Source of the DNA: a virus
IMG/VR virus record: IMGVR_UViG_3300047551_003251
Direction: 5' to 3' (one strand)
DNA length: 64,000 nucleotides
This document shows positions 1 to 64,000 of this stretch, in pieces. The number at the start of each line of letters is the position of its first letter. Within the stretch, counting starts at the first letter, position 1. A program made the position numbers and the translations under genes. The notes below the pieces were generated by a model. The model ran no database searches, was not told where the DNA came from, and worked only from the letters and a program-made list of their open reading frames with translations.

Positions 1-1197
1 TTAGTTCCTGTACTGAATCTTGGCCTGCAACCGCTGGCTAATTCTTACAAGAAAAGTGCCGATGAGGCAGAATCGACTTATCCGCTGGCGATTAATCGCT
101 GTAGTAGATGTTACCACGTGCAGCTGACGCACGCTGTTAATCCTGATTTGCTATTTAAGAACTATCTGTACGTGTCCGGCACATCAAATACGCAGCTGGC
201 GTATTTTGATTGGTTTGCAAAACGCGCGCTTGCAAAGTTCGATAAGCCAGCGCACGAGCTTAAAGTTCTTGACATTGGATGTAACGACGGCTCGCAGCTG
301 GATGCGTTTAAATCACACGGCGTAGCGCACACTTACGGAATTGACCCGGCGCAAAATCTGCACGAACGTAGCGCGCAGCGGCACACTGTACTATGTGGTT
401 ACTTTAACCACGTATCACGTGATTGGTTTATTGAAACAATGGTGGAGCCAAACCCCACGTTTGACATCATCATTTGCCAAAACGCGTTTCCCCATAACTA
501 CGACCAGCTGGAATTTTTGCAGAACGCAGCGAAGCTAATGCATGATAACTCGCAGTTAATAATAACTACGAGCCAGATTGATATGCTCCCCAATCGTGAA
601 TTTGACACGATCTACCATGAGCATTTGTCGTTCTACAACATACAATCCATGCAAGCAATTTGCGCACGCGCAGAGTTGAATTTAATGGATTTTGAAGAAC
701 ATCCGATTCACGGAACCAGTGGTATTTATACGCTGATCAAACCTGACATGGGATACCCGGCTGTAAACGCGCGGTGGCGCGAAGAATCAGCTGCGGGGTT
801 TTACTCATTTGAGTTATATGAAGACTACGCACGAAGTGCATGGCGCACTATTCTGCGGTTCAAAGAAACTGTAGAGCGTTACGCCAATGAAGGTTATGTT
901 GTTGTAGGTTACGGCGCGGCGGCTAAAGGCAACACGCTACTGAACGCGGCTAATGTTAAGCTGCATTGCATTGTAGACGACAATCCGCTTAAGCAAGGTT
1001 TGTTTACACCCGGCGTCAGCATACCGATTGTGTCGCCAGCTTATCTAAATCAGTTAAGCGACAAGCCTGTGTTATTTGTACCACTGGCTTGGAATTTCTT
1101 TGATGAAATCGCTGCGCGTATTAAGACAATTCGCGGCGGTCGTCGGGATTTATACTTGCGTTATTTTCCTACCTTGGATGTAACTTATGGCGTTTGA
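1..1197 (+). CDS. NDP-hexose C-methyltransferase-like class I SAM methyltransferase, 5'-truncated by window edge
   Basis: Frame is open from base 1 (LVPVLNLGLQPLANSY...YPLAINRCSRCYHVQL, the Zn-binding N-terminal part) into the 118..1197 ORF; SAM motif VLDIGCNDG, FDTIYHEHLSFY, C-terminal GYGAAAKGNTLLN. Confidence 0.9.
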   Translation, partial: LVPVLNLGLQPLANSYKKSADEAESTYPLAINRCSRCYHVQLTHAVNPDLLFKNYLYVSGTSNTQLAYFDWFAKRALAKFDKPAHELKVLDIGCNDGSQLDAFKSHGVAHTYGIDPAQNLHERSAQRHTVLCGYFNHVSRDWFIETMVEPNPTFDIIICQNAFPHNYDQLEFLQNAAKLMHDNSQLIITTSQIDMLPNREFDTIYHEHLSFYNIQSMQAICARAELNLMDFEEHPIHGTSGIYTLIKPDMGYPAVNARWREESAAGFYSFELYEDYARSAWRTILRFKETVERYANEGYVVVGYGAAAKGNTLLNAANVKLHCIVDDNPLKQGLFTPGVSIPIVSPAYLNQLSDKPVLFVPLAWNFFDEIAARIKTIRGGRRDLYLRYFPTLDVTYGV

Positions 1198-1807
1198 CCA
1201 TCCGCGCACAGTAAACATCAGCTCTTTAATGAGTAAATGCGCTGCATTAGGCATGCAAGATTTTGCAAGCTTAATTCATATCAGCCATTACGTGCTTGAG
1301 ACTGCACCGCTTGATGGCGCGCTTGTTGAATTTGGTTGCTACAAGGGCGACACGGCTAAATTGATTACAGCGCTTACGACTAAGCCACTCTACGTGTATG
1401 ACAGCTTTGCCGGGCTGCCGGATACTGGCGAGACAACCCCAGGTGAAATGGCAGTCAGCATAAATACGCTGGTTGAAAACTTTCAAGCCGACAATCTTAG
1501 ACTGCCAATCATAAGAAAAGGCTGGTTTAACGAGCTGTCGGCGCAGGATCTACCGGAAAAAATTAGCTTTGCGCATTTAGACGGCGATTTGTATAGCAGC
1601 ACAATGGAAGCGTTGCGGTTAGTTTACGGCAAACTAGTACCGGGAGCCGTGTTACTTATTGACGATTACGACAACCGGGAGAACAGAGAGTGGCACGGGC
1701 CGCGCAACGCTGTACACGAATTTTTCGGCAACAAGGCTGAAAAACCTGTGGAGTTACGCGGGATAAACGGTGATTACCTATACAAGGCGCTAATTAAAAA
1801 ACGGTAA
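1187..1807 (+). CDS. TylF/MycF-family O-methyltransferase
   Basis: GALVEFGCYKG, YVYDSFAGLP, KGWF, FAHLDGDLYSS, LIDDY motifs. Confidence 0.85.
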   Translation: MAFDHPRTVNISSLMSKCAALGMQDFASLIHISHYVLETAPLDGALVEFGCYKGDTAKLITALTTKPLYVYDSFAGLPDTGETTPGEMAVSINTLVENFQADNLRLPIIRKGWFNELSAQDLPEKISFAHLDGDLYSSTMEALRLVYGKLVPGAVLLIDDYDNRENREWHGPRNAVHEFFGNKAEKPVELRGINGDYLYKALIKKR

Positions 1808-1900
1808 ATCAAGTTACACGTTTACGTGAATTTGCTACAATTGGGCGCGTAATCGCGATTTGCACGATGCAAATGACCCCAGGCGTCGAAAGGACTCAAC

Positions 1901-3583
1901 ATGCCTTCTCCAGATGGAATTCATCCATATGGCCGCGTTGGCATCAACCACGCGCAGCCGGAAGTGGGTATAGACTACCCACTTGTGGGTGTTCCATCGT
2001 CTGATATCGCGCAGCTGCTTGCGGATCTGTGCTTGGATTACGAAGATCCAGCTGACTACAACTCCGCATTAACCGCTTACGAGTTGCCATTCCGAATTGA
2101 ATGGATTGCAGGATTTGGGACTGACCCTGCTACCGGCTCGCCATCTGCCCCCGTAAACAGCGCTGATATCATAATCGTTGACGCAAATAACGATGTCGTA
2201 TTTGATTCGCGCTCTGCGACTATACTGCTGGACCGCGCATGGGGTCCACGCTTATGGATATACGAGTGGCTGTCTGACACCGCACATCTTACGGTTGTGC
2301 GCCACGCAGCGTGGGCACCTGAAGCCACGCCTGTCACTTACTCTTACGCGTTTAATCCGACACATGCGGTACTGCACGCGCGTACCGTACGGCGGCTACC
2401 CAAACGGCTAAAGACAGCGTCAGCATTACTTACGACTTTAACAAATGCACCGTTTGATTTGGCCGCAGAATACAACATGGAGATTGCGGCGGAAACTATT
2501 ACGCGTGGTTCTAGAAACATAACGCGCGTCACATTTAATGCAAACCCAGGCGCGGGGCTTGGCGTATACCCCGACTGCGAAGAAGAGTTGCAGGTTATTA
2601 CCAAAATTAACAACATACCGCCAACAGAAAGTGGTCATTTCTTTATAAGTGCAGATGGTTGTTATTTTGTAAGGCAGCCAGTGCTTGTAATATCCGAAGA
2701 CCCGCGGCAAACCTATCCCAGCGTACTGCTGTATCCTTACAACGAAATAGACGAGTCTTTATTAACTGGACCAGATCCACTTGCTGGTACAACTACCGCA
2801 GCTGTTGGTTGGCCTACAAGTAAAGAATACGCGCACTTATACCTTGGTAATGACTGCGTACCATGCTGCGACTGCGCGGATTATGTAGACGCGGCGCAGT
2901 TTATCATTCGAGAAGCCGGTGAATTTAAGAAGCTGGCTAAAGAAGCGCACGCCGCTGCGCGCGAGTACGAAGCTGTTAGAACCCGATTTATAAACGATAA
3001 GGATTGTCGCACGCGTTTCCCAATTCGCGTTGCGCTGCAGCCGCAAGCTTGCCCGACCATTGATGTTTTAGTGCAGTTCTGTAATCAAACAGATACGTGT
3101 TTAACAGATTTGGTGTTAAACCTGGAGCTCGACGCTAACGGCGGTATCGGCGAGGAGATGGCCGGCTATACACAAGTAAAAGGTGCGCATTTTGGCAATC
3201 CTGGAAACTTAAAACCACTGGTCGAGCGCGCGCAGCTTAACGGCGCGTGGCCTAACTACTCAATGACGTGGGAGTATGTACCGCCGCATGCGTCTGTATA
3301 TTTCCGCGCAAGATTTTCATTCGATAATTGCGGTGGTATTCAGGTCGATCCGCTGGCACCTGGAAGCGAACTTGAGCCGTACGTAATAACTGCAATTGCA
3401 ACGGCAACTGTTAATGGTCAAACTTTGATGCTGCCGCTACGTGAAAACTCAAACGATGAAGTGCAAGAACAGGCATCTGGTTCTGCAGTAGCGGCATTAC
3501 GTTGCCCTGCGACGCAAGAAGACGTAGCGCCTAAAAACTTCTGTGTAATACCTACCAGCTTACCTGACCCAATCGGCGGTTAA
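1901..3583 (+). CDS. Cys-rich virion tail/baseplate-like protein (paralog 1)
   Basis: 560-aa ORF, SD AAAGGA; GAGLG..C and TKINNIPP..G motifs shared with the next three genes; structural role is inferred. Confidence 0.55.
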   Translation: MPSPDGIHPYGRVGINHAQPEVGIDYPLVGVPSSDIAQLLADLCLDYEDPADYNSALTAYELPFRIEWIAGFGTDPATGSPSAPVNSADIIIVDANNDVVFDSRSATILLDRAWGPRLWIYEWLSDTAHLTVVRHAAWAPEATPVTYSYAFNPTHAVLHARTVRRLPKRLKTASALLTTLTNAPFDLAAEYNMEIAAETITRGSRNITRVTFNANPGAGLGVYPDCEEELQVITKINNIPPTESGHFFISADGCYFVRQPVLVISEDPRQTYPSVLLYPYNEIDESLLTGPDPLAGTTTAAVGWPTSKEYAHLYLGNDCVPCCDCADYVDAAQFIIREAGEFKKLAKEAHAAAREYEAVRTRFINDKDCRTRFPIRVALQPQACPTIDVLVQFCNQTDTCLTDLVLNLELDANGGIGEEMAGYTQVKGAHFGNPGNLKPLVERAQLNGAWPNYSMTWEYVPPHASVYFRARFSFDNCGGIQVDPLAPGSELEPYVITAIATATVNGQTLMLPLRENSNDEVQEQASGSAVAALRCPATQEDVAPKNFCVIPTSLPDPIGG

Positions 3584-3597
3584 AGACAAGGGTTGTT

Positions 3598-5202
3598 ATG
3601 AGCGTTCGTACGCGTAATTGGTATGCTGCCCGCGGAACTCAAGCCTATCCGGTTGATGAGAACGCCACCGGTATAAGCGATGAAGGTACATCGCTGCCAC
3701 ACGATATTGTCGTGGACTGCTCATTAAACTGGGATCCAAGTTATGGGCAGTACGCGTTTATCAGTAGCGTAACTGTTACACCAAAGATCGTATCGATTAT
3801 CATCTCTGCGTGTAATAGCACCACAACGGTTACAGGGTTTACGCCGCTCGCTGTTGTAACGACGCCGCAGCCAGTTACCGCATTTACACATTATGCCGTA
3901 GAGGCGTTACAAGCTGGCGTGGCGGGATTTATCGTATTTGGTGACGTAGCCGATACGTATACTGGGCGGTTCAGCACACCTGCCCAAAGTTTACTGCGCC
4001 CAGCGTGCGCCTACCCCGCACACGGCTTCTCGGTGCCGACAGTTAGAAAGTATGGGCTGGATAATGGTTTGAAAGGACTGGTTCAACTTATCGGAGCTGA
4101 CGATATTGAAGTCGTACCTACGCAAGTCACGATCAATAACGTTGAAACAGATGTTATTGCGTTTAGATTACGTGCGTCAACAACGCTTAGAAATCCGCTT
4201 AGAGAATATATCGGCCCGTGCGGCAACAGACCTGAAAGCGAAAACTGTGTTGATGCCGGTATTGAAACCATTAACGAAATCGTCCCAGATGAGTTTGGAA
4301 ACATAAACATTATTTTCCAAGACATGATCGTAGGGCCGTATGGCGAGTCCTGTTCAAGCGAAGCCGCCGGTGTAACGATTGATCAAGAACTGGGGCTTGC
4401 CGATGTCTGTCCTGATAATGACTACGGTAAATTTTCCGGCAGTGCGCGTTGCAGCTTAAACGACTACAGTTTTTCGTCAGAATCATCCAGTTCTGGTTCC
4501 GGTAGCGAATCATCCGTTGGTGAATGCTCACTTCCGCTATCAATCGACTGGGATTACAGCAGCTCGTCACTAGCTGATACCGGGTTTGTTACAAAACTTG
4601 GCAGTTTTGAAAATCAAGAATACGCCGGTAGCCGCGTGTACGTAGCCACCGACAACACCACGCGTAACTTGGCACTTAAACAAGATTGCTTACTTCCAGA
4701 GTTGTACGGTAAAGAGATTTCAGTTGAATTTAGCTTGCCTAGCGATACGTTTCGTAACGCAATGCTGGTGTTTAATTACCGTACCGTGTTATCCGGCGGG
4801 GCGCACGTTGAGTATTTCGGTCTGGAAGCCGACGCGCGGCTTGGGCTGCTTAGTCTAATGCGATTTAATGGAACATCGCTGGTCACGGATTACGCTGTGC
4901 CGCTGTCTAACGGTATAGCAAAAGACCACTGGTACAAACTTAGAGTTAAGGTCGCACAGCAGTCTGAAACTGTTACATGCCTGTATCTTGAAATTACAGG
5001 TGTTACAAACACTAGCTGGCCGGGCGTAGCGTTTACATTCTTAACTAAAAAGTATTACTACGGCGAACATCGTTTTTATGGCATATCTGCCTTACGCACA
5101 GCCGCGCGCTTTGACAATTTCATACTTAAAGACGTAAGCCAAGCTGGCATTTGTACAGGACTTGGTGGGTTGTTTGGACCTATTGGCGGAGCAACGCCAT
5201 GA
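3598..5202 (+). CDS. Tail/baseplate-like protein (paralog 2) with Ser-rich linker and C-terminal beta-sandwich/lectin-like domain
   Basis: ETINEIVPDEFGNINI tail motif; SSESSSSGSGSESS linker; C-terminal HWYKLRVKV...GISA...ARFDNF resembles a ConA/LamG-type fold. Confidence 0.55.
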   Translation: MSVRTRNWYAARGTQAYPVDENATGISDEGTSLPHDIVVDCSLNWDPSYGQYAFISSVTVTPKIVSIIISACNSTTTVTGFTPLAVVTTPQPVTAFTHYAVEALQAGVAGFIVFGDVADTYTGRFSTPAQSLLRPACAYPAHGFSVPTVRKYGLDNGLKGLVQLIGADDIEVVPTQVTINNVETDVIAFRLRASTTLRNPLREYIGPCGNRPESENCVDAGIETINEIVPDEFGNINIIFQDMIVGPYGESCSSEAAGVTIDQELGLADVCPDNDYGKFSGSARCSLNDYSFSSESSSSGSGSESSVGECSLPLSIDWDYSSSSLADTGFVTKLGSFENQEYAGSRVYVATDNTTRNLALKQDCLLPELYGKEISVEFSLPSDTFRNAMLVFNYRTVLSGGAHVEYFGLEADARLGLLSLMRFNGTSLVTDYAVPLSNGIAKDHWYKLRVKVAQQSETVTCLYLEITGVTNTSWPGVAFTFLTKKYYYGEHRFYGISALRTAARFDNFILKDVSQAGICTGLGGLFGPIGGATP

Positions 5203-5948
5203 GCGAACGCGTTCAAAACTTTGAATTTAGAGATGACTACAGAAGTTCGCACTACCCGTTTTCTGATAGTGCCGGCCGCATCAGTAATGAATACCGGCGC
5301 GTGATTGCGGCGGGTACGTTTATTGATGCACTGCTTTATCCTATCGGTGCTACCTCCAACGTGTACCTGTCGCAAATCGACATTACCGCACAGTTTGCCA
5401 CATTTAGTCTTGCAGACCTGCGGCGCCGTGTGCTGGCTACCGGAGTTGTCGATTTGCTGGACGCGCCTGACATAATCTATTTTTACGACAACTACTCAAG
5501 ACCAGCGGGTACGATTGTAGCGGCACCGCTGTCGCTATCGCAGTTTAGCGCCTGGGAACTTGGAACGCATACGTTCAGCAGCGTGCAAACTGAGTTTGTA
5601 GCTTCTTGCCTTAAAATTCCAGTCAATAACGGCGTACAAGGTTTTACGACAGAAACCGAAGAATTGTTTGCCGGCGATGTGTATCTACTGGGTGAAAACG
5701 GCGTCACGCTCACCGCAGCTGGCGACGTAATTACGGTACACGCAGTCGGCGATCCTCTCTATCGCAGAGTTGAATGCTTACCAACTGCTAAGTTTGTTCC
5801 TCCAAGTTTCTTTTTGACAATCAACGGTTGCCCGCCTGATCAGTATGGCAACTTCAACATTACCGTAGGCGACAACATTACGGCAGACACGATTGTGCGC
5901 GTGGTACAAACCGACAGCGGTTTAGAGATAAGAGCGATAGGTACATAA
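5199..5948 (+). CDS. Tail/baseplate-like protein (paralog 3)
   Basis: Start moved to ATG 5199 (ATGA overlap with the previous stop); HYPF, LTINGCPPDQYGNFNI motifs. Confidence 0.55.
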   Translation: MSERVQNFEFRDDYRSSHYPFSDSAGRISNEYRRVIAAGTFIDALLYPIGATSNVYLSQIDITAQFATFSLADLRRRVLATGVVDLLDAPDIIYFYDNYSRPAGTIVAAPLSLSQFSAWELGTHTFSSVQTEFVASCLKIPVNNGVQGFTTETEELFAGDVYLLGENGVTLTAAGDVITVHAVGDPLYRRVECLPTAKFVPPSFFLTINGCPPDQYGNFNITVGDNITADTIVRVVQTDSGLEIRAIGT

Positions 5949-6901
5949 TGTCTAGAGCACCAGCATACAACGAAAATCAATACCGCGATTATCCGTTTAT
6001 AACGGTAGTGCAGCCTATTGATAGCAACTCCAGCGCCAGTGCTTTGTTTGAGCATCTACCTTCAGCAGCTATTGTAGATTTTGGCTGCATCATGGACTTA
6101 GACGCCAATTTTAGTGAGGGCGATTATGTATACCTCGATAAGATTGAACGCGACGGCGCAATTTTAACTTTCTACTTTGGCTGCACTTCCAATACAGAAC
6201 AGTTAATCTTTGCCCGCGACACAGCAACTGCAGCAGAATGGGAAATACAGTGGGTTGAATCTGAAATAGTTGAAGGCCCGTCTTACGACAGCCAGATTGA
6301 AGATAACGTTGAAGTGCCTGTATGCCGGACTGAAGGCGCGTGGCGTGGCTTTTTAGTAACTGGCAAATTTGATGAGCTACTGACGCTCATAGCTGACGGC
6401 GATACGTTAACATTTGCAACCGGACTGTGGCAAATTGAGCCGTCAAAAATTCAAAACATTTACAAGCACTATGTGCGCAGCGTAACTGTACTAAATCGAA
6501 AGCGCACGCTGGTTACAGATGAAACTGTGAACTACGGTGTTGTTGTTTACGACGCGTGCTTAAACGGTAACTTGAAGTTTAGAGAAGGTTACAACTGCTC
6601 TATTTTACAGAACGACGCAGCTAATCAGCTAATATTTAAAGGTGCAGTCGGCGCGGGTCAAGGAGAGCCGTGCGCAGAGGTGTCGTTAAGTATTGGAGAA
6701 GTGCCACCTGATGACGGTTCGTATCTAACTGGCGGGCCACGTTGCGGCGACGTACTTAAAACCATTAACGGGAAGGGTGGTAAAAGCATAACTATAAAAG
6801 GCGGACCTGGTTTTACCGTAGAAGCAGACCCAGAGACGTCAACGTTAACAATAACACGTGACCTATCGCAATTTACAAAATGCGGGTCTAACGTAACATG
6901 A
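5948..6901 (+). CDS. Tail/baseplate-like protein (paralog 4)
   Basis: DYPF, LPSAAIVDF, GAGQGEPC, LKTINGK motifs; coupled starts and stops. Confidence 0.55.
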   Translation: MSRAPAYNENQYRDYPFITVVQPIDSNSSASALFEHLPSAAIVDFGCIMDLDANFSEGDYVYLDKIERDGAILTFYFGCTSNTEQLIFARDTATAAEWEIQWVESEIVEGPSYDSQIEDNVEVPVCRTEGAWRGFLVTGKFDELLTLIADGDTLTFATGLWQIEPSKIQNIYKHYVRSVTVLNRKRTLVTDETVNYGVVVYDACLNGNLKFREGYNCSILQNDAANQLIFKGAVGAGQGEPCAEVSLSIGEVPPDDGSYLTGGPRCGDVLKTINGKGGKSITIKGGPGFTVEADPETSTLTITRDLSQFTKCGSNVT

Positions 6902-7854
6902 GCGATCTATTCTTCCCTTCAATTCGTTGCGATCTTCCGTCGCTGCCCGCGCCGGACTTTGATTTCGTATCTTCTTGTGATATTTCACCACCGCCGGGTC
7001 CAATCATGGATTGCCCGGTAATCGATATTGAAATTGATCCACCGGTCGTGGCTTTTCCGTGTCCGCCTCTAAATTTTTCAGGTGGTATTGGTTACGGAGG
7101 TGGATTCGGGTTTACTATCGGCACCGTTAGTAATAGCGAAGATTGCGGCGTTGACGTTTCAATTTCAATCACAATTCCTGATCCTGCAGAACCGCCGTGC
7201 CCCGATATCAATATCGATGGCACAATCGGCTACGGTAACGATTTTGGTTTCGCTATCACAGCACTGAGCGCGGGATCTGGCAGCTGCGCAATTGATTTTA
7301 GCCTTGATATTACCATCCCAGAGCCGCCAGAACCGCCGCTGCCGCCTTGCCCCGAATTCAACGTTAACACGAATTTGGTTGTAAGCAATACGCCCGGATT
7401 TGGGATGACGATAGTAAATACTGGAAGTCTTTCTTCTTGCGTATTTGACGTCAACGTCGATGTTAGTATTCCGTCGTTTCAGTGTCCTGAAATCAATCTT
7501 AACACCAGTCTGGCGGGCTGCGGTACATTTACCGGAAATATAGTAACGGACCCTGAGGCGTGTACGTTTGACATAGATTTGTTTATTGATTTAAGTGAAT
7601 GTTCGCCGGGCGGTGACATATTCAATTTTTACTTCTACTCGTTTTTCTATGACTTCTGGTACAGCTTCTGGTACACGTTCTGGTATGCCTGGTGGGATTC
7701 TTATGGCGATAGCGGCGGAGACTCTGGCTGCGCGTGTATAAAGTGCGGCTCGGCGATGGACACAAGCACTGTGTACTGTATCGATGTTGGTGGCGCCACT
7801 TGGTACTTTAATGACTGCGGGCAGTTTGTTGGCGTTCTGGTTCCAACCGCTTAA
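6898..7854 (+). CDS. Pro/Cys-rich protein with four ~45-aa internal repeats and an aromatic tract (putative fibre/virion protein)
   Basis: Repeats begin FPCPPLN/PPCPDIN/PPCPEFN/FQCPEIN; tract FNFYFYSFFYDFWYSFWYTFWYAWW. Confidence 0.55.
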   Translation: MSDLFFPSIRCDLPSLPAPDFDFVSSCDISPPPGPIMDCPVIDIEIDPPVVAFPCPPLNFSGGIGYGGGFGFTIGTVSNSEDCGVDVSISITIPDPAEPPCPDINIDGTIGYGNDFGFAITALSAGSGSCAIDFSLDITIPEPPEPPLPPCPEFNVNTNLVVSNTPGFGMTIVNTGSLSSCVFDVNVDVSIPSFQCPEINLNTSLAGCGTFTGNIVTDPEACTFDIDLFIDLSECSPGGDIFNFYFYSFFYDFWYSFWYTFWYAWWDSYGDSGGDSGCACIKCGSAMDTSTVYCIDVGGATWYFNDCGQFVGVLVPTA

Positions 7855-7874
7855 ACCGCTTTAAAGGTAGTGTT

Positions 7875-8801
7875 TTGTATATGTTTTCAAGCAGTAGCGC
7901 TAGTTTTTCAAAAAACTTTGTTGTGCTGCACTCGGCGGCTGAAGCTGCTGCGTTTTTTCCAAATGCAAAAAAAATATTACCTGTTACAGAAATTTACCCG
8001 GCTAACACACCGGCGCAGCTTACTACGTCTTTAATTAAAAACAAAAAAATGGACGTAGGAAAACTAGCGTTTCCTATTCAATCACTTGGAGCTTACGATT
8101 GGTACTCTCCGCATTTAGCCGCACCGCCAGAATGCGTTACGTTGAACACGAGCTGCAGTGTGGACGCGTGTCCGCCCGGTTGCTTTACCTCAAACGTGTC
8201 GTATGTACTGGATGAACAAGGAGGTCAAACTGCGCCTGCGTGGGATGTGCAATTTACAGTTTCACCGGCCGCTCCTTGCCCTGGTGATGTTGTAACAATA
8301 TTAATCAATCCAATGTCGCCACTGGACGCGCCGGGCACTGGAGATCCCGCGCCGCAACTTTCATTTGCTACAAACATCGGCACCGTTTCAATAACAAATT
8401 TAACGCCGTGGGATCCTGCTATAGATGCAGTGTTATTAGGTAGCAAAGATTATTTTGGTCCAGGCGGAACAATATTACAGTGGAACTACATTGTTGATCC
8501 GTCTAATCGCTATATTACGTCAATTGAATTTAACTTGCTACTTCCGGAAACTGCTTGTACCGGTAACGGTTTTATTGAAATATCAATGCCACACAGCCAA
8601 GCAGAAACTTGGATTTTAAGACTTGAATGTTGTCCTAGCTCCGGCTCCGTAATTTTGATTCCAGAATGGCGAAGTTTTGTAAGTGACTGTCCGCCAGAAA
8701 GTTGCATGTCAATTGGTGGTAACGGATGGTTGTCGCCATTTACAGATAGCGCACCGTCATGCGAAAGTGGAAGCCTTTCGTTACCGGAAGACCCAATATA
8801 A
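7875..8801 (+). CDS. Pro/Cys-rich hypothetical protein, likely virion-associated
   Basis: 308-aa ORF within the structural run; start uncertain (TTG 7875 or ATG 7881). Confidence 0.5.
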   Translation: MYMFSSSSASFSKNFVVLHSAAEAAAFFPNAKKILPVTEIYPANTPAQLTTSLIKNKKMDVGKLAFPIQSLGAYDWYSPHLAAPPECVTLNTSCSVDACPPGCFTSNVSYVLDEQGGQTAPAWDVQFTVSPAAPCPGDVVTILINPMSPLDAPGTGDPAPQLSFATNIGTVSITNLTPWDPAIDAVLLGSKDYFGPGGTILQWNYIVDPSNRYITSIEFNLLLPETACTGNGFIEISMPHSQAETWILRLECCPSSGSVILIPEWRSFVSDCPPESCMSIGGNGWLSPFTDSAPSCESGSLSLPEDPI

Positions 8802-8818
8802 CAATTTGAATCTGGACT

Positions 8819-9844
8819 ATGCAAAAGTTCATACTGAAACATCGACGATCCCCCGGCGATATCGTTGTCATGACTGCGTTGCCACGGGATATCGCATTAA
8901 CTTATCCAGGTAAGTATCAAATTGGTGTCGATACTAGCTTTAGCGGGCTGTGGGATAATAACCCTTACTTAGTTCGCTTGGACAAAAAAGACAAAACAGT
9001 AAAAGTCATTGATCTGGATTACGGCGAGGGTATTCGAAAACAGCGCCAAGAGACTGTTCATTTCTTGACTTACTTCCATAAAGATTTCACCAAGAAAACT
9101 GGTATACCAGTAAGCCTGCAGAAACCTTACGGCGATATCCATCTAACTACACAAGAGCGCGACGCGTATAGACTCAAAAGCCGCTACTGGGTAATCAATG
9201 CGGGCGGCAAGTCCGACGCGACGGTTAAAGTTTGGTGGACGAAGTATTTTCAAGAAACAGTATTTTTATTGAAACGACACGGTATTGAAGTCGTACAAGT
9301 AGGTGCTACAGATAAAGATCACTGGCATCCAAAGCTGACTGATGTGGTTAGCCTGGTGGGGCGTACTAACCTACGACAGCTCGCTGCAGTTATTTCAAAT
9401 GCAGATGGTGTTATTTCTGGCGTTACCGCTGTTATGCATATGGCTGCCGCGCTGCAGCGTCCCTGCGTGGTGGTCAGCGGCGGGCGGGAAGCTTGGTACT
9501 GGGAGGCATATGTACGTGAGAATGCTGGTTTAGGCGGTCTTGATGTGGCGGAAAAGCTAGCTGTCCCGCATCGTTTTTTACATACCATTGGGCTACTGGA
9601 TTGCTGCAAACACTGCGGCTGCTGGAAAAATAAAGTAGTCCCAAACGGTAAAGATAAATTGATATGCCTTAAGCCTGTAAAAGGTCTGACTCAAACTGTA
9701 CCGGCGTGCATGGATATGATTACACCCGAGATGGTCGAGCAGGCTGTGCTAAGTTATTATTACGACGGCACACTGCCGGAAATCGCAGAGACTGCGTTAA
9801 GTCGTGATACTAAAGCACTGTGGGAAGCAAATGAGTACGTATGA
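8819..9844 (+). CDS. GT9-family (ADP-heptose-type) glycosyltransferase with C-terminal Cys cluster
   Basis: SPGDIVVMTA, NNPY, VQVG, LVGRTNLRQLAAVISNADGVISGVTAVMHMAAALQRPCVVV typical of GT9; C-terminal CCKHCGCW...C...CMDMITPEMV. Confidence 0.85.
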   Translation: MQKFILKHRRSPGDIVVMTALPRDIALTYPGKYQIGVDTSFSGLWDNNPYLVRLDKKDKTVKVIDLDYGEGIRKQRQETVHFLTYFHKDFTKKTGIPVSLQKPYGDIHLTTQERDAYRLKSRYWVINAGGKSDATVKVWWTKYFQETVFLLKRHGIEVVQVGATDKDHWHPKLTDVVSLVGRTNLRQLAAVISNADGVISGVTAVMHMAAALQRPCVVVSGGREAWYWEAYVRENAGLGGLDVAEKLAVPHRFLHTIGLLDCCKHCGCWKNKVVPNGKDKLICLKPVKGLTQTVPACMDMITPEMVEQAVLSYYYDGTLPEIAETALSRDTKALWEANEYV

Positions 9845-10967
9845 AGATCGAAGTTATCCACCTATAGGCAAGGAACTTAAATACCAGCGCGGCGATGGTG
9901 CTGTTGTCACGCTTAAGATTGACCAGCCTGTTACGCGTCCTGCCGCCGCTGTATCTTTTAACGAATTGCCTAAAGTACAAGTAATGCCAGACGTTGCGGA
10001 CCTGCCTAATCCTCAGCCGGAGCCTATAGCGCCGGTACGGCAGTTTGTTAATACACCGATGACCGCATTCTTATGTTTCCGTGCGAATAGCACGCTTGCG
10101 CAGCAAAAGGCTTGCTTGGATTCGTTTTTAACAACTACGCAACCGGACCAACTTGAAGTTCGCGTTGTAATGATTGGCGCGGACAACGAAACCAGAAAGC
10201 TTGTACAAGATTACATCAAAGCCGGATTTGTTGCGCAGGCATATGTTTTTTCGCAAAACACAGACAAGTTTGCGGCGATGGCGCGCGTGTGGCACGATAA
10301 CGCTTGCCGGATTACCAGCACATGGGTGCTATGGGCGGACGACTGTGTTATGGCTGACGTGCAACCTGACTGGTTTACAACAACGCTGCAGTTAATAACA
10401 ACTGGCAAAAATACGCATACTGCACATTTGTTTGGCAGTAAGTATGGTCAAACTGTAAGTCCTGACTTTAGAGACTGGATTAAAGCAGCGCCGTGGTATA
10501 AAAAGCGACCCCTACGTAACCGTAACGGACAGTCAGATGCGACGGGAACACTGACGTACTTTGTGCAATCTCAATGTTTCATTGTAAGTAACGAAGCTAT
10601 TCAAGCTGCAAATCTGCCAGATGCGCGCGCAAACCAGCAGTGCGGTGCCGTAATTATCGGCGAGCAGATTTACCAGCAAGGATTTAGTGTTCGGCAATTC
10701 AACAGCGACGGTAAAATCATTCGTAACCTGGAGAAGCCGGCTATTTCTGGCAGCTGGCCTGTGCCGGGGTCCAAGAATTATGCACCGGGTTATTGCGGAG
10801 ACTGGTATCGGCTGGTGGAAGGTCCACCAAGTATTCCTGTTGAAGTAATCGAAAAACCGATGCCTGAAGTGCAGCGCCAAGAAGTTCAACCAGTAGACTC
10901 AAAATACAAAAAGGTCGGTAAATGGACAGTGTTCAACCTACCGCCGCTGCCCGCAACATCCACTTAA
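9831..10967 (+). CDS. GT2/GT-A-like protein, degenerate paralog of 55372..56082
   Basis: Start moved to ATG 9831; DKFAAMARVWHD..ITSTWVLWADD and PWYKKRPLR align with KYPMMRKMFYD..ITTPYVMWFDDD and PWYTNRPLR. Confidence 0.6.
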   Translation: MSTYEDRSYPPIGKELKYQRGDGAVVTLKIDQPVTRPAAAVSFNELPKVQVMPDVADLPNPQPEPIAPVRQFVNTPMTAFLCFRANSTLAQQKACLDSFLTTTQPDQLEVRVVMIGADNETRKLVQDYIKAGFVAQAYVFSQNTDKFAAMARVWHDNACRITSTWVLWADDCVMADVQPDWFTTTLQLITTGKNTHTAHLFGSKYGQTVSPDFRDWIKAAPWYKKRPLRNRNGQSDATGTLTYFVQSQCFIVSNEAIQAANLPDARANQQCGAVIIGEQIYQQGFSVRQFNSDGKIIRNLEKPAISGSWPVPGSKNYAPGYCGDWYRLVEGPPSIPVEVIEKPMPEVQRQEVQPVDSKYKKVGKWTVFNLPPLPATST

Positions 10968-11242
10968 CCAAGGAATTTATTTACGTTTGTTTGCAGGATC
11001 CTGCTTTTTTTAATGCAGTTCCAGTGTTTATGGATTTAGCAGACACGGCAGCTGCAACAGTAACCTACGCCGCCGACAATGATATACCGCCGCGGCAGGC
11101 GCTATGGGGCTGCGTTGTAGCGATTTACAAAAGGATTAGCGAACTACCAGCAGCAGCCTGGGAGCCGCAATTAACTGCGTACATACAGGCGCGTACAGGC
11201 GGTAAACCAATTAAACTAGCTATTCCAAGGCTATTTTCGTAA
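10922..11242 (+). CDS. Hypothetical protein
   Basis: 106-aa ORF in operon orientation. Confidence 0.5.
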   Translation: MDSVQPTAAARNIHLTKEFIYVCLQDPAFFNAVPVFMDLADTAAATVTYAADNDIPPRQALWGCVVAIYKRISELPAAAWEPQLTAYIQARTGGKPIKLAIPRLFS

Positions 11243-11273
11243 GCTGGATAAACCTCTATTCAAGGAAGAAAGC

Positions 11274-12272
11274 ATGCCAGCAGTTGAACGCGGATTCACA
11301 ATAACCCACACAACCAGCCACTACATTTATGGCCGTTATGACGGTGTGCGGGTACGTATCAGTGTGGACGAGGCGTGTAATGTAACGCCTAAGATATTTG
11401 CTTACCGCATGTTGCCTGTGGATCCTAATACAGGCGCAGCAGAAGGGCATTTTAGCCACATCTGCTCATCTGTAGATTTAGCCGAGTACCCAGAAGATGC
11501 CCCTGTACCCGGTGCCTCGCCGGCGTGGTTTCGCTTAAACTACGTAGATGTAATTTTGCGGTCATGGGCGGAAGCTTTGGACTTTATTGACGTTGTATAC
11601 GAGGATGTCCGCAGTTTGAAAGATAGCTTGGACAACATGGATGAAATAGTCGGTACAACGCAAATTACAATTGGTGCAATCTGCCCTGTAGATAGTTCAT
11701 CGTCCAGCGTATCCAGCAGCAGTAGCTCATCCAGCAGCCAAGTGTATGAGTCTTTTGTAGTAACTGCTGCACCGGCTGAATCTCGCGGCTTTGGCGCTGG
11801 TGTAGAATGGGTAGATGCGGCAGTTACATTACCCGGTGGCGCTTTAAGTCAGGTATTACTTATGTACGGCTTTGATTTTACTGAAATTCCAGCTGATGCC
11901 GTTATCCGTGGGATTATCGTATCGCCTAGTTTACGCTGGGCTGACAACGAAGCATCGTTATCCAGCGCAAGCGCCAGTGCATCTGCAACAGATTACTGCC
12001 CTGAGCTGATTTACGCGACCGTACACCACCCAGAACAAGGTATGGGCACTGATCCACTGTCTTCAGTTTGCGTAAGCGGACCAGCGTTTGAAAACTACGA
12101 GTACGGCGCAGATGATGAACTTTGGGGTAAATCCTGGACTGTAGGTGATGTACATCGCGGCGAGTTCGGTATTGCGCTAGTTGTACGTGCAGATACGCTG
12201 CCGGGTGAAATACCGATTGAAGCAAGTTTAGAGAACAGCACAATTACGATTCACTACGACATTCCGGTATGA
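11274..12272 (+). CDS. Hypothetical virion-associated protein with two Ser-rich tracts
   Basis: SD AAGGAAG; SSSSSVSSSSSSSSS (11694-11738) and SLSSASASASA (11955-11987). Confidence 0.6.
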   Translation: MPAVERGFTITHTTSHYIYGRYDGVRVRISVDEACNVTPKIFAYRMLPVDPNTGAAEGHFSHICSSVDLAEYPEDAPVPGASPAWFRLNYVDVILRSWAEALDFIDVVYEDVRSLKDSLDNMDEIVGTTQITIGAICPVDSSSSSVSSSSSSSSSQVYESFVVTAAPAESRGFGAGVEWVDAAVTLPGGALSQVLLMYGFDFTEIPADAVIRGIIVSPSLRWADNEASLSSASASASATDYCPELIYATVHHPEQGMGTDPLSSVCVSGPAFENYEYGADDELWGKSWTVGDVHRGEFGIALVVRADTLPGEIPIEASLENSTITIHYDIPV

Positions 12273-12586
12273 GCAAGCCTGCACCTCGGATGATTTATCT
12301 GGAAGACCGGGTTATCAACCAAATGCTTGGTGACCCGCGGATCCTCCAGCTGATCCCGTCGCTTAATAGCATTAAGGCAACTATTCAAAAGCTGAACTCC
12401 AACACCTGCGCGATGTGCCAGGCTGTTAAAAAACGGGAGCTGATTAACGCTACCCGTCTAGCTAAGCAGTATGTGCTTGGCGCTTCTCGCGATACGCAGG
12501 CTAAAGTAAAAGCGCTGATGCGTGTCGATCAAATTCGGGTTGTAGAAAAACCCGCGGCCGGCAAACCAATTATTCGCGTAATCTAG
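12269..12586 (+). CDS. Hypothetical protein (CxxC)
   Basis: ATGA coupling; CAMC. Confidence 0.6.
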   Translation: MSKPAPRMIYLEDRVINQMLGDPRILQLIPSLNSIKATIQKLNSNTCAMCQAVKKRELINATRLAKQYVLGASRDTQAKVKALMRVDQIRVVEKPAAGKPIIRVI

Positions 12587-12589
12587 CGC

Positions 12590-13096
12590 TTAACTCAACT
12601 GCTGAATTTTGTGCGTTTCCAAATAAGCTATGGCCTGCTGCAAGCTGGTGCTGTTGTCTTTGAAATGCCCAAGCCCCTTGTTGCAACTGGCGCATAAAAC
12701 GCCGCGAATGTGGCCGCGCGCATGGCAATGATCTAAGTGTGGCTTGTTTTTAGAATCAAACTTAACCGCACAGATTTCGCAGCAGGGTTGGCTGCAGTAC
12801 TGCTCGTACTCCTCTAAGCTGATCCCAAATTTAGTTTTCGCGTGCCTTCTCCGTCTGTCTCGTGATAGTTTTTCATAATTTTTATGGTAGTACGCTTTCT
12901 GATATTCATTCCATTTCTTGCTGTTTTTCCTTTGCCATTCTTGAGTGCATTGAATCTGGCATTGTTTGCAGAAGCTACTCGCACCATTTTTATGACTAGA
13001 GTTCCGATGAAACTCAGTTTTTAGTAGCGTTCTTTTACACCTAGAACATGTATGTTCGCTTGTTGTCGCTGCCTCGCTAGTTTTGATTTTGGTCAT
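12590..13096 (-). CDS. Free-standing HNH endonuclease, recombination endonuclease VII family
   Basis: CSRC...CKQC N-terminus; CEIC...HLDHCHARGHIRGVLCASCNKGLGHFKD; start moved to ATG 13096 after GGGA. Confidence 0.85.
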   Translation of the reverse strand: MTKIKTSEAATTSEHTCSRCKRTLLKTEFHRNSSHKNGASSFCKQCQIQCTQEWQRKNSKKWNEYQKAYYHKNYEKLSRDRRRRHAKTKFGISLEEYEQYCSQPCCEICAVKFDSKNKPHLDHCHARGHIRGVLCASCNKGLGHFKDNSTSLQQAIAYLETHKIQQLS

Positions 13097-13200
13097 AACA
13101 ATCCCTTGCGTGTAAAACATTTTGCTGCGTATGGCAATCCTAACAAACAAAACAACTATAAAGAAGCTGTCAAACATGGTGCTAATTTATTGAAAAAAAC

Positions 13201-13215
13201 GCGTCATATAAGGTG
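13201..13215 (+). promoter_or_regulatory. Conserved upstream motif GCGTCATATAAGGTG (copy A), putative phage promoter
   Basis: Exact copy at 63330-63344, two-mismatch copy at 13862-13876; all preceded by an A-tract and followed by an SD and gene. Confidence 0.6.
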
Positions 13216-13290
13216 ATCGTACTTAGTTAGTACGTTGGGTAAACCAAGCACCCATTAAACACTTGCTGCTTGGAAAAAGGAGGACGTATG
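13201..13290 (+). repeat. Duplicated structured leader, copy A
   Basis: Homologous to 13862-13956 with compensatory stem changes; ends in AAAGGAGGAC-ATG. Confidence 0.75.
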
Positions 13291-13557
13291 TCTAGGCTGA
13301 TTGAAAGAATGTTGTCTTGCCTGGCGATCAGTGCGGTTATTGGTTGCGTAGCAGCCTTAACGCCGATCAAACAACAAGTGGTTGTAACAACATCCACTGA
13401 CGCGCGTTACATTGTAGAATTTAACTGTTCTATCGCCGGTTGGTTTGAGCGAGAAGAACAGTTAAACGCTTTAATTGTAAACCGCACTGCTAGCCAAGAA
13501 GCAATTCGCGATGCTTTTGAGGCTACCGGCCTCATTTGTACCGTCAAGGAGCTGTAA
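13288..13557 (+). CDS. Hypothetical protein with N-terminal hydrophobic/signal-like segment
   Basis: SD AGGAGG before ATG 13288. Confidence 0.7.
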   Translation: MSRLIERMLSCLAISAVIGCVAALTPIKQQVVVTTSTDARYIVEFNCSIAGWFEREEQLNALIVNRTASQEAIRDAFEATGLICTVKEL

Positions 13558-13839
13558 ATGTATCAGCTCGAACAGTGGGCACTGCGTACGCTGCCCGGTT
13601 CTTTCATAGCACCAGAAGCCGCAGATTTGGCGCTAACCGGGTATGTCTTGGATCACCCAAAACATGCCCCAGACAAGATGATCTGCACTTCTCCAATCGT
13701 GCAGGTCGAAGGTAAACGTGTCACTACTTCTAGTGGTAGCGTTTACATCTTGGGCGAGCCTGAAGAGGGCTACGCCCAATATTGCCGAGAAATCGGCCTG
13801 CCTATCGACCCTGAGCAGCCAATCAGGGTCAAAAAATAA
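13558..13839 (+). CDS. Conserved-looking phage hypothetical protein
   Basis: TAAATG coupling; GYVLDHP..ICTSPIV...VTTSSGSVYILG. Confidence 0.7.
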   Translation: MYQLEQWALRTLPGSFIAPEAADLALTGYVLDHPKHAPDKMICTSPIVQVEGKRVTTSSGSVYILGEPEEGYAQYCREIGLPIDPEQPIRVKK

Positions 13840-13861
13840 CACCTTAATTGCCACGAAAACC

Positions 13862-13956
13862 GCGGCATATAGGGTGAACCATACTTAGGTAGTATGGGTC
13901 GGGTAAACCTGCGCACCCGTTTAACACTTGCATCGCGCAGAAAAGGAGGACTTATG
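13862..13956 (+). repeat. Duplicated structured leader, copy B (includes promoter-motif copy B, 13862-13876)
   Basis: GCGGCATATAGGGTG...CATACT-taggt-AGTATG...CGGGT-aaacctgcgc-ACCCG...AAAAGGAGGACTT-ATG. Confidence 0.75.
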
Positions 13957-14067
13957 TCCATTGATCTTGCTATTGTTGGATCCATCGCCGCTGCAGCAGC
14001 AGCGGTTATCGGCTTTGCGATGGGATACATCCGGGGGTGCGAAGAGCGTCGCCGGGAAGAAAGCTAA
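13954..14067 (+). CDS. 37-aa single-TM small protein missed by the ORF track (MSIDLAIVGSIAAAAAAVIGFAMGYIRGCEERRREES)
   Basis: Perfect SD AGGAGG, ATG 13954, TAA 14065-14067; hydrophobic helix followed by a charged tail. Confidence 0.75.
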   Translation: MSIDLAIVGSIAAAAAAVIGFAMGYIRGCEERRREES

Positions 14068-14076
14068 ACCAAGTCC

Positions 14077-14500
14077 GGCGGGACGTTAAACACGCATTAT
14101 TCCCTGCCTACACATGGGCCAGTAAATGTGTAGGTAAATCCCACGGTGGTTCACTCTCGTGGTGTCAGTACTAGACAAGCTGACGATATACCTAGTGAAT
14201 GGCGTTGCAGTGATGAACTGCGGTGTCGGTACTCTTTACCCGCTTAGCTCCTGGTCAGAGCGAAGCAAACTACGTTTTGTGTCGAGACCTGACGAGGTCG
14301 GTAAACATACGTCGATCGCCTAATACCAGCTTTTGGTGGTAATTAGGATCGTAAACCATGTACCAAAAGTAAAGGGGTACATACCCGTAGTCAAAGGATG
14401 CAGCGGAGGGGCATGGCTCCGCAACGGTATTATTCCCGGCGCGAGCCGGGCTCCATTGCCCCACCAGGATTGCAAGTGTTCCTGGTGGGGTTTTCTTTTG
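14077..14500 (+). ncRNA. Candidate large structured RNA or cis-regulatory leader, unknown family
   Basis: At least 11 consecutive stem-loops (e.g. CCTACACAT/ATGTGTAGG, CCCGGC-gcga-GCCGGG) ending in an 11-bp terminator with a U-tract. Confidence 0.55.
14459..14500 (+). terminator. Rho-independent terminator
   Basis: CCCCACCAGGA/TCCTGGTGGGG followed by TTTTCTTTTG. Confidence 0.8.
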
Positions 14501-14513
14501 TTATCACACTTGC

Positions 14514-14552
14514 GCCGGGCATGGTATTGCAGGTTCGATTCCTGCACCGGCA
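14514..14552 (+). other. tRNA-like remnant (T-arm plus short acceptor-like stem, no D or anticodon arm)
   Basis: GCAGG-TTCGATT-CCTGC T-arm; GCCGG/CCGGC stem. Confidence 0.45.
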
Positions 14553-14668
14553 CTCCGCTCCAATCTGCAGGAGCAAATACGAATACGTGTGTATTCGTAT
14601 ATTCACTTGACGCCAGCGCTGTTCATGTGCGCTGGGTTGCAGATCGTAAAACTCGAAAGGAGAATAAC

Positions 14669-15277
14669 ATGAATAAGTTCGTAATTTTGAGCGTGTTGAC
14701 GATCATCGCCCTTGTCTTGACTGCGAGCAGCAATGCGCAGTCGTTCAGTCGAGCAGCGCTTGACGGGAACTGGGTGGCCACGTACATCGAACGGGACGGT
14801 AAACCCCAGTTAGATGCATACGCTAACGTTGGACCGGTGCTTAACATCCAGCACGGCGAGCGGGTCGAGATTAAGCGAAGTCCTGAAGGTTACAGGCAGC
14901 TGCGTACCGCAAATGAAACCATCAATCTGGGTATTAACCCAGGATGGTTTTACTGCGAATCGGAGTTGACCATCGGCAACAGTGATGGCTTTTACCGCTT
15001 TGAAGGCGGCAAGCTCTATCTGGTAGTAGTTGGCGAGGCTAATCGATGGGCGCTGCCGCCTACAATGCCAAAGCAAACTCGAATTAACGATAAGTTAACG
15101 CTTATCGTGCTTGAGCGAGCAGTGCCAGTCGAAGTTGCAAAGCCAGCGCCGGCTGCACCTGCAGCCCCTGCGGCTGCTCCTGCGGCTCCTGTTGCTCCTG
15201 CGGCTCCAGCCCCTGCTCCAGTCGCTCCAGAAGCGCCTGTTGCACCTGAAGCTACTGCGCCTCAACAGGCGCAGTAG
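14669..15277 (+). CDS. Secreted TIGR03067-like (Planctomycete-type) domain protein with Pro/Ala-rich tail
   Basis: SD AAAGGAG, ATG 14669; signal peptide MNKFVILSVLTIIALVLTASSNA; LDGNWVATYIERDGK...GFYRFEGGKLYL...LIVLER. Confidence 0.65.
   Translation: MNKFVILSVLTIIALVLTASSNAQSFSRAALDGNWVATYIERDGKPQLDAYANVGPVLNIQHGERVEIKRSPEGYRQLRTANETINLGINPGWFYCESELTIGNSDGFYRFEGGKLYLVVVGEANRWALPPTMPKQTRINDKLTLIVLERAVPVEVAKPAPAAPAAPAAAPAAPVAPAAPAPAPVAPEAPVAPEATAPQQAQ
15143..15262 (+). repeat. Coding low-complexity ~9-nt periodic repeat (APA/APV/APE)
   Basis: gctcctgcg-type units. Confidence 0.8.
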
Positions 15278-15307
15278 TAGCCACGCCGGGCTAACCGGCG
15301 TAACCAA

Positions 15308-15340
15308 TCCCTTGTGCTAAACACACGGGGGATTTTTTTT
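15308..15340 (+). terminator. Rho-independent terminator
   Basis: Imperfect TCCCTTGTG/CACACGGGGGA stem plus T8; preceded by hairpin ACGCCGG/CCGGCGT. Confidence 0.7.
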
Positions 15341-15458
15341 AGCTATCTGGCCGGCAGCTTATTTTCCAGCGTATAATCAAGGCCTCGCCGGAGGTCTTGG
15401 TTCCCCACCTTTAACATAACCAATCACGGTTATTTTTTTTAGCTCTCAGGAGTTTGTA

Positions 15459-15728
15459 ATGGCTATTGAAGTTTTAGACGTAAACGTAACCGGTCGTAAC
15501 GTAAAGGTTTTGGTTCGCGGTGATTCCAAGGATGAAGTAGAGTCCGCAGATGCTCGCCATAAAGCGATTGCAGAAGCGCAGGCCCGTGGTGTAAATAACC
15601 CTGGAATCTCCGGTTCTGTACTGGCATATCCTGTCGATACACAGAATGTTGAGATTGGATTGGACCGCGCGAAGACAACGGAAGCCGCGGGCTTCTGTGC
15701 TGAGATTCCGCTTGTAGGAATGCCGTGA
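15459..15728 (+). CDS. Hypothetical protein
   Basis: SD CAGGAG. Confidence 0.75.
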   Translation: MAIEVLDVNVTGRNVKVLVRGDSKDEVESADARHKAIAEAQARGVNNPGISGSVLAYPVDTQNVEIGLDRAKTTEAAGFCAEIPLVGMP

Positions 15729-16165
15729 AAACCGTAAAAGAAATTCTGGCTACTATTCAACCGCCCCTGTACCGCATGTACGTGGAGCGGTTTTTTTCTG
15801 CCCAGTTAAAACTAAACCCGGCCCAGCCACCTACGGATACAGGTCTTTTAATCCTGTCGTTTGCAGAATTACTGCCAACGCTGGGCGTGTTGAATGAAGA
15901 ACATTATGTTTCTTTATTGCAGCTATTTGTTGATAATGTAGACACATTCACAACTGAACCAGTACTGTTTGTGATTGTAGAAAATACGCATGTACTGCTG
16001 CCCGGATTGCTGCCAGTAAATCTAAAAACGATGACGGCAGAAACCGATAAGTTACCGCAGTGGATACGTACGGAAACCTACAATCTGACACAGTTGTGTC
16101 GTGAGAATCGATTCCGCCGCTGGAAAGGTAACTCTAATGAATCCAATGCAGGATGCGTTGATTGA
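15725..16165 (+). CDS. Hypothetical protein
   Basis: GTGA coupling. Confidence 0.65.
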   Translation: MKTVKEILATIQPPLYRMYVERFFSAQLKLNPAQPPTDTGLLILSFAELLPTLGVLNEEHYVSLLQLFVDNVDTFTTEPVLFVIVENTHVLLPGLLPVNLKTMTAETDKLPQWIRTETYNLTQLCRENRFRRWKGNSNESNAGCVD

Positions 16166-16805
16166 TGAAAACTCGTTGGCAACTGTACTACTGGTGATTC
16201 TGGTAGATACATACGGCACGGAAGCTGTAGACGAATGGGCGGCGCCTACGATTCAGGCAGAGTTAGAAGATGATTTCAACGTGCAGCTGCCGCCAGATAA
16301 TCTGGATAAGCTGATGGCGGCAATAGCTGTATTGAAATCAAACGCGTTTTACAAGTCGTTACCCGACTTTATTAGATTATGTAATGCGCTGGCAGGCGCT
16401 GGGTACAATCCCGGCGTATTTGATCCGGCAGACGCGGAAGAAATTGCCTGGGGTGTAACAGAAGCATTGCTGCTATCGCCACCAGAAGAAGACGATCCGT
16501 TTGCTGCTGAGATTAAAGAGTACATAAGCGCAACTCTTCGCAGTGAAGGGTTTACTTCAGCCCCTGACGTGCTGTCCAGCATTTACAAGTTAAGTTCTCA
16601 AGTAGTTGGATCTTACGAAGAAATGGCTTTGGAAGATCCAGAATTGTTCGAAACCGCATACGGTATAGCAGCTGATAAAACGTCTGACGTAGACGCAATA
16701 ATCAATGATCGCTTGCGCATGTTGATTGCGCAACTATCGCGCTTACCTCTGCGATCAGGTAGCGCGAAAGCAGTTGTGGATCGCCTAACCGAAACGATTA
16801 CATGA
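16137..16805 (+). CDS. Acidic hypothetical phage protein
   Basis: Start moved to ATG 16137 after AAAGGT. Confidence 0.7.
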   Translation: MNPMQDALIDENSLATVLLVILVDTYGTEAVDEWAAPTIQAELEDDFNVQLPPDNLDKLMAAIAVLKSNAFYKSLPDFIRLCNALAGAGYNPGVFDPADAEEIAWGVTEALLLSPPEEDDPFAAEIKEYISATLRSEGFTSAPDVLSSIYKLSSQVVGSYEEMALEDPELFETAYGIAADKTSDVDAIINDRLRMLIAQLSRLPLRSGSAKAVVDRLTETIT

Positions 16806-18511
16806 ACGAAGCAAAACTCACACAAGAAGAAAAGTTTAGCCAAGAAATCGTACACCACATAAAGGCCGGGTATCAGGTTTTCAATATTACAACCAGCGAG
16901 GAAGAGCGCGTACTGCGCATTCTCTGCGATTTGCTGGATGGTCCTCACAAAAATGATATTAAAGCGCACACCGTACTTGTCTGGGATTGCGTAAAAGGTC
17001 TGCAGGTTGCGCTATCTAAGCTGCAAATGGCGGAACTGCGCAGTTCTGTATTTCCAGGGATGCTGAAAGACGACGCGCCGCTGCGTGATCCGATCAAAGT
17101 ACTGGATATGATTACCAGCAGTGTCTGCGATAACAGCGAAGATTTTATCGTCGTATTTCGTGATCTAGATACACTTTGGAATAGCAACCCAATGCTGTGG
17201 CGTATGCTGCGCAATGTGGTTAACAGCTGCAGCTTGATTAACTCCGAGCGTCGCCGTCCTGTGTTCCTGGTCGGCAACTCTGGCAATGTTCCTGAAAATA
17301 TCAAGTCAGAGATTACGCATATTGACTTTATGCTGCCCGACGAGCAGATGATGCAGCAGATTGTTAATGCTGCCGCATCTATGGCAACAACGCGAGATCC
17401 GAATGATTCCAGCAAAGTGATTGCAGCCAATATTGAACGTAATCCAGAGCTGGAAGCAATTGCGGTCAGAAACCTGCTGGGTTTGAATTGCGTTGAAGCT
17501 GAGAATGCAGTTGCACTTGCACTCAGCAAGAACAAGGGCATTAACCACGGGTTTGTGACCTCGATTCGCGAGCAGAAGGCTCAAATCTTCCGCAAGTCTG
17601 AGGTGCTTACTTACATTCCTGAAGGTCGTATTGTAAAGAAAAACGAGATTGCCGGTTATGACCGCGTATTTGATTTCGTCGACCGTCGTCGTGCTGCGTA
17701 TACTAAAACAGCAGAGCAAGCCAAGATTGACAAGCCCAAGGGTTTGATTTTGCTTGGCCCTCCAGGTACCGGCAAATCGGTAGTCAGTGAGCTGATTACC
17801 GGGCTGCTGGAAATGCCGGGCTACCAGATGGATATCGGTGCGTTATTGGGTTCGCTGGTTGGTGAATCTGAGAAGCGTACGCGTACAGTGCTGAAGCAGC
17901 TGCAAGCTGAGAAGGGCTGTGTAGTTATCTTGGATGAGGCCGACAAGGCATTCAGCGGGATGAACGCCGGATCTAGCGGTGATAGCGGTACCAGCCAACG
18001 TGTATTTGGTCAGATTCTGAGTTTCCTTACTCGGCAGGACGGTAACACATTTGTGGTTATGACCATGAATCATGTCGATCACCTGCCTGCGGAGCTGCTG
18101 CGTAAGGGTCGTTTTGACGCGATCTTCTACACAGACTTCCCGGACGCTCAGGAACGCCGCCATGTGTTTGAAATCCATTTCGGCAAGCGCGGTATCACTA
18201 CTGATATGTTGAACTTTACGCAAGCAGAGTGGAAGACAATTCTAGATAGTACTGAAAACTGGACGCATGCGGAAATTGAAGGTGTGGTCGTGGAATCTCG
18301 TTATGTAGCATTCCAGCGCGATCACGCTGGGATTCCAACGTTCGAGGATCTAATGCAGACTGTGCGCGAGACCGTATCAATGTATCGACAGGATACTAAA
18401 AAGTTCGATGCAATGCGTGAAATCTGCAAATCAAAAGGCCAGCCGGTAACTACACCGGTAAGCGCCGCAGCCAAGTTGCCAGTAAAACGTAGTCGTCAAG
18501 CAGTTGTTTAA
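16802..18511 (+). CDS. AAA+ ATPase, Ycf46/SpoVK-like
   Basis: Walker A GPPGTGKS, Walker B ILDEADK, SRH MNHVDHLPAELLRKGRFD. Confidence 0.9.
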   Translation: MNEAKLTQEEKFSQEIVHHIKAGYQVFNITTSEEERVLRILCDLLDGPHKNDIKAHTVLVWDCVKGLQVALSKLQMAELRSSVFPGMLKDDAPLRDPIKVLDMITSSVCDNSEDFIVVFRDLDTLWNSNPMLWRMLRNVVNSCSLINSERRRPVFLVGNSGNVPENIKSEITHIDFMLPDEQMMQQIVNAAASMATTRDPNDSSKVIAANIERNPELEAIAVRNLLGLNCVEAENAVALALSKNKGINHGFVTSIREQKAQIFRKSEVLTYIPEGRIVKKNEIAGYDRVFDFVDRRRAAYTKTAEQAKIDKPKGLILLGPPGTGKSVVSELITGLLEMPGYQMDIGALLGSLVGESEKRTRTVLKQLQAEKGCVVILDEADKAFSGMNAGSSGDSGTSQRVFGQILSFLTRQDGNTFVVMTMNHVDHLPAELLRKGRFDAIFYTDFPDAQERRHVFEIHFGKRGITTDMLNFTQAEWKTILDSTENWTHAEIEGVVVESRYVAFQRDHAGIPTFEDLMQTVRETVSMYRQDTKKFDAMREICKSKGQPVTTPVSAAAKLPVKRSRQAVV

Positions 18512-18523
18512 ACAGGAGGATGT

Positions 18524-18928
18524 ATGTCACACACAGTTACAACCAAGTCAGTCAGAGTAAAAAACGCCGACATTTTAGAGAAAGCTGTAAAAGCGTTACA
18601 AGCTAAAGGTATTGAAGTTTCGTTACCCAACGATACGACGCACAAATCTGTAAAGCTGTACGCAAGTCAGCACGCCGGTATTGCTGTAAAGTTGGATGGC
18701 TGGAATTATCCAGTTGTAATCGATACGACTAAAGGCGAGTTGTACTATGACAATTACAACGGATCCTGGGGTAAACAGGAGAAGTTGGATGAGCTGCTGC
18801 AAGAATATGTAAAGCAGGAAGCTATCGATGTGTACGCGTCTCAGGGCTTTATGGTGGATGAGTTCAACACCAAGTACCTGGAAAATGGCGATCTGGAATT
18901 GCACCTCAAGGCACATAGCTGGGAGTAG
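18524..18928 (+). CDS. DUF1257 (Ycf35-like) protein
   Basis: MSH...V.N...L.KA; YYDNYNGSWG...LLQEY; follows a Ycf46-like ATPase. Confidence 0.75.
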   Translation: MSHTVTTKSVRVKNADILEKAVKALQAKGIEVSLPNDTTHKSVKLYASQHAGIAVKLDGWNYPVVIDTTKGELYYDNYNGSWGKQEKLDELLQEYVKQEAIDVYASQGFMVDEFNTKYLENGDLELHLKAHSWE

Positions 18929-18930
18929 TC

Positions 18931-19137
18931 ATGGCTAGTCTTAAAATTACGATCCCGAAAACCGGACTTTCAAAGAGCCAGCGTACGCCAACAATTGATG
19001 TTGAAGGCGTCGTGGGCAGCAGCTGCAGCAAGCTGACTGGCGCACTTGTAGAACGGCTCGGTACACAAGTTGTCAGTGAAACACAGAAACCGGAGTATCA
19101 TCAGCAGGTCGAGCAGCGTATCGACCAAGGCCTATGA
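18931..19137 (+). CDS. DUF2997 protein
   Basis: IDVEGVVGSSCSKLT..L...LG. Confidence 0.75.
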   Translation: MASLKITIPKTGLSKSQRTPTIDVEGVVGSSCSKLTGALVERLGTQVVSETQKPEYHQQVEQRIDQGL

Positions 19138-19499
19138 GTGAGCCAAAAAACTTACAACTGATCATATCTAACAAGGGTCTGGTTCGTGCGATTTGTACGG
19201 ATCAGACCCTTTCCTTTTTAAAACAAGTTTCTAACGACGAGGTGGCAGTAAGGCGCGCATCTCACGTCGAGTGGAGTACTGGTATTCGGAAAGAAGCATA
19301 TAGCTGGCTAGTAGCCAATCGTCCAGAGTTCTCCGATGGAAGAATTCCAGCAGGCTGGTGGGCAGATTTGTTACCAAGCGGCGGTCCCGTGTTTGGACCT
19401 TACGATACGCACGCAGAAGCAATAGACGTTGAACTTAAATGGCTAAAAGACAACAAGATACCAATAGGAGATAGTGATGAGCACAGAACAACAACGTGA
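19134..19499 (+). CDS. Hypothetical 'RRASHVE' protein
   Basis: RRASHVE...WWADLLPSGGPVFGPY...EAI..E..WL. Confidence 0.65.
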   Translation: MSEPKNLQLIISNKGLVRAICTDQTLSFLKQVSNDEVAVRRASHVEWSTGIRKEAYSWLVANRPEFSDGRIPAGWWADLLPSGGPVFGPYDTHAEAIDVELKWLKDNKIPIGDSDEHRTTT

Positions 19500-20616
19500 A
19501 GAAGTATTGCAAAATGTAATGTTGGTTTCGCCGAATTTAGGCGTTTGGCGCGGTAACTACATGCTACCACCTACGCACGTACACATTTCATACGGTGACG
19601 ATCGTTTGGAGCTGGATCAAGACTCTATTACATCGCCGCAGACGCGGTTGATTAATGACAAGTATCCGCTTGATTCAGACGGTAAACCATGGGTTAAACG
19701 TTTTCGCGAGATCAAACAGGCTCAGGTAAAGCTGCTTAACAAATATTCTGTTTGCAGCGGTATTACCGGTGTGCGCATTATTCCAAAAAGCGCAGGCTTG
19801 GAATTTTTTCCTCAACTGATTGGTCCTACTGTAGGTGAATTGCTGGAGCTGCAAGCAGAAGCTGCAACCGCTGGCGATACACGCAAAGTGGAAGAGTTGC
19901 AGCGGCGTCTGGATGCGGCAAAGGCTGGCAGCAGCCAGTTTGCAGCGGAAACGCCTGTGTACAACCCAGATCGAGCTGAACAGAGCGTAGCTTATCAGCT
20001 GCACCTGCTAGCTGAAGAATTCTGCGATCAGATGCAGGATATCTATGCGCAGATCCAGAAGAACGAAAGCGCCGAAGTTTGGAAGGCGATTAAAGATCGT
20101 TTACCTGCGGATCGCAGCGTTATGCGGTCGAAGTTTTATTGCGGGACTATCCCGATTGAGTTTGCTACTGGCGGCTCTACAGAACGCGTAAAAGTTACGC
20201 ATAAAGAATTGCAGCGTTATCACAACGTTGTAACAGCCTCTGTGCGTACCGCTGTAGATGAGGCGATTGAAAATATGATTGCCCAGCCGCGGGCTGAGTT
20301 GGCAAAAGCCATCTCAAATATGACAGATGTGATTAGTCGTGATGGTCGCGTAACTGCTCGTACTTTTGGGCCAGTACAACGCGCCATTGAAAAGCTGCGT
20401 ATGTTTTCGTTTATCGGAGACGATGCGATGCTTAAGCAAATTGAAAACTTGGAGCGCATGATGGATGTGCAAGTACCGCGTGAGCTGACTAATGCTGTTG
20501 CCAATAGCAACGGTTTTATGCAGGCCGCGCAAAGCGTTATGACGGAACTGGAAAGCGCCATGACGTCAGAAGAGACTTTCCGCAAGTTCGGCAGTCGTCG
20601 TGTTGTGAGTTTGTAA
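19477..20616 (+). CDS. DUF3150-like protein
   Basis: SD AGGAG; helical 380-aa protein in the usual position after the AAA cluster. Confidence 0.5.
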   Translation: MSTEQQREEVLQNVMLVSPNLGVWRGNYMLPPTHVHISYGDDRLELDQDSITSPQTRLINDKYPLDSDGKPWVKRFREIKQAQVKLLNKYSVCSGITGVRIIPKSAGLEFFPQLIGPTVGELLELQAEAATAGDTRKVEELQRRLDAAKAGSSQFAAETPVYNPDRAEQSVAYQLHLLAEEFCDQMQDIYAQIQKNESAEVWKAIKDRLPADRSVMRSKFYCGTIPIEFATGGSTERVKVTHKELQRYHNVVTASVRTAVDEAIENMIAQPRAELAKAISNMTDVISRDGRVTARTFGPVQRAIEKLRMFSFIGDDAMLKQIENLERMMDVQVPRELTNAVANSNGFMQAAQSVMTELESAMTSEETFRKFGSRRVVSL

Positions 20617-21347
20617 TGGCTGTATTACGCAAGCATGTAGCTAAGGTTTCAGAACCCTGTAATACCAAACTTGGCAAGTTAATTCATTCCTGGTCAATCC
20701 CCGCGAGTCGGACCGTTTGCGTCGGTTCGACTCCGGCTTGCCGGTCTATTTGCTACGCCAAGCGTGGTTATTTTCGTTTTAACTCTAACAAACAGTTGTA
20801 CTCAAAGAATCTACGCGCTAGTCGCAGTCCCGGCTTTGCGCGTTGGATGCGTGGTTTACTGCGCGAGAACTATGTGCGTATTTTGCGCATACACGTTTCT
20901 GGCGATTTTTACTCGGTTGCATATGTAAAGAAGTGGATTTCTATCGTATCGACTACACCCGACGTGCAGTTTTTTGCGTATACCCGCAGTTGGCGGGACG
21001 CAGAAATGTTACCGCACTTAGTGCAGCTGGGTAAACTTCCCAACATGCAGTTGTGGTGGTCCTTAGATATGGCTACAGGTCCAGCGCCGAAGTATGCGCA
21101 CATTCGCCAAGCTTACATGGCGATGAATGACCTGGACGCTAAAAACGTACCTGTTAGTTGTGATTTGGTATTTCGTGTTAATCCTAAAACAGTGCTTAAG
21201 AAAGCAAACGACGTACTTGTTTGCCCTGAAGAAAACGGCGTAACACCGGGCATTACTTGTTCAAAGTGCAAGTTATGCTGGCAACCAAAAAGGAAGAAAA
21301 ATGAACGCAAACGATCTGTACATAACAAAAGAAGAAGTGTTTGTTGA
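20616..21347 (+). CDS. Gp88-like (radical-SAM-related) phage protein
   Basis: WSIPA..C..STPAC...CYA; RIHVSGDFYS; FFAYTRSW; C-terminal CP...C..C.LC. Confidence 0.7.
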   Translation: MAVLRKHVAKVSEPCNTKLGKLIHSWSIPASRTVCVGSTPACRSICYAKRGYFRFNSNKQLYSKNLRASRSPGFARWMRGLLRENYVRILRIHVSGDFYSVAYVKKWISIVSTTPDVQFFAYTRSWRDAEMLPHLVQLGKLPNMQLWWSLDMATGPAPKYAHIRQAYMAMNDLDAKNVPVSCDLVFRVNPKTVLKKANDVLVCPEENGVTPGITCSKCKLCWQPKRKKNERKRSVHNKRRSVC

Positions 21348-21759
21348 ATTGAAGAAGCGCGGAATTAAAGAAGCGTGTGTGCATTTCTCTGGTGGTAATG
21401 ATAGCGGCAGCGTAGAGTACATCGACTTTTTGATGAACGACGATACGTGCGAACAAGTAGGTGAAATGCCGATGTACTACGAGTCGTGGTGCAACGGCGT
21501 AACAACCTATTACCGTTATGGTAACGGCAAATGTTTTGAACCTGTGGAGGAGCGCGAGGTTTATGTCCCGACAGCTGAAGAGAAGTTTCTTGATACTCTT
21601 ACACGTCCTGTCTACGATCGCTATGGCTCTTTCGCCGGTGAGTACGATGTTTCAGGAATGGTTGTTTGGACCGTCGATCCGCCAGGAGTAACCTTTAAGG
21701 TAGAGGAAAGCACGGTAGAGTATCGTGAATTTGACGCTGACGACACAGGAGTTTGGTAA
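21301..21759 (+). CDS. DUF6878-like protein
   Basis: VHFSGGNDSGSVE; paired with a DUF6915-like gene. Confidence 0.55.
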   Translation: MNANDLYITKEEVFVELKKRGIKEACVHFSGGNDSGSVEYIDFLMNDDTCEQVGEMPMYYESWCNGVTTYYRYGNGKCFEPVEEREVYVPTAEEKFLDTLTRPVYDRYGSFAGEYDVSGMVVWTVDPPGVTFKVEESTVEYREFDADDTGVW

Positions 21760-22133
21760 TGCACCCGTACCACCACGCGTTGAGTAGTGTTAATAAATGG
21801 GGCGGCACAGTTGAAGATTATTTGCCAATTCATAACTGGTTTGACGCCAGCAAAGAATTTATGGCAGATTCCCGCCATCGTGCACTGCGCCACCACGCGC
21901 AAGGCGTTTTTGAAGCCGAGCGTGTGTTTGGCGTTACAATTACGTTACAATCGGGGCGTGTTGTGCCTGTGCGCGCAGTTGCCGAGCAGCATGTCCGTGA
22001 AGATATTGGATGGATACCTACACTGGCGGATTGGCTTTCTCGCATCGAGCACGCAACCTGGATGGATAAGCCAATGCGGCTGGAGAAGCGACTGGAGGCA
22101 GCGTCCGCAGTATGTACGACAGACCAGACTTAA
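21759..22133 (+). CDS. DUF6915-like protein
   Basis: MHPYHHA.SS..KWGG..EDY..IH.WFD.SK...RHRALRHH..G...EQHVRED.G. Confidence 0.75.
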   Translation: MHPYHHALSSVNKWGGTVEDYLPIHNWFDASKEFMADSRHRALRHHAQGVFEAERVFGVTITLQSGRVVPVRAVAEQHVREDIGWIPTLADWLSRIEHATWMDKPMRLEKRLEAASAVCTTDQT

Positions 22134-22498
22134 CAAGCGATGTAGAGTATATTCTGCACCAGCTTTATCGTGCGCTTAGTATAGATGCAAAGTTGCTAAA
22201 TGTGCTTGATCGTGAAAATCTTAAACGGTTCGAATACACGTACCGGCAGGATTATTCGCACATGTTTTTACTTACAACACTTGTATTTAATCAACCGCAC
22301 AGCCGCTGCGAGCTTGAAATTTCAAACCCGACGGCGCAGCGCTGGCACGTAAAGCTTACAGCGGACAACACTAGTGTCTGTACAAATTCACCCGATGTGC
22401 TGCATGCTGCACTTGTTGATTTTTTCAACGGGAAGCAGCATAAACAGCAGGAACAAGAAAAATTGAAAATTGCGCCACAAAGAATTGTGGAGCTTTAA
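22112..22498 (+). CDS. Hypothetical protein
   Basis: 128-aa ORF in operon. Confidence 0.6.
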   Translation: MYDRPDLTSDVEYILHQLYRALSIDAKLLNVLDRENLKRFEYTYRQDYSHMFLLTTLVFNQPHSRCELEISNPTAQRWHVKLTADNTSVCTNSPDVLHAALVDFFNGKQHKQQEQEKLKIAPQRIVEL

Positions 22499-22513
22499 CC
22501 AACAAGGATGACC

Positions 22514-22738
22514 ATGTTAGTACTTACGCGCAAAGCAAAGCAAAGTTTAAAGGTAGGAAACGATGTCACTATTCATTTAGTAAGTATCAGCGGTAACACC
22601 GTTAAGATAGGTATAGACGCTCCGCCTGATATACTTGTTTTACGGGGAGAGTTGGCGCCGCAGCAGGTAAATAAAAATCGCCCGCAGGAAACTACGGGCG
22701 ATGTTGCTGACTTTCCAGTTATTGAATACTTAATCTAG
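22514..22738 (+). CDS. csrA: Carbon storage regulator CsrA/RsmA homolog
   Basis: MLVLTRK..QSL.VG.DV.I.....SG..VKIGIDAP....V.RGEL. Confidence 0.9.
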   Translation: MLVLTRKAKQSLKVGNDVTIHLVSISGNTVKIGIDAPPDILVLRGELAPQQVNKNRPQETTGDVADFPVIEYLI

Positions 22739-23905
22739 CGAATAAAGAGTAGCCAGTTCGGCTTTCTCTTGCGCTGTCATGCCTGGTTCTCGCCTGCGGT
22801 CAATAGCTGCGGGCGAGATACCAGAGGCAGCTGCCATCTTATCAAACATTTCCGCATCTTCGCGGGAAAACTCTGGCAAAGCTGCTGCCAGTTTTTCTAC
22901 ATTAACAAATGCAGCGCCAATTGAATATTCTTCAGCCATCTTGGTGCCCATCCAAGCTTCAAGATCGCAGCCGCTTAATCGGTCCAGTTGTTCCTTCTCG
23001 TAAATAGCGCCACTACTGGAACGAACATGCGCTTGCTCAAGTGCTTGCGCAGTCTTTTGCGTAATTCCAAACAAACAATCTTCTGGACGATCCACGGTCT
23101 TGCCGTATTCTCGGGCAAACCCGTAACGGCGGTCGATAGTATCAATATGCTGCGCTAACTCAAGCCTTGCGGCCTTATCCAGAATACCAGGCGCCTGCTC
23201 TAATACATTTGCAATTTTTGAAAACTCATTGGCTACAGCAGAATTACGTGTGTACAGCTGATTTGCGCGACTGTTCAATAAGTCACAAACATCAGCAACC
23301 GGACCAACACCGTTGCCAGCCGTCTTTTGCAGAATGTCTTCCTGCTCGTCTTCAAATCTTAAATCAAAAGATGCAGCTTTCTCCAGAATACGACCTGCAA
23401 TCATGTGGCGGTCGTTAAATTCAAAGTCATTCCGATAGTTGCAAAACCATTCCGCTGCTTTTTCAACTTCAGAGCGGTTACGAAGCGGATAGTTACGTTC
23501 TACACTGCCGTCGTCATATTTCCAGACAAGTGCAAAAGAGCTGTCAGGAAGTTGGGTAAGCTGATCGGCTGCTTCTTTTGTAATTTCATCCTGTACTTGC
23601 CGAACTGCTGGTAAAATACCCCAGAACGAAGCAGCTTTATCGAGTACACTTTGTACTCGTTTAACATATGCCGGCTCGTATTCTGCGGCCTTCATATGTA
23701 AAAACGCGGTTGATAACCAAGTTGCTGCGGGTGTATGCGTCGGAAACCGGCGCTTTACACTGTCCCCGTACATATGTGCGGCCAGCTTTTCGTCTCCGCG
23801 TAACTGCTCCTCGTTCGCCGCTTTAACAAACTGCGGAACGGCTGTTACGCTGAAGATTACGTGTGTGTCTGCCCCTGAAACATCCTGGGTTTGATCCCAA
23901 ATCAT
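22730..23905 (-). CDS. K-x-A-motif-rich hypothetical protein (putative head-associated)
   Basis: SD TAAGGA on the minus strand; 14 of 20 Lys are in K-x-A; co-oriented with terminase. Confidence 0.7.
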   Translation of the reverse strand: MIWDQTQDVSGADTHVIFSVTAVPQFVKAANEEQLRGDEKLAAHMYGDSVKRRFPTHTPAATWLSTAFLHMKAAEYEPAYVKRVQSVLDKAASFWGILPAVRQVQDEITKEAADQLTQLPDSSFALVWKYDDGSVERNYPLRNRSEVEKAAEWFCNYRNDFEFNDRHMIAGRILEKAASFDLRFEDEQEDILQKTAGNGVGPVADVCDLLNSRANQLYTRNSAVANEFSKIANVLEQAPGILDKAARLELAQHIDTIDRRYGFAREYGKTVDRPEDCLFGITQKTAQALEQAHVRSSSGAIYEKEQLDRLSGCDLEAWMGTKMAEEYSIGAAFVNVEKLAAALPEFSREDAEMFDKMAAASGISPAAIDRRREPGMTAQEKAELATLYSLD

Positions 23906-26570
23906 GGCACTGTCCTTACTGACCGATTTACGTTACTTCCATGTCCTACCGGCATTAGGTGTGTCAATTCCGACCACCACCTTACCTATTATGTTAAAGT
24001 GTCCGCTCTGTCAAAGCAACACTTTATGGGTCACAGATAACGCCGGTTTATGGGGTGAATGGCTCTACTGCATGAGCTGCAGCTCTGCAGGCGATTTACT
24101 TGAGTGGTCTGCTGGCGTGCTTAAACAACCGCTGGAAGAATGTATTGCCAAGTTTATAAAGCTTGGCATCCTACGGAAGGACATTGATGTAACAGCTCAA
24201 TTAGCCGCGTATCAGGCACTTTGGCCGGTTGTACGTAAAACTGCCACATCTCTTATTCAGTTATCGCGCCGCCAACTGGAAAGTCCGCCTAATGGAGATT
24301 ACAAGCCGCTGCTGAACTTTATTAATACGCGCTGGGCTGAACCCGATTACATCCAAAGAATAAGTAAATTTTTTGGTTTATTGTCGATGGAGCAGCTTAA
24401 GCAGCCGCAAATAGCACCCAAGGTGGCAGATACGCTGGTTATTCCTACTTACGATTTACCGGGACGTTACGCAGGTTTACTTCTCTTAACGCTACACGAA
24501 TCCGAGCCGCCGGTATTAAGTTATCGCAGCTTTCCTAAACTGGCTGGGCTGGTTAAATACCACAAATGCGCGGGTGTTACGCTGCTGCCGCAAGCTATAG
24601 AGACCAGAAAGCATGACAAATTACGGCAGCCAGAATTGATCGTTTACTGCGATACCGTAGACGCTACACGTGCTTATTTACGCTGGCTGCGCGGTAGCAG
24701 TGAAGCTTTGCCGATGGTAATTCCTGTACAACAGTCGCTGCAAGCAACAAAAACGGTATGGCAGTATTTACCGCCAACACGCTTGGTCTTTGCGGGAGCG
24801 TTTGAAAATACGATTGGGTACGCATCTCGTTCGTCTGGTGATATTGCTGTAATGGATCGCTGCCCGTTTGGCGGCATGCGCAATATGCTGCATTACGTAC
24901 AGCAGATTAAAGATGAAGCAATACCATGGCAACAAGTAGTAATTAACAAGCTGGTTGAAACTCCTGCGGTGCAGCGCACAGACGTATTCATGAAAATGAA
25001 CATTGCACCTGCCAGCCGAGAAGCGTTTATAAATCAAGCGCCTGTTGAACTGCGACAGCAAATTACAGCGCCGCTATCAGAAACAAACTGGCGAACATTT
25101 CCATTTCAACACCGAACTGTAGTTGAAACAGCAAGCGGCTGGTGGCTTAAAAGCAACAAGCCGATTTCGGCTGGTATTATTCGAATAGATCGTATTGTTT
25201 CATTTGCAAAAGCGCCTATTACAAACTACGGAGTGCGCGTAAGCGGACGCGTGCTCTTTAAAGGCGTAATCTACCCGTTTGAAACTACAATCAAAAAGAT
25301 TAACGCCCGCGGGCTATTCAAATTTATCGCCACGTACTTATTGGAAGAGCACGGGTGTTTTGGGTTTTGGTTTCGTAAAGAGTGGAATGCGCGTTCTTTT
25401 GATTTAGCCCTAGCCGCTTACAAGCCGCAGCTGGTTAAAAGTTTGCCGGAACTTGGCTGGAACACCGCAGAACAAAAGTTTGCCTACAACAACTTTGTGA
25501 TTGAAAGCGACGGTACAGTTAATAACAACTGGATGTACAACAGCAACAACCGAACGGAATTCACTCCGACTTACGACATTCCGCGGCCTACAAACCAATT
25601 CCCCAGTGAACTAATACCGCCGCTGGAGAAGACCGATATCAACTCCCGCGCTAACTGGATGCTGGCGGCTGCTGTGCTGCACAACATAATAGCGCCATAT
25701 GCGGGCAGGCCAATGCAAAGTATCGTGGTGGCAGCCCGGTCTACTGTGCGTAAAAAGTTCAGCACAATGCTGCAGAGTGCTGCTTTTCTTGGCTGCGGCT
25801 CCGCTTGTTTAACTGACTGGGGCTGGAAGATTATGCGCGCGCGGCTGGCAGCGGCGGAAAAGCATAACTTTCCAATTAATACGATGTACTGCACGCACAA
25901 AATGCGGCGGGAACTTAAAACAAATCCGATTGCATCAAAACTGATTATTGCGGCGTCACCTGCAATCTCCAGCACAGACTACCAGATAGTTGTTCCAGAG
26001 CCTGTCGGGTATCACGTAAACAATTGGGCGCAAACCTTGAAGCATATGTTGCCGTACGTATTGCAATTTATGCTGCAGAATAGAATAGCGCCAATCAACT
26101 TTAGTAACGACGTGTCGTCAACTTACGTCATCTTGGAAAAATGGCTACAGAACATAGGCGCAAGCACGCAAGGGTTACACGCAGCCATGGAACTGCGAAA
26201 TGCGATGATAACGCCAGAGTATGCAATGCTTACGTGTATCTACGAACCGCGGATTACCAATCACATTTGCAACTACGCAATGCGAATGGACCAGCTTCGT
26301 GGTTCGTATTTATTTGAGCACATGTCTAAACCATATGTTGATGCCATTCCTAAACTAAACGTATTTACATACGCCGACCATATCTTTATTGCAAAACAGA
26401 ACTTTGAACAGTTCAGGCGCAATTACATCGGGTACATCGCAAAGACCACTATGGATAATGGCAGCAATGTAACTAAAGAAATGGCTAAATACGAAAACGA
26501 CTACTACGTGTTCAACGAAGCAAATTGGATTCGTATAGGTAAAGTTTTTTCAGAGTTGTACGAAGACTAG
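23904..26570 (+). CDS. 888-aa protein with N-terminal Zn finger; possibly a derived primase/helicase-like protein
   Basis: CPLC...CMSC; ...PELGW... segment reminiscent of DUF927; no intact TOPRIM or Walker motifs seen. Confidence 0.55.
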   Translation: MALSLLTDLRYFHVLPALGVSIPTTTLPIMLKCPLCQSNTLWVTDNAGLWGEWLYCMSCSSAGDLLEWSAGVLKQPLEECIAKFIKLGILRKDIDVTAQLAAYQALWPVVRKTATSLIQLSRRQLESPPNGDYKPLLNFINTRWAEPDYIQRISKFFGLLSMEQLKQPQIAPKVADTLVIPTYDLPGRYAGLLLLTLHESEPPVLSYRSFPKLAGLVKYHKCAGVTLLPQAIETRKHDKLRQPELIVYCDTVDATRAYLRWLRGSSEALPMVIPVQQSLQATKTVWQYLPPTRLVFAGAFENTIGYASRSSGDIAVMDRCPFGGMRNMLHYVQQIKDEAIPWQQVVINKLVETPAVQRTDVFMKMNIAPASREAFINQAPVELRQQITAPLSETNWRTFPFQHRTVVETASGWWLKSNKPISAGIIRIDRIVSFAKAPITNYGVRVSGRVLFKGVIYPFETTIKKINARGLFKFIATYLLEEHGCFGFWFRKEWNARSFDLALAAYKPQLVKSLPELGWNTAEQKFAYNNFVIESDGTVNNNWMYNSNNRTEFTPTYDIPRPTNQFPSELIPPLEKTDINSRANWMLAAAVLHNIIAPYAGRPMQSIVVAARSTVRKKFSTMLQSAAFLGCGSACLTDWGWKIMRARLAAAEKHNFPINTMYCTHKMRRELKTNPIASKLIIAASPAISSTDYQIVVPEPVGYHVNNWAQTLKHMLPYVLQFMLQNRIAPINFSNDVSSTYVILEKWLQNIGASTQGLHAAMELRNAMITPEYAMLTCIYEPRITNHICNYAMRMDQLRGSYLFEHMSKPYVDAIPKLNVFTYADHIFIAKQNFEQFRRNYIGYIAKTTMDNGSNVTKEMAKYENDYYVFNEANWIRIGKVFSELYED

Positions 26571-28453
26571 GGTCTATCCATAAACCTAGAATCGGATTCC
26601 CAGCCGTAATCGCGGCTACCTGCGGCTTGCTCTACCGCAGTACTAATCTTGGCAACTTTGGCCGCTTCAGCAAAATTAGGCCAAGCATTCCGCGCATGCC
26701 AAAGCGCTGCGGCACCGATGTTAACAGCTTGTGCAAAATCGTCCGTAAGCATTGGATTGCGTGTGATTACGTAAATATCGCCGGCTGCTCTTGATGTAGT
26801 TTTTTCTTCAATCAACGCTAAGAAGTCTCGCAATAAACCACTGTGACTGCGGTCATCAATATCTTGCTGGTAGAATCGAAGTAGTCCAGCTTTGATTGCC
26901 TGCATGGTGTACAGCAGCGAACGTGTTTTGTCCAACCGATAGTGGTCCCGGTTATGCATTGGCGTTGCAGGTACAAACTTGATTAAATTTGAGGCCGCAG
27001 CACGTACATACTCAATAGCCATAATGCGTGTCAGATCAAAACCAGCTTGCACCATTACAGTTTCGCGCACCACGCCGGCGCCGGTATAATCATGCGCTAC
27101 GAGGTCGCACTTAAACTTTTTAAGCCAATACAAGCATTCTTTGGCTTCTTTCATGTGATCCTGTGATGTGACTAGTCGTTTACCCCAAAGTACTTCAATC
27201 TTGTTGTTGTTTGTAATACCCAGCAGCGCAAGCACAGTAAACGATACACCGTCAGCGCCACCGCCACCCCAGTCGATCGCTAATACCTTTAACGGCAATT
27301 CCTTTAACCGCTTAAACACAGCAGGCGCGGGATCGTCAGGTTTGTTTTTCCACTCTAAATTAGCAGCGGCACGTAACTCCGTTTCAGTTATGAGTTTCTG
27401 TCCAGAGTCGACCGCCTCGCCCATAATTTCGTTGTAAAAGATATGCGGCGGTTCATTTTGCTGCGTGCGTAAAATTTCAGCCCACTTGTCATAACGCGCG
27501 TAATGCAACGGCAATATGATTTGCGGTAGATGATAACCAGCAAAGTCGTAACGCAGTTCTGGGTGTCTGTGCCACCAGTGCCCATACCGCGGATTAATAG
27601 GCAGACGGCACTTGTAACACACAACACCAGGACGCTGCTCGCTAATGTCGTCGCGCAGCGGTCCGACCATGCCATCCAAGTGATATTCAATTGCAGGGAT
27701 ATTATCAAAGCCGCAAGCCGTACAAGGTATTACCCACTCGGCGCGCGAAGAGCGATGCCATAAGCCTTCAATTGGATTATCTAATGTTTTAGGCGTACCC
27801 GTGTAAGAACGTAACTCGTACTTACTGTGGGACATCGCAGCATCAATAATCGGCAGATGGTCAGGATCCATGTCCTGCACCTCGTCATAGCGGTTGTAGT
27901 CTGAAGACACACCGCGCGTTCTGGATGCGTCCAGCAACGCAAACGAAAATAACATTACCGATCCATTGCGAAAGGAACGTTGCAAAACGGACTGCTCGCA
28001 GCGGGTATCCACTAACAATGATCTGATAGGAGAAGTAGCAACAAACGGCCTTACATAGTTGTTTGAAAAACGTCGAATCTGTTCGTACAGCGGCGTAATA
28101 AAGAACGTACGAAAGTAAGGCACAACGTTAGATAGTAAAATACCGTGCGAAGATATGGACGTGGATTTGGATACCTGGCGTCCCGTACGGAATAGTGTTC
28201 TTTTTGACATCGTTGTTTTAAACAACGGCGACATTGGAAAGTGTTCTTTAAGGGTGTAAGACTGTCCGTTCAACGTAAACATCAGCGGGAGCAGTGGTTC
28301 TAGTGTTGGAATCCTCCCGGCGGCTATCCAATCGTTAATGCGTCGAATGCGCTCTACCGCATTTGAATCAGACGCGTGCGGATTTTGAATCGCTTCGCTG
28401 ACTAACGTCGTAATTTGTTCGTTTTGCGGTTTTGTCGAAATGATTGTTGTCAT
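26567..28453 (-). CDS. terL: Terminase large subunit, GpA-like
   Basis: RTGRQVSKST (Walker A), YDEVQD (Walker B), YTGTP, CTAC/CYKC Zn, LAIDWGG nuclease, DDFAQA. Confidence 0.9.
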   Translation of the reverse strand: MTTIISTKPQNEQITTLVSEAIQNPHASDSNAVERIRRINDWIAAGRIPTLEPLLPLMFTLNGQSYTLKEHFPMSPLFKTTMSKRTLFRTGRQVSKSTSISSHGILLSNVVPYFRTFFITPLYEQIRRFSNNYVRPFVATSPIRSLLVDTRCEQSVLQRSFRNGSVMLFSFALLDASRTRGVSSDYNRYDEVQDMDPDHLPIIDAAMSHSKYELRSYTGTPKTLDNPIEGLWHRSSRAEWVIPCTACGFDNIPAIEYHLDGMVGPLRDDISEQRPGVVCYKCRLPINPRYGHWWHRHPELRYDFAGYHLPQIILPLHYARYDKWAEILRTQQNEPPHIFYNEIMGEAVDSGQKLITETELRAAANLEWKNKPDDPAPAVFKRLKELPLKVLAIDWGGGGADGVSFTVLALLGITNNNKIEVLWGKRLVTSQDHMKEAKECLYWLKKFKCDLVAHDYTGAGVVRETVMVQAGFDLTRIMAIEYVRAAASNLIKFVPATPMHNRDHYRLDKTRSLLYTMQAIKAGLLRFYQQDIDDRSHSGLLRDFLALIEEKTTSRAAGDIYVITRNPMLTDDFAQAVNIGAAALWHARNAWPNFAEAAKVAKISTAVEQAAGSRDYGWESDSRFMDRP

Positions 28454-28509
28454 TTTGTGCTAGAACGTGAAAATGGACAGATTAATCAGTTTACACTAGG
28501 AGTCGACAA

Positions 28510-28749
28510 ATGGCAGGAACGCCTCAACTTAGTTTTAGTGCAAAGTTGTACCAGGAAAGAAGGATTCCGGAAGATCGACCCACCCGCAGACGTCCCGGTC
28601 CTAAAATTCAACCGAGGATGAATGTGGTTCATGAATTACCGTTAGACCCTCCTGCGCCCAACCCGGATGTTGTGTATCAGGAAACACTCGGCATTACGCC
28701 GGCTGGTTTAACAACACCCTGGGTGTACGGTGCGAAGGAACAAGTATGA
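28510..28749 (+). CDS. Hypothetical protein
   Basis: SD TAGGAG. Confidence 0.6.
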   Translation: MAGTPQLSFSAKLYQERRIPEDRPTRRRPGPKIQPRMNVVHELPLDPPAPNPDVVYQETLGITPAGLTTPWVYGAKEQV

Positions 28750-28758
28750 AAGTAATAA

Positions 28759-28923
28759 ATGTTTACGCCAGAAGAAAAACGTAGTTTGTTCGGAAACAGT
28801 GCAATGTTGGCGCTTGGAAGCTCAGCCATCCTTGCCATTGTAGCCGATGTTTCTTCAGGAATATCGTGTCTCTTAGTCTGGGCAATCATACTGCCCACAT
28901 TCTACAAGTATATCGACAGGTGA
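28759..28923 (+). CDS. 54-aa two-TM small membrane protein missed by the ORF track
   Basis: ATG 28759 to TGA 28923: MFTPEEKRSLFGNSAMLALGSSAILAIVADVSSGISCLLVWAIILPTFYKYIDR; fills the gap exactly. Confidence 0.55.
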   Translation: MFTPEEKRSLFGNSAMLALGSSAILAIVADVSSGISCLLVWAIILPTFYKYIDR

Positions 28924-28927
28924 TTGA

Positions 28928-29380
28928 ATGTTGCTTGAATTTGTCTTGGCTGTACTGGCAGCCGGCGCTATCGCAGATTGCTTTCTGCACGGCGAAATTT
29001 TTGAAGTGTACCGTGGTTTACTAAATTCGCGATTCTTTGCACTCGACGACGTTGCAACCACGGAACCGACAAAAGAAGACAACACCGCGGATATGCAGCT
29101 GCCTAAATGGATTGAGTGGCTGGATCGTATCACGCCTGATTTTTTTGCACGGGCCTGGACGTGCTCGTACTGCATCCAGTTCCATGCAGTTGCCTTGACG
29201 CTTGCTGTAATAAGCTTATCGTGGCTTGCCGCCACGTTTACAGGTCAAGGTTGGGAGATTGCAAGTATTGCTTTAAAAGCACCTGTGTATTGGTTTGCCG
29301 GCGCCCGCCTGATGCAGATGCAAGATGCGATTATGCCGGAAGACTACAAATTTGCCAGAAAGGATGATTTTGATGTCTGA
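28928..29380 (+). CDS. Membrane protein, DUF1360-like
   Basis: N-terminal TM; WTCSYCIQFH followed by TM helices. Confidence 0.55.
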   Translation: MLLEFVLAVLAAGAIADCFLHGEIFEVYRGLLNSRFFALDDVATTEPTKEDNTADMQLPKWIEWLDRITPDFFARAWTCSYCIQFHAVALTLAVISLSWLAATFTGQGWEIASIALKAPVYWFAGARLMQMQDAIMPEDYKFARKDDFDV

Positions 29381-29717
29381 TTCAATCCACCCAAAAAGGT
29401 TAACTTTTCTAGAAGAAGTTCAAAAGCTTTGGCGAGAGTTCAGCTCTGAACTACTCGCAAATGTACCTGAACTTGAATGCGCGATGTTGGTTCTTACGTG
29501 GTCTAACCCAGATAGTAGTGTACCTGCCGGTATGGCTGCGACGCGCCACGGAGGTATTACAACTCCAGGTGAAGTAATTATGACCATGCGGCAACTCGGT
29601 GCAGTACATCAGCAGTTGTGCCAGGTACAAGCAAAACAACAAGCTGAACTTGAAAATGCCTGGATAGAAACCAGTAAGAAGTTAACTGAAAACCTGGAAA
29701 GGCTTAAAGAGGACTAA
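29373..29717 (+). CDS. Hypothetical protein
   Basis: Start moved to ATG 29373 after AAAGGA. Confidence 0.65.
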   Translation: MSDSIHPKRLTFLEEVQKLWREFSSELLANVPELECAMLVLTWSNPDSSVPAGMAATRHGGITTPGEVIMTMRQLGAVHQQLCQVQAKQQAELENAWIETSKKLTENLERLKED

Positions 29718-29740
29718 TTACAGCAGCACAGCGTAAAACT

Positions 29741-29776
29741 ACACCGCCCGGCAGCAAACGCTGCCGGGTTTTTTAT
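29741..29776 (+). terminator. Intrinsic terminator, copy 1 of an identical 36-bp repeat
   Basis: ACACCG-CCCGGCAGC-AAAC-GCTGCCGGG-TTTTTTAT. Confidence 0.85.
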
Positions 29777-29787
29777 TGGAGAACGTA

Positions 29788-30123
29788 ATGGCTAGAGATG
29801 ATGCTGACGTTAATATCGATATCCGCGCAAACGAAGAACCTGTACCACTTAAAGTTTTAGACGTTTCAACAATTCACATCCGTAAAGAAAGCTGTTGCTG
29901 GTTAAATAACGACAACAACCATGCGTACGTAAACGAATACGGCTGGATCGTTAACACGTCAAAAGTAGAAGACCTAGACGAAAACTTGGAGCGCTGGGGC
30001 GCACCGCCTATTCCTACTGAAATTCGCATTATTCTAGAGTGGGCTTACAAAAAAGACTTCAACTACGTGTTGTTTGATCAAGACGGTCCGTGTTATGAAA
30101 TTTTCGAACAATTTGAATGGTGA
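29788..30123 (+). CDS. DUF5983-like hypothetical protein
   Basis: SD GGAG; LDVSTIHI...YGW...P.EI..IL.WA...VLFDQDG. Confidence 0.55.
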   Translation: MARDDADVNIDIRANEEPVPLKVLDVSTIHIRKESCCWLNNDNNHAYVNEYGWIVNTSKVEDLDENLERWGAPPIPTEIRIILEWAYKKDFNYVLFDQDGPCYEIFEQFEW

Positions 30124-30130
30124 AAGCACT

Positions 30131-30382
30131 ATGACTAACGCATTGAAATGCCGCTGCTGCACGCAATGCGATTACCACTGCGATTACTGTGCGCATAAAA
30201 AAGCACAAGCAGTAGTTAGTCGCTGGAGTTGGAACTGCTCTCCGCGTGAATGCGCGGAAGAAGCAAAAAACCTGGAGTGGACAGTACGAGATATTCAACA
30301 ACAAATGAGCGATTTCGGATTTAACAAAACAGACATCGCGAAGGTTACGGACGAGTTCGAAAACATACAATTTGACTGCTAA
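30131..30382 (+). CDS. Small Cys-rich hypothetical protein
   Basis: ATG 30131; CRCCTQCDYHCDYC. Confidence 0.5.
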   Translation: MTNALKCRCCTQCDYHCDYCAHKKAQAVVSRWSWNCSPRECAEEAKNLEWTVRDIQQQMSDFGFNKTDIAKVTDEFENIQFDC

Positions 30383-30405
30383 TTTGCATTTACTTTTGAA
30401 CGCAC

Positions 30406-30441
30406 ACACCGCCCGGCAGCAAACGCTGCCGGGTTTTTTAT
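30406..30441 (+). terminator. Intrinsic terminator, copy 2 of an identical 36-bp repeat
   Basis: Identical to 29741-29776. Confidence 0.85.
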
Positions 30442-30455
30442 GCACTGGAGAACAC

Positions 30456-32108
30456 ATGAGCACAGTAACTCGCGATTTCAAAATGCATCCACAACTTTTG
30501 CGTGACGTTATCAAACGACAAGCCGGCTCTTTGGAGAAGGCAATTGTTGAAGGCGTGATGAACGCGATTGAAGCCGGCAGTGGTGAAGTTCGCGTCGTAA
30601 TTAAGGCCGACGAAGTGGAGATTATCGATACAGGTAAAGGCTTTGCCGCAATTGACGAAATTGAACGTTATTTTGAAGTTTTTGGCGCACCACATACCGA
30701 GGATGAAAACAAGATCTGGGCTAATTTTCGCATGGGCCGCGGACAGATGTTCAGCTTTGGCGTAAACAGATGGCGCACGGCCAACTATCTGTTGACTGTC
30801 GATATTGATAATAAAGGGCTTAACTACGACATCGAAGAGCTGCCGGAGTATTACAGCGGCTGTCATATCACAATTGAATTGTACAAGTCGCTGTACAGTT
30901 ACGATCTGTACAGCATTAAGGAAGCACTGAAGCTGCAGCTGAAATACTCTCCTGTGCCTGTATTTGTAAATGACGAATGCATTTCGTGCGATCCGGCGCA
31001 GCAAGAATGGACTGTAGAGACAGAAGATGCCTACATTGACATAGATTCGTCAAACGTACTGACGGTCTACAACATGGGTATTTATGTCCGCAACTTTTAC
31101 GCTGGTAGCAGTTTTGGCGTAGGCGGTACAGTCGTCAGCAAACAACAACTGCAAGTTAACTTTGCGCGCAATGACGTACAGTCTACCTGCGAAAGCTGGC
31201 AGCGCATCAGTGCTACGTTGAACAAAATTGCCGGCGATTCATTTACTGGCAATCGCGACTACAACGACGCTGAAGTTGAACGCATTGCTACGTTACTTAG
31301 GACTAACCAGTACATCAACCCTTCAGTGGCGGACGCCAAAATTATTAAGGCCGTCACCGGGCGTAAGTATTCGTTAAAGCAGATAGTTAAGAACGCGTAC
31401 AAGTACAAAAATATTACAGCAGCAGACGAAGGAAATCGAATTGGCGACGTACTACATCGCAGTGAGATTGCATTTGTAGTTGCTACCAGCACGTTACGGC
31501 TGTTTCGCGTCGACACAATCGACGGGTTGCTGGAGTGCTGGCAGCAAAACAGCAACTTCTACAAGTACACGGACAAGTTGCTGGATATGTGCGCGTCGTT
31601 TGAATCCTTAACCGCGGGCTATAACGACGATTACGACACGATTGCAACTGAAGATTGCAGTCGTACCGTACAAGCTTGGTTGGAAGTAGCACGCTGCCTT
31701 GTGTACCCCTTGAGCATCGATGCAGATGGGCGCTGGCAACGACCTCGCAAAGTTATTTGCGGCAAAAGCGCTGTAGCAGCAGCGTGGACTGACGGCGCAA
31801 CGTTTGTTGCTTACGACTACGAGTTTTTAACAGATTTGCCGTTATCGCTGCAAGGCGTGGTCAGACTCGCAATGGTAACGTTGCATGAGTTACAACATGA
31901 CGAGCCCGATACGGTAAGTCATGCGCATGACCAGACGTTTTACGAAAATTTTCATGACGCTGCCCAAACCGTTAAATTCGCCAAAGCACTTGCCGCGGCG
32001 TTTGCTAAATTTCCAAAAATCCTTAAAGGCTTTAATCTTGCAGCAGCTAAAGCTGAACAAATGGAAAACATGGCAATTGCGGGCAATTCGGTAGACTCGG
32101 AAGAATAA
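30456..32108 (+). CDS. GHKL (HATPase_c) ATPase fused to a C-terminal HExxH zincin-like domain
   Basis: Start moved to ATG 30456 after GGAG; EGVMNAIEA, IIDTGKGF, FRMGRG; AWTDG...TLHELQH....SHAH..F. Confidence 0.75.
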   Translation: MSTVTRDFKMHPQLLRDVIKRQAGSLEKAIVEGVMNAIEAGSGEVRVVIKADEVEIIDTGKGFAAIDEIERYFEVFGAPHTEDENKIWANFRMGRGQMFSFGVNRWRTANYLLTVDIDNKGLNYDIEELPEYYSGCHITIELYKSLYSYDLYSIKEALKLQLKYSPVPVFVNDECISCDPAQQEWTVETEDAYIDIDSSNVLTVYNMGIYVRNFYAGSSFGVGGTVVSKQQLQVNFARNDVQSTCESWQRISATLNKIAGDSFTGNRDYNDAEVERIATLLRTNQYINPSVADAKIIKAVTGRKYSLKQIVKNAYKYKNITAADEGNRIGDVLHRSEIAFVVATSTLRLFRVDTIDGLLECWQQNSNFYKYTDKLLDMCASFESLTAGYNDDYDTIATEDCSRTVQAWLEVARCLVYPLSIDADGRWQRPRKVICGKSAVAAAWTDGATFVAYDYEFLTDLPLSLQGVVRLAMVTLHELQHDEPDTVSHAHDQTFYENFHDAAQTVKFAKALAAAFAKFPKILKGFNLAAAKAEQMENMAIAGNSVDSEE

Positions 32109-32129
32109 TCGTCAAATCAAATTAAGTGC

Positions 32130-32440
32130 TTGACCAGCTAAACTGGACATTTGGTTTGTGAGACACAAGTCGCCAGTCTGTTTAGGTTAAATCGTCAACT
32201 TCCTCGAACAATTTAACCTTTCAGACTGGCGCTTTCTTCTTCTGTTAAACAAAACGCGCAGCGTTTTGCCTTGGAAACGCTTGCGTTTCCTAGCCAGCCT
32301 TAGCTGGACCAGTGCTCTGACTGGTTACTGGTGTAGCCAAAGAAGCCGCGCAGTATTCGCGGCCGTTGGCGCTACAATAGTAATTAGCGTAAAGTGAACA
32401 TTTAAAAAACGAAAAGTGTAATTAACACGGAAAAGTTAAC
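32130..32440. other. Intergenic chain of inverted repeats followed by an AT-rich tract (origin-like or structured RNA)
   Basis: CGCCAGTCTG..AGGTTAAAT/ATTTAACCT..CAGACTGGCG, AAAACGC/GCGTTTT, GGAAACGC/GCGTTTCC, CCAGC/GCTGG, ACCAGT/ACTGGT, GCCGCG/CGCGGC. Confidence 0.5.
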
Positions 32441-32484
32441 ATTAATTAACCCCGGCTGTAACATTACGAGAGGCGAGGTTAAAC

Positions 32485-33429
32485 TTGGCAGACGATTTCT
32501 TTTTTAACTTTGGACCGACGCGAGGTTTAAGCTTACAGCAGTTTACAGAGTTACGTTCAACGTTACTTCCGTTACGTTTGTGCCTGGCGAGACGTCGTTC
32601 TGGACCTGCGCTGGATCGTAGGCGCGTTCTATTACAACGGTTATTGCCGAAGGTACGACGTTTACAGGTTAAAGCTGGTAAAGCTTGGTTTAAACAAGTT
32701 AAGGCGCTTCACAGCCGCTGGCGTAGGCGGCAGGAGCAGTTTTACCTAGAACACAGACCGCCGACGCGTATAGCGCTTCCTGTGCGCTGTAGGGGTTGTA
32801 AGCCTGCGTTCTTCCCAACCAGTGGTAAACGATACTATTGTCGGCTTTCAGTTTGTCCGTATTGTCACGCGCGTTCGGTTTACGCATGGTTTAAACGGCT
32901 GGCTTACGTACTTAATCAGCATGAATTTGCTGGTACGCTTGTTTTTAGGAAGGTTAAATACGCGCAGCCATTGCTCGATAAGGAGGGTAATTTGGAGGCT
33001 GCTGTTAATTTAGCTAAAAGAGACGCTAAGTATTTTTGGCGTAAATCAAACGCGGATGCGGCGTTAACGTTTATTCAGTTGTTACCGGGGCGTTCTAAAC
33101 ACGACGCCACCGTGGTAGTGCACCAGTTGTTATATTACGTCACTGCTGTAACACTGGACGAAAACGTCGTGACAGTGCTTCAAGACATTAAATTAAACAC
33201 ACTACAGCGTTTAGTTTGCCGCGTATTACGATACCCACCGGCATGGTTCTACCGAAGTCCGCGGTACACCTTGCGTGTGTTTACTGTGCTGCGAGACCGT
33301 AATTTAATCACAGGAAATGGCCTGTTTTACAGAAATAACAAAGAGGAGATCGATGGCTTCGACCTTAGAACAATTAAACCAATTTTCAAAAAAGCCGACC
33401 GGCGCAAATTGGGCGACACCGAAAGCTAA
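32485..33429 (+). CDS. Basic Zn-finger protein, distantly Rep-like
   Basis: TTG start after GAGG; CRGC...CRLSVCPYC; Arg-rich N-terminus. Confidence 0.5.
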   Translation: MADDFFFNFGPTRGLSLQQFTELRSTLLPLRLCLARRRSGPALDRRRVLLQRLLPKVRRLQVKAGKAWFKQVKALHSRWRRRQEQFYLEHRPPTRIALPVRCRGCKPAFFPTSGKRYYCRLSVCPYCHARSVYAWFKRLAYVLNQHEFAGTLVFRKVKYAQPLLDKEGNLEAAVNLAKRDAKYFWRKSNADAALTFIQLLPGRSKHDATVVVHQLLYYVTAVTLDENVVTVLQDIKLNTLQRLVCRVLRYPPAWFYRSPRYTLRVFTVLRDRNLITGNGLFYRNNKEEIDGFDLRTIKPIFKKADRRKLGDTES

Positions 33430-34786
33430 AGTAAAGTTGCTGCTTGATTACATTTGGTGTCGTTCATTAACGCCAGGTTTGCAATTAAACACGTTTTTGC
33501 AGCGGTTTGAGCCGCTGGCTGATTACTCCCAGGAAAACTTAAAGCATCCGGCGGACGCGGTTGAAATGAGGCTGCCGAGCTCTAAAGCGCAGGCTGATGC
33601 GCGCAATACCCGTAAGTTTACGTCGAGCGAAATTCTGGATTTGTTGTCTATTTACGTCGATATGTTGGATTTAGCCGGAGCAGAGGGTACAGAATTGGAT
33701 CTTCTGCTGGTTGATTTCTTAAACGTAACTACACAGGCGTATTTAGACGGTGCGATTAAACCTGCAGCTGTTTCGGCTGCACCCGAAATTGATACGACTG
33801 CACCCGAAGAAACGGCGGATGTAACGCCTCAGATTTCGGCTCAAGCCGAAAATGATTCGGGTGGAGCCGAAGTGGCAAAAGCTGGGCGCGGTACTTTACG
33901 TGGTAAAATACGAGCTGTAATTCAATCCTTTCCATTAGCAGAGCTTCAAACCATTGCGCCTAAAGACGTAATGAAAAAACTAGAAGCTGAAGGTATTGAG
34001 ATTACAGCTGCGGTTCGAACATCTACTAGCGTTCTGTTAAAAGAGGCAAAAGCTGCGGGCGTAATTGTTCCAGCGGCGCCACTTGTACAGCTGCATGAAG
34101 AGGCTGCAGTCCCTGCTGATGCTCCTGTAGCGGCTCCGCCGCCGGAGCCGTCAGACGTTGAAAAACCTAAAAAGAAAACGCGTAGTAAAGCGACGGCAAA
34201 AGCGTCGCTGGATACCACGCAGTACAAAGTAGGTACTCGAATCGTTTGGACGCCACCTTCTGTAATGAATGCGCCACCCATGCGCGGCGTGATCAAAGCC
34301 ACAGATGGCGAAACCGCTTGTGATATCATGTTAGACGATGGGCAGCTAATTTTTAATGTGCCGATGATCAGTCTGCACGTTAAGTCAGTAGAGCAGGATC
34401 CGTTGCCGGACGTTCCATTTGATTACGACCGCAATCCAATTACTGACATCAAGCTGCTGACTTATCCGATGACTTCGGAAATGATTAGCGATATTGAAAA
34501 TAAGATGAATCCGGTACACGACGATCAGTTACCGGGGACGCTTAAAATTCAACCGCCAGGCACGATCCTTTTTGAAATGTCGCTGCGCGTAGAAAACACT
34601 TCATATTACGTGCAGGTACAGGTCGTGACTGCTGTGCCGCAGACCGTGGTTATCGCCAAGTTAGTTGATGTCGAGCAAAACCGTATTGTCCATGTGCTTC
34701 CGCCGCGTCGTACGATTGTTGGAAACTATACGTTTGTAGATCAGGCTGCGGCCAAGGTTGTTAAGTTGGATATCCCTAAAGGCTAG
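33353..34786 (+). CDS. Multidomain hypothetical protein (55-aa module shared with RecA; SH3/KOW-like domain)
   Basis: SD GAGGAG, ATG 33353; RGTLRGKIRAVIQSFP...TSVLLKEAK; YKVGTRIVW...RGVIK...CDIMLDDG. Confidence 0.7.
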   Translation: MASTLEQLNQFSKKPTGANWATPKAKVKLLLDYIWCRSLTPGLQLNTFLQRFEPLADYSQENLKHPADAVEMRLPSSKAQADARNTRKFTSSEILDLLSIYVDMLDLAGAEGTELDLLLVDFLNVTTQAYLDGAIKPAAVSAAPEIDTTAPEETADVTPQISAQAENDSGGAEVAKAGRGTLRGKIRAVIQSFPLAELQTIAPKDVMKKLEAEGIEITAAVRTSTSVLLKEAKAAGVIVPAAPLVQLHEEAAVPADAPVAAPPPEPSDVEKPKKKTRSKATAKASLDTTQYKVGTRIVWTPPSVMNAPPMRGVIKATDGETACDIMLDDGQLIFNVPMISLHVKSVEQDPLPDVPFDYDRNPITDIKLLTYPMTSEMISDIENKMNPVHDDQLPGTLKIQPPGTILFEMSLRVENTSYYVQVQVVTAVPQTVVIAKLVDVEQNRIVHVLPPRRTIVGNYTFVDQAAAKVVKLDIPKG

Positions 34787-34788
34787 TT

Positions 34789-36285
34789 ATGATTCATGTA
34801 ATCGGCGACTTGTTAATTGATTACACTATCCACGGCGCGGCAACGCGCATTTCTCCTGAAGCGCCTACGCCGGTTGTGCTTGTAAGCGGCGAGCAGCAAA
34901 CGCTTGGTGGTGCTGGTAACGTTTACAAGAATTGTCGTTCTTTAAATCAGAACGCAGTTTTGTATGCGGCTGTTGGGCACAGTAAGGTAGATAACGAGCC
35001 GACCACGTCTAAGTGGTGGCAGACTGTTCCAGCCCTGACGTGGCTGAACAAACAGTTTGGTGAGTTTTCGGATAGTGGTATTCAATTATTTCAAGACAAC
35101 GATTACGTAACTCCGCTTAAGACTAGAATTGTTGTTGAAGGACAACAGCTTCTACGTGTTGATCGGGAAAACTCTGACATACCTGTATCAGACGAGACCG
35201 CAAATCAATTACTGCAGGCGCTGGCAGATAAAATGCAGTGCTGCAGTGTTGTGGTTATTTCTGATTATGGAAAAGGGCTTTTCAATAAAGAACGAGCGCG
35301 CACGGTTATAGAGTTAGCTAATAAGTATTCGGTGCCGATACTTGTTGACGCCAAGCCAGCTCAGCTTAAAAACTGGGCTGGCGCTACACTCTGTACTCCA
35401 AATATTGATGAGGCAATTGCTTACGGCCGCGAAGCAGGTGTATTGTCGTCAAATAAACGGTACGCCGCTAAAGACGAAAAAATTGAAGCAGCAATGCTTG
35501 GCGCTTTTGCAATGGTTGATAACTTGCGGCTGCGTTATGTCGTGCTGACTATGGGTGATGCAGGCGCAGCGCTTATCAAACCTCTTGTTGAACAAAACCA
35601 ACTTCCACTTGTTTACCCGGCTAAAGCACAACGTGTTTATGATGTCACCGGTGCCGGTGACTCTTTCATGGCTGCTCTAGCTGTCGGTATTCAAAACAAA
35701 TGGAATTATGAAACCGCGGTGGAGCGGGCAGTTTATGCCGGTTCTTTAGCGGTGCAGCAGCACGGTGTTGTATGTGTCACAGAAGTTGACTGGGATAACG
35801 CCTGGCGTAGTGGCGCAGGGTTTGAAGGTAAACTTGTACCGCCCGATGAGCTGATGCGTTTTGTGTCTATTCAACGGGCCGCCGGTAAAAAAATTGCACT
35901 GGCTAACGGTTGCTTTGATGTGTTGCACGCGGGGCATATTCACATGCTAAAAACGGCAGCTGCAGAACTTAATTCAGTACTGCTGGTAGCCGTGGATTCT
36001 GACGAGAACGTATCACGACTTAAAGGTCCGGGTCGTCCGATGACGCCTGAACTGCTGCGGCAGACGCAGGTTGCTACGCTTCCATTTGTGGATCGTGTAA
36101 CTGTGTTTAACGGCAGCGTGCTGGATTTAATTAAGAAGGTCAATCCTGACTATTTGGTTAAGGGCGGTGATTACGCTGACAAAGAAGTTGTTGGCGCTGA
36201 CTACATGGAGAGTATTCAAGGCAAGGTGGTTATTACGTCTTCTGTGCCGGGGCTAAGCACCACTAGATGGGCGAGTAACGACTAA
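34789..36285 (+). CDS. hldE: Bifunctional D-glycero-beta-D-manno-heptose-7-phosphate kinase / heptose-1-phosphate adenylyltransferase
   Basis: VIGDLLIDY..G...RISPEAPTPV, GGAGNV, SDYGKG, DVTGAGD; NGCFDVLHAGH, KGGDY, STT. Confidence 0.92.
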   Translation: MIHVIGDLLIDYTIHGAATRISPEAPTPVVLVSGEQQTLGGAGNVYKNCRSLNQNAVLYAAVGHSKVDNEPTTSKWWQTVPALTWLNKQFGEFSDSGIQLFQDNDYVTPLKTRIVVEGQQLLRVDRENSDIPVSDETANQLLQALADKMQCCSVVVISDYGKGLFNKERARTVIELANKYSVPILVDAKPAQLKNWAGATLCTPNIDEAIAYGREAGVLSSNKRYAAKDEKIEAAMLGAFAMVDNLRLRYVVLTMGDAGAALIKPLVEQNQLPLVYPAKAQRVYDVTGAGDSFMAALAVGIQNKWNYETAVERAVYAGSLAVQQHGVVCVTEVDWDNAWRSGAGFEGKLVPPDELMRFVSIQRAAGKKIALANGCFDVLHAGHIHMLKTAAAELNSVLLVAVDSDENVSRLKGPGRPMTPELLRQTQVATLPFVDRVTVFNGSVLDLIKKVNPDYLVKGGDYADKEVVGADYMESIQGKVVITSSVPGLSTTRWASND

Positions 36286-36292
36286 CAGTTAC

Positions 36293-36321
36293 TTGACACT
36301 GTCAATACCTAAATCTATATT
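36293..36321 (+). promoter_or_regulatory. Sigma70-type promoter overlapped by a 13-bp palindrome
   Basis: TTGACA-17 nt-TATATT; TTGACA-C-TGTCAA at 36293-36305. Confidence 0.75.
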
Positions 36322-36372
36322 TGGTGTACGCCTCGGGCATAGGATCGCCAAATTATCTAGCCCGAAATCTTT

Positions 36373-45267: not shown

Positions 45268-46315
45268 TCGCGTACTCTGCCCACAGCTGTATGCGAAACT
45301 TAAAGCGGTATTCAAGGAAGTAAAAATAGCCAATGAAGGTGTTCCAATACAATGGAATCCGCAGTTAGACGCTAACGGTCAGTGGGAGTTTAATATTGTT
45401 GATGGCGGTGAATATTACCGCGTAAATTGTCCGTTTTGTGGTGATCGGCGTTTTCGCTTGTGGATCTGTCACATGTACGGTCAGTACACGGCGGACAACC
45501 GTGTATGTCTTACTTATCTAGCTACTTGTTTCAACGAGGAGCAGTGTCTACACGATCCGGAAAACCGTAAACGTTTGGCAAATTCAATCATTGGATTTCA
45601 AAACGTAAACGCTCGCGTTCCTGTGTTTGAAGTTCAAATGTCAGAAACGGTAGTAAGTCCAAGGCGGTATACGTCGCCGGGAACGTTGTTACCAATTGGT
45701 TCTTTGCCGCCTGTGCATCCTGCCGTGCAGTATTTACTGGAACCGCCTCCGGCAGGACGCGGTTACACGCCGGAGCTATGTGAGCACTACGACATATCGG
45801 TTTGTATTGAACCAAATCCAGACTACAAGTTTTTACGCAATCAAATTGTTTTTCCAATTAAGCAGTTTGGAGAAACGGTTGGTTGGCAGTCAAGAACTGT
45901 AGGACCGCCGGCGCCTGGATTTGCTAAGTACTTTACGATGCCGGGTCTTAAGAAAACCAGCATTCTTTACAACTTAGACAACGCGATAGGGAAACCTTTT
46001 GTAGTTGTGACCGAAGGTGTCACGGATGTGCATAGAGTAGGTGACTACGCGGTTGCAACGTTGGGTTGCTCGCTCCATATGCTTCAACGTCAGATAATTG
46101 AGCACTATTGGGCGGGTAAGCCGGTTGTGTTTTTATGGGATCCAGAAGCTATTGATGAGCACAAGGACGTTATTGATGAGTTTCAGCAGCGCCACGCTGG
46201 ACCTGTAGTAGTAGTTAAACTACCTGCTGGAACAGACCCTGGAAGTTTGAAACCTGAAGTGACATGGGGTTACATCCAACAAACCGCAAGGAGCCAAAAT
46301 GTACACCTCTACTGA
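45260..46315 (+). CDS. DnaG-type DNA primase
   Basis: CPFCGD Zn finger, IVFPI...GWQSR, KY, TOPRIM VTEGVTD...FLWD. Confidence 0.82.
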   Translation: MSSRVLCPQLYAKLKAVFKEVKIANEGVPIQWNPQLDANGQWEFNIVDGGEYYRVNCPFCGDRRFRLWICHMYGQYTADNRVCLTYLATCFNEEQCLHDPENRKRLANSIIGFQNVNARVPVFEVQMSETVVSPRRYTSPGTLLPIGSLPPVHPAVQYLLEPPPAGRGYTPELCEHYDISVCIEPNPDYKFLRNQIVFPIKQFGETVGWQSRTVGPPAPGFAKYFTMPGLKKTSILYNLDNAIGKPFVVVTEGVTDVHRVGDYAVATLGCSLHMLQRQIIEHYWAGKPVVFLWDPEAIDEHKDVIDEFQQRHAGPVVVVKLPAGTDPGSLKPEVTWGYIQQTARSQNVHLY

Positions 46316-49300
46316 TTTGCTTAAAGTTTTTAGCACGATTTACACCGGGCAAGCTTCTGATTTATTGGAAGAGCATTTTCCGTTTTTTCCTTTAACCAGT
46401 TATGGTATGCCGTTGCCTGGGCAGGGGTTTATAGCTTCTGCGGTCAATTTAGGTGATACGCCACCAAAGACATGTCGTCTAGGGACGACCGTAAGTTTAT
46501 CGGATTGTGGTCCTAACCTTCATTACTTGTACCGACGCGCTCTTTATGACAGCAAAATGACTGTCCCGGTTGTACATAAAGGCATTACGCGAAATGTGCA
46601 GATTATCACTGGTCATCGCGCTGATGTTGATCCGTCTAAGTTTATAGCCGGACCGACAGATTGTCGAATCATGATCATAGGTAAATGCCCAAATGAAGAG
46701 GAGTTTAGGCAAGGTCGTAATTTTGTAGGAAGCGCCGGCGTAATACTCTTAAACGCGTTGTCAGAAGCTGGTGTTAGCAACAGCGAGTTGCATACATGGT
46801 ATTTGACTAATGTGTGTAAGTGGGGTTTGCTGGAAGGTAGCAGTACACTACCAAAAGCGCACATTAAGGAATGCGCGGTGCTGCTGGAGCAGGAAATACG
46901 CTTAGTTCGACCAGACTACATTCTGTGCCTTGGGTCAGATGCCTCAAAGCATTTGTTGGGTTCAGAGTTTGGTGTGCAAGCTATGGCTGGTCGGGTGGAG
47001 CAACGGCAGTTTCACTTATCGCGAACAAGCGAGCCGGGTGAGACGTTTACGTGTAAAATTATGGCGGTGCAACATCCTGCCAATATTGTGCGTACGCCGG
47101 AGCTGTATGACAACTTTGCTAAACAGATTTCGTCTTTTGTTAAATTAACACAAGGCGGCAGTTTGGGTGGTTACGAGAAGGGAATTAAACACGTAAACAT
47201 CTACACGGCAGAGCACCTGCAGCAGGTTATTGACGAGATTAAATCTGACCCTGATCCTTGGCGCCGGTTAATTGCAGTTGACTGCGAGTGGCACGGCGAG
47301 CGTCCAGAGGATCCAGGTGCTTATTTACGTACCGTCCAGTTCAGCACGCGGCACAAGGAAGCCTACACTGTCGTATTACGACATGCGGGCGGTGCAGATG
47401 CGTTTGTACCAACTGCGGACGCGGCGCGGGAGAAGTTGCGGCAGTTGTTATTAACTGACGATGCCACAAATTGGCGCCCTAGAATTGGTGGTCACATGTT
47501 ACGTGCTGACTTACCCTGGCTGATACATTTTGGGGTAGATTGCCGTGCTGAGTATGCGCCTGCGGCGCGCCCGGAATTGTGTCGAAACGAAGGTGGTTGG
47601 GATACAAGTCTTATGTACCATGCCGTTAACGAGTCAACTTCGTATCGGCTTACGGATATGGTGCTAAGACTGACGCAAGCACCGCGTTACGACATTATGC
47701 TGGATGACTGGAAAGAAGATTTTTGCCGAGAGCACAAACTTAAAGCAAAAGATCTTGAAGGTTACGGTATGTGTCCTTCGTGGGTCATGTATCCCGAACC
47801 GTGGGAGCGTAATCATAACTACGCGGCGTATGACGCAGATGTTACGCGCCGCATAGCGATGTTGCATTTTGCAGAGATTGGCGATAATTCGTTAGATACC
47901 GATGTTTTTGGTGAAAGTTCCTGGGAGCCATATTGGATTGCGCATCGCGCCAGTCTCGGTTTCTTGGAAATGGAGCTTAACGGCATTGCTATCGACCGCA
48001 AACGACTTGACGATTTGACAGGTACGTTTAGTTGGGGTTACCAAGAATTGCTTGAAGATTTTCGTCAGAAAATTTCGTGGCAAGACTTTAACCCAAATAG
48101 CTCCGCGCATTGTATTGCGTTTTTGTTTGGCGACACTTACGCGCGTAAACTGAATAAAGACACGCAGTCGTTTCAAGTAATTAAACCAAGCGAAGCGTTG
48201 AGCTTAAATTTAACGCCGATTAAAGCTACCGGTAAACCGCCGATGTTATGGGAAGATGTAGTAGCGAACAATAAAACAAAATTGGTTTCGCCATCTACAG
48301 ACAAGGAAGTTTTAGGAATCTTGGGGCACAAGCACCCCTTGGCAATGCAACTGCGCGACTTAAAATTTATCGGACAAGTGTTGAAGTTTACTTTACGCAG
48401 TCCGAACACAGATGAAGGTGGTGTAGCAAGTACGGACGAAGACGGATTCTTTGAGTATGATGGTGGACTGCCGTCGTACATAAATGAAGACAACCGCATT
48501 CGTACACACTTGTCGCAATTAAAGGAGACAGGTCGGGCATCCAGTTATAGGCCCAACTTGCAAAATCAGACAAAGCGCCGCGAGGATGATTACAGGCGCA
48601 TCTTTGGTTTTTATAAGACTGATGCGGAGGGGCGACAAGTTCATGTAGGCGACTACAAAAACTTGTTTAAGACTCCGCTGTATAAGTATCCACTGCGTTC
48701 AGTTTTCAGTGCGGCGCCGGGAACGGTGTTGGTAGAAGCTGATTTCAAGGGCGCAGAGTTGGCGATGTTAGCGTGGATGGCTGGTGACAGTGTAATGGCT
48801 GATCACGTGGCTAGAAACAATCTTCCGTCAAGTCACCCGGATTTTTATGACATCCACAGCCGCATGGCTGTTTCCGCTTTCCATCTTGATTGTGAACCAA
48901 CTAAAAAAGGTTTGGAAAAGATTGGCAGGCCGGGAACGCGTGTGGCGGCCAAAAATGTGGTGTTTGGTGTGCCTTACGGAAGACAGGCTGCAGCTATTCA
49001 GCGGCAGTGTAAAGAAGAAGGTGTTGATATTACGCTACCGGACGCGCAAAAACTTATTGAAATGTATTTTAAGCTGTATCCAGCTGTGGAAACATTTCTT
49101 AAGGAGTGTCGCAGTCGGTCGCAAGATGAACAATGGCTGGCCGGCTGCTTTGGAAGGCGTAGGCGCTTTACTAAAACGTTTGATAGAAAGATTATTGGAG
49201 AGCAAGAACGGCAGGCGCAAAATTTCACCATTCAAAACGGTGTTGCAGATGCCATGAATTGCGCGATTTACAATTTTGTTACGTTTAGGCAGCAGAACCC

Positions 49301-49601
49301 GCAGTACAAGTTTAAGTTGTTACTGCAAATCCACGACGCGCTGTTGTTCGAAGTTCCGATTACAGAACTACGACCATTTTTGATCGGTGTGGATAACACA
49401 GAAGCAATTCTGAAAAAATGCATGTCTACCGACGTACCAGTGTTACCTAGAAAATTAGATGGATCTCCCATGGATGTAACAGAGCCTTATCGATTCGGTT
49501 TCGATGCTGAAATTTACATTAACTGGGGTGTGGCACCAACAGATGACGAGCTAGTTGCTGTTGGCATAGATGCTGAAATGTTGAAAGAACTGGCTCACTA
49601 G
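46299..49601 (+). CDS. polA: Family A DNA polymerase with N-terminal family-4 UDG-like domain and 3'-5' exonuclease (SPO1-type architecture)
   Basis: IIGKCPN..E...GRNFVG..G..L, LTNVCK, LG..A, HPA; VDCEW; ADFKGAELAMLA, AAKNVVFGVPYG, QIHDALLFE. Confidence 0.92.
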   Translation: MYTSTDLLKVFSTIYTGQASDLLEEHFPFFPLTSYGMPLPGQGFIASAVNLGDTPPKTCRLGTTVSLSDCGPNLHYLYRRALYDSKMTVPVVHKGITRNVQIITGHRADVDPSKFIAGPTDCRIMIIGKCPNEEEFRQGRNFVGSAGVILLNALSEAGVSNSELHTWYLTNVCKWGLLEGSSTLPKAHIKECAVLLEQEIRLVRPDYILCLGSDASKHLLGSEFGVQAMAGRVEQRQFHLSRTSEPGETFTCKIMAVQHPANIVRTPELYDNFAKQISSFVKLTQGGSLGGYEKGIKHVNIYTAEHLQQVIDEIKSDPDPWRRLIAVDCEWHGERPEDPGAYLRTVQFSTRHKEAYTVVLRHAGGADAFVPTADAAREKLRQLLLTDDATNWRPRIGGHMLRADLPWLIHFGVDCRAEYAPAARPELCRNEGGWDTSLMYHAVNESTSYRLTDMVLRLTQAPRYDIMLDDWKEDFCREHKLKAKDLEGYGMCPSWVMYPEPWERNHNYAAYDADVTRRIAMLHFAEIGDNSLDTDVFGESSWEPYWIAHRASLGFLEMELNGIAIDRKRLDDLTGTFSWGYQELLEDFRQKISWQDFNPNSSAHCIAFLFGDTYARKLNKDTQSFQVIKPSEALSLNLTPIKATGKPPMLWEDVVANNKTKLVSPSTDKEVLGILGHKHPLAMQLRDLKFIGQVLKFTLRSPNTDEGGVASTDEDGFFEYDGGLPSYINEDNRIRTHLSQLKETGRASSYRPNLQNQTKRREDDYRRIFGFYKTDAEGRQVHVGDYKNLFKTPLYKYPLRSVFSAAPGTVLVEADFKGAELAMLAWMAGDSVMADHVARNNLPSSHPDFYDIHSRMAVSAFHLDCEPTKKGLEKIGRPGTRVAAKNVVFGVPYGRQAAAIQRQCKEEGVDITLPDAQKLIEMYFKLYPAVETFLKECRSRSQDEQWLAGCFGRRRRFTKTFDRKIIGEQERQAQNFTIQNGVADAMNCAIYNFVTFRQQNPQYKFKLLLQIHDALLFEVPITELRPFLIGVDNTEAILKKCMSTDVPVLPRKLDGSPMDVTEPYRFGFDAEIYINWGVAPTDDELVAVGIDAEMLKELAH

Positions 49602-49610
49602 GAGATGTTT

Positions 49611-51098
49611 ATGTCTTTTGCTTCTAATGAAAAGCGGTATTCCTTGGCAGAGCACGGTACCGGTTCGCAGCGCGAATCGTCACTTAATCGTGTGTTACGG
49701 CAAGATGCGCGCGGTTTGTTTTACTACGGGCTAAATTATGCGGAGAACGGCACCAACGTAATCCGCATCTGGCCCAACATTACGCACGACGAGCATGGTA
49801 ACAAAGTATGGACGCCATTTCGTAACAGTCTTGATGTGCCGATGGATTTTGGTGATTGGATTCGCCGTTATCCGGTCGCACGTAAGATCGCTGGTACGCA
49901 TCTGACGTTTATTATTGGCGACCCTGCGCGTGAATATGATTTCAGCCAAAAGCCTATTAATGTGTTGCATGATGCAGTACAGAAGGCAATTAAAGCTGGA
50001 CAGGAACGTCCGGGCTGGAGTCGTTTGGTGGATCGTAGCGCTACTGGGCAGTTGCTGCAGAAATCGCAGTACATCTATCTAGTGCAATGCGGTTTGTTTA
50101 TGCACGGGACCAAGTCGGCATTTAAGGACGGCAAAGGTTTTCCTGGCGTGCATCCTGACTGCTATGGTGTAGTTATGGAGCTGACTGAATCTGCTGGTCG
50201 TAATATGTTGACCATGATGGATCAGCGCCGCGAGGTTTCTAGTGACGTAGCTTACGATGACTTTGAGGCTCGGTTTGTTAATGGCGACCCGATCTCTTGG
50301 GATCACGGTCGATTTGTAGTGTTTTACCGAAGGCAGGATGGTGATCCGCGCGTTCGTCGTGCCTACAGTTCGTCACCTGCATCAATCAGCCCGCTTGGTT
50401 CTTTAAACGTTGGCGCAGCCACGCAAAAAGGTTCAACCGGCGGTTATGATTGTTTTATCGAGTCCGTTGCCGAGGTTCCGCCGCAGGGTATGATCAATGC
50501 GATTACGCCTGCAGAACTTCGTACGTCAATTGAGTCGAAGATTAAACCGTGGGATGATATTCTGTGGTTCCCAAGTGAGATTGAGCAGGCGCACATGATT
50601 GCTCCGCTTTATCCTGCTGATCTGGTCATGTACGCGTTTGGTGACCGGCCGGAGTGGATTCCTGATGCTGTACGCGCGGCAGCCGTGGGTGCAGTTTCAG
50701 CTGCGGTTCCTGCTGGTTTAAATTACGGTGCTGCGACGACTTATCAGCAGCGGGACGTAGCGCCTGCTCCGGTAGTTGCAATGCAACCTGTGCCGCAAGC
50801 ATTTGGTCAACCGGTTTCGCGACCTGTTACTGTAGATAAGGCTATGCAGCAGTTATCGAGTCCACCTGTAGGATTTGGTACAGTACACGTAGCGCCAGAA
50901 GCAAGTACAGTTTCAACAGCTGTGCCGGGTTTTGCAGCGGCTGCGCCTGTAACTGAGTTTGTTGTACAGTCTACTGTTCCTGTAGCAGATCCGCCGGCAG
51001 CGGCGCCTCCTGCAAGCAGCAGTGCGCCTGTTAATTCTGCTGAAGCAGCTGCTGCATACGCACTTAATTTGGTGCGTAACGCAAGTAACAAGCAGTAA
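49611..51098 (+). CDS. Putative ssDNA-binding/recombination protein with Pro/Ala-rich tail
   Basis: SD AGGAG; NVIRIWP; position between polA and recA; function inferred only. Confidence 0.4.
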   Translation: MSFASNEKRYSLAEHGTGSQRESSLNRVLRQDARGLFYYGLNYAENGTNVIRIWPNITHDEHGNKVWTPFRNSLDVPMDFGDWIRRYPVARKIAGTHLTFIIGDPAREYDFSQKPINVLHDAVQKAIKAGQERPGWSRLVDRSATGQLLQKSQYIYLVQCGLFMHGTKSAFKDGKGFPGVHPDCYGVVMELTESAGRNMLTMMDQRREVSSDVAYDDFEARFVNGDPISWDHGRFVVFYRRQDGDPRVRRAYSSSPASISPLGSLNVGAATQKGSTGGYDCFIESVAEVPPQGMINAITPAELRTSIESKIKPWDDILWFPSEIEQAHMIAPLYPADLVMYAFGDRPEWIPDAVRAAAVGAVSAAVPAGLNYGAATTYQQRDVAPAPVVAMQPVPQAFGQPVSRPVTVDKAMQQLSSPPVGFGTVHVAPEASTVSTAVPGFAAAAPVTEFVVQSTVPVADPPAAAPPASSSAPVNSAEAAAAYALNLVRNASNKQ

Positions 51099-51122
51099 TT
51101 GTGGTAAGTTGATGTTAGTTCG

Positions 51123-51151
51123 AGCCCGGCGCTTCGGCGTCGGGCTTTTTT
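51123..51151 (+). terminator. Intrinsic terminator
   Basis: AGCCCGGCGC-TTCG-GCGTCGGGCT-TTTTT. Confidence 0.85.
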
Positions 51152-51169
51152 GTCGTAAAGGAGTAAGTG

Positions 51170-52837
51170 ATGAGTGATATTGAAGCCAAGAGCAGACGCG
51201 GCGGATTACGAGCGGTAATAAGAGATTTAATTTATTCTTTTCCGGCAGATGAATTGCCAAACCTGCAAACAAAAGATGTGTTGGATAAGCTGCGCGGTGA
51301 AGGTATTGAAATTACCGCAAGCGCGAGAAGTTCAACAAGCGTCTTGCTTAAGGAAGCAAAAGAATCAAAGCCTGCACGGGCAAAGAAAAGTGGTAAGTCG
51401 CAGCTTATTGATTCGGAAAAGCCAAGTAAACGTAAGTCGAAGAGTATCGAGGCAGAAGCTGCGCCAGCTGCAGTTAAAAACAATATTCTTGACAGGTCTA
51501 TGCATAATTTGATGAAAACCTTGATGAACGAAAAGGGATCGTCAAATTTAATTGACAATCAAAAGCAGGCGGAGTTGGTTGGTTTACCCATTCCAAGTTT
51601 GATGCTTCAGTATGTATTGGGTACAAGTGTTCTTCCGCTTTCTCGTATTTTCCAAATTGTAGGTGAAGAAGGTTCTTGCAAAAGTTCTTTTCTTTACGAG
51701 ATCATGCGCTGGTTCTGTATCTATGGTGGTGTTTCAATCATCGGCGAAAACGAGAACAAGGACGCGAAGGATCTGCGTGAGGCTATTTTGCAGCACAATC
51801 AAGATTTCATGAATCGCGTGGCGACCTTTCCGACCAAATGCGTGGAAGATTGGCAAGTGTTAATTTCGCGCACGGTTCAAAGTAATAAAGAAGTTATGGT
51901 TGGTACGCCAAAAGCGCCAGGGACTGGTAAAACTTATCCAGTGTTAATTGGCGTAGACTCTATTAAGGGTACCGGCCTGCGTTCTGCGATTCAGAAGATT
52001 ATGGATGAAGGTTTTGCCAGTTTGGAATTTCCAAAAATGGCTGCCGTTATTACGCAGTTCATGCAGTCGATTCCAGAGCAGATTGGTGGCTTTCCGTTCT
52101 TGGTGGTTGGTACAAATCACTTGAAGCCGAGTGTCAATCAAGTTAATCCCAACATCCCGGTAGAGAATGTTCCGGGAGGTAAGTCTCTCAAGTTTATGGA
52201 GACTTATGAAATTAAGATGGAAAAACTTGGTTACATTGACAAAGCCTCTCGCGAAGGTGTCAGGTTGCGTTTCCGTTGCCGCAAATCTGCTACGGGTCCG
52301 ACCAAGCGGTTTGGCGATGCTAACTTTGTTTGGGAGTACGTTACCGATGAAGTTCCATTAGTTGATGATAGTGGGAATCCTGTCATCGATCAGGAAACCG
52401 GCGAATACGAGATGACTGAAAAGATGACTCAGCACGCTTGGTGGGATTGGTACGAGGCTGACATTGAGTTCATACTCAGCTGGTTGAGTGATTACCGCAA
52501 GAAGGTAACGTTTGGTAAAAAGTTGTTGGGTATCGTAGACTTGCAAGAGCATGTTTCTACGAAAGGTAAAACAGTGTCATCAAAGGCACTTGGTATTAGC
52601 GCTGATAAACCAGTGTCTTATACCGAAGCAGGACGGTTGTTGCACGGACGCCCTGATTTGTTGCAAAAGTTGCGTAATGCATTGGGTATTATTGACCGTA
52701 CGGTTTTTAAGCCAGGTGTCGATTACGCAAAACAAGTACAAGAAGCTGCGGCGGCCGAGCGCGCGCGTACTGCAGCAAATCCAAATCAGGAAAAGTTTTT
52801 AGACGCCGCAGACGTTTTTGAAGATGACGAGGAGTAA
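51170..52837 (+). CDS. recA: RecA/UvsX-like recombinase with N-terminal extension
   Basis: LPLSRIFQIVGEEGSCKS, IGVDSI, TNHLK, PGGKSLKF. Confidence 0.85.
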   Translation: MSDIEAKSRRGGLRAVIRDLIYSFPADELPNLQTKDVLDKLRGEGIEITASARSSTSVLLKEAKESKPARAKKSGKSQLIDSEKPSKRKSKSIEAEAAPAAVKNNILDRSMHNLMKTLMNEKGSSNLIDNQKQAELVGLPIPSLMLQYVLGTSVLPLSRIFQIVGEEGSCKSSFLYEIMRWFCIYGGVSIIGENENKDAKDLREAILQHNQDFMNRVATFPTKCVEDWQVLISRTVQSNKEVMVGTPKAPGTGKTYPVLIGVDSIKGTGLRSAIQKIMDEGFASLEFPKMAAVITQFMQSIPEQIGGFPFLVVGTNHLKPSVNQVNPNIPVENVPGGKSLKFMETYEIKMEKLGYIDKASREGVRLRFRCRKSATGPTKRFGDANFVWEYVTDEVPLVDDSGNPVIDQETGEYEMTEKMTQHAWWDWYEADIEFILSWLSDYRKKVTFGKKLLGIVDLQEHVSTKGKTVSSKALGISADKPVSYTEAGRLLHGRPDLLQKLRNALGIIDRTVFKPGVDYAKQVQEAAAAERARTAANPNQEKFLDAADVFEDDEE

Positions 52838-53434
52838 ATGTCTTTAGATGATCCGATGGGTGGAATTTTTGAACGTCTTGGCCAGCCGGGAACTTACAAA
52901 GAAGCGGCGCAGCAGTACCGACGCGAGTCGTTTCAGGTAGCCTGCGTAAAACGTATTCTTGCATGGGCTTTTCCGGGACGGCAGACGGTTAAATTTGTAA
53001 AGTTGGCAGAAGTAGAGTCAGCTACCGGTGTACCTGACTTTAATTGGTTTCACCACCATTTTCAAAGTTTCCCAGTCATGTTAGCTGGTGTAAACATAAC
53101 CGGTGCAAATTGGCATTTGTCCAATCTTTGGGGCAACAAGTTTGCAAAGCATCCAATTTACCAGGCTTATCACGAGGCTGCTGAAGTTGCTAATGTTGAT
53201 TTAGATAAAGAAGGCTTTGCGTTGTTGACCCGCTGTACTAATTTTGACGGTACGGCGGTGTTGGCGATGCATAACCTACGCGTTGCGGTAGACACGACTA
53301 AGTGTGTTGAGGAGCACGGTATTGGTAATAAGCACAACACAAGAATTGTGCGCATTTACCGCAACCGGCTGTACTGCATTGAAGATATGTTGTCGATGCT
53401 TGAGCTTATAGGGCGTGATTGGGCTAGCGAATGA
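52838..53434 (+). CDS. Hypothetical protein
   Basis: TAAATG coupling. Confidence 0.65.
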   Translation: MSLDDPMGGIFERLGQPGTYKEAAQQYRRESFQVACVKRILAWAFPGRQTVKFVKLAEVESATGVPDFNWFHHHFQSFPVMLAGVNITGANWHLSNLWGNKFAKHPIYQAYHEAAEVANVDLDKEGFALLTRCTNFDGTAVLAMHNLRVAVDTTKCVEEHGIGNKHNTRIVRIYRNRLYCIEDMLSMLELIGRDWASE

Positions 53435-54561
53435 TTCGCGAACTACCACTTTATGTTTCGACTGCGCATGCTTCTTACAACGGGCAGCAATTTAAACAGT
53501 TGCAAGAAGATGTACGAAGCGCGCAGTTAAACACAAAGTTGATTGATCTGTATTCTTCTCGGCAGTTGTTCTTACTTGAAAATGCAACTACAGATGAAGG
53601 ATACGTATACACGAAGCAAGCGTTTACGCAGCTTTGCGTATTGGCAGCGCCGGGTTTAACCCGGTTGCTGCAGGATCTTTCTGGGACAATTCCACGCCGC
53701 TACGATACGTTATACGATGCTCAGCTGGCTATTCGCACGTTCAACGCAGTGTTAAATACACGTTTTAGAAGCATTGAACGTTTTCTCATGGTGCTCGATT
53801 CGCACCGGCGTCAAATCATTGGGTTTGTTCCAGCCCGGAATTATTTGTTAGATAACCAAACCTGGCTGGATAAGATACTTGAGTCGTTTACCGTTTTTGA
53901 TCAAAACTTGTCATTTGTAGGTGCGCGATCAGAAGGTCGCGCACTTGCGTTGTGGTTTAGAAGCAAAACACAGGCGGCAAGCGCAATTGTCAATCAAGAA
54001 CGTATTGCGATGTTTGACGGCGTGTATTACTGCAACGGCGAAGCTTTAAATAGTGCTGTGCGCGGTGTTCGTGCCTGTTTTAGTTCAGCCGGCATATTGC
54101 TTGGAGGCTTTAAAGATTACGGCAGTACAGTTCGCCATTCCAGCGTTGACTTTGAATCTTCTTTTGACCAGTTACTTGAAAAAGTTGCGGTTGCTGAGTT
54201 GCCTATCAGTGAACTAGCGAATGCGCTGGCAACACTGGCGAAAAAGAAACTGGTTACTAACTTTGCGACCATGCGTAGTGTGCGCAGTATTAAACGCGCT
54301 TTAACTTCACAGTTGACGGAGTTTAAAGTGCGGGGTGCGGTAGCTAACAGCGCTATTGATCGCGCGCTTTACGGTGACCGTTCAGTTGATGATTACTTAG
54401 AAGATGATACGTTTTTGTCGGCGCTTGCAAACAAAAACTGGGCAGAGCTGCTGCTTGCGATTCTTAAAGACGCTAAGCGGTATTCTTTTGCGCGACGTGA
54501 ACAAATTGAACAAGCTATTTTTGATTTTCTAATTAACTCTGAAGGAGACAGTGATGTCTAG
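53431..54561 (+). CDS. DUF932-like protein
   Basis: AFTQLC..AAPG...IIGFV...Y.LDN pattern. Confidence 0.4.
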   Translation: MIRELPLYVSTAHASYNGQQFKQLQEDVRSAQLNTKLIDLYSSRQLFLLENATTDEGYVYTKQAFTQLCVLAAPGLTRLLQDLSGTIPRRYDTLYDAQLAIRTFNAVLNTRFRSIERFLMVLDSHRRQIIGFVPARNYLLDNQTWLDKILESFTVFDQNLSFVGARSEGRALALWFRSKTQAASAIVNQERIAMFDGVYYCNGEALNSAVRGVRACFSSAGILLGGFKDYGSTVRHSSVDFESSFDQLLEKVAVAELPISELANALATLAKKKLVTNFATMRSVRSIKRALTSQLTEFKVRGAVANSAIDRALYGDRSVDDYLEDDTFLSALANKNWAELLLAILKDAKRYSFARREQIEQAIFDFLINSEGDSDV

Positions 54562-55360
54562 ACTTTCTATTGCAGAAAAAGCCAGTCGTGTAGTTGTTGT
54601 GCAGCCAACGCGTGGTGTCAAGCAGCGCAATTCCGCGTTAAGCGGTATGAACGACGCGCTGCAGCAAAAACTAAATGTTGTAGAGTCGATGCTGTCGGAA
54701 TTTTCTAAAAACAGCATCATGTTTAATTACGAGCTTGGTACTGTAGTTAAAGAAATTCGGCTGCAACCTAAAAAGTTTGGTGGTGATTCGGCCATGCAAC
54801 TTTTAGAGCAAGCGCTACCTGGCCGCGCTGATTTGATTCGGCGCGCTGTTCAGTTTGCAATTGAGATGACCAAAGCCGATGCCGAGCAGCTATCGGAGCT
54901 GTCTAACCCTGACGCGGCATTCCAGTTAAACTGGGGGCATATTGTAGTATTGTTGACGCTTAAAAATCAGGAACAGCGGCTGGCATTTGCGCGGCGTGCG
55001 ATTGCTGATGTGCTTGACCCAAAATCGTTACACAAGCTTATTCAAAGCAAAACCGGCAAGAAAAATAATGGCGGTCGGCCGCATAAATTGCCTGCTACGA
55101 TACCAGCTCAACTTCGCCAGGTTATGGCAAAAACAACGGATTGGGTCGCTAAACACGATGAAGTTTGGGATGGTGATGATGTTAGTACCTTCACTAACAT
55201 GCTGGAATGTTCGCCTGATGACGTAGACGTTGAAATGCTGGACAACGCCAAGGCTACGCGGGAAGCTTTAGCTAAAATGGCGGAGCTGGCGCAAAAAGAT
55301 GTCGATACGTTTGATAAGATTATTGAGCGTATTGAACAGTGTCTGCGTAACGAAGTTTAA
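54554..55360 (+). CDS. DUF1016 N-terminal-like DNA-binding protein
   Basis: YELG..V; LNWGHIVVLLTL....QRLAFA..AI......L..LI; GGRP hook. Confidence 0.5.
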   Translation: MSRLSIAEKASRVVVVQPTRGVKQRNSALSGMNDALQQKLNVVESMLSEFSKNSIMFNYELGTVVKEIRLQPKKFGGDSAMQLLEQALPGRADLIRRAVQFAIEMTKADAEQLSELSNPDAAFQLNWGHIVVLLTLKNQEQRLAFARRAIADVLDPKSLHKLIQSKTGKKNNGGRPHKLPATIPAQLRQVMAKTTDWVAKHDEVWDGDDVSTFTNMLECSPDDVDVEMLDNAKATREALAKMAELAQKDVDTFDKIIERIEQCLRNEV

Positions 55361-55371
55361 GGAGTTATTGT

Positions 55372-56082
55372 ATGTCGGAAGCGCCTAAGATAACGATTTG
55401 CGTTCTAACTTATGGCGACCACCCCGAGTACTTGGAACGCTGCATGCGTTCCATATTCAAAACAGTTGCTTTAGAGCAGCTGGAGTTACGTATTGCCATG
55501 AACGCGCCCAGCGATCGTATCCGTAAATGGGTTGGAAACTGGGCCGACATGGCGTACGTGTACGATTCGCATCAAAATATCTTGAAGTATCCAATGATGC
55601 GCAAGATGTTTTATGACGATCCGCCAATTACTACACCGTATGTAATGTGGTTTGATGACGATAGTTATCTCAATGGTTTTGAAATTGATAAACATAAGAA
55701 TGCGTTGTGGCTGCCTCGCGTAGAGGCAGCGATGCAAACTTATGATTTAATAGGCGCTCCATTTGTTTGCCCGTGGCAAGGTAATCAAAGAGATTGGGTA
55801 GCGCAGCAGCCGTGGTACACCAATCGCCCGCTTCGTGATAAAACGCATTTTTGCGTAGGTGGTTGGTGGTGCGCAAACATGGAATTGTTACGGGCTGTGA
55901 ATTACCCGTGGCCTGAACTTACGCATAATGGCGGAGACACCATGCTTGGTGAGTGCGCATATCAGCAGAACTGGCGCGTCGGTAACTTTCGTGACGGTGT
56001 AGTTATTAATGCTAATTTACAAGGAAAAGAAGCTGCTGCCCCACGGCGCGGTTTTTCAGAGAAGAAACCACTTGGTGCTTAA
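55372..56082 (+). CDS. GT2/GT-A glycosyltransferase
   Basis: ITICVLTYG...L.RC..SI, N, MWFDDDSY (DxD), NGGDTMLG. Confidence 0.8.
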   Translation: MSEAPKITICVLTYGDHPEYLERCMRSIFKTVALEQLELRIAMNAPSDRIRKWVGNWADMAYVYDSHQNILKYPMMRKMFYDDPPITTPYVMWFDDDSYLNGFEIDKHKNALWLPRVEAAMQTYDLIGAPFVCPWQGNQRDWVAQQPWYTNRPLRDKTHFCVGGWWCANMELLRAVNYPWPELTHNGGDTMLGECAYQQNWRVGNFRDGVVINANLQGKEAAAPRRGFSEKKPLGA

Positions 56083-56456
56083 TGGAGATTGAGTCTCGTT
56101 TTATTACTGTTGCGGATTCCAGTAGAGCAACAGATGGTCGAATATATTGTGAGTTTGATGTTCTAGGTGGTGAGCGCTGGTTGGTGTGCAATGCGCCTGT
56201 AACGGCAAATTCTCCTTACGGCATTGTTGCACGAACTGGTCCAGCTCATTTTCCTTTAGTTCCATATCGGGTGAAGATGTCACCTGTGGCGATTGCGGCG
56301 CTTAGCGCTTATCTAGGCGCTTTGGTTGTTGCGCAGCTGGGCGACGCTTACAAACTCCAAAAAATAATTCAAGCGGTTGGTAACCCGGTTGTTACAACAG
56401 ATGTTGAAGATGAGGTAATTGTGCATTTTGGATTTGCACTTCAGTTAAAGGGTTAG
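56082..56456 (+). CDS. Hypothetical protein
   Basis: TAATG coupling. Confidence 0.65.
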   Translation: MEIESRFITVADSSRATDGRIYCEFDVLGGERWLVCNAPVTANSPYGIVARTGPAHFPLVPYRVKMSPVAIAALSAYLGALVVAQLGDAYKLQKIIQAVGNPVVTTDVEDEVIVHFGFALQLKG

Positions 56457-56458
56457 TT

Positions 56459-56827
56459 ATGCACAAGATTGAAGAATTGGCTGGTAAGTTGATGGATTTT
56501 TCTACGCAGCTTGCGATGTGTAGCTCGCGTTATGTCGAGTTGGCAAGCCTGTTGAAAGACGTTGATGCTGTAAAGTTTCAAGGATTGTCTTGCGTGTTAG
56601 ACACAGGCACGCAAACAATTGCATTCAAAATCACATTCGATGACCTTACGGAAAGTGCTGCCGATAAGGCTGTAGATGAAATAGAGAAACAAGCTTCTGA
56701 TTACGCGACGCGTATCGGTTTGCTGTGGAGTCAGGTTCATTCTTTGGCTTCAACCGTAAAAGACAATTTGGCGAATGCTCCGGCTGGCCCCGAACCGCAA
56801 GTCTTTAAGGTGGAAGATGACAACTGA
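56459..56827 (+). CDS. Hypothetical protein
   Basis: ORF in operon. Confidence 0.65.
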   Translation: MHKIEELAGKLMDFSTQLAMCSSRYVELASLLKDVDAVKFQGLSCVLDTGTQTIAFKITFDDLTESAADKAVDEIEKQASDYATRIGLLWSQVHSLASTVKDNLANAPAGPEPQVFKVEDDN

Positions 56828-57677
56828 AGCCAAGTTGCCGCGTTATAACCTGGCCAAAGCTTTAACAATCAAAGATCAATTGCTAGCGTCGTTGTCAATT
56901 TTTACAGAAAGGTTAGTTGACGCGCAGTTAATTGAATCTTTGGTTGAGTGCAGTCAGGCATTTTTACCAAGACGCACCCCTGGTTTTGCATTGCATGATA
57001 TTTTTAGAGGTTATGCAGGTCAGCGGCTGTCAGTAGATGATTTGAATCAAATAGCTTGGCGGATAGCAGGTAATGCTACGAGTATTGCAGACGGCAGTAG
57101 TGTTTTGCCGGCGACCATTAATACGTTATCTTCAATTGGATGGACTCCTGTAGAGCTACTGCGCTTATGGCCTATCCGGCGCGGCAAGCATTTAATGTGC
57201 GATATTCGACTAATCGCACTGGCTGGTTCGGCTGCGGGCATGGAAATTGATACATGCTGGTCTTACAAGTTTGTTCCAGTCGTAGCGTTAAATGTAGGGT
57301 TTACACCGCAGTACAAAAAACGTCCGATTATGGACCCGACAGAGTTAGTTGGTTTGTGGTTTTACACAAAATTCAAGCCTAACTATGTTGGAGACGGTGT
57401 TACAATTGACGGCGTTGCGTGCCCTAGCGCGTGTACGCAGCATAATCGTGAAATCATTGATATGCGGCGCCGTATTACGCCGTGCCCGCAGAAGTTTACG
57501 CACCCCTGCAGCCGTTGTGCAGTTGGTCGTGACCGTTGTATGGCCGCTACGCATCGTTTAACGTATCGGCTTGCTGTTTGTGCGCTGTGTAAAAAACGGA
57601 ACCCTATCGATGACGAGTGCAGTACAACAACTTGTATACACTGCTGGCAAGGACATAGAACCGCAAGGCACGGCTAA
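56817..57677 (+). CDS. Hypothetical protein with Cys/His-rich C-terminus
   Basis: Start ATG 56817; CPSAC..H, CP....HPC..C.....C, CALC, C....CIHC. Confidence 0.65.
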   Translation: MTTEAKLPRYNLAKALTIKDQLLASLSIFTERLVDAQLIESLVECSQAFLPRRTPGFALHDIFRGYAGQRLSVDDLNQIAWRIAGNATSIADGSSVLPATINTLSSIGWTPVELLRLWPIRRGKHLMCDIRLIALAGSAAGMEIDTCWSYKFVPVVALNVGFTPQYKKRPIMDPTELVGLWFYTKFKPNYVGDGVTIDGVACPSACTQHNREIIDMRRRITPCPQKFTHPCSRCAVGRDRCMAATHRLTYRLAVCALCKKRNPIDDECSTTTCIHCWQGHRTARHG

Positions 57678-58188
57678 GAAGGCTGTGTTTTTTGATCGTG
57701 ACGGTACGTTGATTAAGGACGTAGGTTACTTAAATGACACCGCGCAGATAGAGTTATTGCCGAATGTAGTTGAATCTTTGCAGCGATTACAGGCGCTTGG
57801 TTATGCTTTGTTCGTTGTAACAAATCAATCAGGTGTTGGCCGCGGTTACTTTAGCGAATACTTTGTACAGCTTACGCACGCGTATCTAGATTTAGTATTT
57901 ACGCATCGCAACGTTAAAATTTCAAAATGGTTTTACTGCCCGCATTCTGCTAAAGACGAGTGTACGTGTAGAAAGCCAGGTTTGGGCATGGTCTCCAATT
58001 TAACTGGTATAGCTTGGGAACATAGCTGGATGCTAGGTGACAAAATTACCGATGTCCAGTTTGGTTTGAATGCTGGAATGCGTTCAATTCTTATTGATTC
58101 AAATGGCGATAACGGTGTTTTGTTTTCTACAGTCCCGGATATACAGAAAGCAGTGGAGGTGATCTGTGCCAATGAAACCAATTCGTAA
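57610..58188 (+). CDS. gmhB: D,D-heptose-1,7-bisphosphate phosphatase (HAD family)
   Basis: FFDRDGTL, VTNQSG, CPH...C.CRKP, GDKITD. Confidence 0.85.
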   Translation: MTSAVQQLVYTAGKDIEPQGTAKKAVFFDRDGTLIKDVGYLNDTAQIELLPNVVESLQRLQALGYALFVVTNQSGVGRGYFSEYFVQLTHAYLDLVFTHRNVKISKWFYCPHSAKDECTCRKPGLGMVSNLTGIAWEHSWMLGDKITDVQFGLNAGMRSILIDSNGDNGVLFSTVPDIQKAVEVICANETNS

Positions 58189-58573
58189 CGGCAAAAAATG
58201 CGGACCTAATGAATCATGTCCGTGCGGTAGTCAGAAAAAGCTTAAGAAGTGCTGTAAAAAAGCTTCTCACAGATTGCCGCGACAGGTCTACCCTGCACGA
58301 GCTATTGCCAGTAATCCAGATTTTTTGGCTATAGCCGGAACTAAGGTAATCAGCGAAATCACGCAGTTGTTAGTTAATAACAACTTACCGGGACAGCTGG
58401 TTTACTTGTTCTATCAAACAGGTACCGTTTTTTCAGAGTACAACATTAGATTTTTGACCGAGCAAGCGGCGCAGACTGTTATCGGCCACATTCAACGGTG
58501 GTCTAATATGTCAACGGAGCAACAACAAGCTTGGTTAGATAACTGGAGACAAGATTATGACGATGCAGATTAG
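58166..58573 (+). CDS. SEC-C motif protein
   Basis: GPNESCPCGSQKKLKKCC. Confidence 0.8.
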   Translation: MPMKPIRNGKKCGPNESCPCGSQKKLKKCCKKASHRLPRQVYPARAIASNPDFLAIAGTKVISEITQLLVNNNLPGQLVYLFYQTGTVFSEYNIRFLTEQAAQTVIGHIQRWSNMSTEQQQAWLDNWRQDYDDAD

Positions 58574-59129
58574 ACCAAACGGTAACGGTCCAGCACTTTC
58601 ACCGTCGCGGGATATTGCATACCGTTTTGTTGAAATTACAGCAGCAGGTATGACGCTTCTAACACTGGAGCAGCTGCGGGATGAAGATAGATTGTTGCTT
58701 GACCAGCTGCCTGATGGTTTAAAAACCGTGCAGGATTGTGCGACCGCCCTTGGTAACGCAATTACTCGGTTTGTGGGACCGCAGCGTGCGTCAGATGTAG
58801 TTACTGCGTTGCGTGATTCCGGCTATCTAGACGCGCCGCCGATTGCGCGCTTTCTTGTTGAAGCTGCAATTGGGCGTGCCTTATTTTCGTTCGGGTGCCA
58901 TGGTTTGCGCGAAGTGACTTATGCCGGGTTTACGCAGCCTGGCGAATGTAAGTTGCAATCTGCGTTAATTGCTAGTGGGTTTTTAAACGATACTGATTCG
59001 TTTAAACAGCATCTTGATGCAGTTGCTGCAGCGCAACTGCAGTTTCGCGTAGATGAGCTAGAACGCGAGAACGAACGTTTACGTCGCGCAATTCAGTATG
59101 ACCGTGCGAAGTTAAAGGAAATTGAATGA
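58557..59129 (+). CDS. Hypothetical protein
   Basis: ORF in operon, C-terminal coiled coil. Confidence 0.65.
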   Translation: MTMQIRPNGNGPALSPSRDIAYRFVEITAAGMTLLTLEQLRDEDRLLLDQLPDGLKTVQDCATALGNAITRFVGPQRASDVVTALRDSGYLDAPPIARFLVEAAIGRALFSFGCHGLREVTYAGFTQPGECKLQSALIASGFLNDTDSFKQHLDAVAAAQLQFRVDELERENERLRRAIQYDRAKLKEIE

Positions 59130-59863
59130 ATACAGCTGACAAGCTGATGATAAAGGAGTTAAACACTCGCGGGTTTCGTTTCCCAGCCGCGTTTGTGGCA
59201 ATGGATGCAGAGACGACAGCAGAAGGACAATATGGGAGACTGCCGGTTCAACTTGCGCTAGTTGAAGTTGAAGACGGTAAAGTCAAAGACACGTTTGAAA
59301 TCTTTTTAAATTGGGGCGTCGGTACTGATATACCGCCGCAGGCTTTCCATAGTGAGTTAAACAAAATCAACTTCATTATGGCGGCTAAAGGTGACACGTT
59401 TCCAATCACATACGACATGATTTGCCAACGCGGTGTACCTGCCATTGCTGGGTTAAAGCAGTTTATTGGTAAATTGCTGCAATACATCAATGCGCGTACT
59501 CCTATTATTGGGCATAACATCCACGGGTTTGATGCACGCATGCTCGACGCCATTACTGAGCGTTACCTGATGGGTTGGTTGGCGCCTTGGAAAGAAACGT
59601 TGGTGCTTGACACAGGGTTGTTTGAAAAGGCACTTAATGACGATCTGTTTTGTTACACTGGTGAACCGTTAGATTCTTGGCAGCGCCGCGTCGCCAATGT
59701 CCGCTCGTCTACCAAATGGAACCTTAAAGGGTGCATTACGAAATACGGACTGCAGGAAAAAATGGCGGGGCAGCCGGCGCATAATGCGGTTGCCGACAGT
59801 ATGGCTGTAATTCATTTAACTGACGTTTTTAACCAAATTTTGGCAGGTACATACAGTGGCTAA
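59126..59863 (+). CDS. DnaQ-like DEDDh 3'-5' exonuclease
   Basis: MDAETT, GHNIHGFD, HNAVAD. Confidence 0.85.
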   Translation: MNTADKLMIKELNTRGFRFPAAFVAMDAETTAEGQYGRLPVQLALVEVEDGKVKDTFEIFLNWGVGTDIPPQAFHSELNKINFIMAAKGDTFPITYDMICQRGVPAIAGLKQFIGKLLQYINARTPIIGHNIHGFDARMLDAITERYLMGWLAPWKETLVLDTGLFEKALNDDLFCYTGEPLDSWQRRVANVRSSTKWNLKGCITKYGLQEKMAGQPAHNAVADSMAVIHLTDVFNQILAGTYSG

Positions 59864-60509
59864 ATCTGATAGCAGTCCAGATCTGATCCGTGGAAAACTG
59901 GCAATATTTCGTGATCCCGAGATTTTTAAATCTAAGGTTCATGCAGTGCTGCCGGAGCATAAACGGATTGTAGGATTGGACGTTGCTACCACGACCGGAG
60001 TGGCTTGGTGCGATATTATTCCAAGCAAGCCCACTCAAAATAACGTAATCATTGGTGCCAATTGGGATCTCTCAATTGGCAACTTTGATACGACACCGCT
60101 GCGAATACTGCGATTGTACAAGCTGCTTGAAGTGCTGGAGCCTGATTTGATTGTATTTGAGCGCGTGCGTCATACGCCTAATCAGCAAATGATTCGGCAG
60201 CTTAAATCGATTGCTGCAGTTGTAGCAAAGGCAGCCACATCAATCGAATTGATAGGCGCCCTGACAGCCGCACTTTCGGTCTGGGCACAGCAGCGCGATA
60301 TTCCAGTACAGGGCGTGGGTATTCAAGAGATTAAGAAGTTTGCCACAGGAAGTGGCGCAGCTAGCAAGGTTGACATGATCAACGCAGCAAATGAAAAGTT
60401 TGATGCAAAATTGCAGGTTGAGAATTACGAGAAGACAGGAGCGGATAATATTGCAGATGCGATGTTTCTGGCCAGCATGGCCGTCGAACACTATGGGGAC
60501 GCTATTTGA
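59856..60509 (+). CDS. RuvC-like Holliday junction resolvase
   Basis: VGLDVATTTGVA, IVFE, IKKFATGSG.ASK..MI, NIADA. Confidence 0.82.
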   Translation: MAKSDSSPDLIRGKLAIFRDPEIFKSKVHAVLPEHKRIVGLDVATTTGVAWCDIIPSKPTQNNVIIGANWDLSIGNFDTTPLRILRLYKLLEVLEPDLIVFERVRHTPNQQMIRQLKSIAAVVAKAATSIELIGALTAALSVWAQQRDIPVQGVGIQEIKKFATGSGAASKVDMINAANEKFDAKLQVENYEKTGADNIADAMFLASMAVEHYGDAI

Positions 60510-61171
60510 TGAGTGGACTTCCACAAAGTTATCAACCTTTGAATTTGAGCACCGTGCAGGTGCTGCAAGAATCTGAAACACTTTCTTGGCAATCATTTAA
60601 TGGAGGCTATCGTGCTTTATTCAAACATATAGACGGTCGGGTATGGCAAGCGGTTATTGATCGTGCACGGAATGCAGAAACATTAACGCTGTCTACGCCG
60701 GGTTGTCGGCAGTACAGCTTTTTTGCGCCAAATCTTGTAAAAGTGCGAAATACCGCGAATTATTTTGCGCGGTTACCTCGTGAGGTATATTGTAGACTTG
60801 TAGCTGACGCGCGGCCTACACAAACACATCCAGATACGGGTGTGTCAGTCGTTGTACTGGCGATGCCGCTCAACCCTAGCGCCGGTACGGCTATGTCTGA
60901 GCGTGCGCTGACTTACATGGGTAAGGTGAACACAGACAATACGATTACGCTGTATCCGACAAACGAAGAGTTAAGTAATTTACTGTACGCAATTGGAGAT
61001 TACTGCGAATCAATACCTGTGCTGGATCATACTCTGCAGGAAGTAAGTGTTGAGAATATACAGGAACAATTACAACAAACGCCTGTGTATGCCGCGCTGG
61101 AAACAGCAGCGCGTGATTTAACTAAAAATCTATTCGCAGCCCGGCCAGCTCGTCGGGTAATTAGTTTATAG
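60509..61171 (+). CDS. Hypothetical protein
   Basis: TGATG coupling. Confidence 0.65.
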   Translation: MSGLPQSYQPLNLSTVQVLQESETLSWQSFNGGYRALFKHIDGRVWQAVIDRARNAETLTLSTPGCRQYSFFAPNLVKVRNTANYFARLPREVYCRLVADARPTQTHPDTGVSVVVLAMPLNPSAGTAMSERALTYMGKVNTDNTITLYPTNEELSNLLYAIGDYCESIPVLDHTLQEVSVENIQEQLQQTPVYAALETAARDLTKNLFAARPARRVISL

Positions 61172-61178
61172 GTGTCAC

Positions 61179-61547
61179 ATGGAAATCAATGAAATAGACA
61201 AGGTTGTCGAAGATGTTAAATTGGCTACTACTATCAAGTACATTACGGATGATGCGAACACGCTTGTAAGCCAGAGCCCGGCGGCGCAAACTGCTATTTC
61301 AGTTTTAATACTGGCGGAGCGCTTAAAGGTATGCGCAGAAGCAGCATTGCATTACGAGGTTACAGAAGCGTGGGATGTGGAAAACGCAAACAAAGTTTTC
61401 GCTGTAATGCGATCTGCTGCTGTAGAATCTGCAGCTAAACAATACACCGCCGCTGAGCTGTTCGAGTCAATCGTGCTGTACGCGTTGCCTTTTGTAGATG
61501 TTCTAGTTCGGTCCGCATCAATCAAGCCGCAGGAAACTACGGAATAA
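61179..61547 (+). CDS. Hypothetical protein
   Basis: SD AGGT. Confidence 0.65.
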   Translation: MEINEIDKVVEDVKLATTIKYITDDANTLVSQSPAAQTAISVLILAERLKVCAEAALHYEVTEAWDVENANKVFAVMRSAAVESAAKQYTAAELFESIVLYALPFVDVLVRSASIKPQETTE

Positions 61548-61549
61548 CA

Positions 61550-62164
61550 ATGGATTTGCCAGGAAGGCCTAAAAAAGATAGTTGGGGACGTGTAGAGCGC
61601 GCAGACTACACTGTTCCGGTGGTTACGTTGAATCACACGCTTGCTGATGTTGCTCGGCGTAACGTATTTTTTACTCCCGCGCTGATGCTGCAAGCCGGTG
61701 GATTTGATCGCGATCCTGTTTCGTTAGCTGCAGTAATACTTGGACTAGAGCGCGAGATAAAAGCTTACGATTGCCCGGTCGACATCTTTAAAGATATTAA
61801 TTTCGGGCCGCTGCCTGTTCCAAATGGTCATCAAATGGTCAACTGGAACAGGCGGCTTTATTTTGTGGAAAACACGCACTGGCAGCAAGTACGCGATTAC
61901 ATTTTAAGTATTGCTTGGATTCATCCCGACAAGGGTGTGTTTACTACAGTTATGACTGTTGTAGACATATTCATGCACAAACCGGCGCAAAAAGTGTTAA
62001 GCATTTCTTGCTTTCAACCAAAGCATGACAATAAGATTTGTGTACTGGAGTGTGCCGGTATGACTGACGTGTATCCTAGACCGGTGTGGCGGTCCTGTGA
62101 TAGTTTTATGCAACGGTCGTTAATTTACGACAATAAACCGCAAGGAGGTAACAATGCGAGCTGA
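61550..62164 (+). CDS. Hypothetical protein
   Basis: ORF in operon. Confidence 0.6.
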   Translation: MDLPGRPKKDSWGRVERADYTVPVVTLNHTLADVARRNVFFTPALMLQAGGFDRDPVSLAAVILGLEREIKAYDCPVDIFKDINFGPLPVPNGHQMVNWNRRLYFVENTHWQQVRDYILSIAWIHPDKGVFTTVMTVVDIFMHKPAQKVLSISCFQPKHDNKICVLECAGMTDVYPRPVWRSCDSFMQRSLIYDNKPQGGNNAS

Positions 62165-62429
62165 ACTGAAAATTCTTACTGGTTTAAGCGTGAAGTCTAC
62201 AACGTTTGATGAAGAGAACAGTAAGGTGGTACTTGACTTAAGTAATTTGGGTGGCAGTTCTATCTTCCCTATTTTGCACGTAGTGGCAGTCGGCGCTAAC
62301 GGTCGGAGAAATGAATCGATTATTGCGTTGAGCGGTAGGAACGGTCGTGCTTCTATTGTTAAACCGCAAGATGATTTTCCATTCGATTCAGAAGACAACT
62401 ACGACGATAATGAAAAGGATGTGGAATGA
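62154..62429 (+). CDS. Hypothetical protein
   Basis: SD AAGGAGGT. Confidence 0.7.
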   Translation: MRAELKILTGLSVKSTTFDEENSKVVLDLSNLGGSSIFPILHVVAVGANGRRNESIIALSGRNGRASIVKPQDDFPFDSEDNYDDNEKDVE

Positions 62430-62857
62430 GCACGGTAATGCGAACAAAGTTTTTCGAGTGTAAGCAGTTTTATCGCAAAACACCGGGTGGAGATGCTACT
62501 AGTTGGCAACTGTTGCCGGAAAACTCAGGTTTGCCTGTAGATAAGCAACTTAATAACTGGCTTGAACAGACACAGTATCAGCTTGTTGGTCTTAGTGCGC
62601 CAGGTATTCAACATTTCTGGTTGGATGAAGCGCATGAGCTAAAGTGTCTGGTTGTCGGTATGATTGCTACTTACGTTGAATCACCAATTCCTGTTAATAC
62701 GGATATAGCGCCTCCGAACTTTGGCGGACCTGCTGGAGCTTATAATGACCGAAGAAACAACACCACCTTCCAACCACCCGCAGCAGGAATCCCAGGACCA
62801 AATCCCGCAGTCAACATCAGACGCCCAGCCGCAGCCTTCACAAATCCACCACGATAA
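62426..62857 (+). CDS. Hypothetical protein
   Basis: SD AAGGA, ATGA coupling. Confidence 0.6.
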   Translation: MSTVMRTKFFECKQFYRKTPGGDATSWQLLPENSGLPVDKQLNNWLEQTQYQLVGLSAPGIQHFWLDEAHELKCLVVGMIATYVESPIPVNTDIAPPNFGGPAGAYNDRRNNTTFQPPAAGIPGPNPAVNIRRPAAAFTNPPR

Positions 62858-63314
62858 AGCTGCGTTATTGCAAGATGCGGCCGAGCAGCAGTTAATGCGA
62901 CGGTTGTTAAACCAACAGTCGCAAAACAAGCCTACTGCGTTTTACTTGGTAGTCTGCAGTGATGATGCGGCCCCCAAGTTGCACAAATTTGATACGGTAG
63001 AAGCGCTTATTTCAGCGTTCAATCGTTTAGAGAATTCGCATGTGTTTGTGTTTGCGTTTATGGGGCATCACCTTCCAGTCAGCGTACCGCCGCATCGTTA
63101 TTTGATCACACCGATGGGTCCGCTTCCGATGTTTAACCCACCGTCTGTTGATAACTTACAAATAGATACGGTCGGTTATTTAGGTGACATGCACGCCGAA
63201 AATGTTATGTCTGAAGCTCTAGCTGAATTTGAAAATACTGCACCGCCGCCGGTAGTTAATAACAACTATGAAGCGGAAGAACCTGATGCAGATGACGAAC
63301 TTTCAGTTCACTAA
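62745..63314 (+). CDS. Hypothetical protein
   Basis: Start ATG 62745 after GGAG; 113-nt overlap with the previous gene. Confidence 0.6.
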   Translation: MTEETTPPSNHPQQESQDQIPQSTSDAQPQPSQIHHDKAALLQDAAEQQLMRRLLNQQSQNKPTAFYLVVCSDDAAPKLHKFDTVEALISAFNRLENSHVFVFAFMGHHLPVSVPPHRYLITPMGPLPMFNPPSVDNLQIDTVGYLGDMHAENVMSEALAEFENTAPPPVVNNNYEAEEPDADDELSVH

Positions 63315-63329
63315 ATTTTGGCAAAAATT

Positions 63330-63344
63330 GCGTCATATAAGGTG
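63330..63344 (+). promoter_or_regulatory. Conserved upstream motif GCGTCATATAAGGTG (copy C)
   Basis: Exact match to 13201-13215. Confidence 0.6.
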
Positions 63345-63399
63345 CGCTATTAGCTATGCGGATATAGCTAGGCGTTAACTTTATTAGGAGGCTTTTGCC

Positions 63400-64000
63400 A
63401 TGACGACGGAAAGAAAGTTTAAGTTTGATTCTCCTGAAGCCGCTGTGCAGTACGCGCAGATTTTGAAGCGCGATCGCAGTGTTGCGGAGTTGATGCGTCG
63501 AACCGTAGCATTCCAATGGATTACCTTAGACGGTAGTCCAGTCCCGGAATTTGCTAAACCGGGTGAAGTCGCCCTCGCCGTTGCGTCCAGTGGTAAACTG
63601 GACGATCGGGAAATATCCCGATTTACGGTGCTTCAATATGATTCAATTTTGGATCGCACTGGTGGAGTTCTGTGCGATTGGGATATGTGTCGTATTGCGC
63701 GGCACGTTGGTCCGCCCAACGTACCACTCGTAGGGCATTATTTCTTCAACGTGGCCTTGGCTTTGGACAAGGCGCGCGAGTCGGCTGCTCTAGCTGACAA
63801 TCTCCCGCCACTGAATTCTATATTTGAGGTTTTGCCTCAAGTTTACAACCGCGTAGCTTCAACGCTGGCAATGCCGGTTGTAAATACGACCGGTAAAATC
63901 CGTTTGGCTAACCAAGTGCTTCAAGCACTACCTCAGGATTATGCCAAATGTTCCATGCTTGAGCAGTTGCAAGCAGCTCGCGCCGCGCTGACAAGCACGT
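63400..64000 (+). CDS. Hypothetical protein, 3'-truncated by window edge (not in ORF track)
   Basis: SD AGGAGG, ATG 63400 (MTTERKFKFDSPEAAVQY...), open to base 64000. Confidence 0.75.
   Translation, partial: MTTERKFKFDSPEAAVQYAQILKRDRSVAELMRRTVAFQWITLDGSPVPEFAKPGEVALAVASSGKLDDREISRFTVLQYDSILDRTGGVLCDWDMCRIARHVGPPNVPLVGHYFFNVALALDKARESAALADNLPPLNSIFEVLPQVYNRVASTLAMPVVNTTGKIRLANQVLQALPQDYAKCSMLEQLQAARAALTST

Follow-up and report, generated by a model that had tools for sequence, protein, structure and literature searches.

A phage GT9 glycosyltransferase at the end of a tail-fiber block and its proposed role in glycosylating Ser-rich tail proteins

Introduction

Members of CAZy family GT9 do not use heptose donors exclusively. 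To our knowledge, protein O-heptosylation is known solely from a few proteobacterial autotransporter adhesins, and only in mycobacteriophages have phage-encoded enzymes been shown to glycosylate virions. Four described systems lie closest to the locus analyzed here, one of them being the LPS core heptosyltransferases WaaC, WaaF and WaaQ together with the uncharacterized GT9 3tov. Ser residues of proteins are heptosylated by the GT9-fold enzymes TibC and AAH, known as BAHTs (TIGR04414; PDB 4RAP/4RB4), and the finger of TibC carries the cysteines C339, C342, C358 and C370 (PMC4358343). Mycobacteriophages bear glycans on the C-termini of capsid and tail-tube proteins, according to a passage in PMC12619734 that cites Freeman et al. 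2023. Finally, a metagenomic phage gene cluster yielded heptose on 5hmC DNA (bioRxiv 10.1101/2023.12.21.572611).

Here we examine a GT9 gene in a 64,000-nucleotide stretch of viral DNA (the window; IMG/VR record IMGVR_UViG_3300047551_003251). A sequence-only reading of this stretch had proposed that the phage heptosylates its own Ser-rich tail proteins and had drawn on a TibC/AAH-like Cys finger in the enzyme. The argument from the finger was not upheld, whereas the gene neighborhood across the phage clade supports the proposal itself. Of the readings considered, heptose O-glycosylation of the phage's Ser-rich tail proteins has the best support; its acceptor and its donor are both ones that we infer. 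We put at about 50% the probability that this is an uncultured, contractile-tailed phage of approximately 200 kb whose GT9/GT-A cassette, at the far end of a baseplate/tail-fiber block, places a heptose-containing glycan on the phage's own Ser-rich tail proteins. A full-text literature search turned up no account of a phage GT9 or of virion heptosylation.

Results

The ORF at 8819–9844 (plus strand, as are all named features below; 341 aa) is a real GT9 glycosyltransferase, a member of the heptosyltransferase family. Its score with the PF01075 Glyco_transf_9 HMM, 60.4 bits (E 2.1e-16), clears the gathering threshold of 22, and its structural model is a confident GT-B fold (pLDDT 95) whose best structural matches are the GT9 structures 3tov, WaaF, TibC and WaaC. 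In an alignment of 36 diverse homologs, G13-D14, aligned with the catalytic GD of WaaF, and K137-x-W139, aligned with K192-H-W of WaaC, are invariant, as are H207, which with K137 contacts the nucleotide sugar, and E224. The family match, fold and catalytic residues together make GT9 activity likely. The GT9 fold can serve a structural role, as in the PnsB1 subunit of chloroplast NDH, and the phage protein might by analogy be a non-catalytic scaffold; we consider this highly improbable given the invariance of GD, K137, H207 and E224 across the homologs and the co-occurrence of donor-synthesis genes with the GT9. No record of an identical GT9 protein was found, and cultured phages gave no match either by blastn with the region or by tblastn with the GT9 protein.

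Among enzymes of known function, the nearest sequence relatives are LPS heptosyltransferases: the GT9 sequence profile matched WaaF (2.8e-10) and WaaC (1.5e-5) in the PDB, with TibC absent from the matches, and RfaQ, WaaC and WaaF in NCBIfam. A compact Cys cluster is also typical of cellular GT9s, and LPS core synthesis uses the donor that the phage boosts. These points favor a reading in which the two transferases, GT9 and GT-A, alter a glycan of the host envelope during infection, such as a lipid-linked oligosaccharide or the inner core of LPS, with superinfection block or receptor change as the outcome, which we nonetheless regard as unlikely. WaaC/WaaF/WaaQ orthology was rejected: the equivalog models TIGR02193, TIGR02195, TIGR02201 and NF007742 scored 36.2–39.2 bits, far under their cut-offs of 134.6–467, and aligned the C-lobe alone. 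By profile offsets, the N-lobe, which in WaaC binds Kdo2-lipid A, lacks some 60 residues relative to the WaaC, WaaF and WaaQ models, which argues against the standard Kdo2-lipid A acceptor; the TibC N-lobe is likewise reduced (PMC4358343). Envelope remodeling would also leave unexplained the linkage of the GT9 to p332, a Ser-tailed protein described below. The GT9 moreover holds a fixed position at the end of the tail-fiber block and is fused to GT-A throughout a clade of large phages that includes several with terminal repeats. We know of no tendency for seroconversion genes to sit at the end of such a block.

The C-terminal part of the GT9 had been the starting point for the comparison with TibC/AAH. 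Alignment conservation places a Cys4 cluster (C262/C263, C268, C283 and C297), followed by MITPEMV and a C-terminal helix, at 9602–9736, whose translation is CCKHCGCWKNKVVPNGKDKLICLKPVKGLTQTVPACMDMITPEMV; the motif had been taken to end at 9723, and the translation moves that end to 9736. C262, C268 and C297 are invariant in the 36 homologs, and C263 and C283 reach a conservation of 90% or more (C266 is not conserved), so the cluster is not a product of chance. Its segment is modeled at pLDDT 89–96, and its cysteines lie farther apart than in the compact CxxC-x4-C-x5-C of cellular GT9s. At the position equivalent to the iron finger of TibC/AAH, the four conserved cysteines have a similar spacing and may form a comparable finger. 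The cluster does not single out those enzymes, however: a Cys cluster with I(T/S)PE.V is common in ordinary cellular GT9s, being present in L005, L006 and L008 and in 5 of 12 sampled Verrucomicrobiota GT9s, so it is no pointer to TibC/AAH.

The structural comparison with TibC that the sequence-only reading had suggested put the GT9 model no nearer to TibC than to WaaF or 3tov. A search of the PDB by phmmer with the 80-residue Cys-finger segment returned chance matches only, TibC not among them. TIGR04414 gave no match to the window GT9 at E≤0.01; against its cut-off of 200, the ortholog in the complete relative G002 scored 14.9 bits, and the four other complete relatives gave no match. Model residues 1–323 align to TibC 96–394, such that the phage protein starts at the catalytic N-lobe, and because its residue 1 falls on TibC residue 96, it has no N-terminal beta-barrel. 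Failing TIGR04414, lacking that barrel and having no TibC among its profile matches, the phage GT9 was rejected as a BAHT.

The gene is part of a widespread arrangement. No fewer than 226 IMG/VR contigs, including many phages of 180–230 kb, encode the GT9, which is followed by GT-A in 76 of 82 loci and by p332 in 68 of the 82. In four of five complete relatives, Baseplate_J is encoded 14–19 kb upstream of the GT9 and in the same orientation, with a sheath-like ORF of 945 aa about 35 kb upstream. A search for GPW_gp25 gave no convincing match, and the large terminase has distant relatives only, at 23–29% identity. The window is collinear with G002, and the GT9 had indeed been described as standing next to tail genes. 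Synteny with the relatives upholds this, but the immediate neighbors of the GT9, together with ten upstream G002 proteins, match no informative structural family in PHROGs or Pfam, so the tail assignment comes entirely from synteny.

Two methyltransferase genes open the window. The first (1–1197), its 5′ end cut by the window, is sugar C-methyltransferase-like (PF08484 Methyltransf_14, E 3.3e-28, with class I methyltransferase domains), and its ortholog in L002/L109 comes after a dTDP-glucose 4,6-dehydratase-like gene. The second (1187–1807) is a TylF-like sugar O-methyltransferase (PF05711 TylF, E 3.1e-19; phrog_8858, glycosyltransferase-associated, and phrog_6608, methyltransferase). They are followed by p560 (1901–3583), a conserved tail-distal protein that keeps its order in 31 related loci and lies downstream of Baseplate_J in relatives; it has no Pfam or PHROG match, and a language-model look-up returned sub-threshold DUF11 leads only. 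The next conserved tail-distal protein, p534 (3598–5202), is a candidate acceptor with a Ser tract at nt 4465–4518 and a Ser content of 9.6% against a window median of 5.7%, and 10 of its 37 orthologs carry S/T tracts. Also conserved in the p534 block are p265 (5151–5948) and p317 (5948–6901), each with 40 related loci, the former without S/T tracts and the latter with tracts in six.

The genes nearest to the GT9 are more variable. A Cys/Pro/Ser-rich repeat protein, p318 (6898–7854; Ser 9.7%, Cys 5.7%, Pro 10.4%), has a relative in eight loci only, and its slot is taken in relatives by mucin-like Ser-rich proteins, of 667, 830 and 203 aa in G002. Directly upstream of the GT9 is the variable Ser/Pro-rich p308 (7875–8801), which matches no family and has the second highest Ser content (11.7%) of 58 window proteins. 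On the other side, the small ORF p106 (10922–11242), between the GT-A gene and p332, recurs only in the closest relative, L002. It is followed by p332 itself (11274–12272), also a candidate acceptor, in which a conserved N-domain of about 135 aa is joined by a poly-Ser linker (nt 11685–11753) to a jelly-roll/CBM-like C-domain. Fold searches with the p332 model returned a generic jelly-roll for the C-domain only and no assignment for the conserved N-domain. A complex prediction of GT9 with p332 residues 1–170, made without controls, scored 0.00, which we count neither for nor against an interaction.

The p332 C-domain opens a further reading: since it is CBM-like, p332 might bind a glycan instead of carrying one, and the true acceptor could be another molecule, whether a host protein, some small molecule or a polysaccharide, free or lipid-linked, that the phage produces to a different end, with the Ser-rich neighbors coincidental. 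Synthesis of a complex polymer would also fit the large sugar island that a close relative carries directly upstream of the block, composed of a GT4–methyltransferase fusion, a GT2, a sulfotransferase, a 4,6-dehydratase and a C-methyltransferase. We think such an acceptor quite unlikely. The scan of the window ORFs showed no gene for a polymerase or a flippase and none of lipid-carrier type, and the conserved core consists only of GT9, GT-A and p332. Moreover, most p332 orthologs have Ser-rich tails at either the N- or the C-terminus, and recurrence at differing ends is the pattern that a modification site should show.

Ser tracts are concentrated around the GT9 throughout the clade. Between −5 and −2 kb from the GT9, 35 of 185 genes bear a tract, and between +2 and +3 kb 21 of 218 do so; from +4 to +10 kb the figure falls to 11 of 493 (Fisher p 2e-11, for loci that are related to each other). 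In G002, tracts occur in three of eight genes around the GT9 as against three of 206 others, and those near the GT9 include the Ser-repeat proteins of 667 and 830 aa, which lie directly upstream. Real genes of the window contain just two S/T tracts; both flank the GT9, as do the four highest Ser contents of the 58 proteins, although these tracts are short (18 and 23 residues) and far less striking than those of G002. Poly-Ser linkers are frequent in phage fibers, glycosylated or not, so the clustering could reflect the presence of fiber genes and not that of the transferase.

The gene at 9831–10967, which overlaps the end of the GT9 gene, encodes a GT-A (GT2-like) glycosyltransferase whose Atlas structure matches GT2 clusters and viral GT9+GT2 fusion clusters (TM 0.51/0.74). 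In about 60 of 76 related loci, GT9 and GT-A form a single ORF of 610–726 aa, a Rosetta-stone fusion. The family motif WFDDD reads WADDC in the window, and with DDC in place of DDD this GT-A may be impaired. A paralog that keeps the DDD motif lies at 55372–56082 among replication genes (27% identity over 204 aa, E 3e-22). G002, too, has a homolog of this paralog.

Two further genes, both named in the sequence-only reading, relate to donor supply. The HldE-like gene at 34789–36285 would encode a bifunctional heptose-7-P kinase and heptose-1-P adenylyltransferase: it matches NF008454 (E 3.5e-89), TIGR02198 and TIGR02199, the match runs the full length of the protein (residues 2–493), and it contains a pfkB-type kinase domain (2–333) and a cytidylyltransferase-like adenylyltransferase domain (360–493). 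Six phage copies all keep its GAGD and HxGH motifs without change, and at 299.6 bits it scores under the NF008454 equivalog cut-off of 521; we take it to be a divergent HldE, with a heptose specificity that seems probable from its family. At 57610–58188 lies a GmhB-type HAD-IIIA phosphatase (TIGR01656, 118.7 bits, cut-off 84) whose best match is GmhB (NF006506, E 3.6e-38). It has the motifs DRDGT, TNQ and GDKxTD and a zinc loop, CPH...CTCRKP, and it scores 130.9 and 114.8 bits with the GmhB models NF006506 and TIGR00213, under their cut-offs of 178 and 149.6. The ORF at 56775–57677 gave no usable match.

GmhA and HldD had been noted as missing, and we likewise found no SIS (GmhA) or SDR (HldD) domain among the window ORFs scanned. 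Across 23 near-complete relatives, HldE is present in 11 and missing from 12, the GmhB-like gene is found in none and gmhA is missing from all. With HldE in 11 of 23 and the GmhB-like gene in 0 of 23, the donor 'pathway' is an accessory booster and no fixed part of the system. A single-protein scan with HldE returned no matches, and a weak GT9-like ORF was present in 6 of 19 other HldE-bearing viral contigs, records that are fragments of 9–80% completeness. ADP-heptose is the presumptive GT9 donor, indirectly supported by HldE and the GmhB-like gene in the window and by HldE in 11 of the relatives.

HldE, the GmhB-like gene and the GT-A paralog all sit among the replication genes of the window, and the sequence-only reading had offered DNA as an alternative acceptor. 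We now consider this, taken as phage DNA with a heptosylated hydroxymethyl-pyrimidine, very unlikely. The published system pairs a T4 beta-GT-like GT-B enzyme with a neighboring C5 methyltransferase and 5mYOX (bioRxiv 10.1101/2023.12.21.572611). Neither Tet_JBP nor a C5 methyltransferase was found in the five complete relatives; a ThyS-family gene occurs in only one of 23 relatives, where it scores as a canonical thymidylate synthase; and none of these three is among the window ORFs scanned. With no 5hmC or 5hmU route found in the relatives, DNA is an unlikely acceptor, and the GT9 itself belongs to the tail block and lies outside the replication block.

Discussion

A heptose-type transferase, a second transferase, donor genes and Ser-rich neighbors together lead us to conclude that this phage probably sugar-coats its own tail proteins. 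In the mechanism that we envision, a two-enzyme cassette, composed of the soluble GT9 (8819–9844) and the GT-A (9831–10967) and present as one fused protein in most relatives, would act in the host cytoplasm late in infection and put a short glycan, starting with or containing heptose, on serine hydroxyls. Its targets would be the Ser-rich stretches of the tail-distal p534, of p318/p308 and of the conserved downstream p332, and glycosylation would precede their assembly into virions. The phage's own HldE and GmhB could raise the supply of donor, with the first step still dependent on host GmhA. The glycan might be elaborated by the methyltransferases at the start of the window and, in a close relative, by the further transferases, the sulfotransferase and the 4,6-dehydratase. 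Such a coat could shield the tail or aid adhesion.

More broadly, we tentatively propose, at a little short of even odds, a widespread and undescribed phage system in which bifunctional GT9–GT-A enzymes, encoded on the 226 or more contigs mostly by contractile-tailed phages of about 200 kb, put heptose-containing glycans on mucin-like Ser-rich fiber proteins and the Ser-tailed p332, with methylation or sulfation in some lineages, such that the receptor-binding apparatus is sugar-coated and the enzymes form a third functional branch of GT9 beside the LPS heptosyltransferases and the BAHTs. If this is true, heptose-containing glycans decorate the receptor-binding apparatus in a large, widespread clade of uncultured aquatic phages, with a bearing on host recognition, resistance to proteases and grazers, adhesion to mucus and particles and phage immunogenicity. 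Such a third branch could also be a source of compact, soluble enzymes that glycosylate Ser-rich peptides.

Relative to WaaC, WaaF and WaaQ, the phage GT9 is a phage-borne gene in a tail-fiber block, and its Cys finger is larger by about 20 residues than theirs and than that of the uncharacterized GT9 3tov. Relative to the BAHTs, it is missing the flattened N-terminal beta-barrel of TibC (residues 1–97), and the DSSP string of its model contains no long hairpin that would correspond to the beta-hairpin thumb of these enzymes, which assemble into a dodecameric ring. The BAHTs act on an autotransporter substrate, whereas the phage GT9 has none and is instead fused or coupled to a GT-A enzyme. 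The DNA hypermodification clusters of Pyle et al. (bioRxiv 10.1101/2023.12.21.572611) resemble the locus in combining phage GT-A and GT-B enzymes with sugar-nucleotide enzymes and in having heptose among their sugars; they differ in lying beside a C5 methyltransferase with 5mYOX or ThyS, partner genes not found in the GT9 clade, and in using a T4 beta-GT-like GT-B enzyme, not a GT9. Virion glycosylation in mycobacteriophages, as far as the passage in PMC12619734 describes it, involves other hosts, other glycosyltransferase families and other sugars, and it has been shown by experiment, whereas the role of the GT9 cassette is one that we infer. What the two would share is the central idea, that glycosyltransferases of a phage act on terminal extensions of that phage's virion proteins.

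A phage-borne GT9 clade

The window is a fragment of a phage genome, encoding a large terminase (26567-28453, minus strand), a family A DNA polymerase (46299-49601), SbcCD-like proteins, a helicase and a primase-like protein, and we found no nucleotide-level likeness to it among cultured phages. The polymerase is fused to a uracil-DNA-glycosylase superfamily domain (PF03167, E 3e-21), N-terminal to its exonuclease and polymerase domains. The window is collinear with G002, a complete relative genome of 203,910 bp, and we found the GT9 family encoded at 8819-9844 on at least 226 IMG/VR contigs, of which many are 180-230 kb long and several carry direct terminal repeats and are rated 100% complete.

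ORF 8819-9844 matches Pfam Glyco_transf_9 with a score well over threshold; its NCBIfam matches are all LPS heptosyltransferase models, at E ~1e-9 and 36-39 bits against cut-offs of 135-467 bits, and align to the C-lobe only. A search of 5.8 billion proteins returned 125 homologues, nearly all from metagenomes. Across 36 of these homologues, G13-D14, G129-G130-K131, K137, W139, H207, E224, C262, C268 and C297 are invariant, and C263 and C283 are conserved in at least 90%. Because G13-D14 takes the aligned position of the catalytic GD of WaaF and K137-x-W that of K192-H-W in WaaC, the enzyme looks, from its sequence, catalytically competent; a non-catalytic role is unlikely in the face of these invariant catalytic residues. 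Searched against the PDB, the family profile retrieved WaaF (2.8e-10) and WaaC (1.5e-5), and not TibC. The protein is neither a TibC/AAH-type enzyme (BAHT) nor a WaaC/F/Q orthologue; it belongs to a separate, phage-borne GT9 clade. One member, P0096 (38% identity), lies on an 11.5-kb contig of a Verrucomicrobiales MAG (L004 / G001:C644) among unannotated genes and a gene for a He_PIG-domain protein; this contig may represent a prophage, or it may come from a phage and have been binned with its host, which would hint at the host.

The GT9-GT-A-p332 cassette and its surroundings

The next ORF (9831-10967, plus strand) overlaps the end of GT9, with its ATG at 9831, and is predicted to adopt a GT-A/GT2-like fold; among the structural clusters nearest to it are viral proteins, 591-685 aa long, in which GT9 and GT2 are combined. 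Of 76 related loci, about 60 have GT9 and GT-A as one ORF of 610-726 aa, and the split form is common to the closer relatives of the window. A homologue of p332 (11274-12272) lies downstream in 68 of 82 loci, conserved only over its first ~135 residues. Most orthologues carry a Ser-rich tail, N-terminal in some lineages and C-terminal in others, and in the window a 23-residue poly-Ser linker leads to a jelly-roll/CBM-like domain. The window also holds a GT-A paralogue in its replication block (55372-56082; 27% identity, E 3e-22). The motif W-F-D-D-D is present in 59 of 61 GT-A sequences; the replication-block copy keeps DDD, and the tail-block copy and that of the closest relative, L002, have W-A-D-D-C. 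The tail-block enzyme may be impaired or may have a different metal geometry.

Upstream, p560 (1901-3583), p534 (3598-5202), p265 (5151-5948) and p317 (5948-6901) are conserved in about 40 loci, and the slot directly before GT9 is hypervariable. In four of five complete relatives, Baseplate_J (scoring over its cut-off) is encoded 14-19 kb ahead of GT9 on the same strand, and a sheath-like 945-aa ORF lies ~35 kb upstream; the cassette thus stands at the end of the baseplate and fibre block, in a phage with a contractile tail. Since the immediate neighbours of GT9 match no family, we infer their tail membership from synteny. Among them, p318 (6898-7854) repeats a Cys-Pro module internally about four times (CP..N...G.GYG..FGF.I) and has a C-terminal stretch, FYSFFYDFWYSFWYTFWYAWW, extremely rich in aromatic residues; no match to a known family was found. 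Directly after the cassette, an Endonuclease VII domain gene on the minus strand (12590-13177; PF02945, E 8e-18) looks like a mobile homing-type insertion, as it has no counterpart in the 82 related loci.

Ser/Thr-rich tracts occur in six of the 214 genes of G002. Three of the six sit immediately before the GT9-GT-A fusion, and their products, of 203, 830 and 667 aa, contain SSSS-type repeats that span hundreds of residues (3/8 local versus 3/206 other genes, p 7e-4). When 65 dereplicated loci are pooled, such tracts are present in 35 of 185 genes between -5 and -2 kb and in 21 of 218 between +2 and +3 kb, where p332 sits, compared with 11 of 493 between +4 and +10 kb; the Fisher p of 2e-11 overstates independence since the loci are related. 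In the window itself, the S/T tracts in real genes are confined to p534 (4465-4518) and p332 (11685-11753), and the four proteins richest in Ser, out of 58 (p332, p308 at 7875-8801, p318 and p534), all lie within 5 kb of GT9.

In the most likely reading, GT9 and GT-A would work together in the cytoplasm to O-glycosylate Ser-rich regions in tail-distal proteins of the phage itself, with ADP-heptose donating heptose. We put O-heptosylation of these proteins, for which we infer donor, acceptor and role, at roughly even odds (about 0.5). Remodelling of host LPS by the two enzymes is less likely: it fits poorly with the shortened N-lobe of GT9, its fusion to GT-A, its constant place within the fibre block and its linkage to p332.

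Proposed donor supply and the DNA alternative

The sequence-only reading had combined this GT9 with HldE and GmhB, and that observation is confirmed: ORF 34789-36285 encodes a divergent HldE over its full length, and ORF 57610-58188 encodes a GmhB-type HAD-IIIA phosphatase (motifs DRDGT, TNQ and CPH...CTCRKP). SIS (GmhA) and SDR (HldD) domains are absent from the window ORFs scanned. Of 23 near-complete relatives, 11 have an HldE-like gene, among them every one of the window's closest kin, and neither gmhA nor a GmhB-like gene was found in any of the 23; HldE and the GmhB-like enzyme would therefore be accessory boosters, still dependent on host GmhA, and the fixed core is GT9-GT-A-p332. In the phage HldE copies, GAGD of the kinase and HxGH of the adenylyltransferase do not vary. 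As at least 538 IMG/VR viral contigs (L140-L219) carry HldE-like genes, phage-borne ADP-heptose synthesis reaches well beyond the GT9 clade; pieces of very large viruses seem to make up many of the contigs.

Other sugar genes lie nearby. The first two genes of the window encode a sugar C-methyltransferase and a TylF-like O-methyltransferase. A close relative, with a GT9 79% identical to that of the window, has a sugar island (L109:3148-12269) just upstream of the window start, inside the structural block and after a 2396-aa protein. It encodes a GT4-methyltransferase fusion (577 aa), a GT2 with HtrL_YibB (536 aa), a sulfotransferase (272 aa), an O-methyltransferase, a DUF8361 protein, a C-methyltransferase and a dTDP-glucose-4,6-dehydratase-like protein (TIGR01181, E 9e-70), a gene set that points to deoxy sugars, along with methylated and sulfated ones, in the same pathway.

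Phage DNA, also raised as an acceptor by the sequence-only reading, has a precedent in heptosylated 5hmC produced from a phage gene cluster, where a T4 beta-GT-like enzyme sits beside a C5 methyltransferase and a 5mYOX enzyme (bioRxiv 10.1101/2023.12.21.572611). This acceptor is unlikely here, because Tet_JBP and C5 methyltransferase were not found in five complete genomes of the clade and the lone ThyS-family gene (1 of 23 relatives) scores as a canonical thymidylate synthase.

Comparison with TibC/AAH

Our literature search found no published account of a GT9 in phages or of heptosylated virions. The Cys motif first noticed near the GT9 C-terminus is present, although it runs from 9602 to 9736 and so ends later than first read. 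In TibC, the iron finger (C339, C342, C358 and C370) helps dimer formation (PMC4358343), and C262/263, C268, C283 and C297 of the phage enzyme lie at the same topological site, before the C-terminal helix and with similarly long loops. The motif's standing as a TibC/AAH signature did not survive, however, because ordinary GT9s carry the motif at the same site. Three from one verrucomicrobial genome (L005, L006 and L008) have a compact CxxC-x4-C-x5..9-C followed by (M/L)xxI(S/T)PExV exactly there, as do 5 of 12 GT9s sampled across the phylum Verrucomicrobiota. The phage and TibC clusters both read as expanded forms of this widespread GT9 motif. The curated BAHT model TIGR04414 gave no match to the window GT9, and the orthologue from the complete relative G002 reaches 14.9 bits where the cut-off is 200. 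Unlike TibC, the phage GT9 starts at the catalytic domain, and since model residue 1 aligns with TibC residue 96 it lacks the beta-barrel. By model offsets, its acceptor-binding N-lobe has ~60 residues fewer than those of the WaaC, WaaF and WaaQ models, and that of TibC is reduced too (PMC4358343); this short N-lobe is the one real architectural likeness left. The proposed mode, protein heptosylation, would resemble that of TibC/AAH, yet the phage enzyme stands outside their family.

Follow-up and report, generated by a model that had tools for sequence, protein, structure and literature searches.

We propose that copies A and B of a repeated element in an uncultured phage are the two heads of a cassette system in a hypervariable accessory-gene region, each of them joining a portable promoter to a structured 5′ untranslated region (UTR). 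We put the probability of this two-layer reading at about 0.55. It builds on the repeat itself, on helices with compensatory changes, on a family of promoter-like boxes and on cassette breakpoints, all of them observed directly in the window (the whole stretch of 64,000 nucleotides that was analyzed) and in related contigs. At the DNA layer, the promoter-like box would start a transcript for whatever gene stands behind it, and the repeated box would double as a homology patch for the gain, loss, and swap of cassettes. At the RNA layer, a 5′ UTR of about 75 nt would consist of a hairpin (P1) near the 5′ end, an H-type pseudoknot, an A-tract, and a strong GGAGG.

Copies A (13182–13290) and B (13843–13956) are genuine repeats in the 64-kb window, and their similarity is far beyond chance. 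Alignment of 13180–13300 with 13841–13966 by MAFFT gives a mean column identity of 84% over 126 columns, and when B is left out of its construction, a covariance model still detects this copy at 50.5 bits (E ~1e-11), with no other match in the window. Common to both copies are the promoter-like box, both hairpins, and the motifs TWAACACTTGC and AAAAGGAGGAC-N-TATGTC. The initial annotation had described a duplicated promoter-plus-leader element at 13201 and 13862. Both copies are indeed found at these places, together with all the remaining motifs that it listed, but its start has to be moved, as the conserved block begins about 20 nt upstream of 13201, with the boxes CTAATTT (13182–13188) in A and CTTAATT (13843–13849) in B.

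The two hairpins of the initial annotation, which it held to covary, are both present, and one double change is seen in each stem. A third helix, P3, had been missed and adds three more. Hairpin P1 occupies 13218–13234 on the + strand in A (CGTACT, loop TAGTT, AGTACG; six pairs, one of which is double-changed relative to B) and 13879–13897 on the + strand in B, where it is extended to C-CATACT/AGTATG-G (CCATACT, loop TAGGT, AGTATGG). The second hairpin forms helix P2, with TGGGT/ACCCA (13236–13254) in A and CGGGT/ACCCG (13900–13919) in B. In P3, the loop of this second hairpin is base-paired to 6 nt that lie just ahead of the A-tract and the Shine-Dalgarno sequence, as CCAAGC/GCTTGG in A and CTGCGC/GCGCAG in B. 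P2 and P3 cross, and the result is an H-type pseudoknot with a P2 of 5 bp, an L1 of AAA or AAAC, a P3 of 6 bp, and an L3 of 13–15 nt. P3 abuts the 3′ strand of P2 directly, with a spacer of 0, and would stack on P2.

The pseudoknot of copy A spans 13236–13273 (+ strand), with P2 between 13236–13240 and 13250–13254, L1 (AAA) at 13241–13243, P3 between 13244–13249 and 13268–13273, and L3 (TTAAACACTTGCT) at 13255–13267. That of copy B spans 13900–13940 (+ strand), with P2 between 13900–13904 and 13915–13919, L1 (AAAC) at 13905–13908, P3 between 13909–13914 and 13935–13940, and L3 (TTTAACACTTGCATC) at 13920–13934. In RNA letters, L3 reads UU(A/U)AACACUUGC. Downstream of the pseudoknot, copy A continues on the + strand (13274–13290) with the A-tract, the Shine-Dalgarno sequence GGAGG at 13279–13283, and the ATG (13288–13290) of an 89-aa gene. 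Copy B continues (13941–14067, + strand) with an A-tract, GGAGG at 13945–13949, and the ATG at 13954 of a 37-aa gene, which encodes a single-pass membrane peptide. GGAGG lies outside P1, P2, and P3 in both copies; P3 ends at 13273 (A) or 13940 (B), and GGAGG follows 5–6 nt (A) or 4–5 nt (B) downstream, past the A-tract.

The leader fold, with its three helices, is supported as a product of selection. Counted on the model alignment, the 17 pairs of P1, P2, and P3 are 100% paired in four distinct sequences, and the pairs of the pseudoknot are standard in all four. Five of the pairs are double changes, three of them in P3 and one each in P1 and P2; a further pair, in P2, shows a wobble change from U-A to U.G, and no pair is broken. 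When the 3′ partners were slid by 1–3 columns as a control, no double changes remained and pairing fell to 24–40%. With 10 random substitutions placed within the stems, all pairs stayed intact in 43 of 3,000,000 trials; with the 15 observed substitutions placed over the whole alignment, none of 3,000,000 trials gave intact pairs together with at least five double changes. Copies A and B differ at 10 of 34 stem positions, compared with 5 substitutions in 51 unpaired columns (7 columns gapped). The covariance model was built from the two A-type copies only, with P1 and P3 annotated; it nevertheless aligned B with P3 in register and every pair standard. All five double changes separate only two lineages, A-type and B, and may represent few independent events. 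With the third helix and this count of compensatory pairs, the claim of a selected RNA structure made in the initial annotation has more support than that annotation itself could offer.

Nested-only folding of single copies gave unremarkable z-scores and energies no better than those of shuffles, and thermodynamics alone is thus no argument for the fold. Such poor scores are expected for a small pseudoknot. The single helices have modest energies, between -5 and -9 kcal/mol.

Relatives were reached through the phage AAA ATPase and its neighboring proteins. A strain-variant contig, L023, encodes a 94% identical relative of the 89-aa protein behind copy A and carries three leader copies. One, A′ (5060–5151), stands before an unrelated 144-aa gene; the others, at 5914–6003 and about 6572–6669, correspond to the leaders of copies A and B in the window. 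Compared with A, copy A′ has three changes: one additional T in the linker, ACCCA to GCCCA, by which a U-A pair becomes U.G and is kept, and one C-to-T in L3. A 989-nt contig, L025, stops within a variant of B, in which P1 shows another change from U-A to U.G. The initial annotation had suggested a covariance-model search of the phage and its relatives as a check; over the window and 13 related loci, it recovered only A, A′, B, and this partial B variant at the contig end. No further copies were found in IMG/VR with the DNA pattern of the leader, nor any further leader copies there with the promoter pattern and two proteins as queries. Among GenBank phages, megablast and blastn found no similar DNA, and the nearest phage protein matches are mycobacteriophage ATPases at 27%. 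In the GTDB genomes, the DNA pattern gave four matches, all of which were dismissed as chance, as P2 pairing and the other leader features are absent from them. A search of JGI metagenomes through a neighboring 332-aa protein reached one relative, L014, which has the box and different leaders. Public data thus hold only three to four leader variants.

Rfam 15, whose families include preQ1, SAM-II/V, int-alpA, and C4, gave no match at the gathering threshold in the window and its relatives, and at E up to 10 in 13100–14400 it gave only two chance-level matches, to a Tetrahymena snoRNA and a hammerhead. No tRNA or tmRNA was called in the window or in the variable regions of the relatives. By these sequence searches, the RNA fold appears to be new and limited to one uncultured phage lineage. 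In calling the element undescribed, the initial annotation was right about this fold; the kind of element, on the other hand, has already been described, in promoter-early stem-loop (PeSL) cassettes and morons.

The promoter-like box belongs to a larger family. Its clade-wide consensus is CTAAATT-N7-AAAACGCGTCATATAnnGTGA, with 19 distinct instances in related metagenome contigs, 2–3 per hypervariable region, each of which precedes a small gene or a non-coding RNA. All inspected boxes lie in an intergenic gap and are oriented toward the next gene or non-coding RNA. The box of copy A (CTAATTT, 7 nt, AAAACGCGTCATATAAGGTGA; 13182–13216, + strand) fits this consensus, and that of copy B (CTTAATT, 7 nt, AAACCGCGGCATATAGGGTGA) occupies 13843–13877 on the + strand. 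A third box copy in the window (CTAAATT ... GCGTCATATAAGGTG; box part 63311–63345, whole element 63311–63402, + strand) has a leader with its own, different hairpin, followed by TTAACTTTA, GGAGG, and an ATG at 63400. Where a cassette precedes, the box comes directly after an intrinsic terminator with the tail T8-AGCT (L004, L014, L023); no terminator lies immediately upstream of copies A and B in the window.

That the box is a promoter, and where transcription would start, we infer from its sequence and placement. A scan of 12500–15600 for E. coli-type sigma-70 promoters called neither copy, with a consensus that may not be that of the host. The sigma-70-like parts of the box are limited to TAnnGT and a half-conserved TTG at 16-nt spacing, and its conservation spans 45 nt, well past these parts. 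TAnnGT could be a −10 element. In that case, the start would fall about 7 nt downstream, inside the 5′ strand of P1, and P1 would be absent from the RNA; for P1 to be present in the RNA, transcription must start at or before 13217 (A) or 13878 (B). A T7-type promoter was considered, as TATAGGGTGA resembles TATAGGGAGA, and rejected as the main reading because TATA is followed by two variable positions and CATATA is preceded, 17–23 nt upstream, by an additional conserved box. Among about 45 window ORFs scanned with Pfam or PHROGs, none is an RNA polymerase or sigma gene; the contig extends beyond the window and may encode one there.

The significance of the box for cassette exchange is illustrated by the comparison of close relatives. 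The hypervariable stretch lies between a 105-aa gene (12269–12586) and another 89-aa gene (15459–15728), and its content differs in every relative. Up to position 12593 the window matches L023 at 99% identity, and the match resumes at this level from 13201, where the promoter core begins. Between these positions, the window carries an endonuclease VII gene on the minus strand, and at the same place L023 has the A′ leader, the 144-aa gene, a 68-aa gene, and a terminator. Homology between the window and another relative, L001, ends at 13216. The breaks at 13201 and 13216 thus mark the edges of the promoter core as junctions of modular exchange. In substance, the initial annotation had anticipated this in its suggestion of a cassette-recombination leader: the element heads exchangeable cassettes, and the homology between strains breaks at the promoter core.

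The genes behind the leaders differ from one another. Cassette A (13288–13839, + strand) consists of the 89-aa gene (13288–13557), whose product has a signal-peptide- or lipoprotein-like N-terminus, and a 93-aa gene (13558–13839), whose product belongs to a widespread small family with 834 representative relatives. Neither cassette A protein has a Pfam match, and the same is true of all the first genes behind A, A′, and B (89-aa, 144-aa, and 37-aa). These first genes are mutually unrelated (pairwise blastp, all E > 0.4), as the initial annotation had stated for those behind A and B, and the occurrence of A′ before a third unrelated gene speaks for the portability of the leader. In the relatives, the box is followed by assorted small genes, by a predicted non-coding RNA of about 450 nt that runs up to a conserved terminator, or by a second, unrelated leader family. 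The latter is a long hairpin with 18 pairs with wobble-type changes, in which an invariant AACTTGC sits unpaired in an internal loop.

The conserved terminator (14459–14498, + strand), an intrinsic terminator kept in the relatives, provides a possible partner for the pseudoknot loop. Its 11-nt loop, UUGCAAGUGUU, also written TTGCAAGTGTT, is complementary to L3 of A and B, both of which contain AACACUUGC. The complementarity is perfect over 9 nt (A) and 10 nt (B), with duplex energies of -12.8 and -13.9 kcal/mol, respectively, and only about three equally good pairing sites occur on the + strand of the 64-kb window. The terminator hairpin is kept in five relatives, with an invariant loop core (GCAAGTG) and a varying stem, and in all five ACTTGC occurs again 10–17 nt past the terminator, shortly before the next ribosome-binding site. 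The complementarity is down to 6–7 nt in the relatives. Both sides of the pairing are invariant, and covariation therefore offers no test of it. The match is suggestive of an RNA–RNA contact between L3 and the terminator loop. We consider it unlikely that the pseudoknot leader is the receiver of a phage-internal RNA–RNA circuit, in which AACACUUGC kisses the GCAAGUGUU terminator loop; the terminator hairpin would then close a non-coding RNA or tail transcribed in every relative from the same box. If so, one phage RNA would co-ordinately tune all motif-carrying cassettes, including those with the AACUUGC leader family, and within the copy-B transcript the contact would bring the 5′ UTR together with the 3′ end.

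More generally, the pseudoknot may be a regulatory receiver whose loops, L1 (AAA) and L3 (UWAACACUUGC), bind a trans-acting factor that tunes the translation or stability of all cassettes, a tentative alternative that we regard as possible and rather improbable. Proteins of the phage or the host, small molecules, and RNAs could all qualify as the partner, and a concrete candidate is the terminator loop just described, acting in trans or, on the copy-B transcript, in cis. The loops are more conserved than the stems, the usual signature of a recognition surface, and the long complementarity of L3 with few equal sites, the invariant loop core, the recurrence of ACTTGC near the next ribosome-binding site, and the unpaired AACTTGC of the second leader family all point in the same direction. 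The C-to-T change in L3 of A′ also leaves the pairing with the terminator loop intact, as G.U. The invariance of the proposed pairing, however, deprives it of covariation support, and the short complementarity in the relatives weakens it further. Moreover, none of the three helices includes the ribosome-binding site, no switch-like alternative structure emerged, Rfam holds no riboswitch match up to E 10, and the downstream genes have no pathway in common. A CsrA-family RNA-binding protein is encoded by the phage and would offer a protein partner, but CsrA was rejected in this role: a CsrA site requires a GGA within a hairpin loop, which the leaders lack, and copy B does not share the second GGA of copy A. 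The initial annotation had called the element a likely cis-regulatory RNA. The selected structure is supported; a cis-regulatory role would be an additional step, as the ribosome-binding site is free of the helices and no ligand, protein, or switch emerged from the analysis.

Two further explanations dispense with a role for the RNA fold. According to one, which we judge very unlikely, the element acts only as DNA, as a promoter or operator and recombination linker, whose palindromes are a protein site or cruciform while the RNA fold is idle. The breakpoints between strains exactly at the box agree with this, as do the hairpin-forming palindrome that begins 1–7 nt past the box in every leader type, and the nearly fixed position of TTAG 5–8 nt from the box, whatever its place in the hairpin. 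A −10 element at TAnnGT, with a start site inside P1, could also be accommodated. Yet P2 and P3 sit 20–60 nt downstream of the box, and their crossing in a pseudoknot has no meaning in duplex DNA; their pairing survives four double changes and a G.U-type change that is pairable in RNA and not in duplex DNA. The arm sequences of P1 vary between copies, which makes a sequence-specific operator unlikely. According to the other explanation, the copies arose simply by recent duplication of a promoter with its untranslated leader, and the apparent compensatory changes are a coincidence or an artifact of alignment. The restriction to two diverged lineages, the counting alignment, which the model fitted to P1 and P3, and the single-sequence fold energies could all be cited in its favor. 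Nevertheless, the model without B still aligned B with standard pairs, P3 of B (CTGCGC/GCGCAG) can be read directly off the unaligned sequence at the corresponding position, and the random-substitution nulls lie at ~1e-5 or less. The single changes seen in addition, one in A′ and one in the partial B variant, both leave a wobble pair. Coincidence is thus highly improbable.

We favor a portable promoter with a structured 5′ UTR, in which the fold would give a new gene a defined, nuclease-resistant 5′ end and a ribosome-binding site free of upstream pairing. Most simply, we infer that the fold serves as a stabilizing, context-independent expression leader. When the leader was folded with 45 nt of coding sequence, the Shine-Dalgarno sequence was not unusually open in nested folding, a method that cannot model the pseudoknot, and an insulator role is accordingly not supported by these calculations. 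The strong conservation of L1 and L3 suggests sequence-specific recognition, as it would be superfluous for a purely passive leader.

Phage accessory ("moron") genes are a source of new host-interaction functions, and their expression after arrival in another genome is poorly understood. If the fold is a stabilizer or insulator, the element would represent a natural, compact, gene-independent expression leader. If, conversely, a phage RNA or protein recognizes the invariant loops, many unrelated acquired genes could be controlled at once.

Several known leaders share parts of this arrangement. The H-type pseudoknot riboswitches preQ1-I and SAM-II/SAM-V adjoin the Shine-Dalgarno sequence, and they bind their ligand at residues that separate the P3 5′ strand from the P2 3′ strand. 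As in these riboswitches, the loop of a 5-bp stem in the present leader pairs with sequence immediately before the start region, and the third loop is rich in A and could occupy the minor groove of stem 1. In contrast, these two strands adjoin directly in the present leader, its Shine-Dalgarno sequence lies outside the helices instead of being sequestered in the second one on ligand binding, none of the downstream genes relates to queuosine or SAM metabolism, and Rfam gives no match at E up to 10. The pseudoknot riboswitches share topology only. The leader of T7 gene 10 contains a 5′ stem-loop, the UUAACUUUA "epsilon" enhancer, and a strong Shine-Dalgarno sequence. The order of parts is similar here, with a phage promoter-like box, a 5′ hairpin, a U/A-rich motif that starts with UUAAC, and a strong GGAGG, and an exact TTAACTTTA is found at 63375–63383 in the leader of the third box copy. 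Unlike the T7 leader, the present one has a pseudoknot; no T7-type RNA polymerase gene is found among the window ORFs scanned, and in the present box the position after TATA is not a conserved G. The translational operator of T4 gene 32 combines a 5′ pseudoknot with an unstructured UUAAA-rich ribosome-binding region; it is autogenous, placed before the gene of its binding protein, and requires a UUAAA-repeat tract of > 40 nt (PMC535899). In the present phage leader, too, an exposed ribosome-binding site follows a small H-type pseudoknot, and L3 of copy A contains UUAAA. However, the same pseudoknot here precedes three unrelated small genes without a Pfam match, and it is only 5–6 nt from the A-tract and Shine-Dalgarno sequence.

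At the level of cassettes, the element is a variant of an already known phage architecture. Morons of lambdoid and other phages are promoter-gene-terminator units inserted between conserved genes (the Hendrix/Juhala concept, PMC2839356). Similarly, the small accessory genes between the conserved 105-aa gene and the 89-aa gene at 15459 form autonomous units, furnished with a promoter-like box and a terminator of their own, and their content varies among close relatives. Classical morons have no shared flanks; here the box is common to every unit, and the folded leader to some of them.

The closest described system in behavior is the PeSL cassettes of T4-type phages (Arbiol et al. 2010, PMC2839356; Comeau et al. 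2014, PMC4122927). In these, recombination maps within the PeSLs, the stem-loop is a terminator upstream of the promoter, and the promoter is of the early type with a strong sigma-70 consensus (−35, −10, and an upstream AT-rich region) (PMC2839356, PMC4122927). As in PeSLs, the hyperplastic region contains several copies of a conserved, composite regulatory unit, about 100 bp long, which flanks small orphan genes and carries a promoter-like box, a stem-loop, a Shine-Dalgarno sequence, and a start codon. The strain differences are likewise cassette indels or replacements with junctions in the repeated unit (13201, 13216), and several copies of the unit in L023 and in the relatives L004 and L014 follow a terminator hairpin, which copies A and B of the window lack directly upstream. 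Despite this resemblance, the present element is no PeSL member, because it belongs to another phage lineage, lacks the sigma-70 consensus, and has its structure in the RNA, downstream of the promoter. The phage is no T4-type myovirus, given the absence of a DNA-level match among GenBank phages and ATPase proteins at 27% to mycobacteriophages; the box fails the E. coli-type sigma-70 consensus, which may not be the host's; and the structured part is a covarying pseudoknot in the RNA leader. An uncultured freshwater-type phage lineage would thus have a PeSL-like solution, in which a repeated promoter-like unit both expresses and shuffles cassettes, and its addition over PeSLs is a selected RNA pseudoknot in the leader.

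In the related metagenome contigs, the promoter-like box (consensus starting with CTAAATT) directly precedes a non-coding stretch that reaches the conserved terminator, a hairpin with GCAAGTG in its loop. This putative box-driven RNA (L001 6564-7048, L004 7947-8385, L014 3875-4300 and L015 1272-1400) ranges from ~130 nt in L015 to ~480 nt, and its 3' parts are common to the four contigs, while the 5' parts are unlike one another. A search of Rfam with these stretches returned no match. In L014, the stretch contains a tRNA-like piece (3911-4026), in which GACACTG/CAGTGTC resembles an acceptor stem and CGTC/GACG resembles a D-arm; the piece also has a long extended middle arm and the canonical T-arm GCGAG-TTCGATT-CTCGC. 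ARAGORN made no call on this piece. A T-arm-like GCAGG-TTCGATT-CCTGC is also present in the window at ~14543-14559.

The conserved terminator is followed, 10-17 nt past its hairpin, by ACTTGC, which lies immediately 5' of the next ribosome-binding site. Both the GCAAGTG loop and the ACTTGC flank are invariant in the window (14459-14515) and at the same place in L001, L004, L014 and L015. The loop and the flank could pair over 6-8 bp, which would create a second pseudoknot-before-SD arrangement. In the relatives, a small, very basic ORF (MRTRR...) lies 3' of this terminator (L001 7071-7220, L004 8407-8505, L014 4326-4475 and L015 ~1420), and its place in the window is taken by the tRNA-like stretch and a secreted-looking 202-aa protein with an Ala/Pro-rich tail (14669-15277).

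In the more distant relative L028 (5482-6673), a box copy is located ~55 nt 5' of an IS605 OrfB/Cas12f-like (TnpB) gene within the same variable region. An endonuclease VII-like gene (window 12590-13177, minus strand), found at the same place in L001, occupies exactly the site of the A' cassette, the third leader copy, in the strain-variant contig L023; its start is directed into the promoter region of copy A. A 74-aa RNA-binding protein of the CsrA family is encoded by the phage and by all its close relatives (window ~22500-22730, L001 15817-16041 and L004 16303-16527), as assigned from precomputed Pfam PF02599 hits on the relatives' genes.

In the stretches inspected, AGCT is joined directly to the U-tract of every cassette terminator (TTTTTTTTAGCT), as seen at window 15329-15342 and 15429-15442, L004 ~7900, L014 ~3832 and ~4532, and L023 ~5872. 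The two window sites are the only occurrences of TTTTTTAGC in the 64 kb. TTAGCT also recurs ~8 nt 3' of the promoter box.

Within the box, the invariant GTG begins a mini-ORF of 3-6 codons in most leaders inspected and a longer one in several (window 13213-13230, 13874-13888 and all other box copies). At L015 911, the only box instance with a changed first base, ATG replaces GTG. The mini-ORF may be a coincidence with a -10 element. The leader of the third promoter copy carries TTAACTTTA (window 63375-63383) 6 nt 5' of GGAGG; the T7 gene 10 leader has the same sequence as its 'epsilon' translational enhancer.

Follow-up and report, generated by a model that had tools for sequence, protein, structure and literature searches.

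A hairpin-dense intergenic interval of about 560 nucleotides (nt; positions 14077–14640) raises the question of whether it gives rise to one large novel non-coding RNA, as an earlier note on this DNA had proposed, or whether it is assembled from separate elements. The interval lies in a 64,000-nt window, the whole stretch of DNA analyzed here, which belongs to a large, uncultured freshwater phage whose own contig measures about 85 kb. Besides a terminase large subunit and a DNA polymerase (Table 1), the window encodes an SbcC-like protein and many proteins that belong to no family. Blastn and megablast retrieved no DNA-level relatives among 50,697 deposited phage records, and none were found in IMG/VR. 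The protein encoded by gene 14669–15277, which lies just downstream of the interval, had no tblastn match in the same phage records; an AAA ATPase encoded 2 kb downstream had best matches there with merely 27% identity, and protein and pattern scans of IMG/VR yielded nothing related. Near-identical DNA is present in freshwater metagenomes of several studies.

All hairpins that had been read from the sequence are present, namely the stems at 14077–14108, 14107–14134, 14141–14162, 14164–14184, 14207–14221, 14286–14299, 14314–14350, 14358–14382, 14403–14422, 14435–14450 (with a GCGA tetraloop), 14557–14574 and 14577–14600, a CCAGCGC/GCGCTGG stem, and a terminator hairpin at 14459–14490 followed by a U-tract. 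Folded in isolation, each of them has a predicted energy between −5.4 and −22.7 kcal/mol, in keeping with their description. Together with its flanks (602 nt), the interval folds better than shuffled controls, with z-scores of −5.0 on the plus strand and −6.5 on the minus strand. In a local folding scan with 150-nt sliding windows over 9–20 kb, the strongest z-scores fell on the promoter/leader region upstream of the interval (−6 to −7.3, the latter at 13800–13949) and on the terminator (−4.6), while the central part of the interval reached −0.4 to −2.5. Rfam gave no match at gathering score in the entire 64-kb window, and ARAGORN found no tRNA or tmRNA, in line with the earlier impression, gained by eye, that the consensus of tmRNA, RNase P, group I or hammerhead is not matched. 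At E ≤ 10, Rfam searches of 13700–14900 and of 14495–14575 returned chance-level matches and a tmRNA match restricted to a T-arm, nothing else.

Other features that had been thought to mark the interval fared unevenly. GTAAA, described as a recurrent linker, is indeed enriched (seven copies versus 1.7 expected, P = 0.0017), but the same count is reached by 19 of 1264 equal-sized windows elsewhere. The repeat ATTATTCCC exists, but is estimated to be near chance, since about 0.4 such pairs (12-mers with one mismatch) are expected in about 600 nt. The suggested long-range ACTACG/CGTAGT pairing has a pair probability of 0 in the partition function of our transcript model and was abandoned. Conversely, a canonical tRNA T-arm at 14530–14546 had been missed.

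The element at 14459–14500 has the hallmarks of a predicted Rho-independent terminator, a stable GC-rich hairpin with a U-tract on the transcribed strand. Its stem forms with a pair probability of 0.99 in the transcript model, and the U-tract, TTTTCTTTT, follows the stem directly. It is kept at six relative loci (L004, L007, L009, L012, L016 and L017), where stem pairs have changed and the GCAAGTG loop is conserved.

Table 1. Positions of the features discussed in the text, in window coordinates.
Feature	Position	Strand	Remarks
Promoter-like motif	13846–13877	+	Phage-specific; inverted repeat (possible operator) in spacer; defines the start of the unit, outside the interval
5′ leader	13878–13954	+	Hairpin 1 (13879–13897), second hairpin, then Shine-Dalgarno (SD) sequence
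37-aa ORF	13955–14067	+	Hydrophobic helix and charged C-terminal tail (putative small membrane protein); strong SD sequence
Central tail	14068–14458	+	Orphan, hairpin-rich, non-coding, about 390 nt; core of the interval first proposed
Intrinsic terminator (predicted)	14459–14500	+	11–12-bp GC-rich stem, 10-nt loop, U-tract; −22.7 kcal/mol
tRNA-like minihelix	14513–14555	+	Acceptor-like stem, 10-nt GG-containing linker, T-arm
Hairpin hp3	14557–14574	+	Two compensatory pairs versus L004/L012/L018; loop start AATCT conserved
Hairpin hp4	14577–14600	+	10 bp, GTGT loop; two two-sided pair changes, G·U intermediate in L018
Hairpin hp5	14614–14636	+	Conserved TTCATGT loop; just upstream of SD sequence
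SD sequence of gene 14669–15277	14657–14662	+
Start codon (ATG) of gene 14669–15277	14669	+
Terminase large subunit	26567–28453	−
DNA polymerase	46299–49601		Encoded in window

Upstream of the interval lies a copy of a 22-nt motif, with the consensus AAAAACGCGTCATATAAGGTGA and TTGAC in front of it, of which the window has three copies where none is expected by chance. All three copies are intergenic, lie on the plus strand and stand before a structured leader and a gene, and the motif is also found upstream of leaders in relatives. In strain variants of the copy at 13846–13877, five substitutions bring the motif back to consensus. We infer that the element acts as a promoter and that its inverted repeat resembles an operator. 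The leader behind it is paralogous to 13217–13287 (77% identity, E = 1e-13), with stems that differ by compensatory changes, and the loop of its second hairpin can pair with 13935–13940. The leader is followed by a 37-aa ORF. An in-frame 3-nt deletion within the poly-Ala run of this ORF in strain contig L021 supports the notion that it is coding, and it is called as a gene in strain contig L022.

We collected contig L004 via the protein encoded by 14669–15277, L007–L015 via the AAA ATPase, L016 and L017 via the terminator pattern and L018, one short extra contig, via a pilin-like protein of L012. The relative of the 14669–15277 protein on L004 is 59% identical, a profile search with this protein over 1.84 billion representatives produced one useful relative, and relatives of the AAA ATPase on the syntenic contigs L007–L015 are 64–69% identical. 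Matches to the promoter pattern (L005, L006) and to low-complexity protein sequence (L001–L003) were discarded as chance, and a pattern combining the T-loop with the hp4 and hp5 loops had no match in JGI metagenomes or GTDB genomes.

All long contigs have 800–1000 nt without called genes at the corresponding position, flanked by a 332-aa/105-aa gene pair and by the genes that precede the ATPase. L004, L007, L009 and L016 carry, between a matching promoter/first hairpin and a matching terminator, a non-coding RNA different from that of the window. In L004, L007 and L009, the middle modules are mosaic and are flanked by about 110 nt of near-identical sequence on the 5′ side and by about 90 nt of common sequence on the 3′ side. 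L016 has the 3′ modules in common with them, and a tRNA-like element behind the first hairpin replaces the 5′ stretch; L017 keeps the 3′ modules alone, behind ordinary genes; and in L012 just about 100 nt separate promoter and terminator. A 1-nt indel between L004 and L007 in a common module rules out coding there, and in the 3′ domain of the relatives' RNA, two pairs are fully compensatory and several others exchange among G-U, A-U and G-C. Genes around the unit vary as well, and include genes for a pilin-like protein, a GT17 protein, a secreted protein and a homing-type endonuclease VII. The arrangement resembles phage morons, which are autonomous inserts made up of promoter, gene and terminator, in that a unit with its own promoter-like motif and terminator varies in content among close relatives and has variable neighbors. 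It differs from morons in that the cargo is mostly non-coding, consisting in the window of about 390 nt that follow a 37-aa ORF and in relatives of a conserved non-coding RNA.

The window's own tail, 14068–14458, has no detectable similarity by blastn or tblastx to the relatives or to the remaining window. The idea that it is a degraded gene was rejected, as tblastx against all loci gave nothing. Moreover, run X6 contains both the window's form and a contig in which 203 other letters connect 14095 with 14459 in place of 14096–14458. As the tail is without homologue and is swapped in a strain variant, we consider it lineage-specific cargo, which is most likely transcribed together with the small ORF as a stable, structured 3′ portion of its RNA. 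Its structuring is merely moderate, as judged by the local z-scores given above and by a z-score of −2.75 for the entire tail on the plus strand (0 of 100 shuffles as good) versus −1.69 on the minus strand. The transcript model predicts a closed domain of about 200 nt at 14203–14405, with closing-helix probabilities of 0.82–0.97, and further hairpins at 14105–14136, 14141–14162 and 14163–14185.

Several observations suggest that the tail may be more than passive cargo. It is identical in four strain contigs from samples of 2011–2025 that are 0.9% divergent elsewhere (two of them have 42 substitutions in 4578 nt relative to the window). From this divergence, about 3.6 substitutions would be expected, and their complete absence (P about 0.03) constitutes weak evidence of constraint; in addition, the plus strand folds better than the minus strand and GTAAA is enriched. 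The tail could then be a functional, trans-acting structured RNA, for instance a decoy, sponge or scaffold, that belongs to a fast-evolving family of modular slot RNAs. The dedicated promoter-like motif and strong terminator, the GNRA-tetraloop hairpin, and the covarying 3′ domain and coding-excluding 1-nt indels of the relatives' slot RNAs would all fit such a role. On the other hand, the tail has no homologue and hence no covariation to examine, its local z-scores are unremarkable, it is replaced in a co-occurring strain, and L012 does without the middle part altogether. The sole substitution observed in it, 14361 T>G in a fifth sample (one contig, depth 2), disrupts a base pair in each of the two competing folds. 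We therefore regard a trans-acting role, and indeed any function of the tail of its own, as a tentative possibility to which we lend less weight than to its absence.

Large non-coding phage RNAs have precedents in GOLLD and ROOL, which are often found beside tRNAs; GOLLD has a conserved 3′ region, a variable 5′ region and sometimes embedded tRNAs (PMC12286853). The slot RNAs of the relatives are reminiscent of them, as their ends are conserved and their middle varies, and the one in L016 has a tRNA-like module embedded in it. However, GOLLD and ROOL models gave no hit at gathering score in the 64-kb window and none at E ≤ 10 in 13700–14900 or in positions 1300–2300 of L016. Unlike GOLLD and ROOL, the window's tail is without a conserved core and is predicted to form a string of simple hairpins with no sign of an ornate tertiary architecture.

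Compensatory changes and conservation within the interval are confined to the terminator and the part downstream of it. This downstream part (14501–14668; z-score of −3.5 on the plus strand) is the best-supported element of the interval. It contains a tRNA-like minihelix, whose acceptor-like stem, GCGCCGG/CCGGCAC, has one C·A mismatch. The T-arm, GCAGG-TTCGATT-CCTGC, agrees with the tRNA definition (RF00005, ARAGORN) in its 5-bp stem, closed by G53-C61, and its 7-nt UUCRANY loop, and it is the sole part that aligns to the consensus of the tRNA/tmRNA clan. Between 14513 and 14555, there is no D-arm, no anticodon arm and no encoded CCA. A full cloverleaf is not formed, with 10 nt between the acceptor-like stem and the T-arm, no ARAGORN call and no match to a tRNA-family covariance model at E ≤ 10.

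MAFFT misaligned two of the leader helices, and base pairs were counted on hand-defined helices. Compared to L004, L012 and L018, positions that changed on both sides and are still paired number two in the acceptor stem and one in the T-stem, in addition to those in hp3 and hp4 (Table 1). L016 contributes two further compensatory pairs in the T-stem, and further changes occur in hp5. Across the acceptor stem, T-stem, hp3 and hp4, at least seven compensatory pairs are seen, essentially between two diverged lineages (the window versus L004/L012/L018), with extra variants just for hp5 and the T-arm. T-stem variants of the relatives read GTAGG/CCTAC and GCGAG/CTCGC, with G-C-closed TTCGATT or TTCAACT loops. 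The hp5 stem is CCAGCGC/GCGCTGG in the window, CCACAC/GTGTGG in L004, L012 and L018, and CCGCAC/GTGCGG in L016 and L017; hairpins with the TTCATGT loop and other stem sequences also precede pilin-like genes in L007, L016 and L017. Non-standard pairs are limited to the window's C·A in the acceptor stem and a T·C in L004 and L012 at the outermost acceptor position, which is paired in the window.

The leader travels with different genes. It is nearly identical in L004, L012 and L018, and the proteins encoded behind it are unrelated or just 39% identical. The version in these three contigs has an extra long hairpin where an anticodon arm would be. The L016 version is full, has a D-arm-like hairpin and directly follows the promoter, and loose ends of X6 contigs show a fuller tRNA-like gene in place of the window's minihelix. 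No sigma-70-like promoter was found on the plus strand between 14500 and 14668, which fits a dependence of gene 14669 on read-through of the terminator. Based on these observations, we suggest that the tRNA-like leader is probably a processing and stabilizing signal for the downstream mRNA.

Signals of this kind are known from plant mitochondrial t-elements, the mascRNA of MALAT1 and bacterial tRNA-mRNA co-transcripts cut by RNase P. Like t-elements and mascRNA, the minihelix is an acceptor/T-arm mimic that lacks an anticodon and lies between an upstream RNA and a downstream mRNA, and it is kept before different genes like a portable punctuation mark. Unlike them, it is phage-borne, is a putative cleavage site, comprises 43 nt here and more in relatives, and sits directly after an intrinsic terminator and before three conserved hairpins. 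Minihelices of acceptor stem and T-arm reportedly suffice as substrates of bacterial RNase P (work of McClain, Guerrier-Takada and Altman, 1987). With its C·A mismatch and without CCA and D-arm, recognition of the present minihelix by RNase P is plausible but not assured.

The minihelix also resembles the tRNA-like domain (TLD) of tmRNA (clan CL00001: RF00023, RF01850), with which it shares a GGUUCGAUUCC-type T-arm, an acceptor stem and the reduction or lack of a D-arm. The window's T-arm matches positions 86–102 of the beta_tmRNA model. In contrast to bona fide tmRNA, this match is restricted to the T-arm and scores 8.1 bits against a gathering score of 84, and the tmRNA match of the L016 version scores 16.5 bits against 47. 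Features of tmRNA (RF00023, RF01849–51) such as a G3·U70 pair, CCA, pseudoknots and a tag frame are lacking, and ARAGORN finds no tag peptide; the third acceptor pair is G-C in the window, A-T in L004 and C-G in L016.

Viewed together, the slot RNAs might represent an undescribed, modular and rapidly reshuffled family that carries or adjoins tRNA-like, tmRNA-TLD-like modules, broadly in the way that tRNAs accompany GOLLD and ROOL. The 390-nt tail would then be a lineage-specific member of this family. The minihelix would come free as a small, stable RNA and would do more than mark where the transcript is cut: it would act on host machinery that handles or targets tRNA, for instance by serving anticodon nucleases, SmpB or processing enzymes as a decoy. 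As a joint proposal, we consider this doubtful.

Less probable still, the T-arm element could represent a tRNA or tmRNA gene in decay, or else a tRNA-derived attachment-site core of the phage, with the surrounding hairpins as debris. The canonical T-arm, the longer, D-arm-like versions in relatives and the X6 variant, and the weak tmRNA match of L016 (E = 2e-4) could be so explained. However, ARAGORN is silent in the slot regions of five relatives as it is in the window, the tmRNA hallmarks listed above are missing, and a scan of 60 window ORFs against PHROGs and Pfam revealed no integrase. The acceptor stem is present on both sides, and covariation is seen in it and in the T-stem, which argues for selection on an RNA fold and not for decay or a DNA crossover core.

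A further possibility concerns the upstream unit. The 37-aa peptide and the structured tail could constitute an mRNA like that of a type I toxin (hok/fst-style), in which the fold would control translation or processing. The hydrophobic helix and charged tail of the peptide are compatible with this proposal, and a predicted 21-bp interrupted hairpin (14033–14104; helix probabilities 0.76–0.87) spans the stop codon and is followed by a long structured 3′ region. In contrast, no promoter-like site was detected on the minus strand of 13840–14700, and the fold of that strand is weak. Moreover, the leader is open and of the standard type that the ORF has in common with an ordinary neighboring gene, 13288, and the ORF has no family match in PHROGs or Pfam. 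We thus deem the toxin-like organization unlikely, about as much so as decay of a tRNA gene.

Returning to the question posed at the outset, the proposal of a novel RNA holds insofar as the interval is structured and matches no Rfam family, and fails insofar as a single RNA of about 560 nt is concerned. The absence of a match in Rfam and of a long family-matched ORF in the interval, together with its overall z-score of −5.0, are what one large RNA would lead one to expect. However, a very stable, conserved terminator with a U-tract splits the interval, and its halves evolve differently, one being orphan and replaceable, the other conserved and covarying. In relatives, the two halves are separated by a small Arg-rich ORF, which has no homologue in the window, and in some also by a second terminator and promoter. 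In addition, the upstream part belongs to a predicted transcription unit whose promoter-like motif, at 13846–13877, lies outside the interval, and the downstream part is the leader of gene 14669–15277. One large RNA covering 14077–14640 is for these reasons very improbable. A sponge RNA titrating phage-encoded CsrA is the least credible reading of all: relatives encode CsrA (PF02599), the earlier note listed a csrA gene at 22502–22738, and AGGAT occurs a few times close to the region's 3′ end, but a CsrB/RsmZ-type sponge needs many GGA motifs, mostly in hairpin loops, whereas GGA occurs in the tail at background rate (four in 391 nt versus 4.8 expected from the window-wide rate) and the hairpin loops, as read from sequence and folds, are devoid of it.

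We therefore favor, as the probable reading, a composite of two adjacent RNA elements parted by a conserved intrinsic terminator, the first the cargo of a slot and the second a processing leader. According to this model, the motif at 13846–13877 would drive a transcript comprising the structured leader, the 37-aa ORF and the tail of about 390 nt, with its end at 14459–14500. The stretch from promoter/leader to terminator would act as a cargo slot that is refilled by recombination; in relatives it contains a mosaic hairpin RNA of another kind or next to nothing, and in one strain variant 203 other bases. The window's tail would be its fast-evolving, lineage-specific filling. Transcripts that read through the terminator would carry the minihelix and the three hairpins ahead of gene 14669. 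Host tRNA-processing enzymes may then cut the minihelix, RNase P on its 5′ side and a 3′ endonuclease behind the acceptor stem, thereby freeing the downstream mRNA, whose new 5′ end would be protected by hp3 and hp4. Hairpin hp5, beside the SD sequence, may modulate translation or stability.

Large phages contain many non-coding stretches, which are usually ignored. The present locus shows that one of them is organized, with a conserved promoter-like motif and terminator, an intervening cargo position, refilled with hairpin RNAs of different kinds, and, behind the terminator, a portable tRNA-like leader maintained through compensatory changes before unrelated genes. Should tRNA-processing enzymes cut the minihelix, it would provide a phage example of tRNA-like mRNA punctuation and a simple, testable model of how the ends of phage mRNAs are set once a terminator has been read through. 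The cargo RNAs, if functional, would constitute a new, fast-evolving class of phage RNAs with a possible role in phage-host conflict.

Relatives of the window phage carry, at comparable loci, a conserved mosaic non-coding RNA of 400–490 nt. As a candidate for a new structured phage RNA family, it is stronger than the hairpin-rich tail in the window. In three of the relatives' contigs (L004, L007 and L009), its middle modules are shuffled, and on either side of them lie ~110 nt of near-identical 5' sequence and a 3' domain that covaries; L016 has only the 3' modules in common with this RNA. L016 also carries a tRNA-like gene: its acceptor stem has 7 bp, its T-arm is canonical, one hairpin resembles a D-arm, and a long arm stands where the anticodon arm would be. 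The gene gave a sub-threshold match to the tmRNA model (16.5 bits, E 2e-4), and no call by ARAGORN. The tRNA-Thr(CGT) called in L009 is probably a false positive in coding sequence; the same T-arm-like sequence as in L009, GGTTCGACTCC, occurs in the window at about 20700–20745, within the homologous gene (20616–21347).

Coordinates of features in the window and in the contigs of relatives
Feature	Sequence	Coordinates	Strand	Remark
Promoter-like motif	window	13195–13216; 13856–13877; 63324–63345		
Mosaic non-coding RNA	L004	1013–1412		
	L007	4568–5052		
	L009	5951–6392		
	L016	about 1725–2160	-	
Arginine-rich ORF	L004	1434–1532		
	L007	about 5071–5217		
	L009	6406–6504		
	L012	1431–1526		
	L016, L017			behind their terminators
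tRNA-like gene, roughly 107 nt	L016	1997–2106	-	directly behind phage promoter motif
tRNA-Thr(CGT), 88 nt	L009	11836–11923		ARAGORN call within GP88-like gene
Endonuclease VII/HNH-type gene	window	12590–13177	-	adjoins the slot between promoter-like motif plus leader and terminator
	L007	3953–4459		

Directly behind the conserved terminator, six relative loci share an arginine-rich ORF of 31–49 aa (MRTRR(V/I)R...SSPNRPTTTRP...), of which the window has no counterpart. An arginine-rich peptide beside terminators and hairpins recalls N-type antiterminators, a likeness that is one of resemblance only.

In a scan of 9–20 kb of the window, the strongest structure was found at 13650–13950, especially 13712–13750 (z -6 to -7.3). 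This stretch, a possible site of processing or regulation, includes an interrupted hairpin of roughly 12 bp (GTAAACG...CGTTTAC) within the coding region of the gene at 13558–13839. A second interrupted hairpin, of 21 bp, is predicted across the stop codon of the 37-aa ORF (14033–14104; helix probabilities 0.76–0.87). In the X6 variant contig, where 14096–14458 is replaced by 203 other letters, the 3' arm of this hairpin (14073–14095) is all that remains of it upstream of the exchanged cassette.

The long conserved promoter-like motif, which contains the inverted repeat TGACGC-N-GCGTCA and is also present in L004, L007, L009, L012, L016 and L017, precedes, at every copy, a leader hairpin whose loop is of the TTAG type. 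Its rarity, with only three copies in the 64 kb of the window, suggests that the transcription units behind it form a special class, which a phage repressor or sigma factor may control.

The endonuclease VII/HNH-type gene is patchily distributed, the pattern that a mobile endonuclease of the homing type would show: some strains and relatives have it, and others lack it or carry other small genes instead (it is missing beside the slot in L009 and in a further contig, L019). The whole neighbourhood of the slot is a recombination hot spot.
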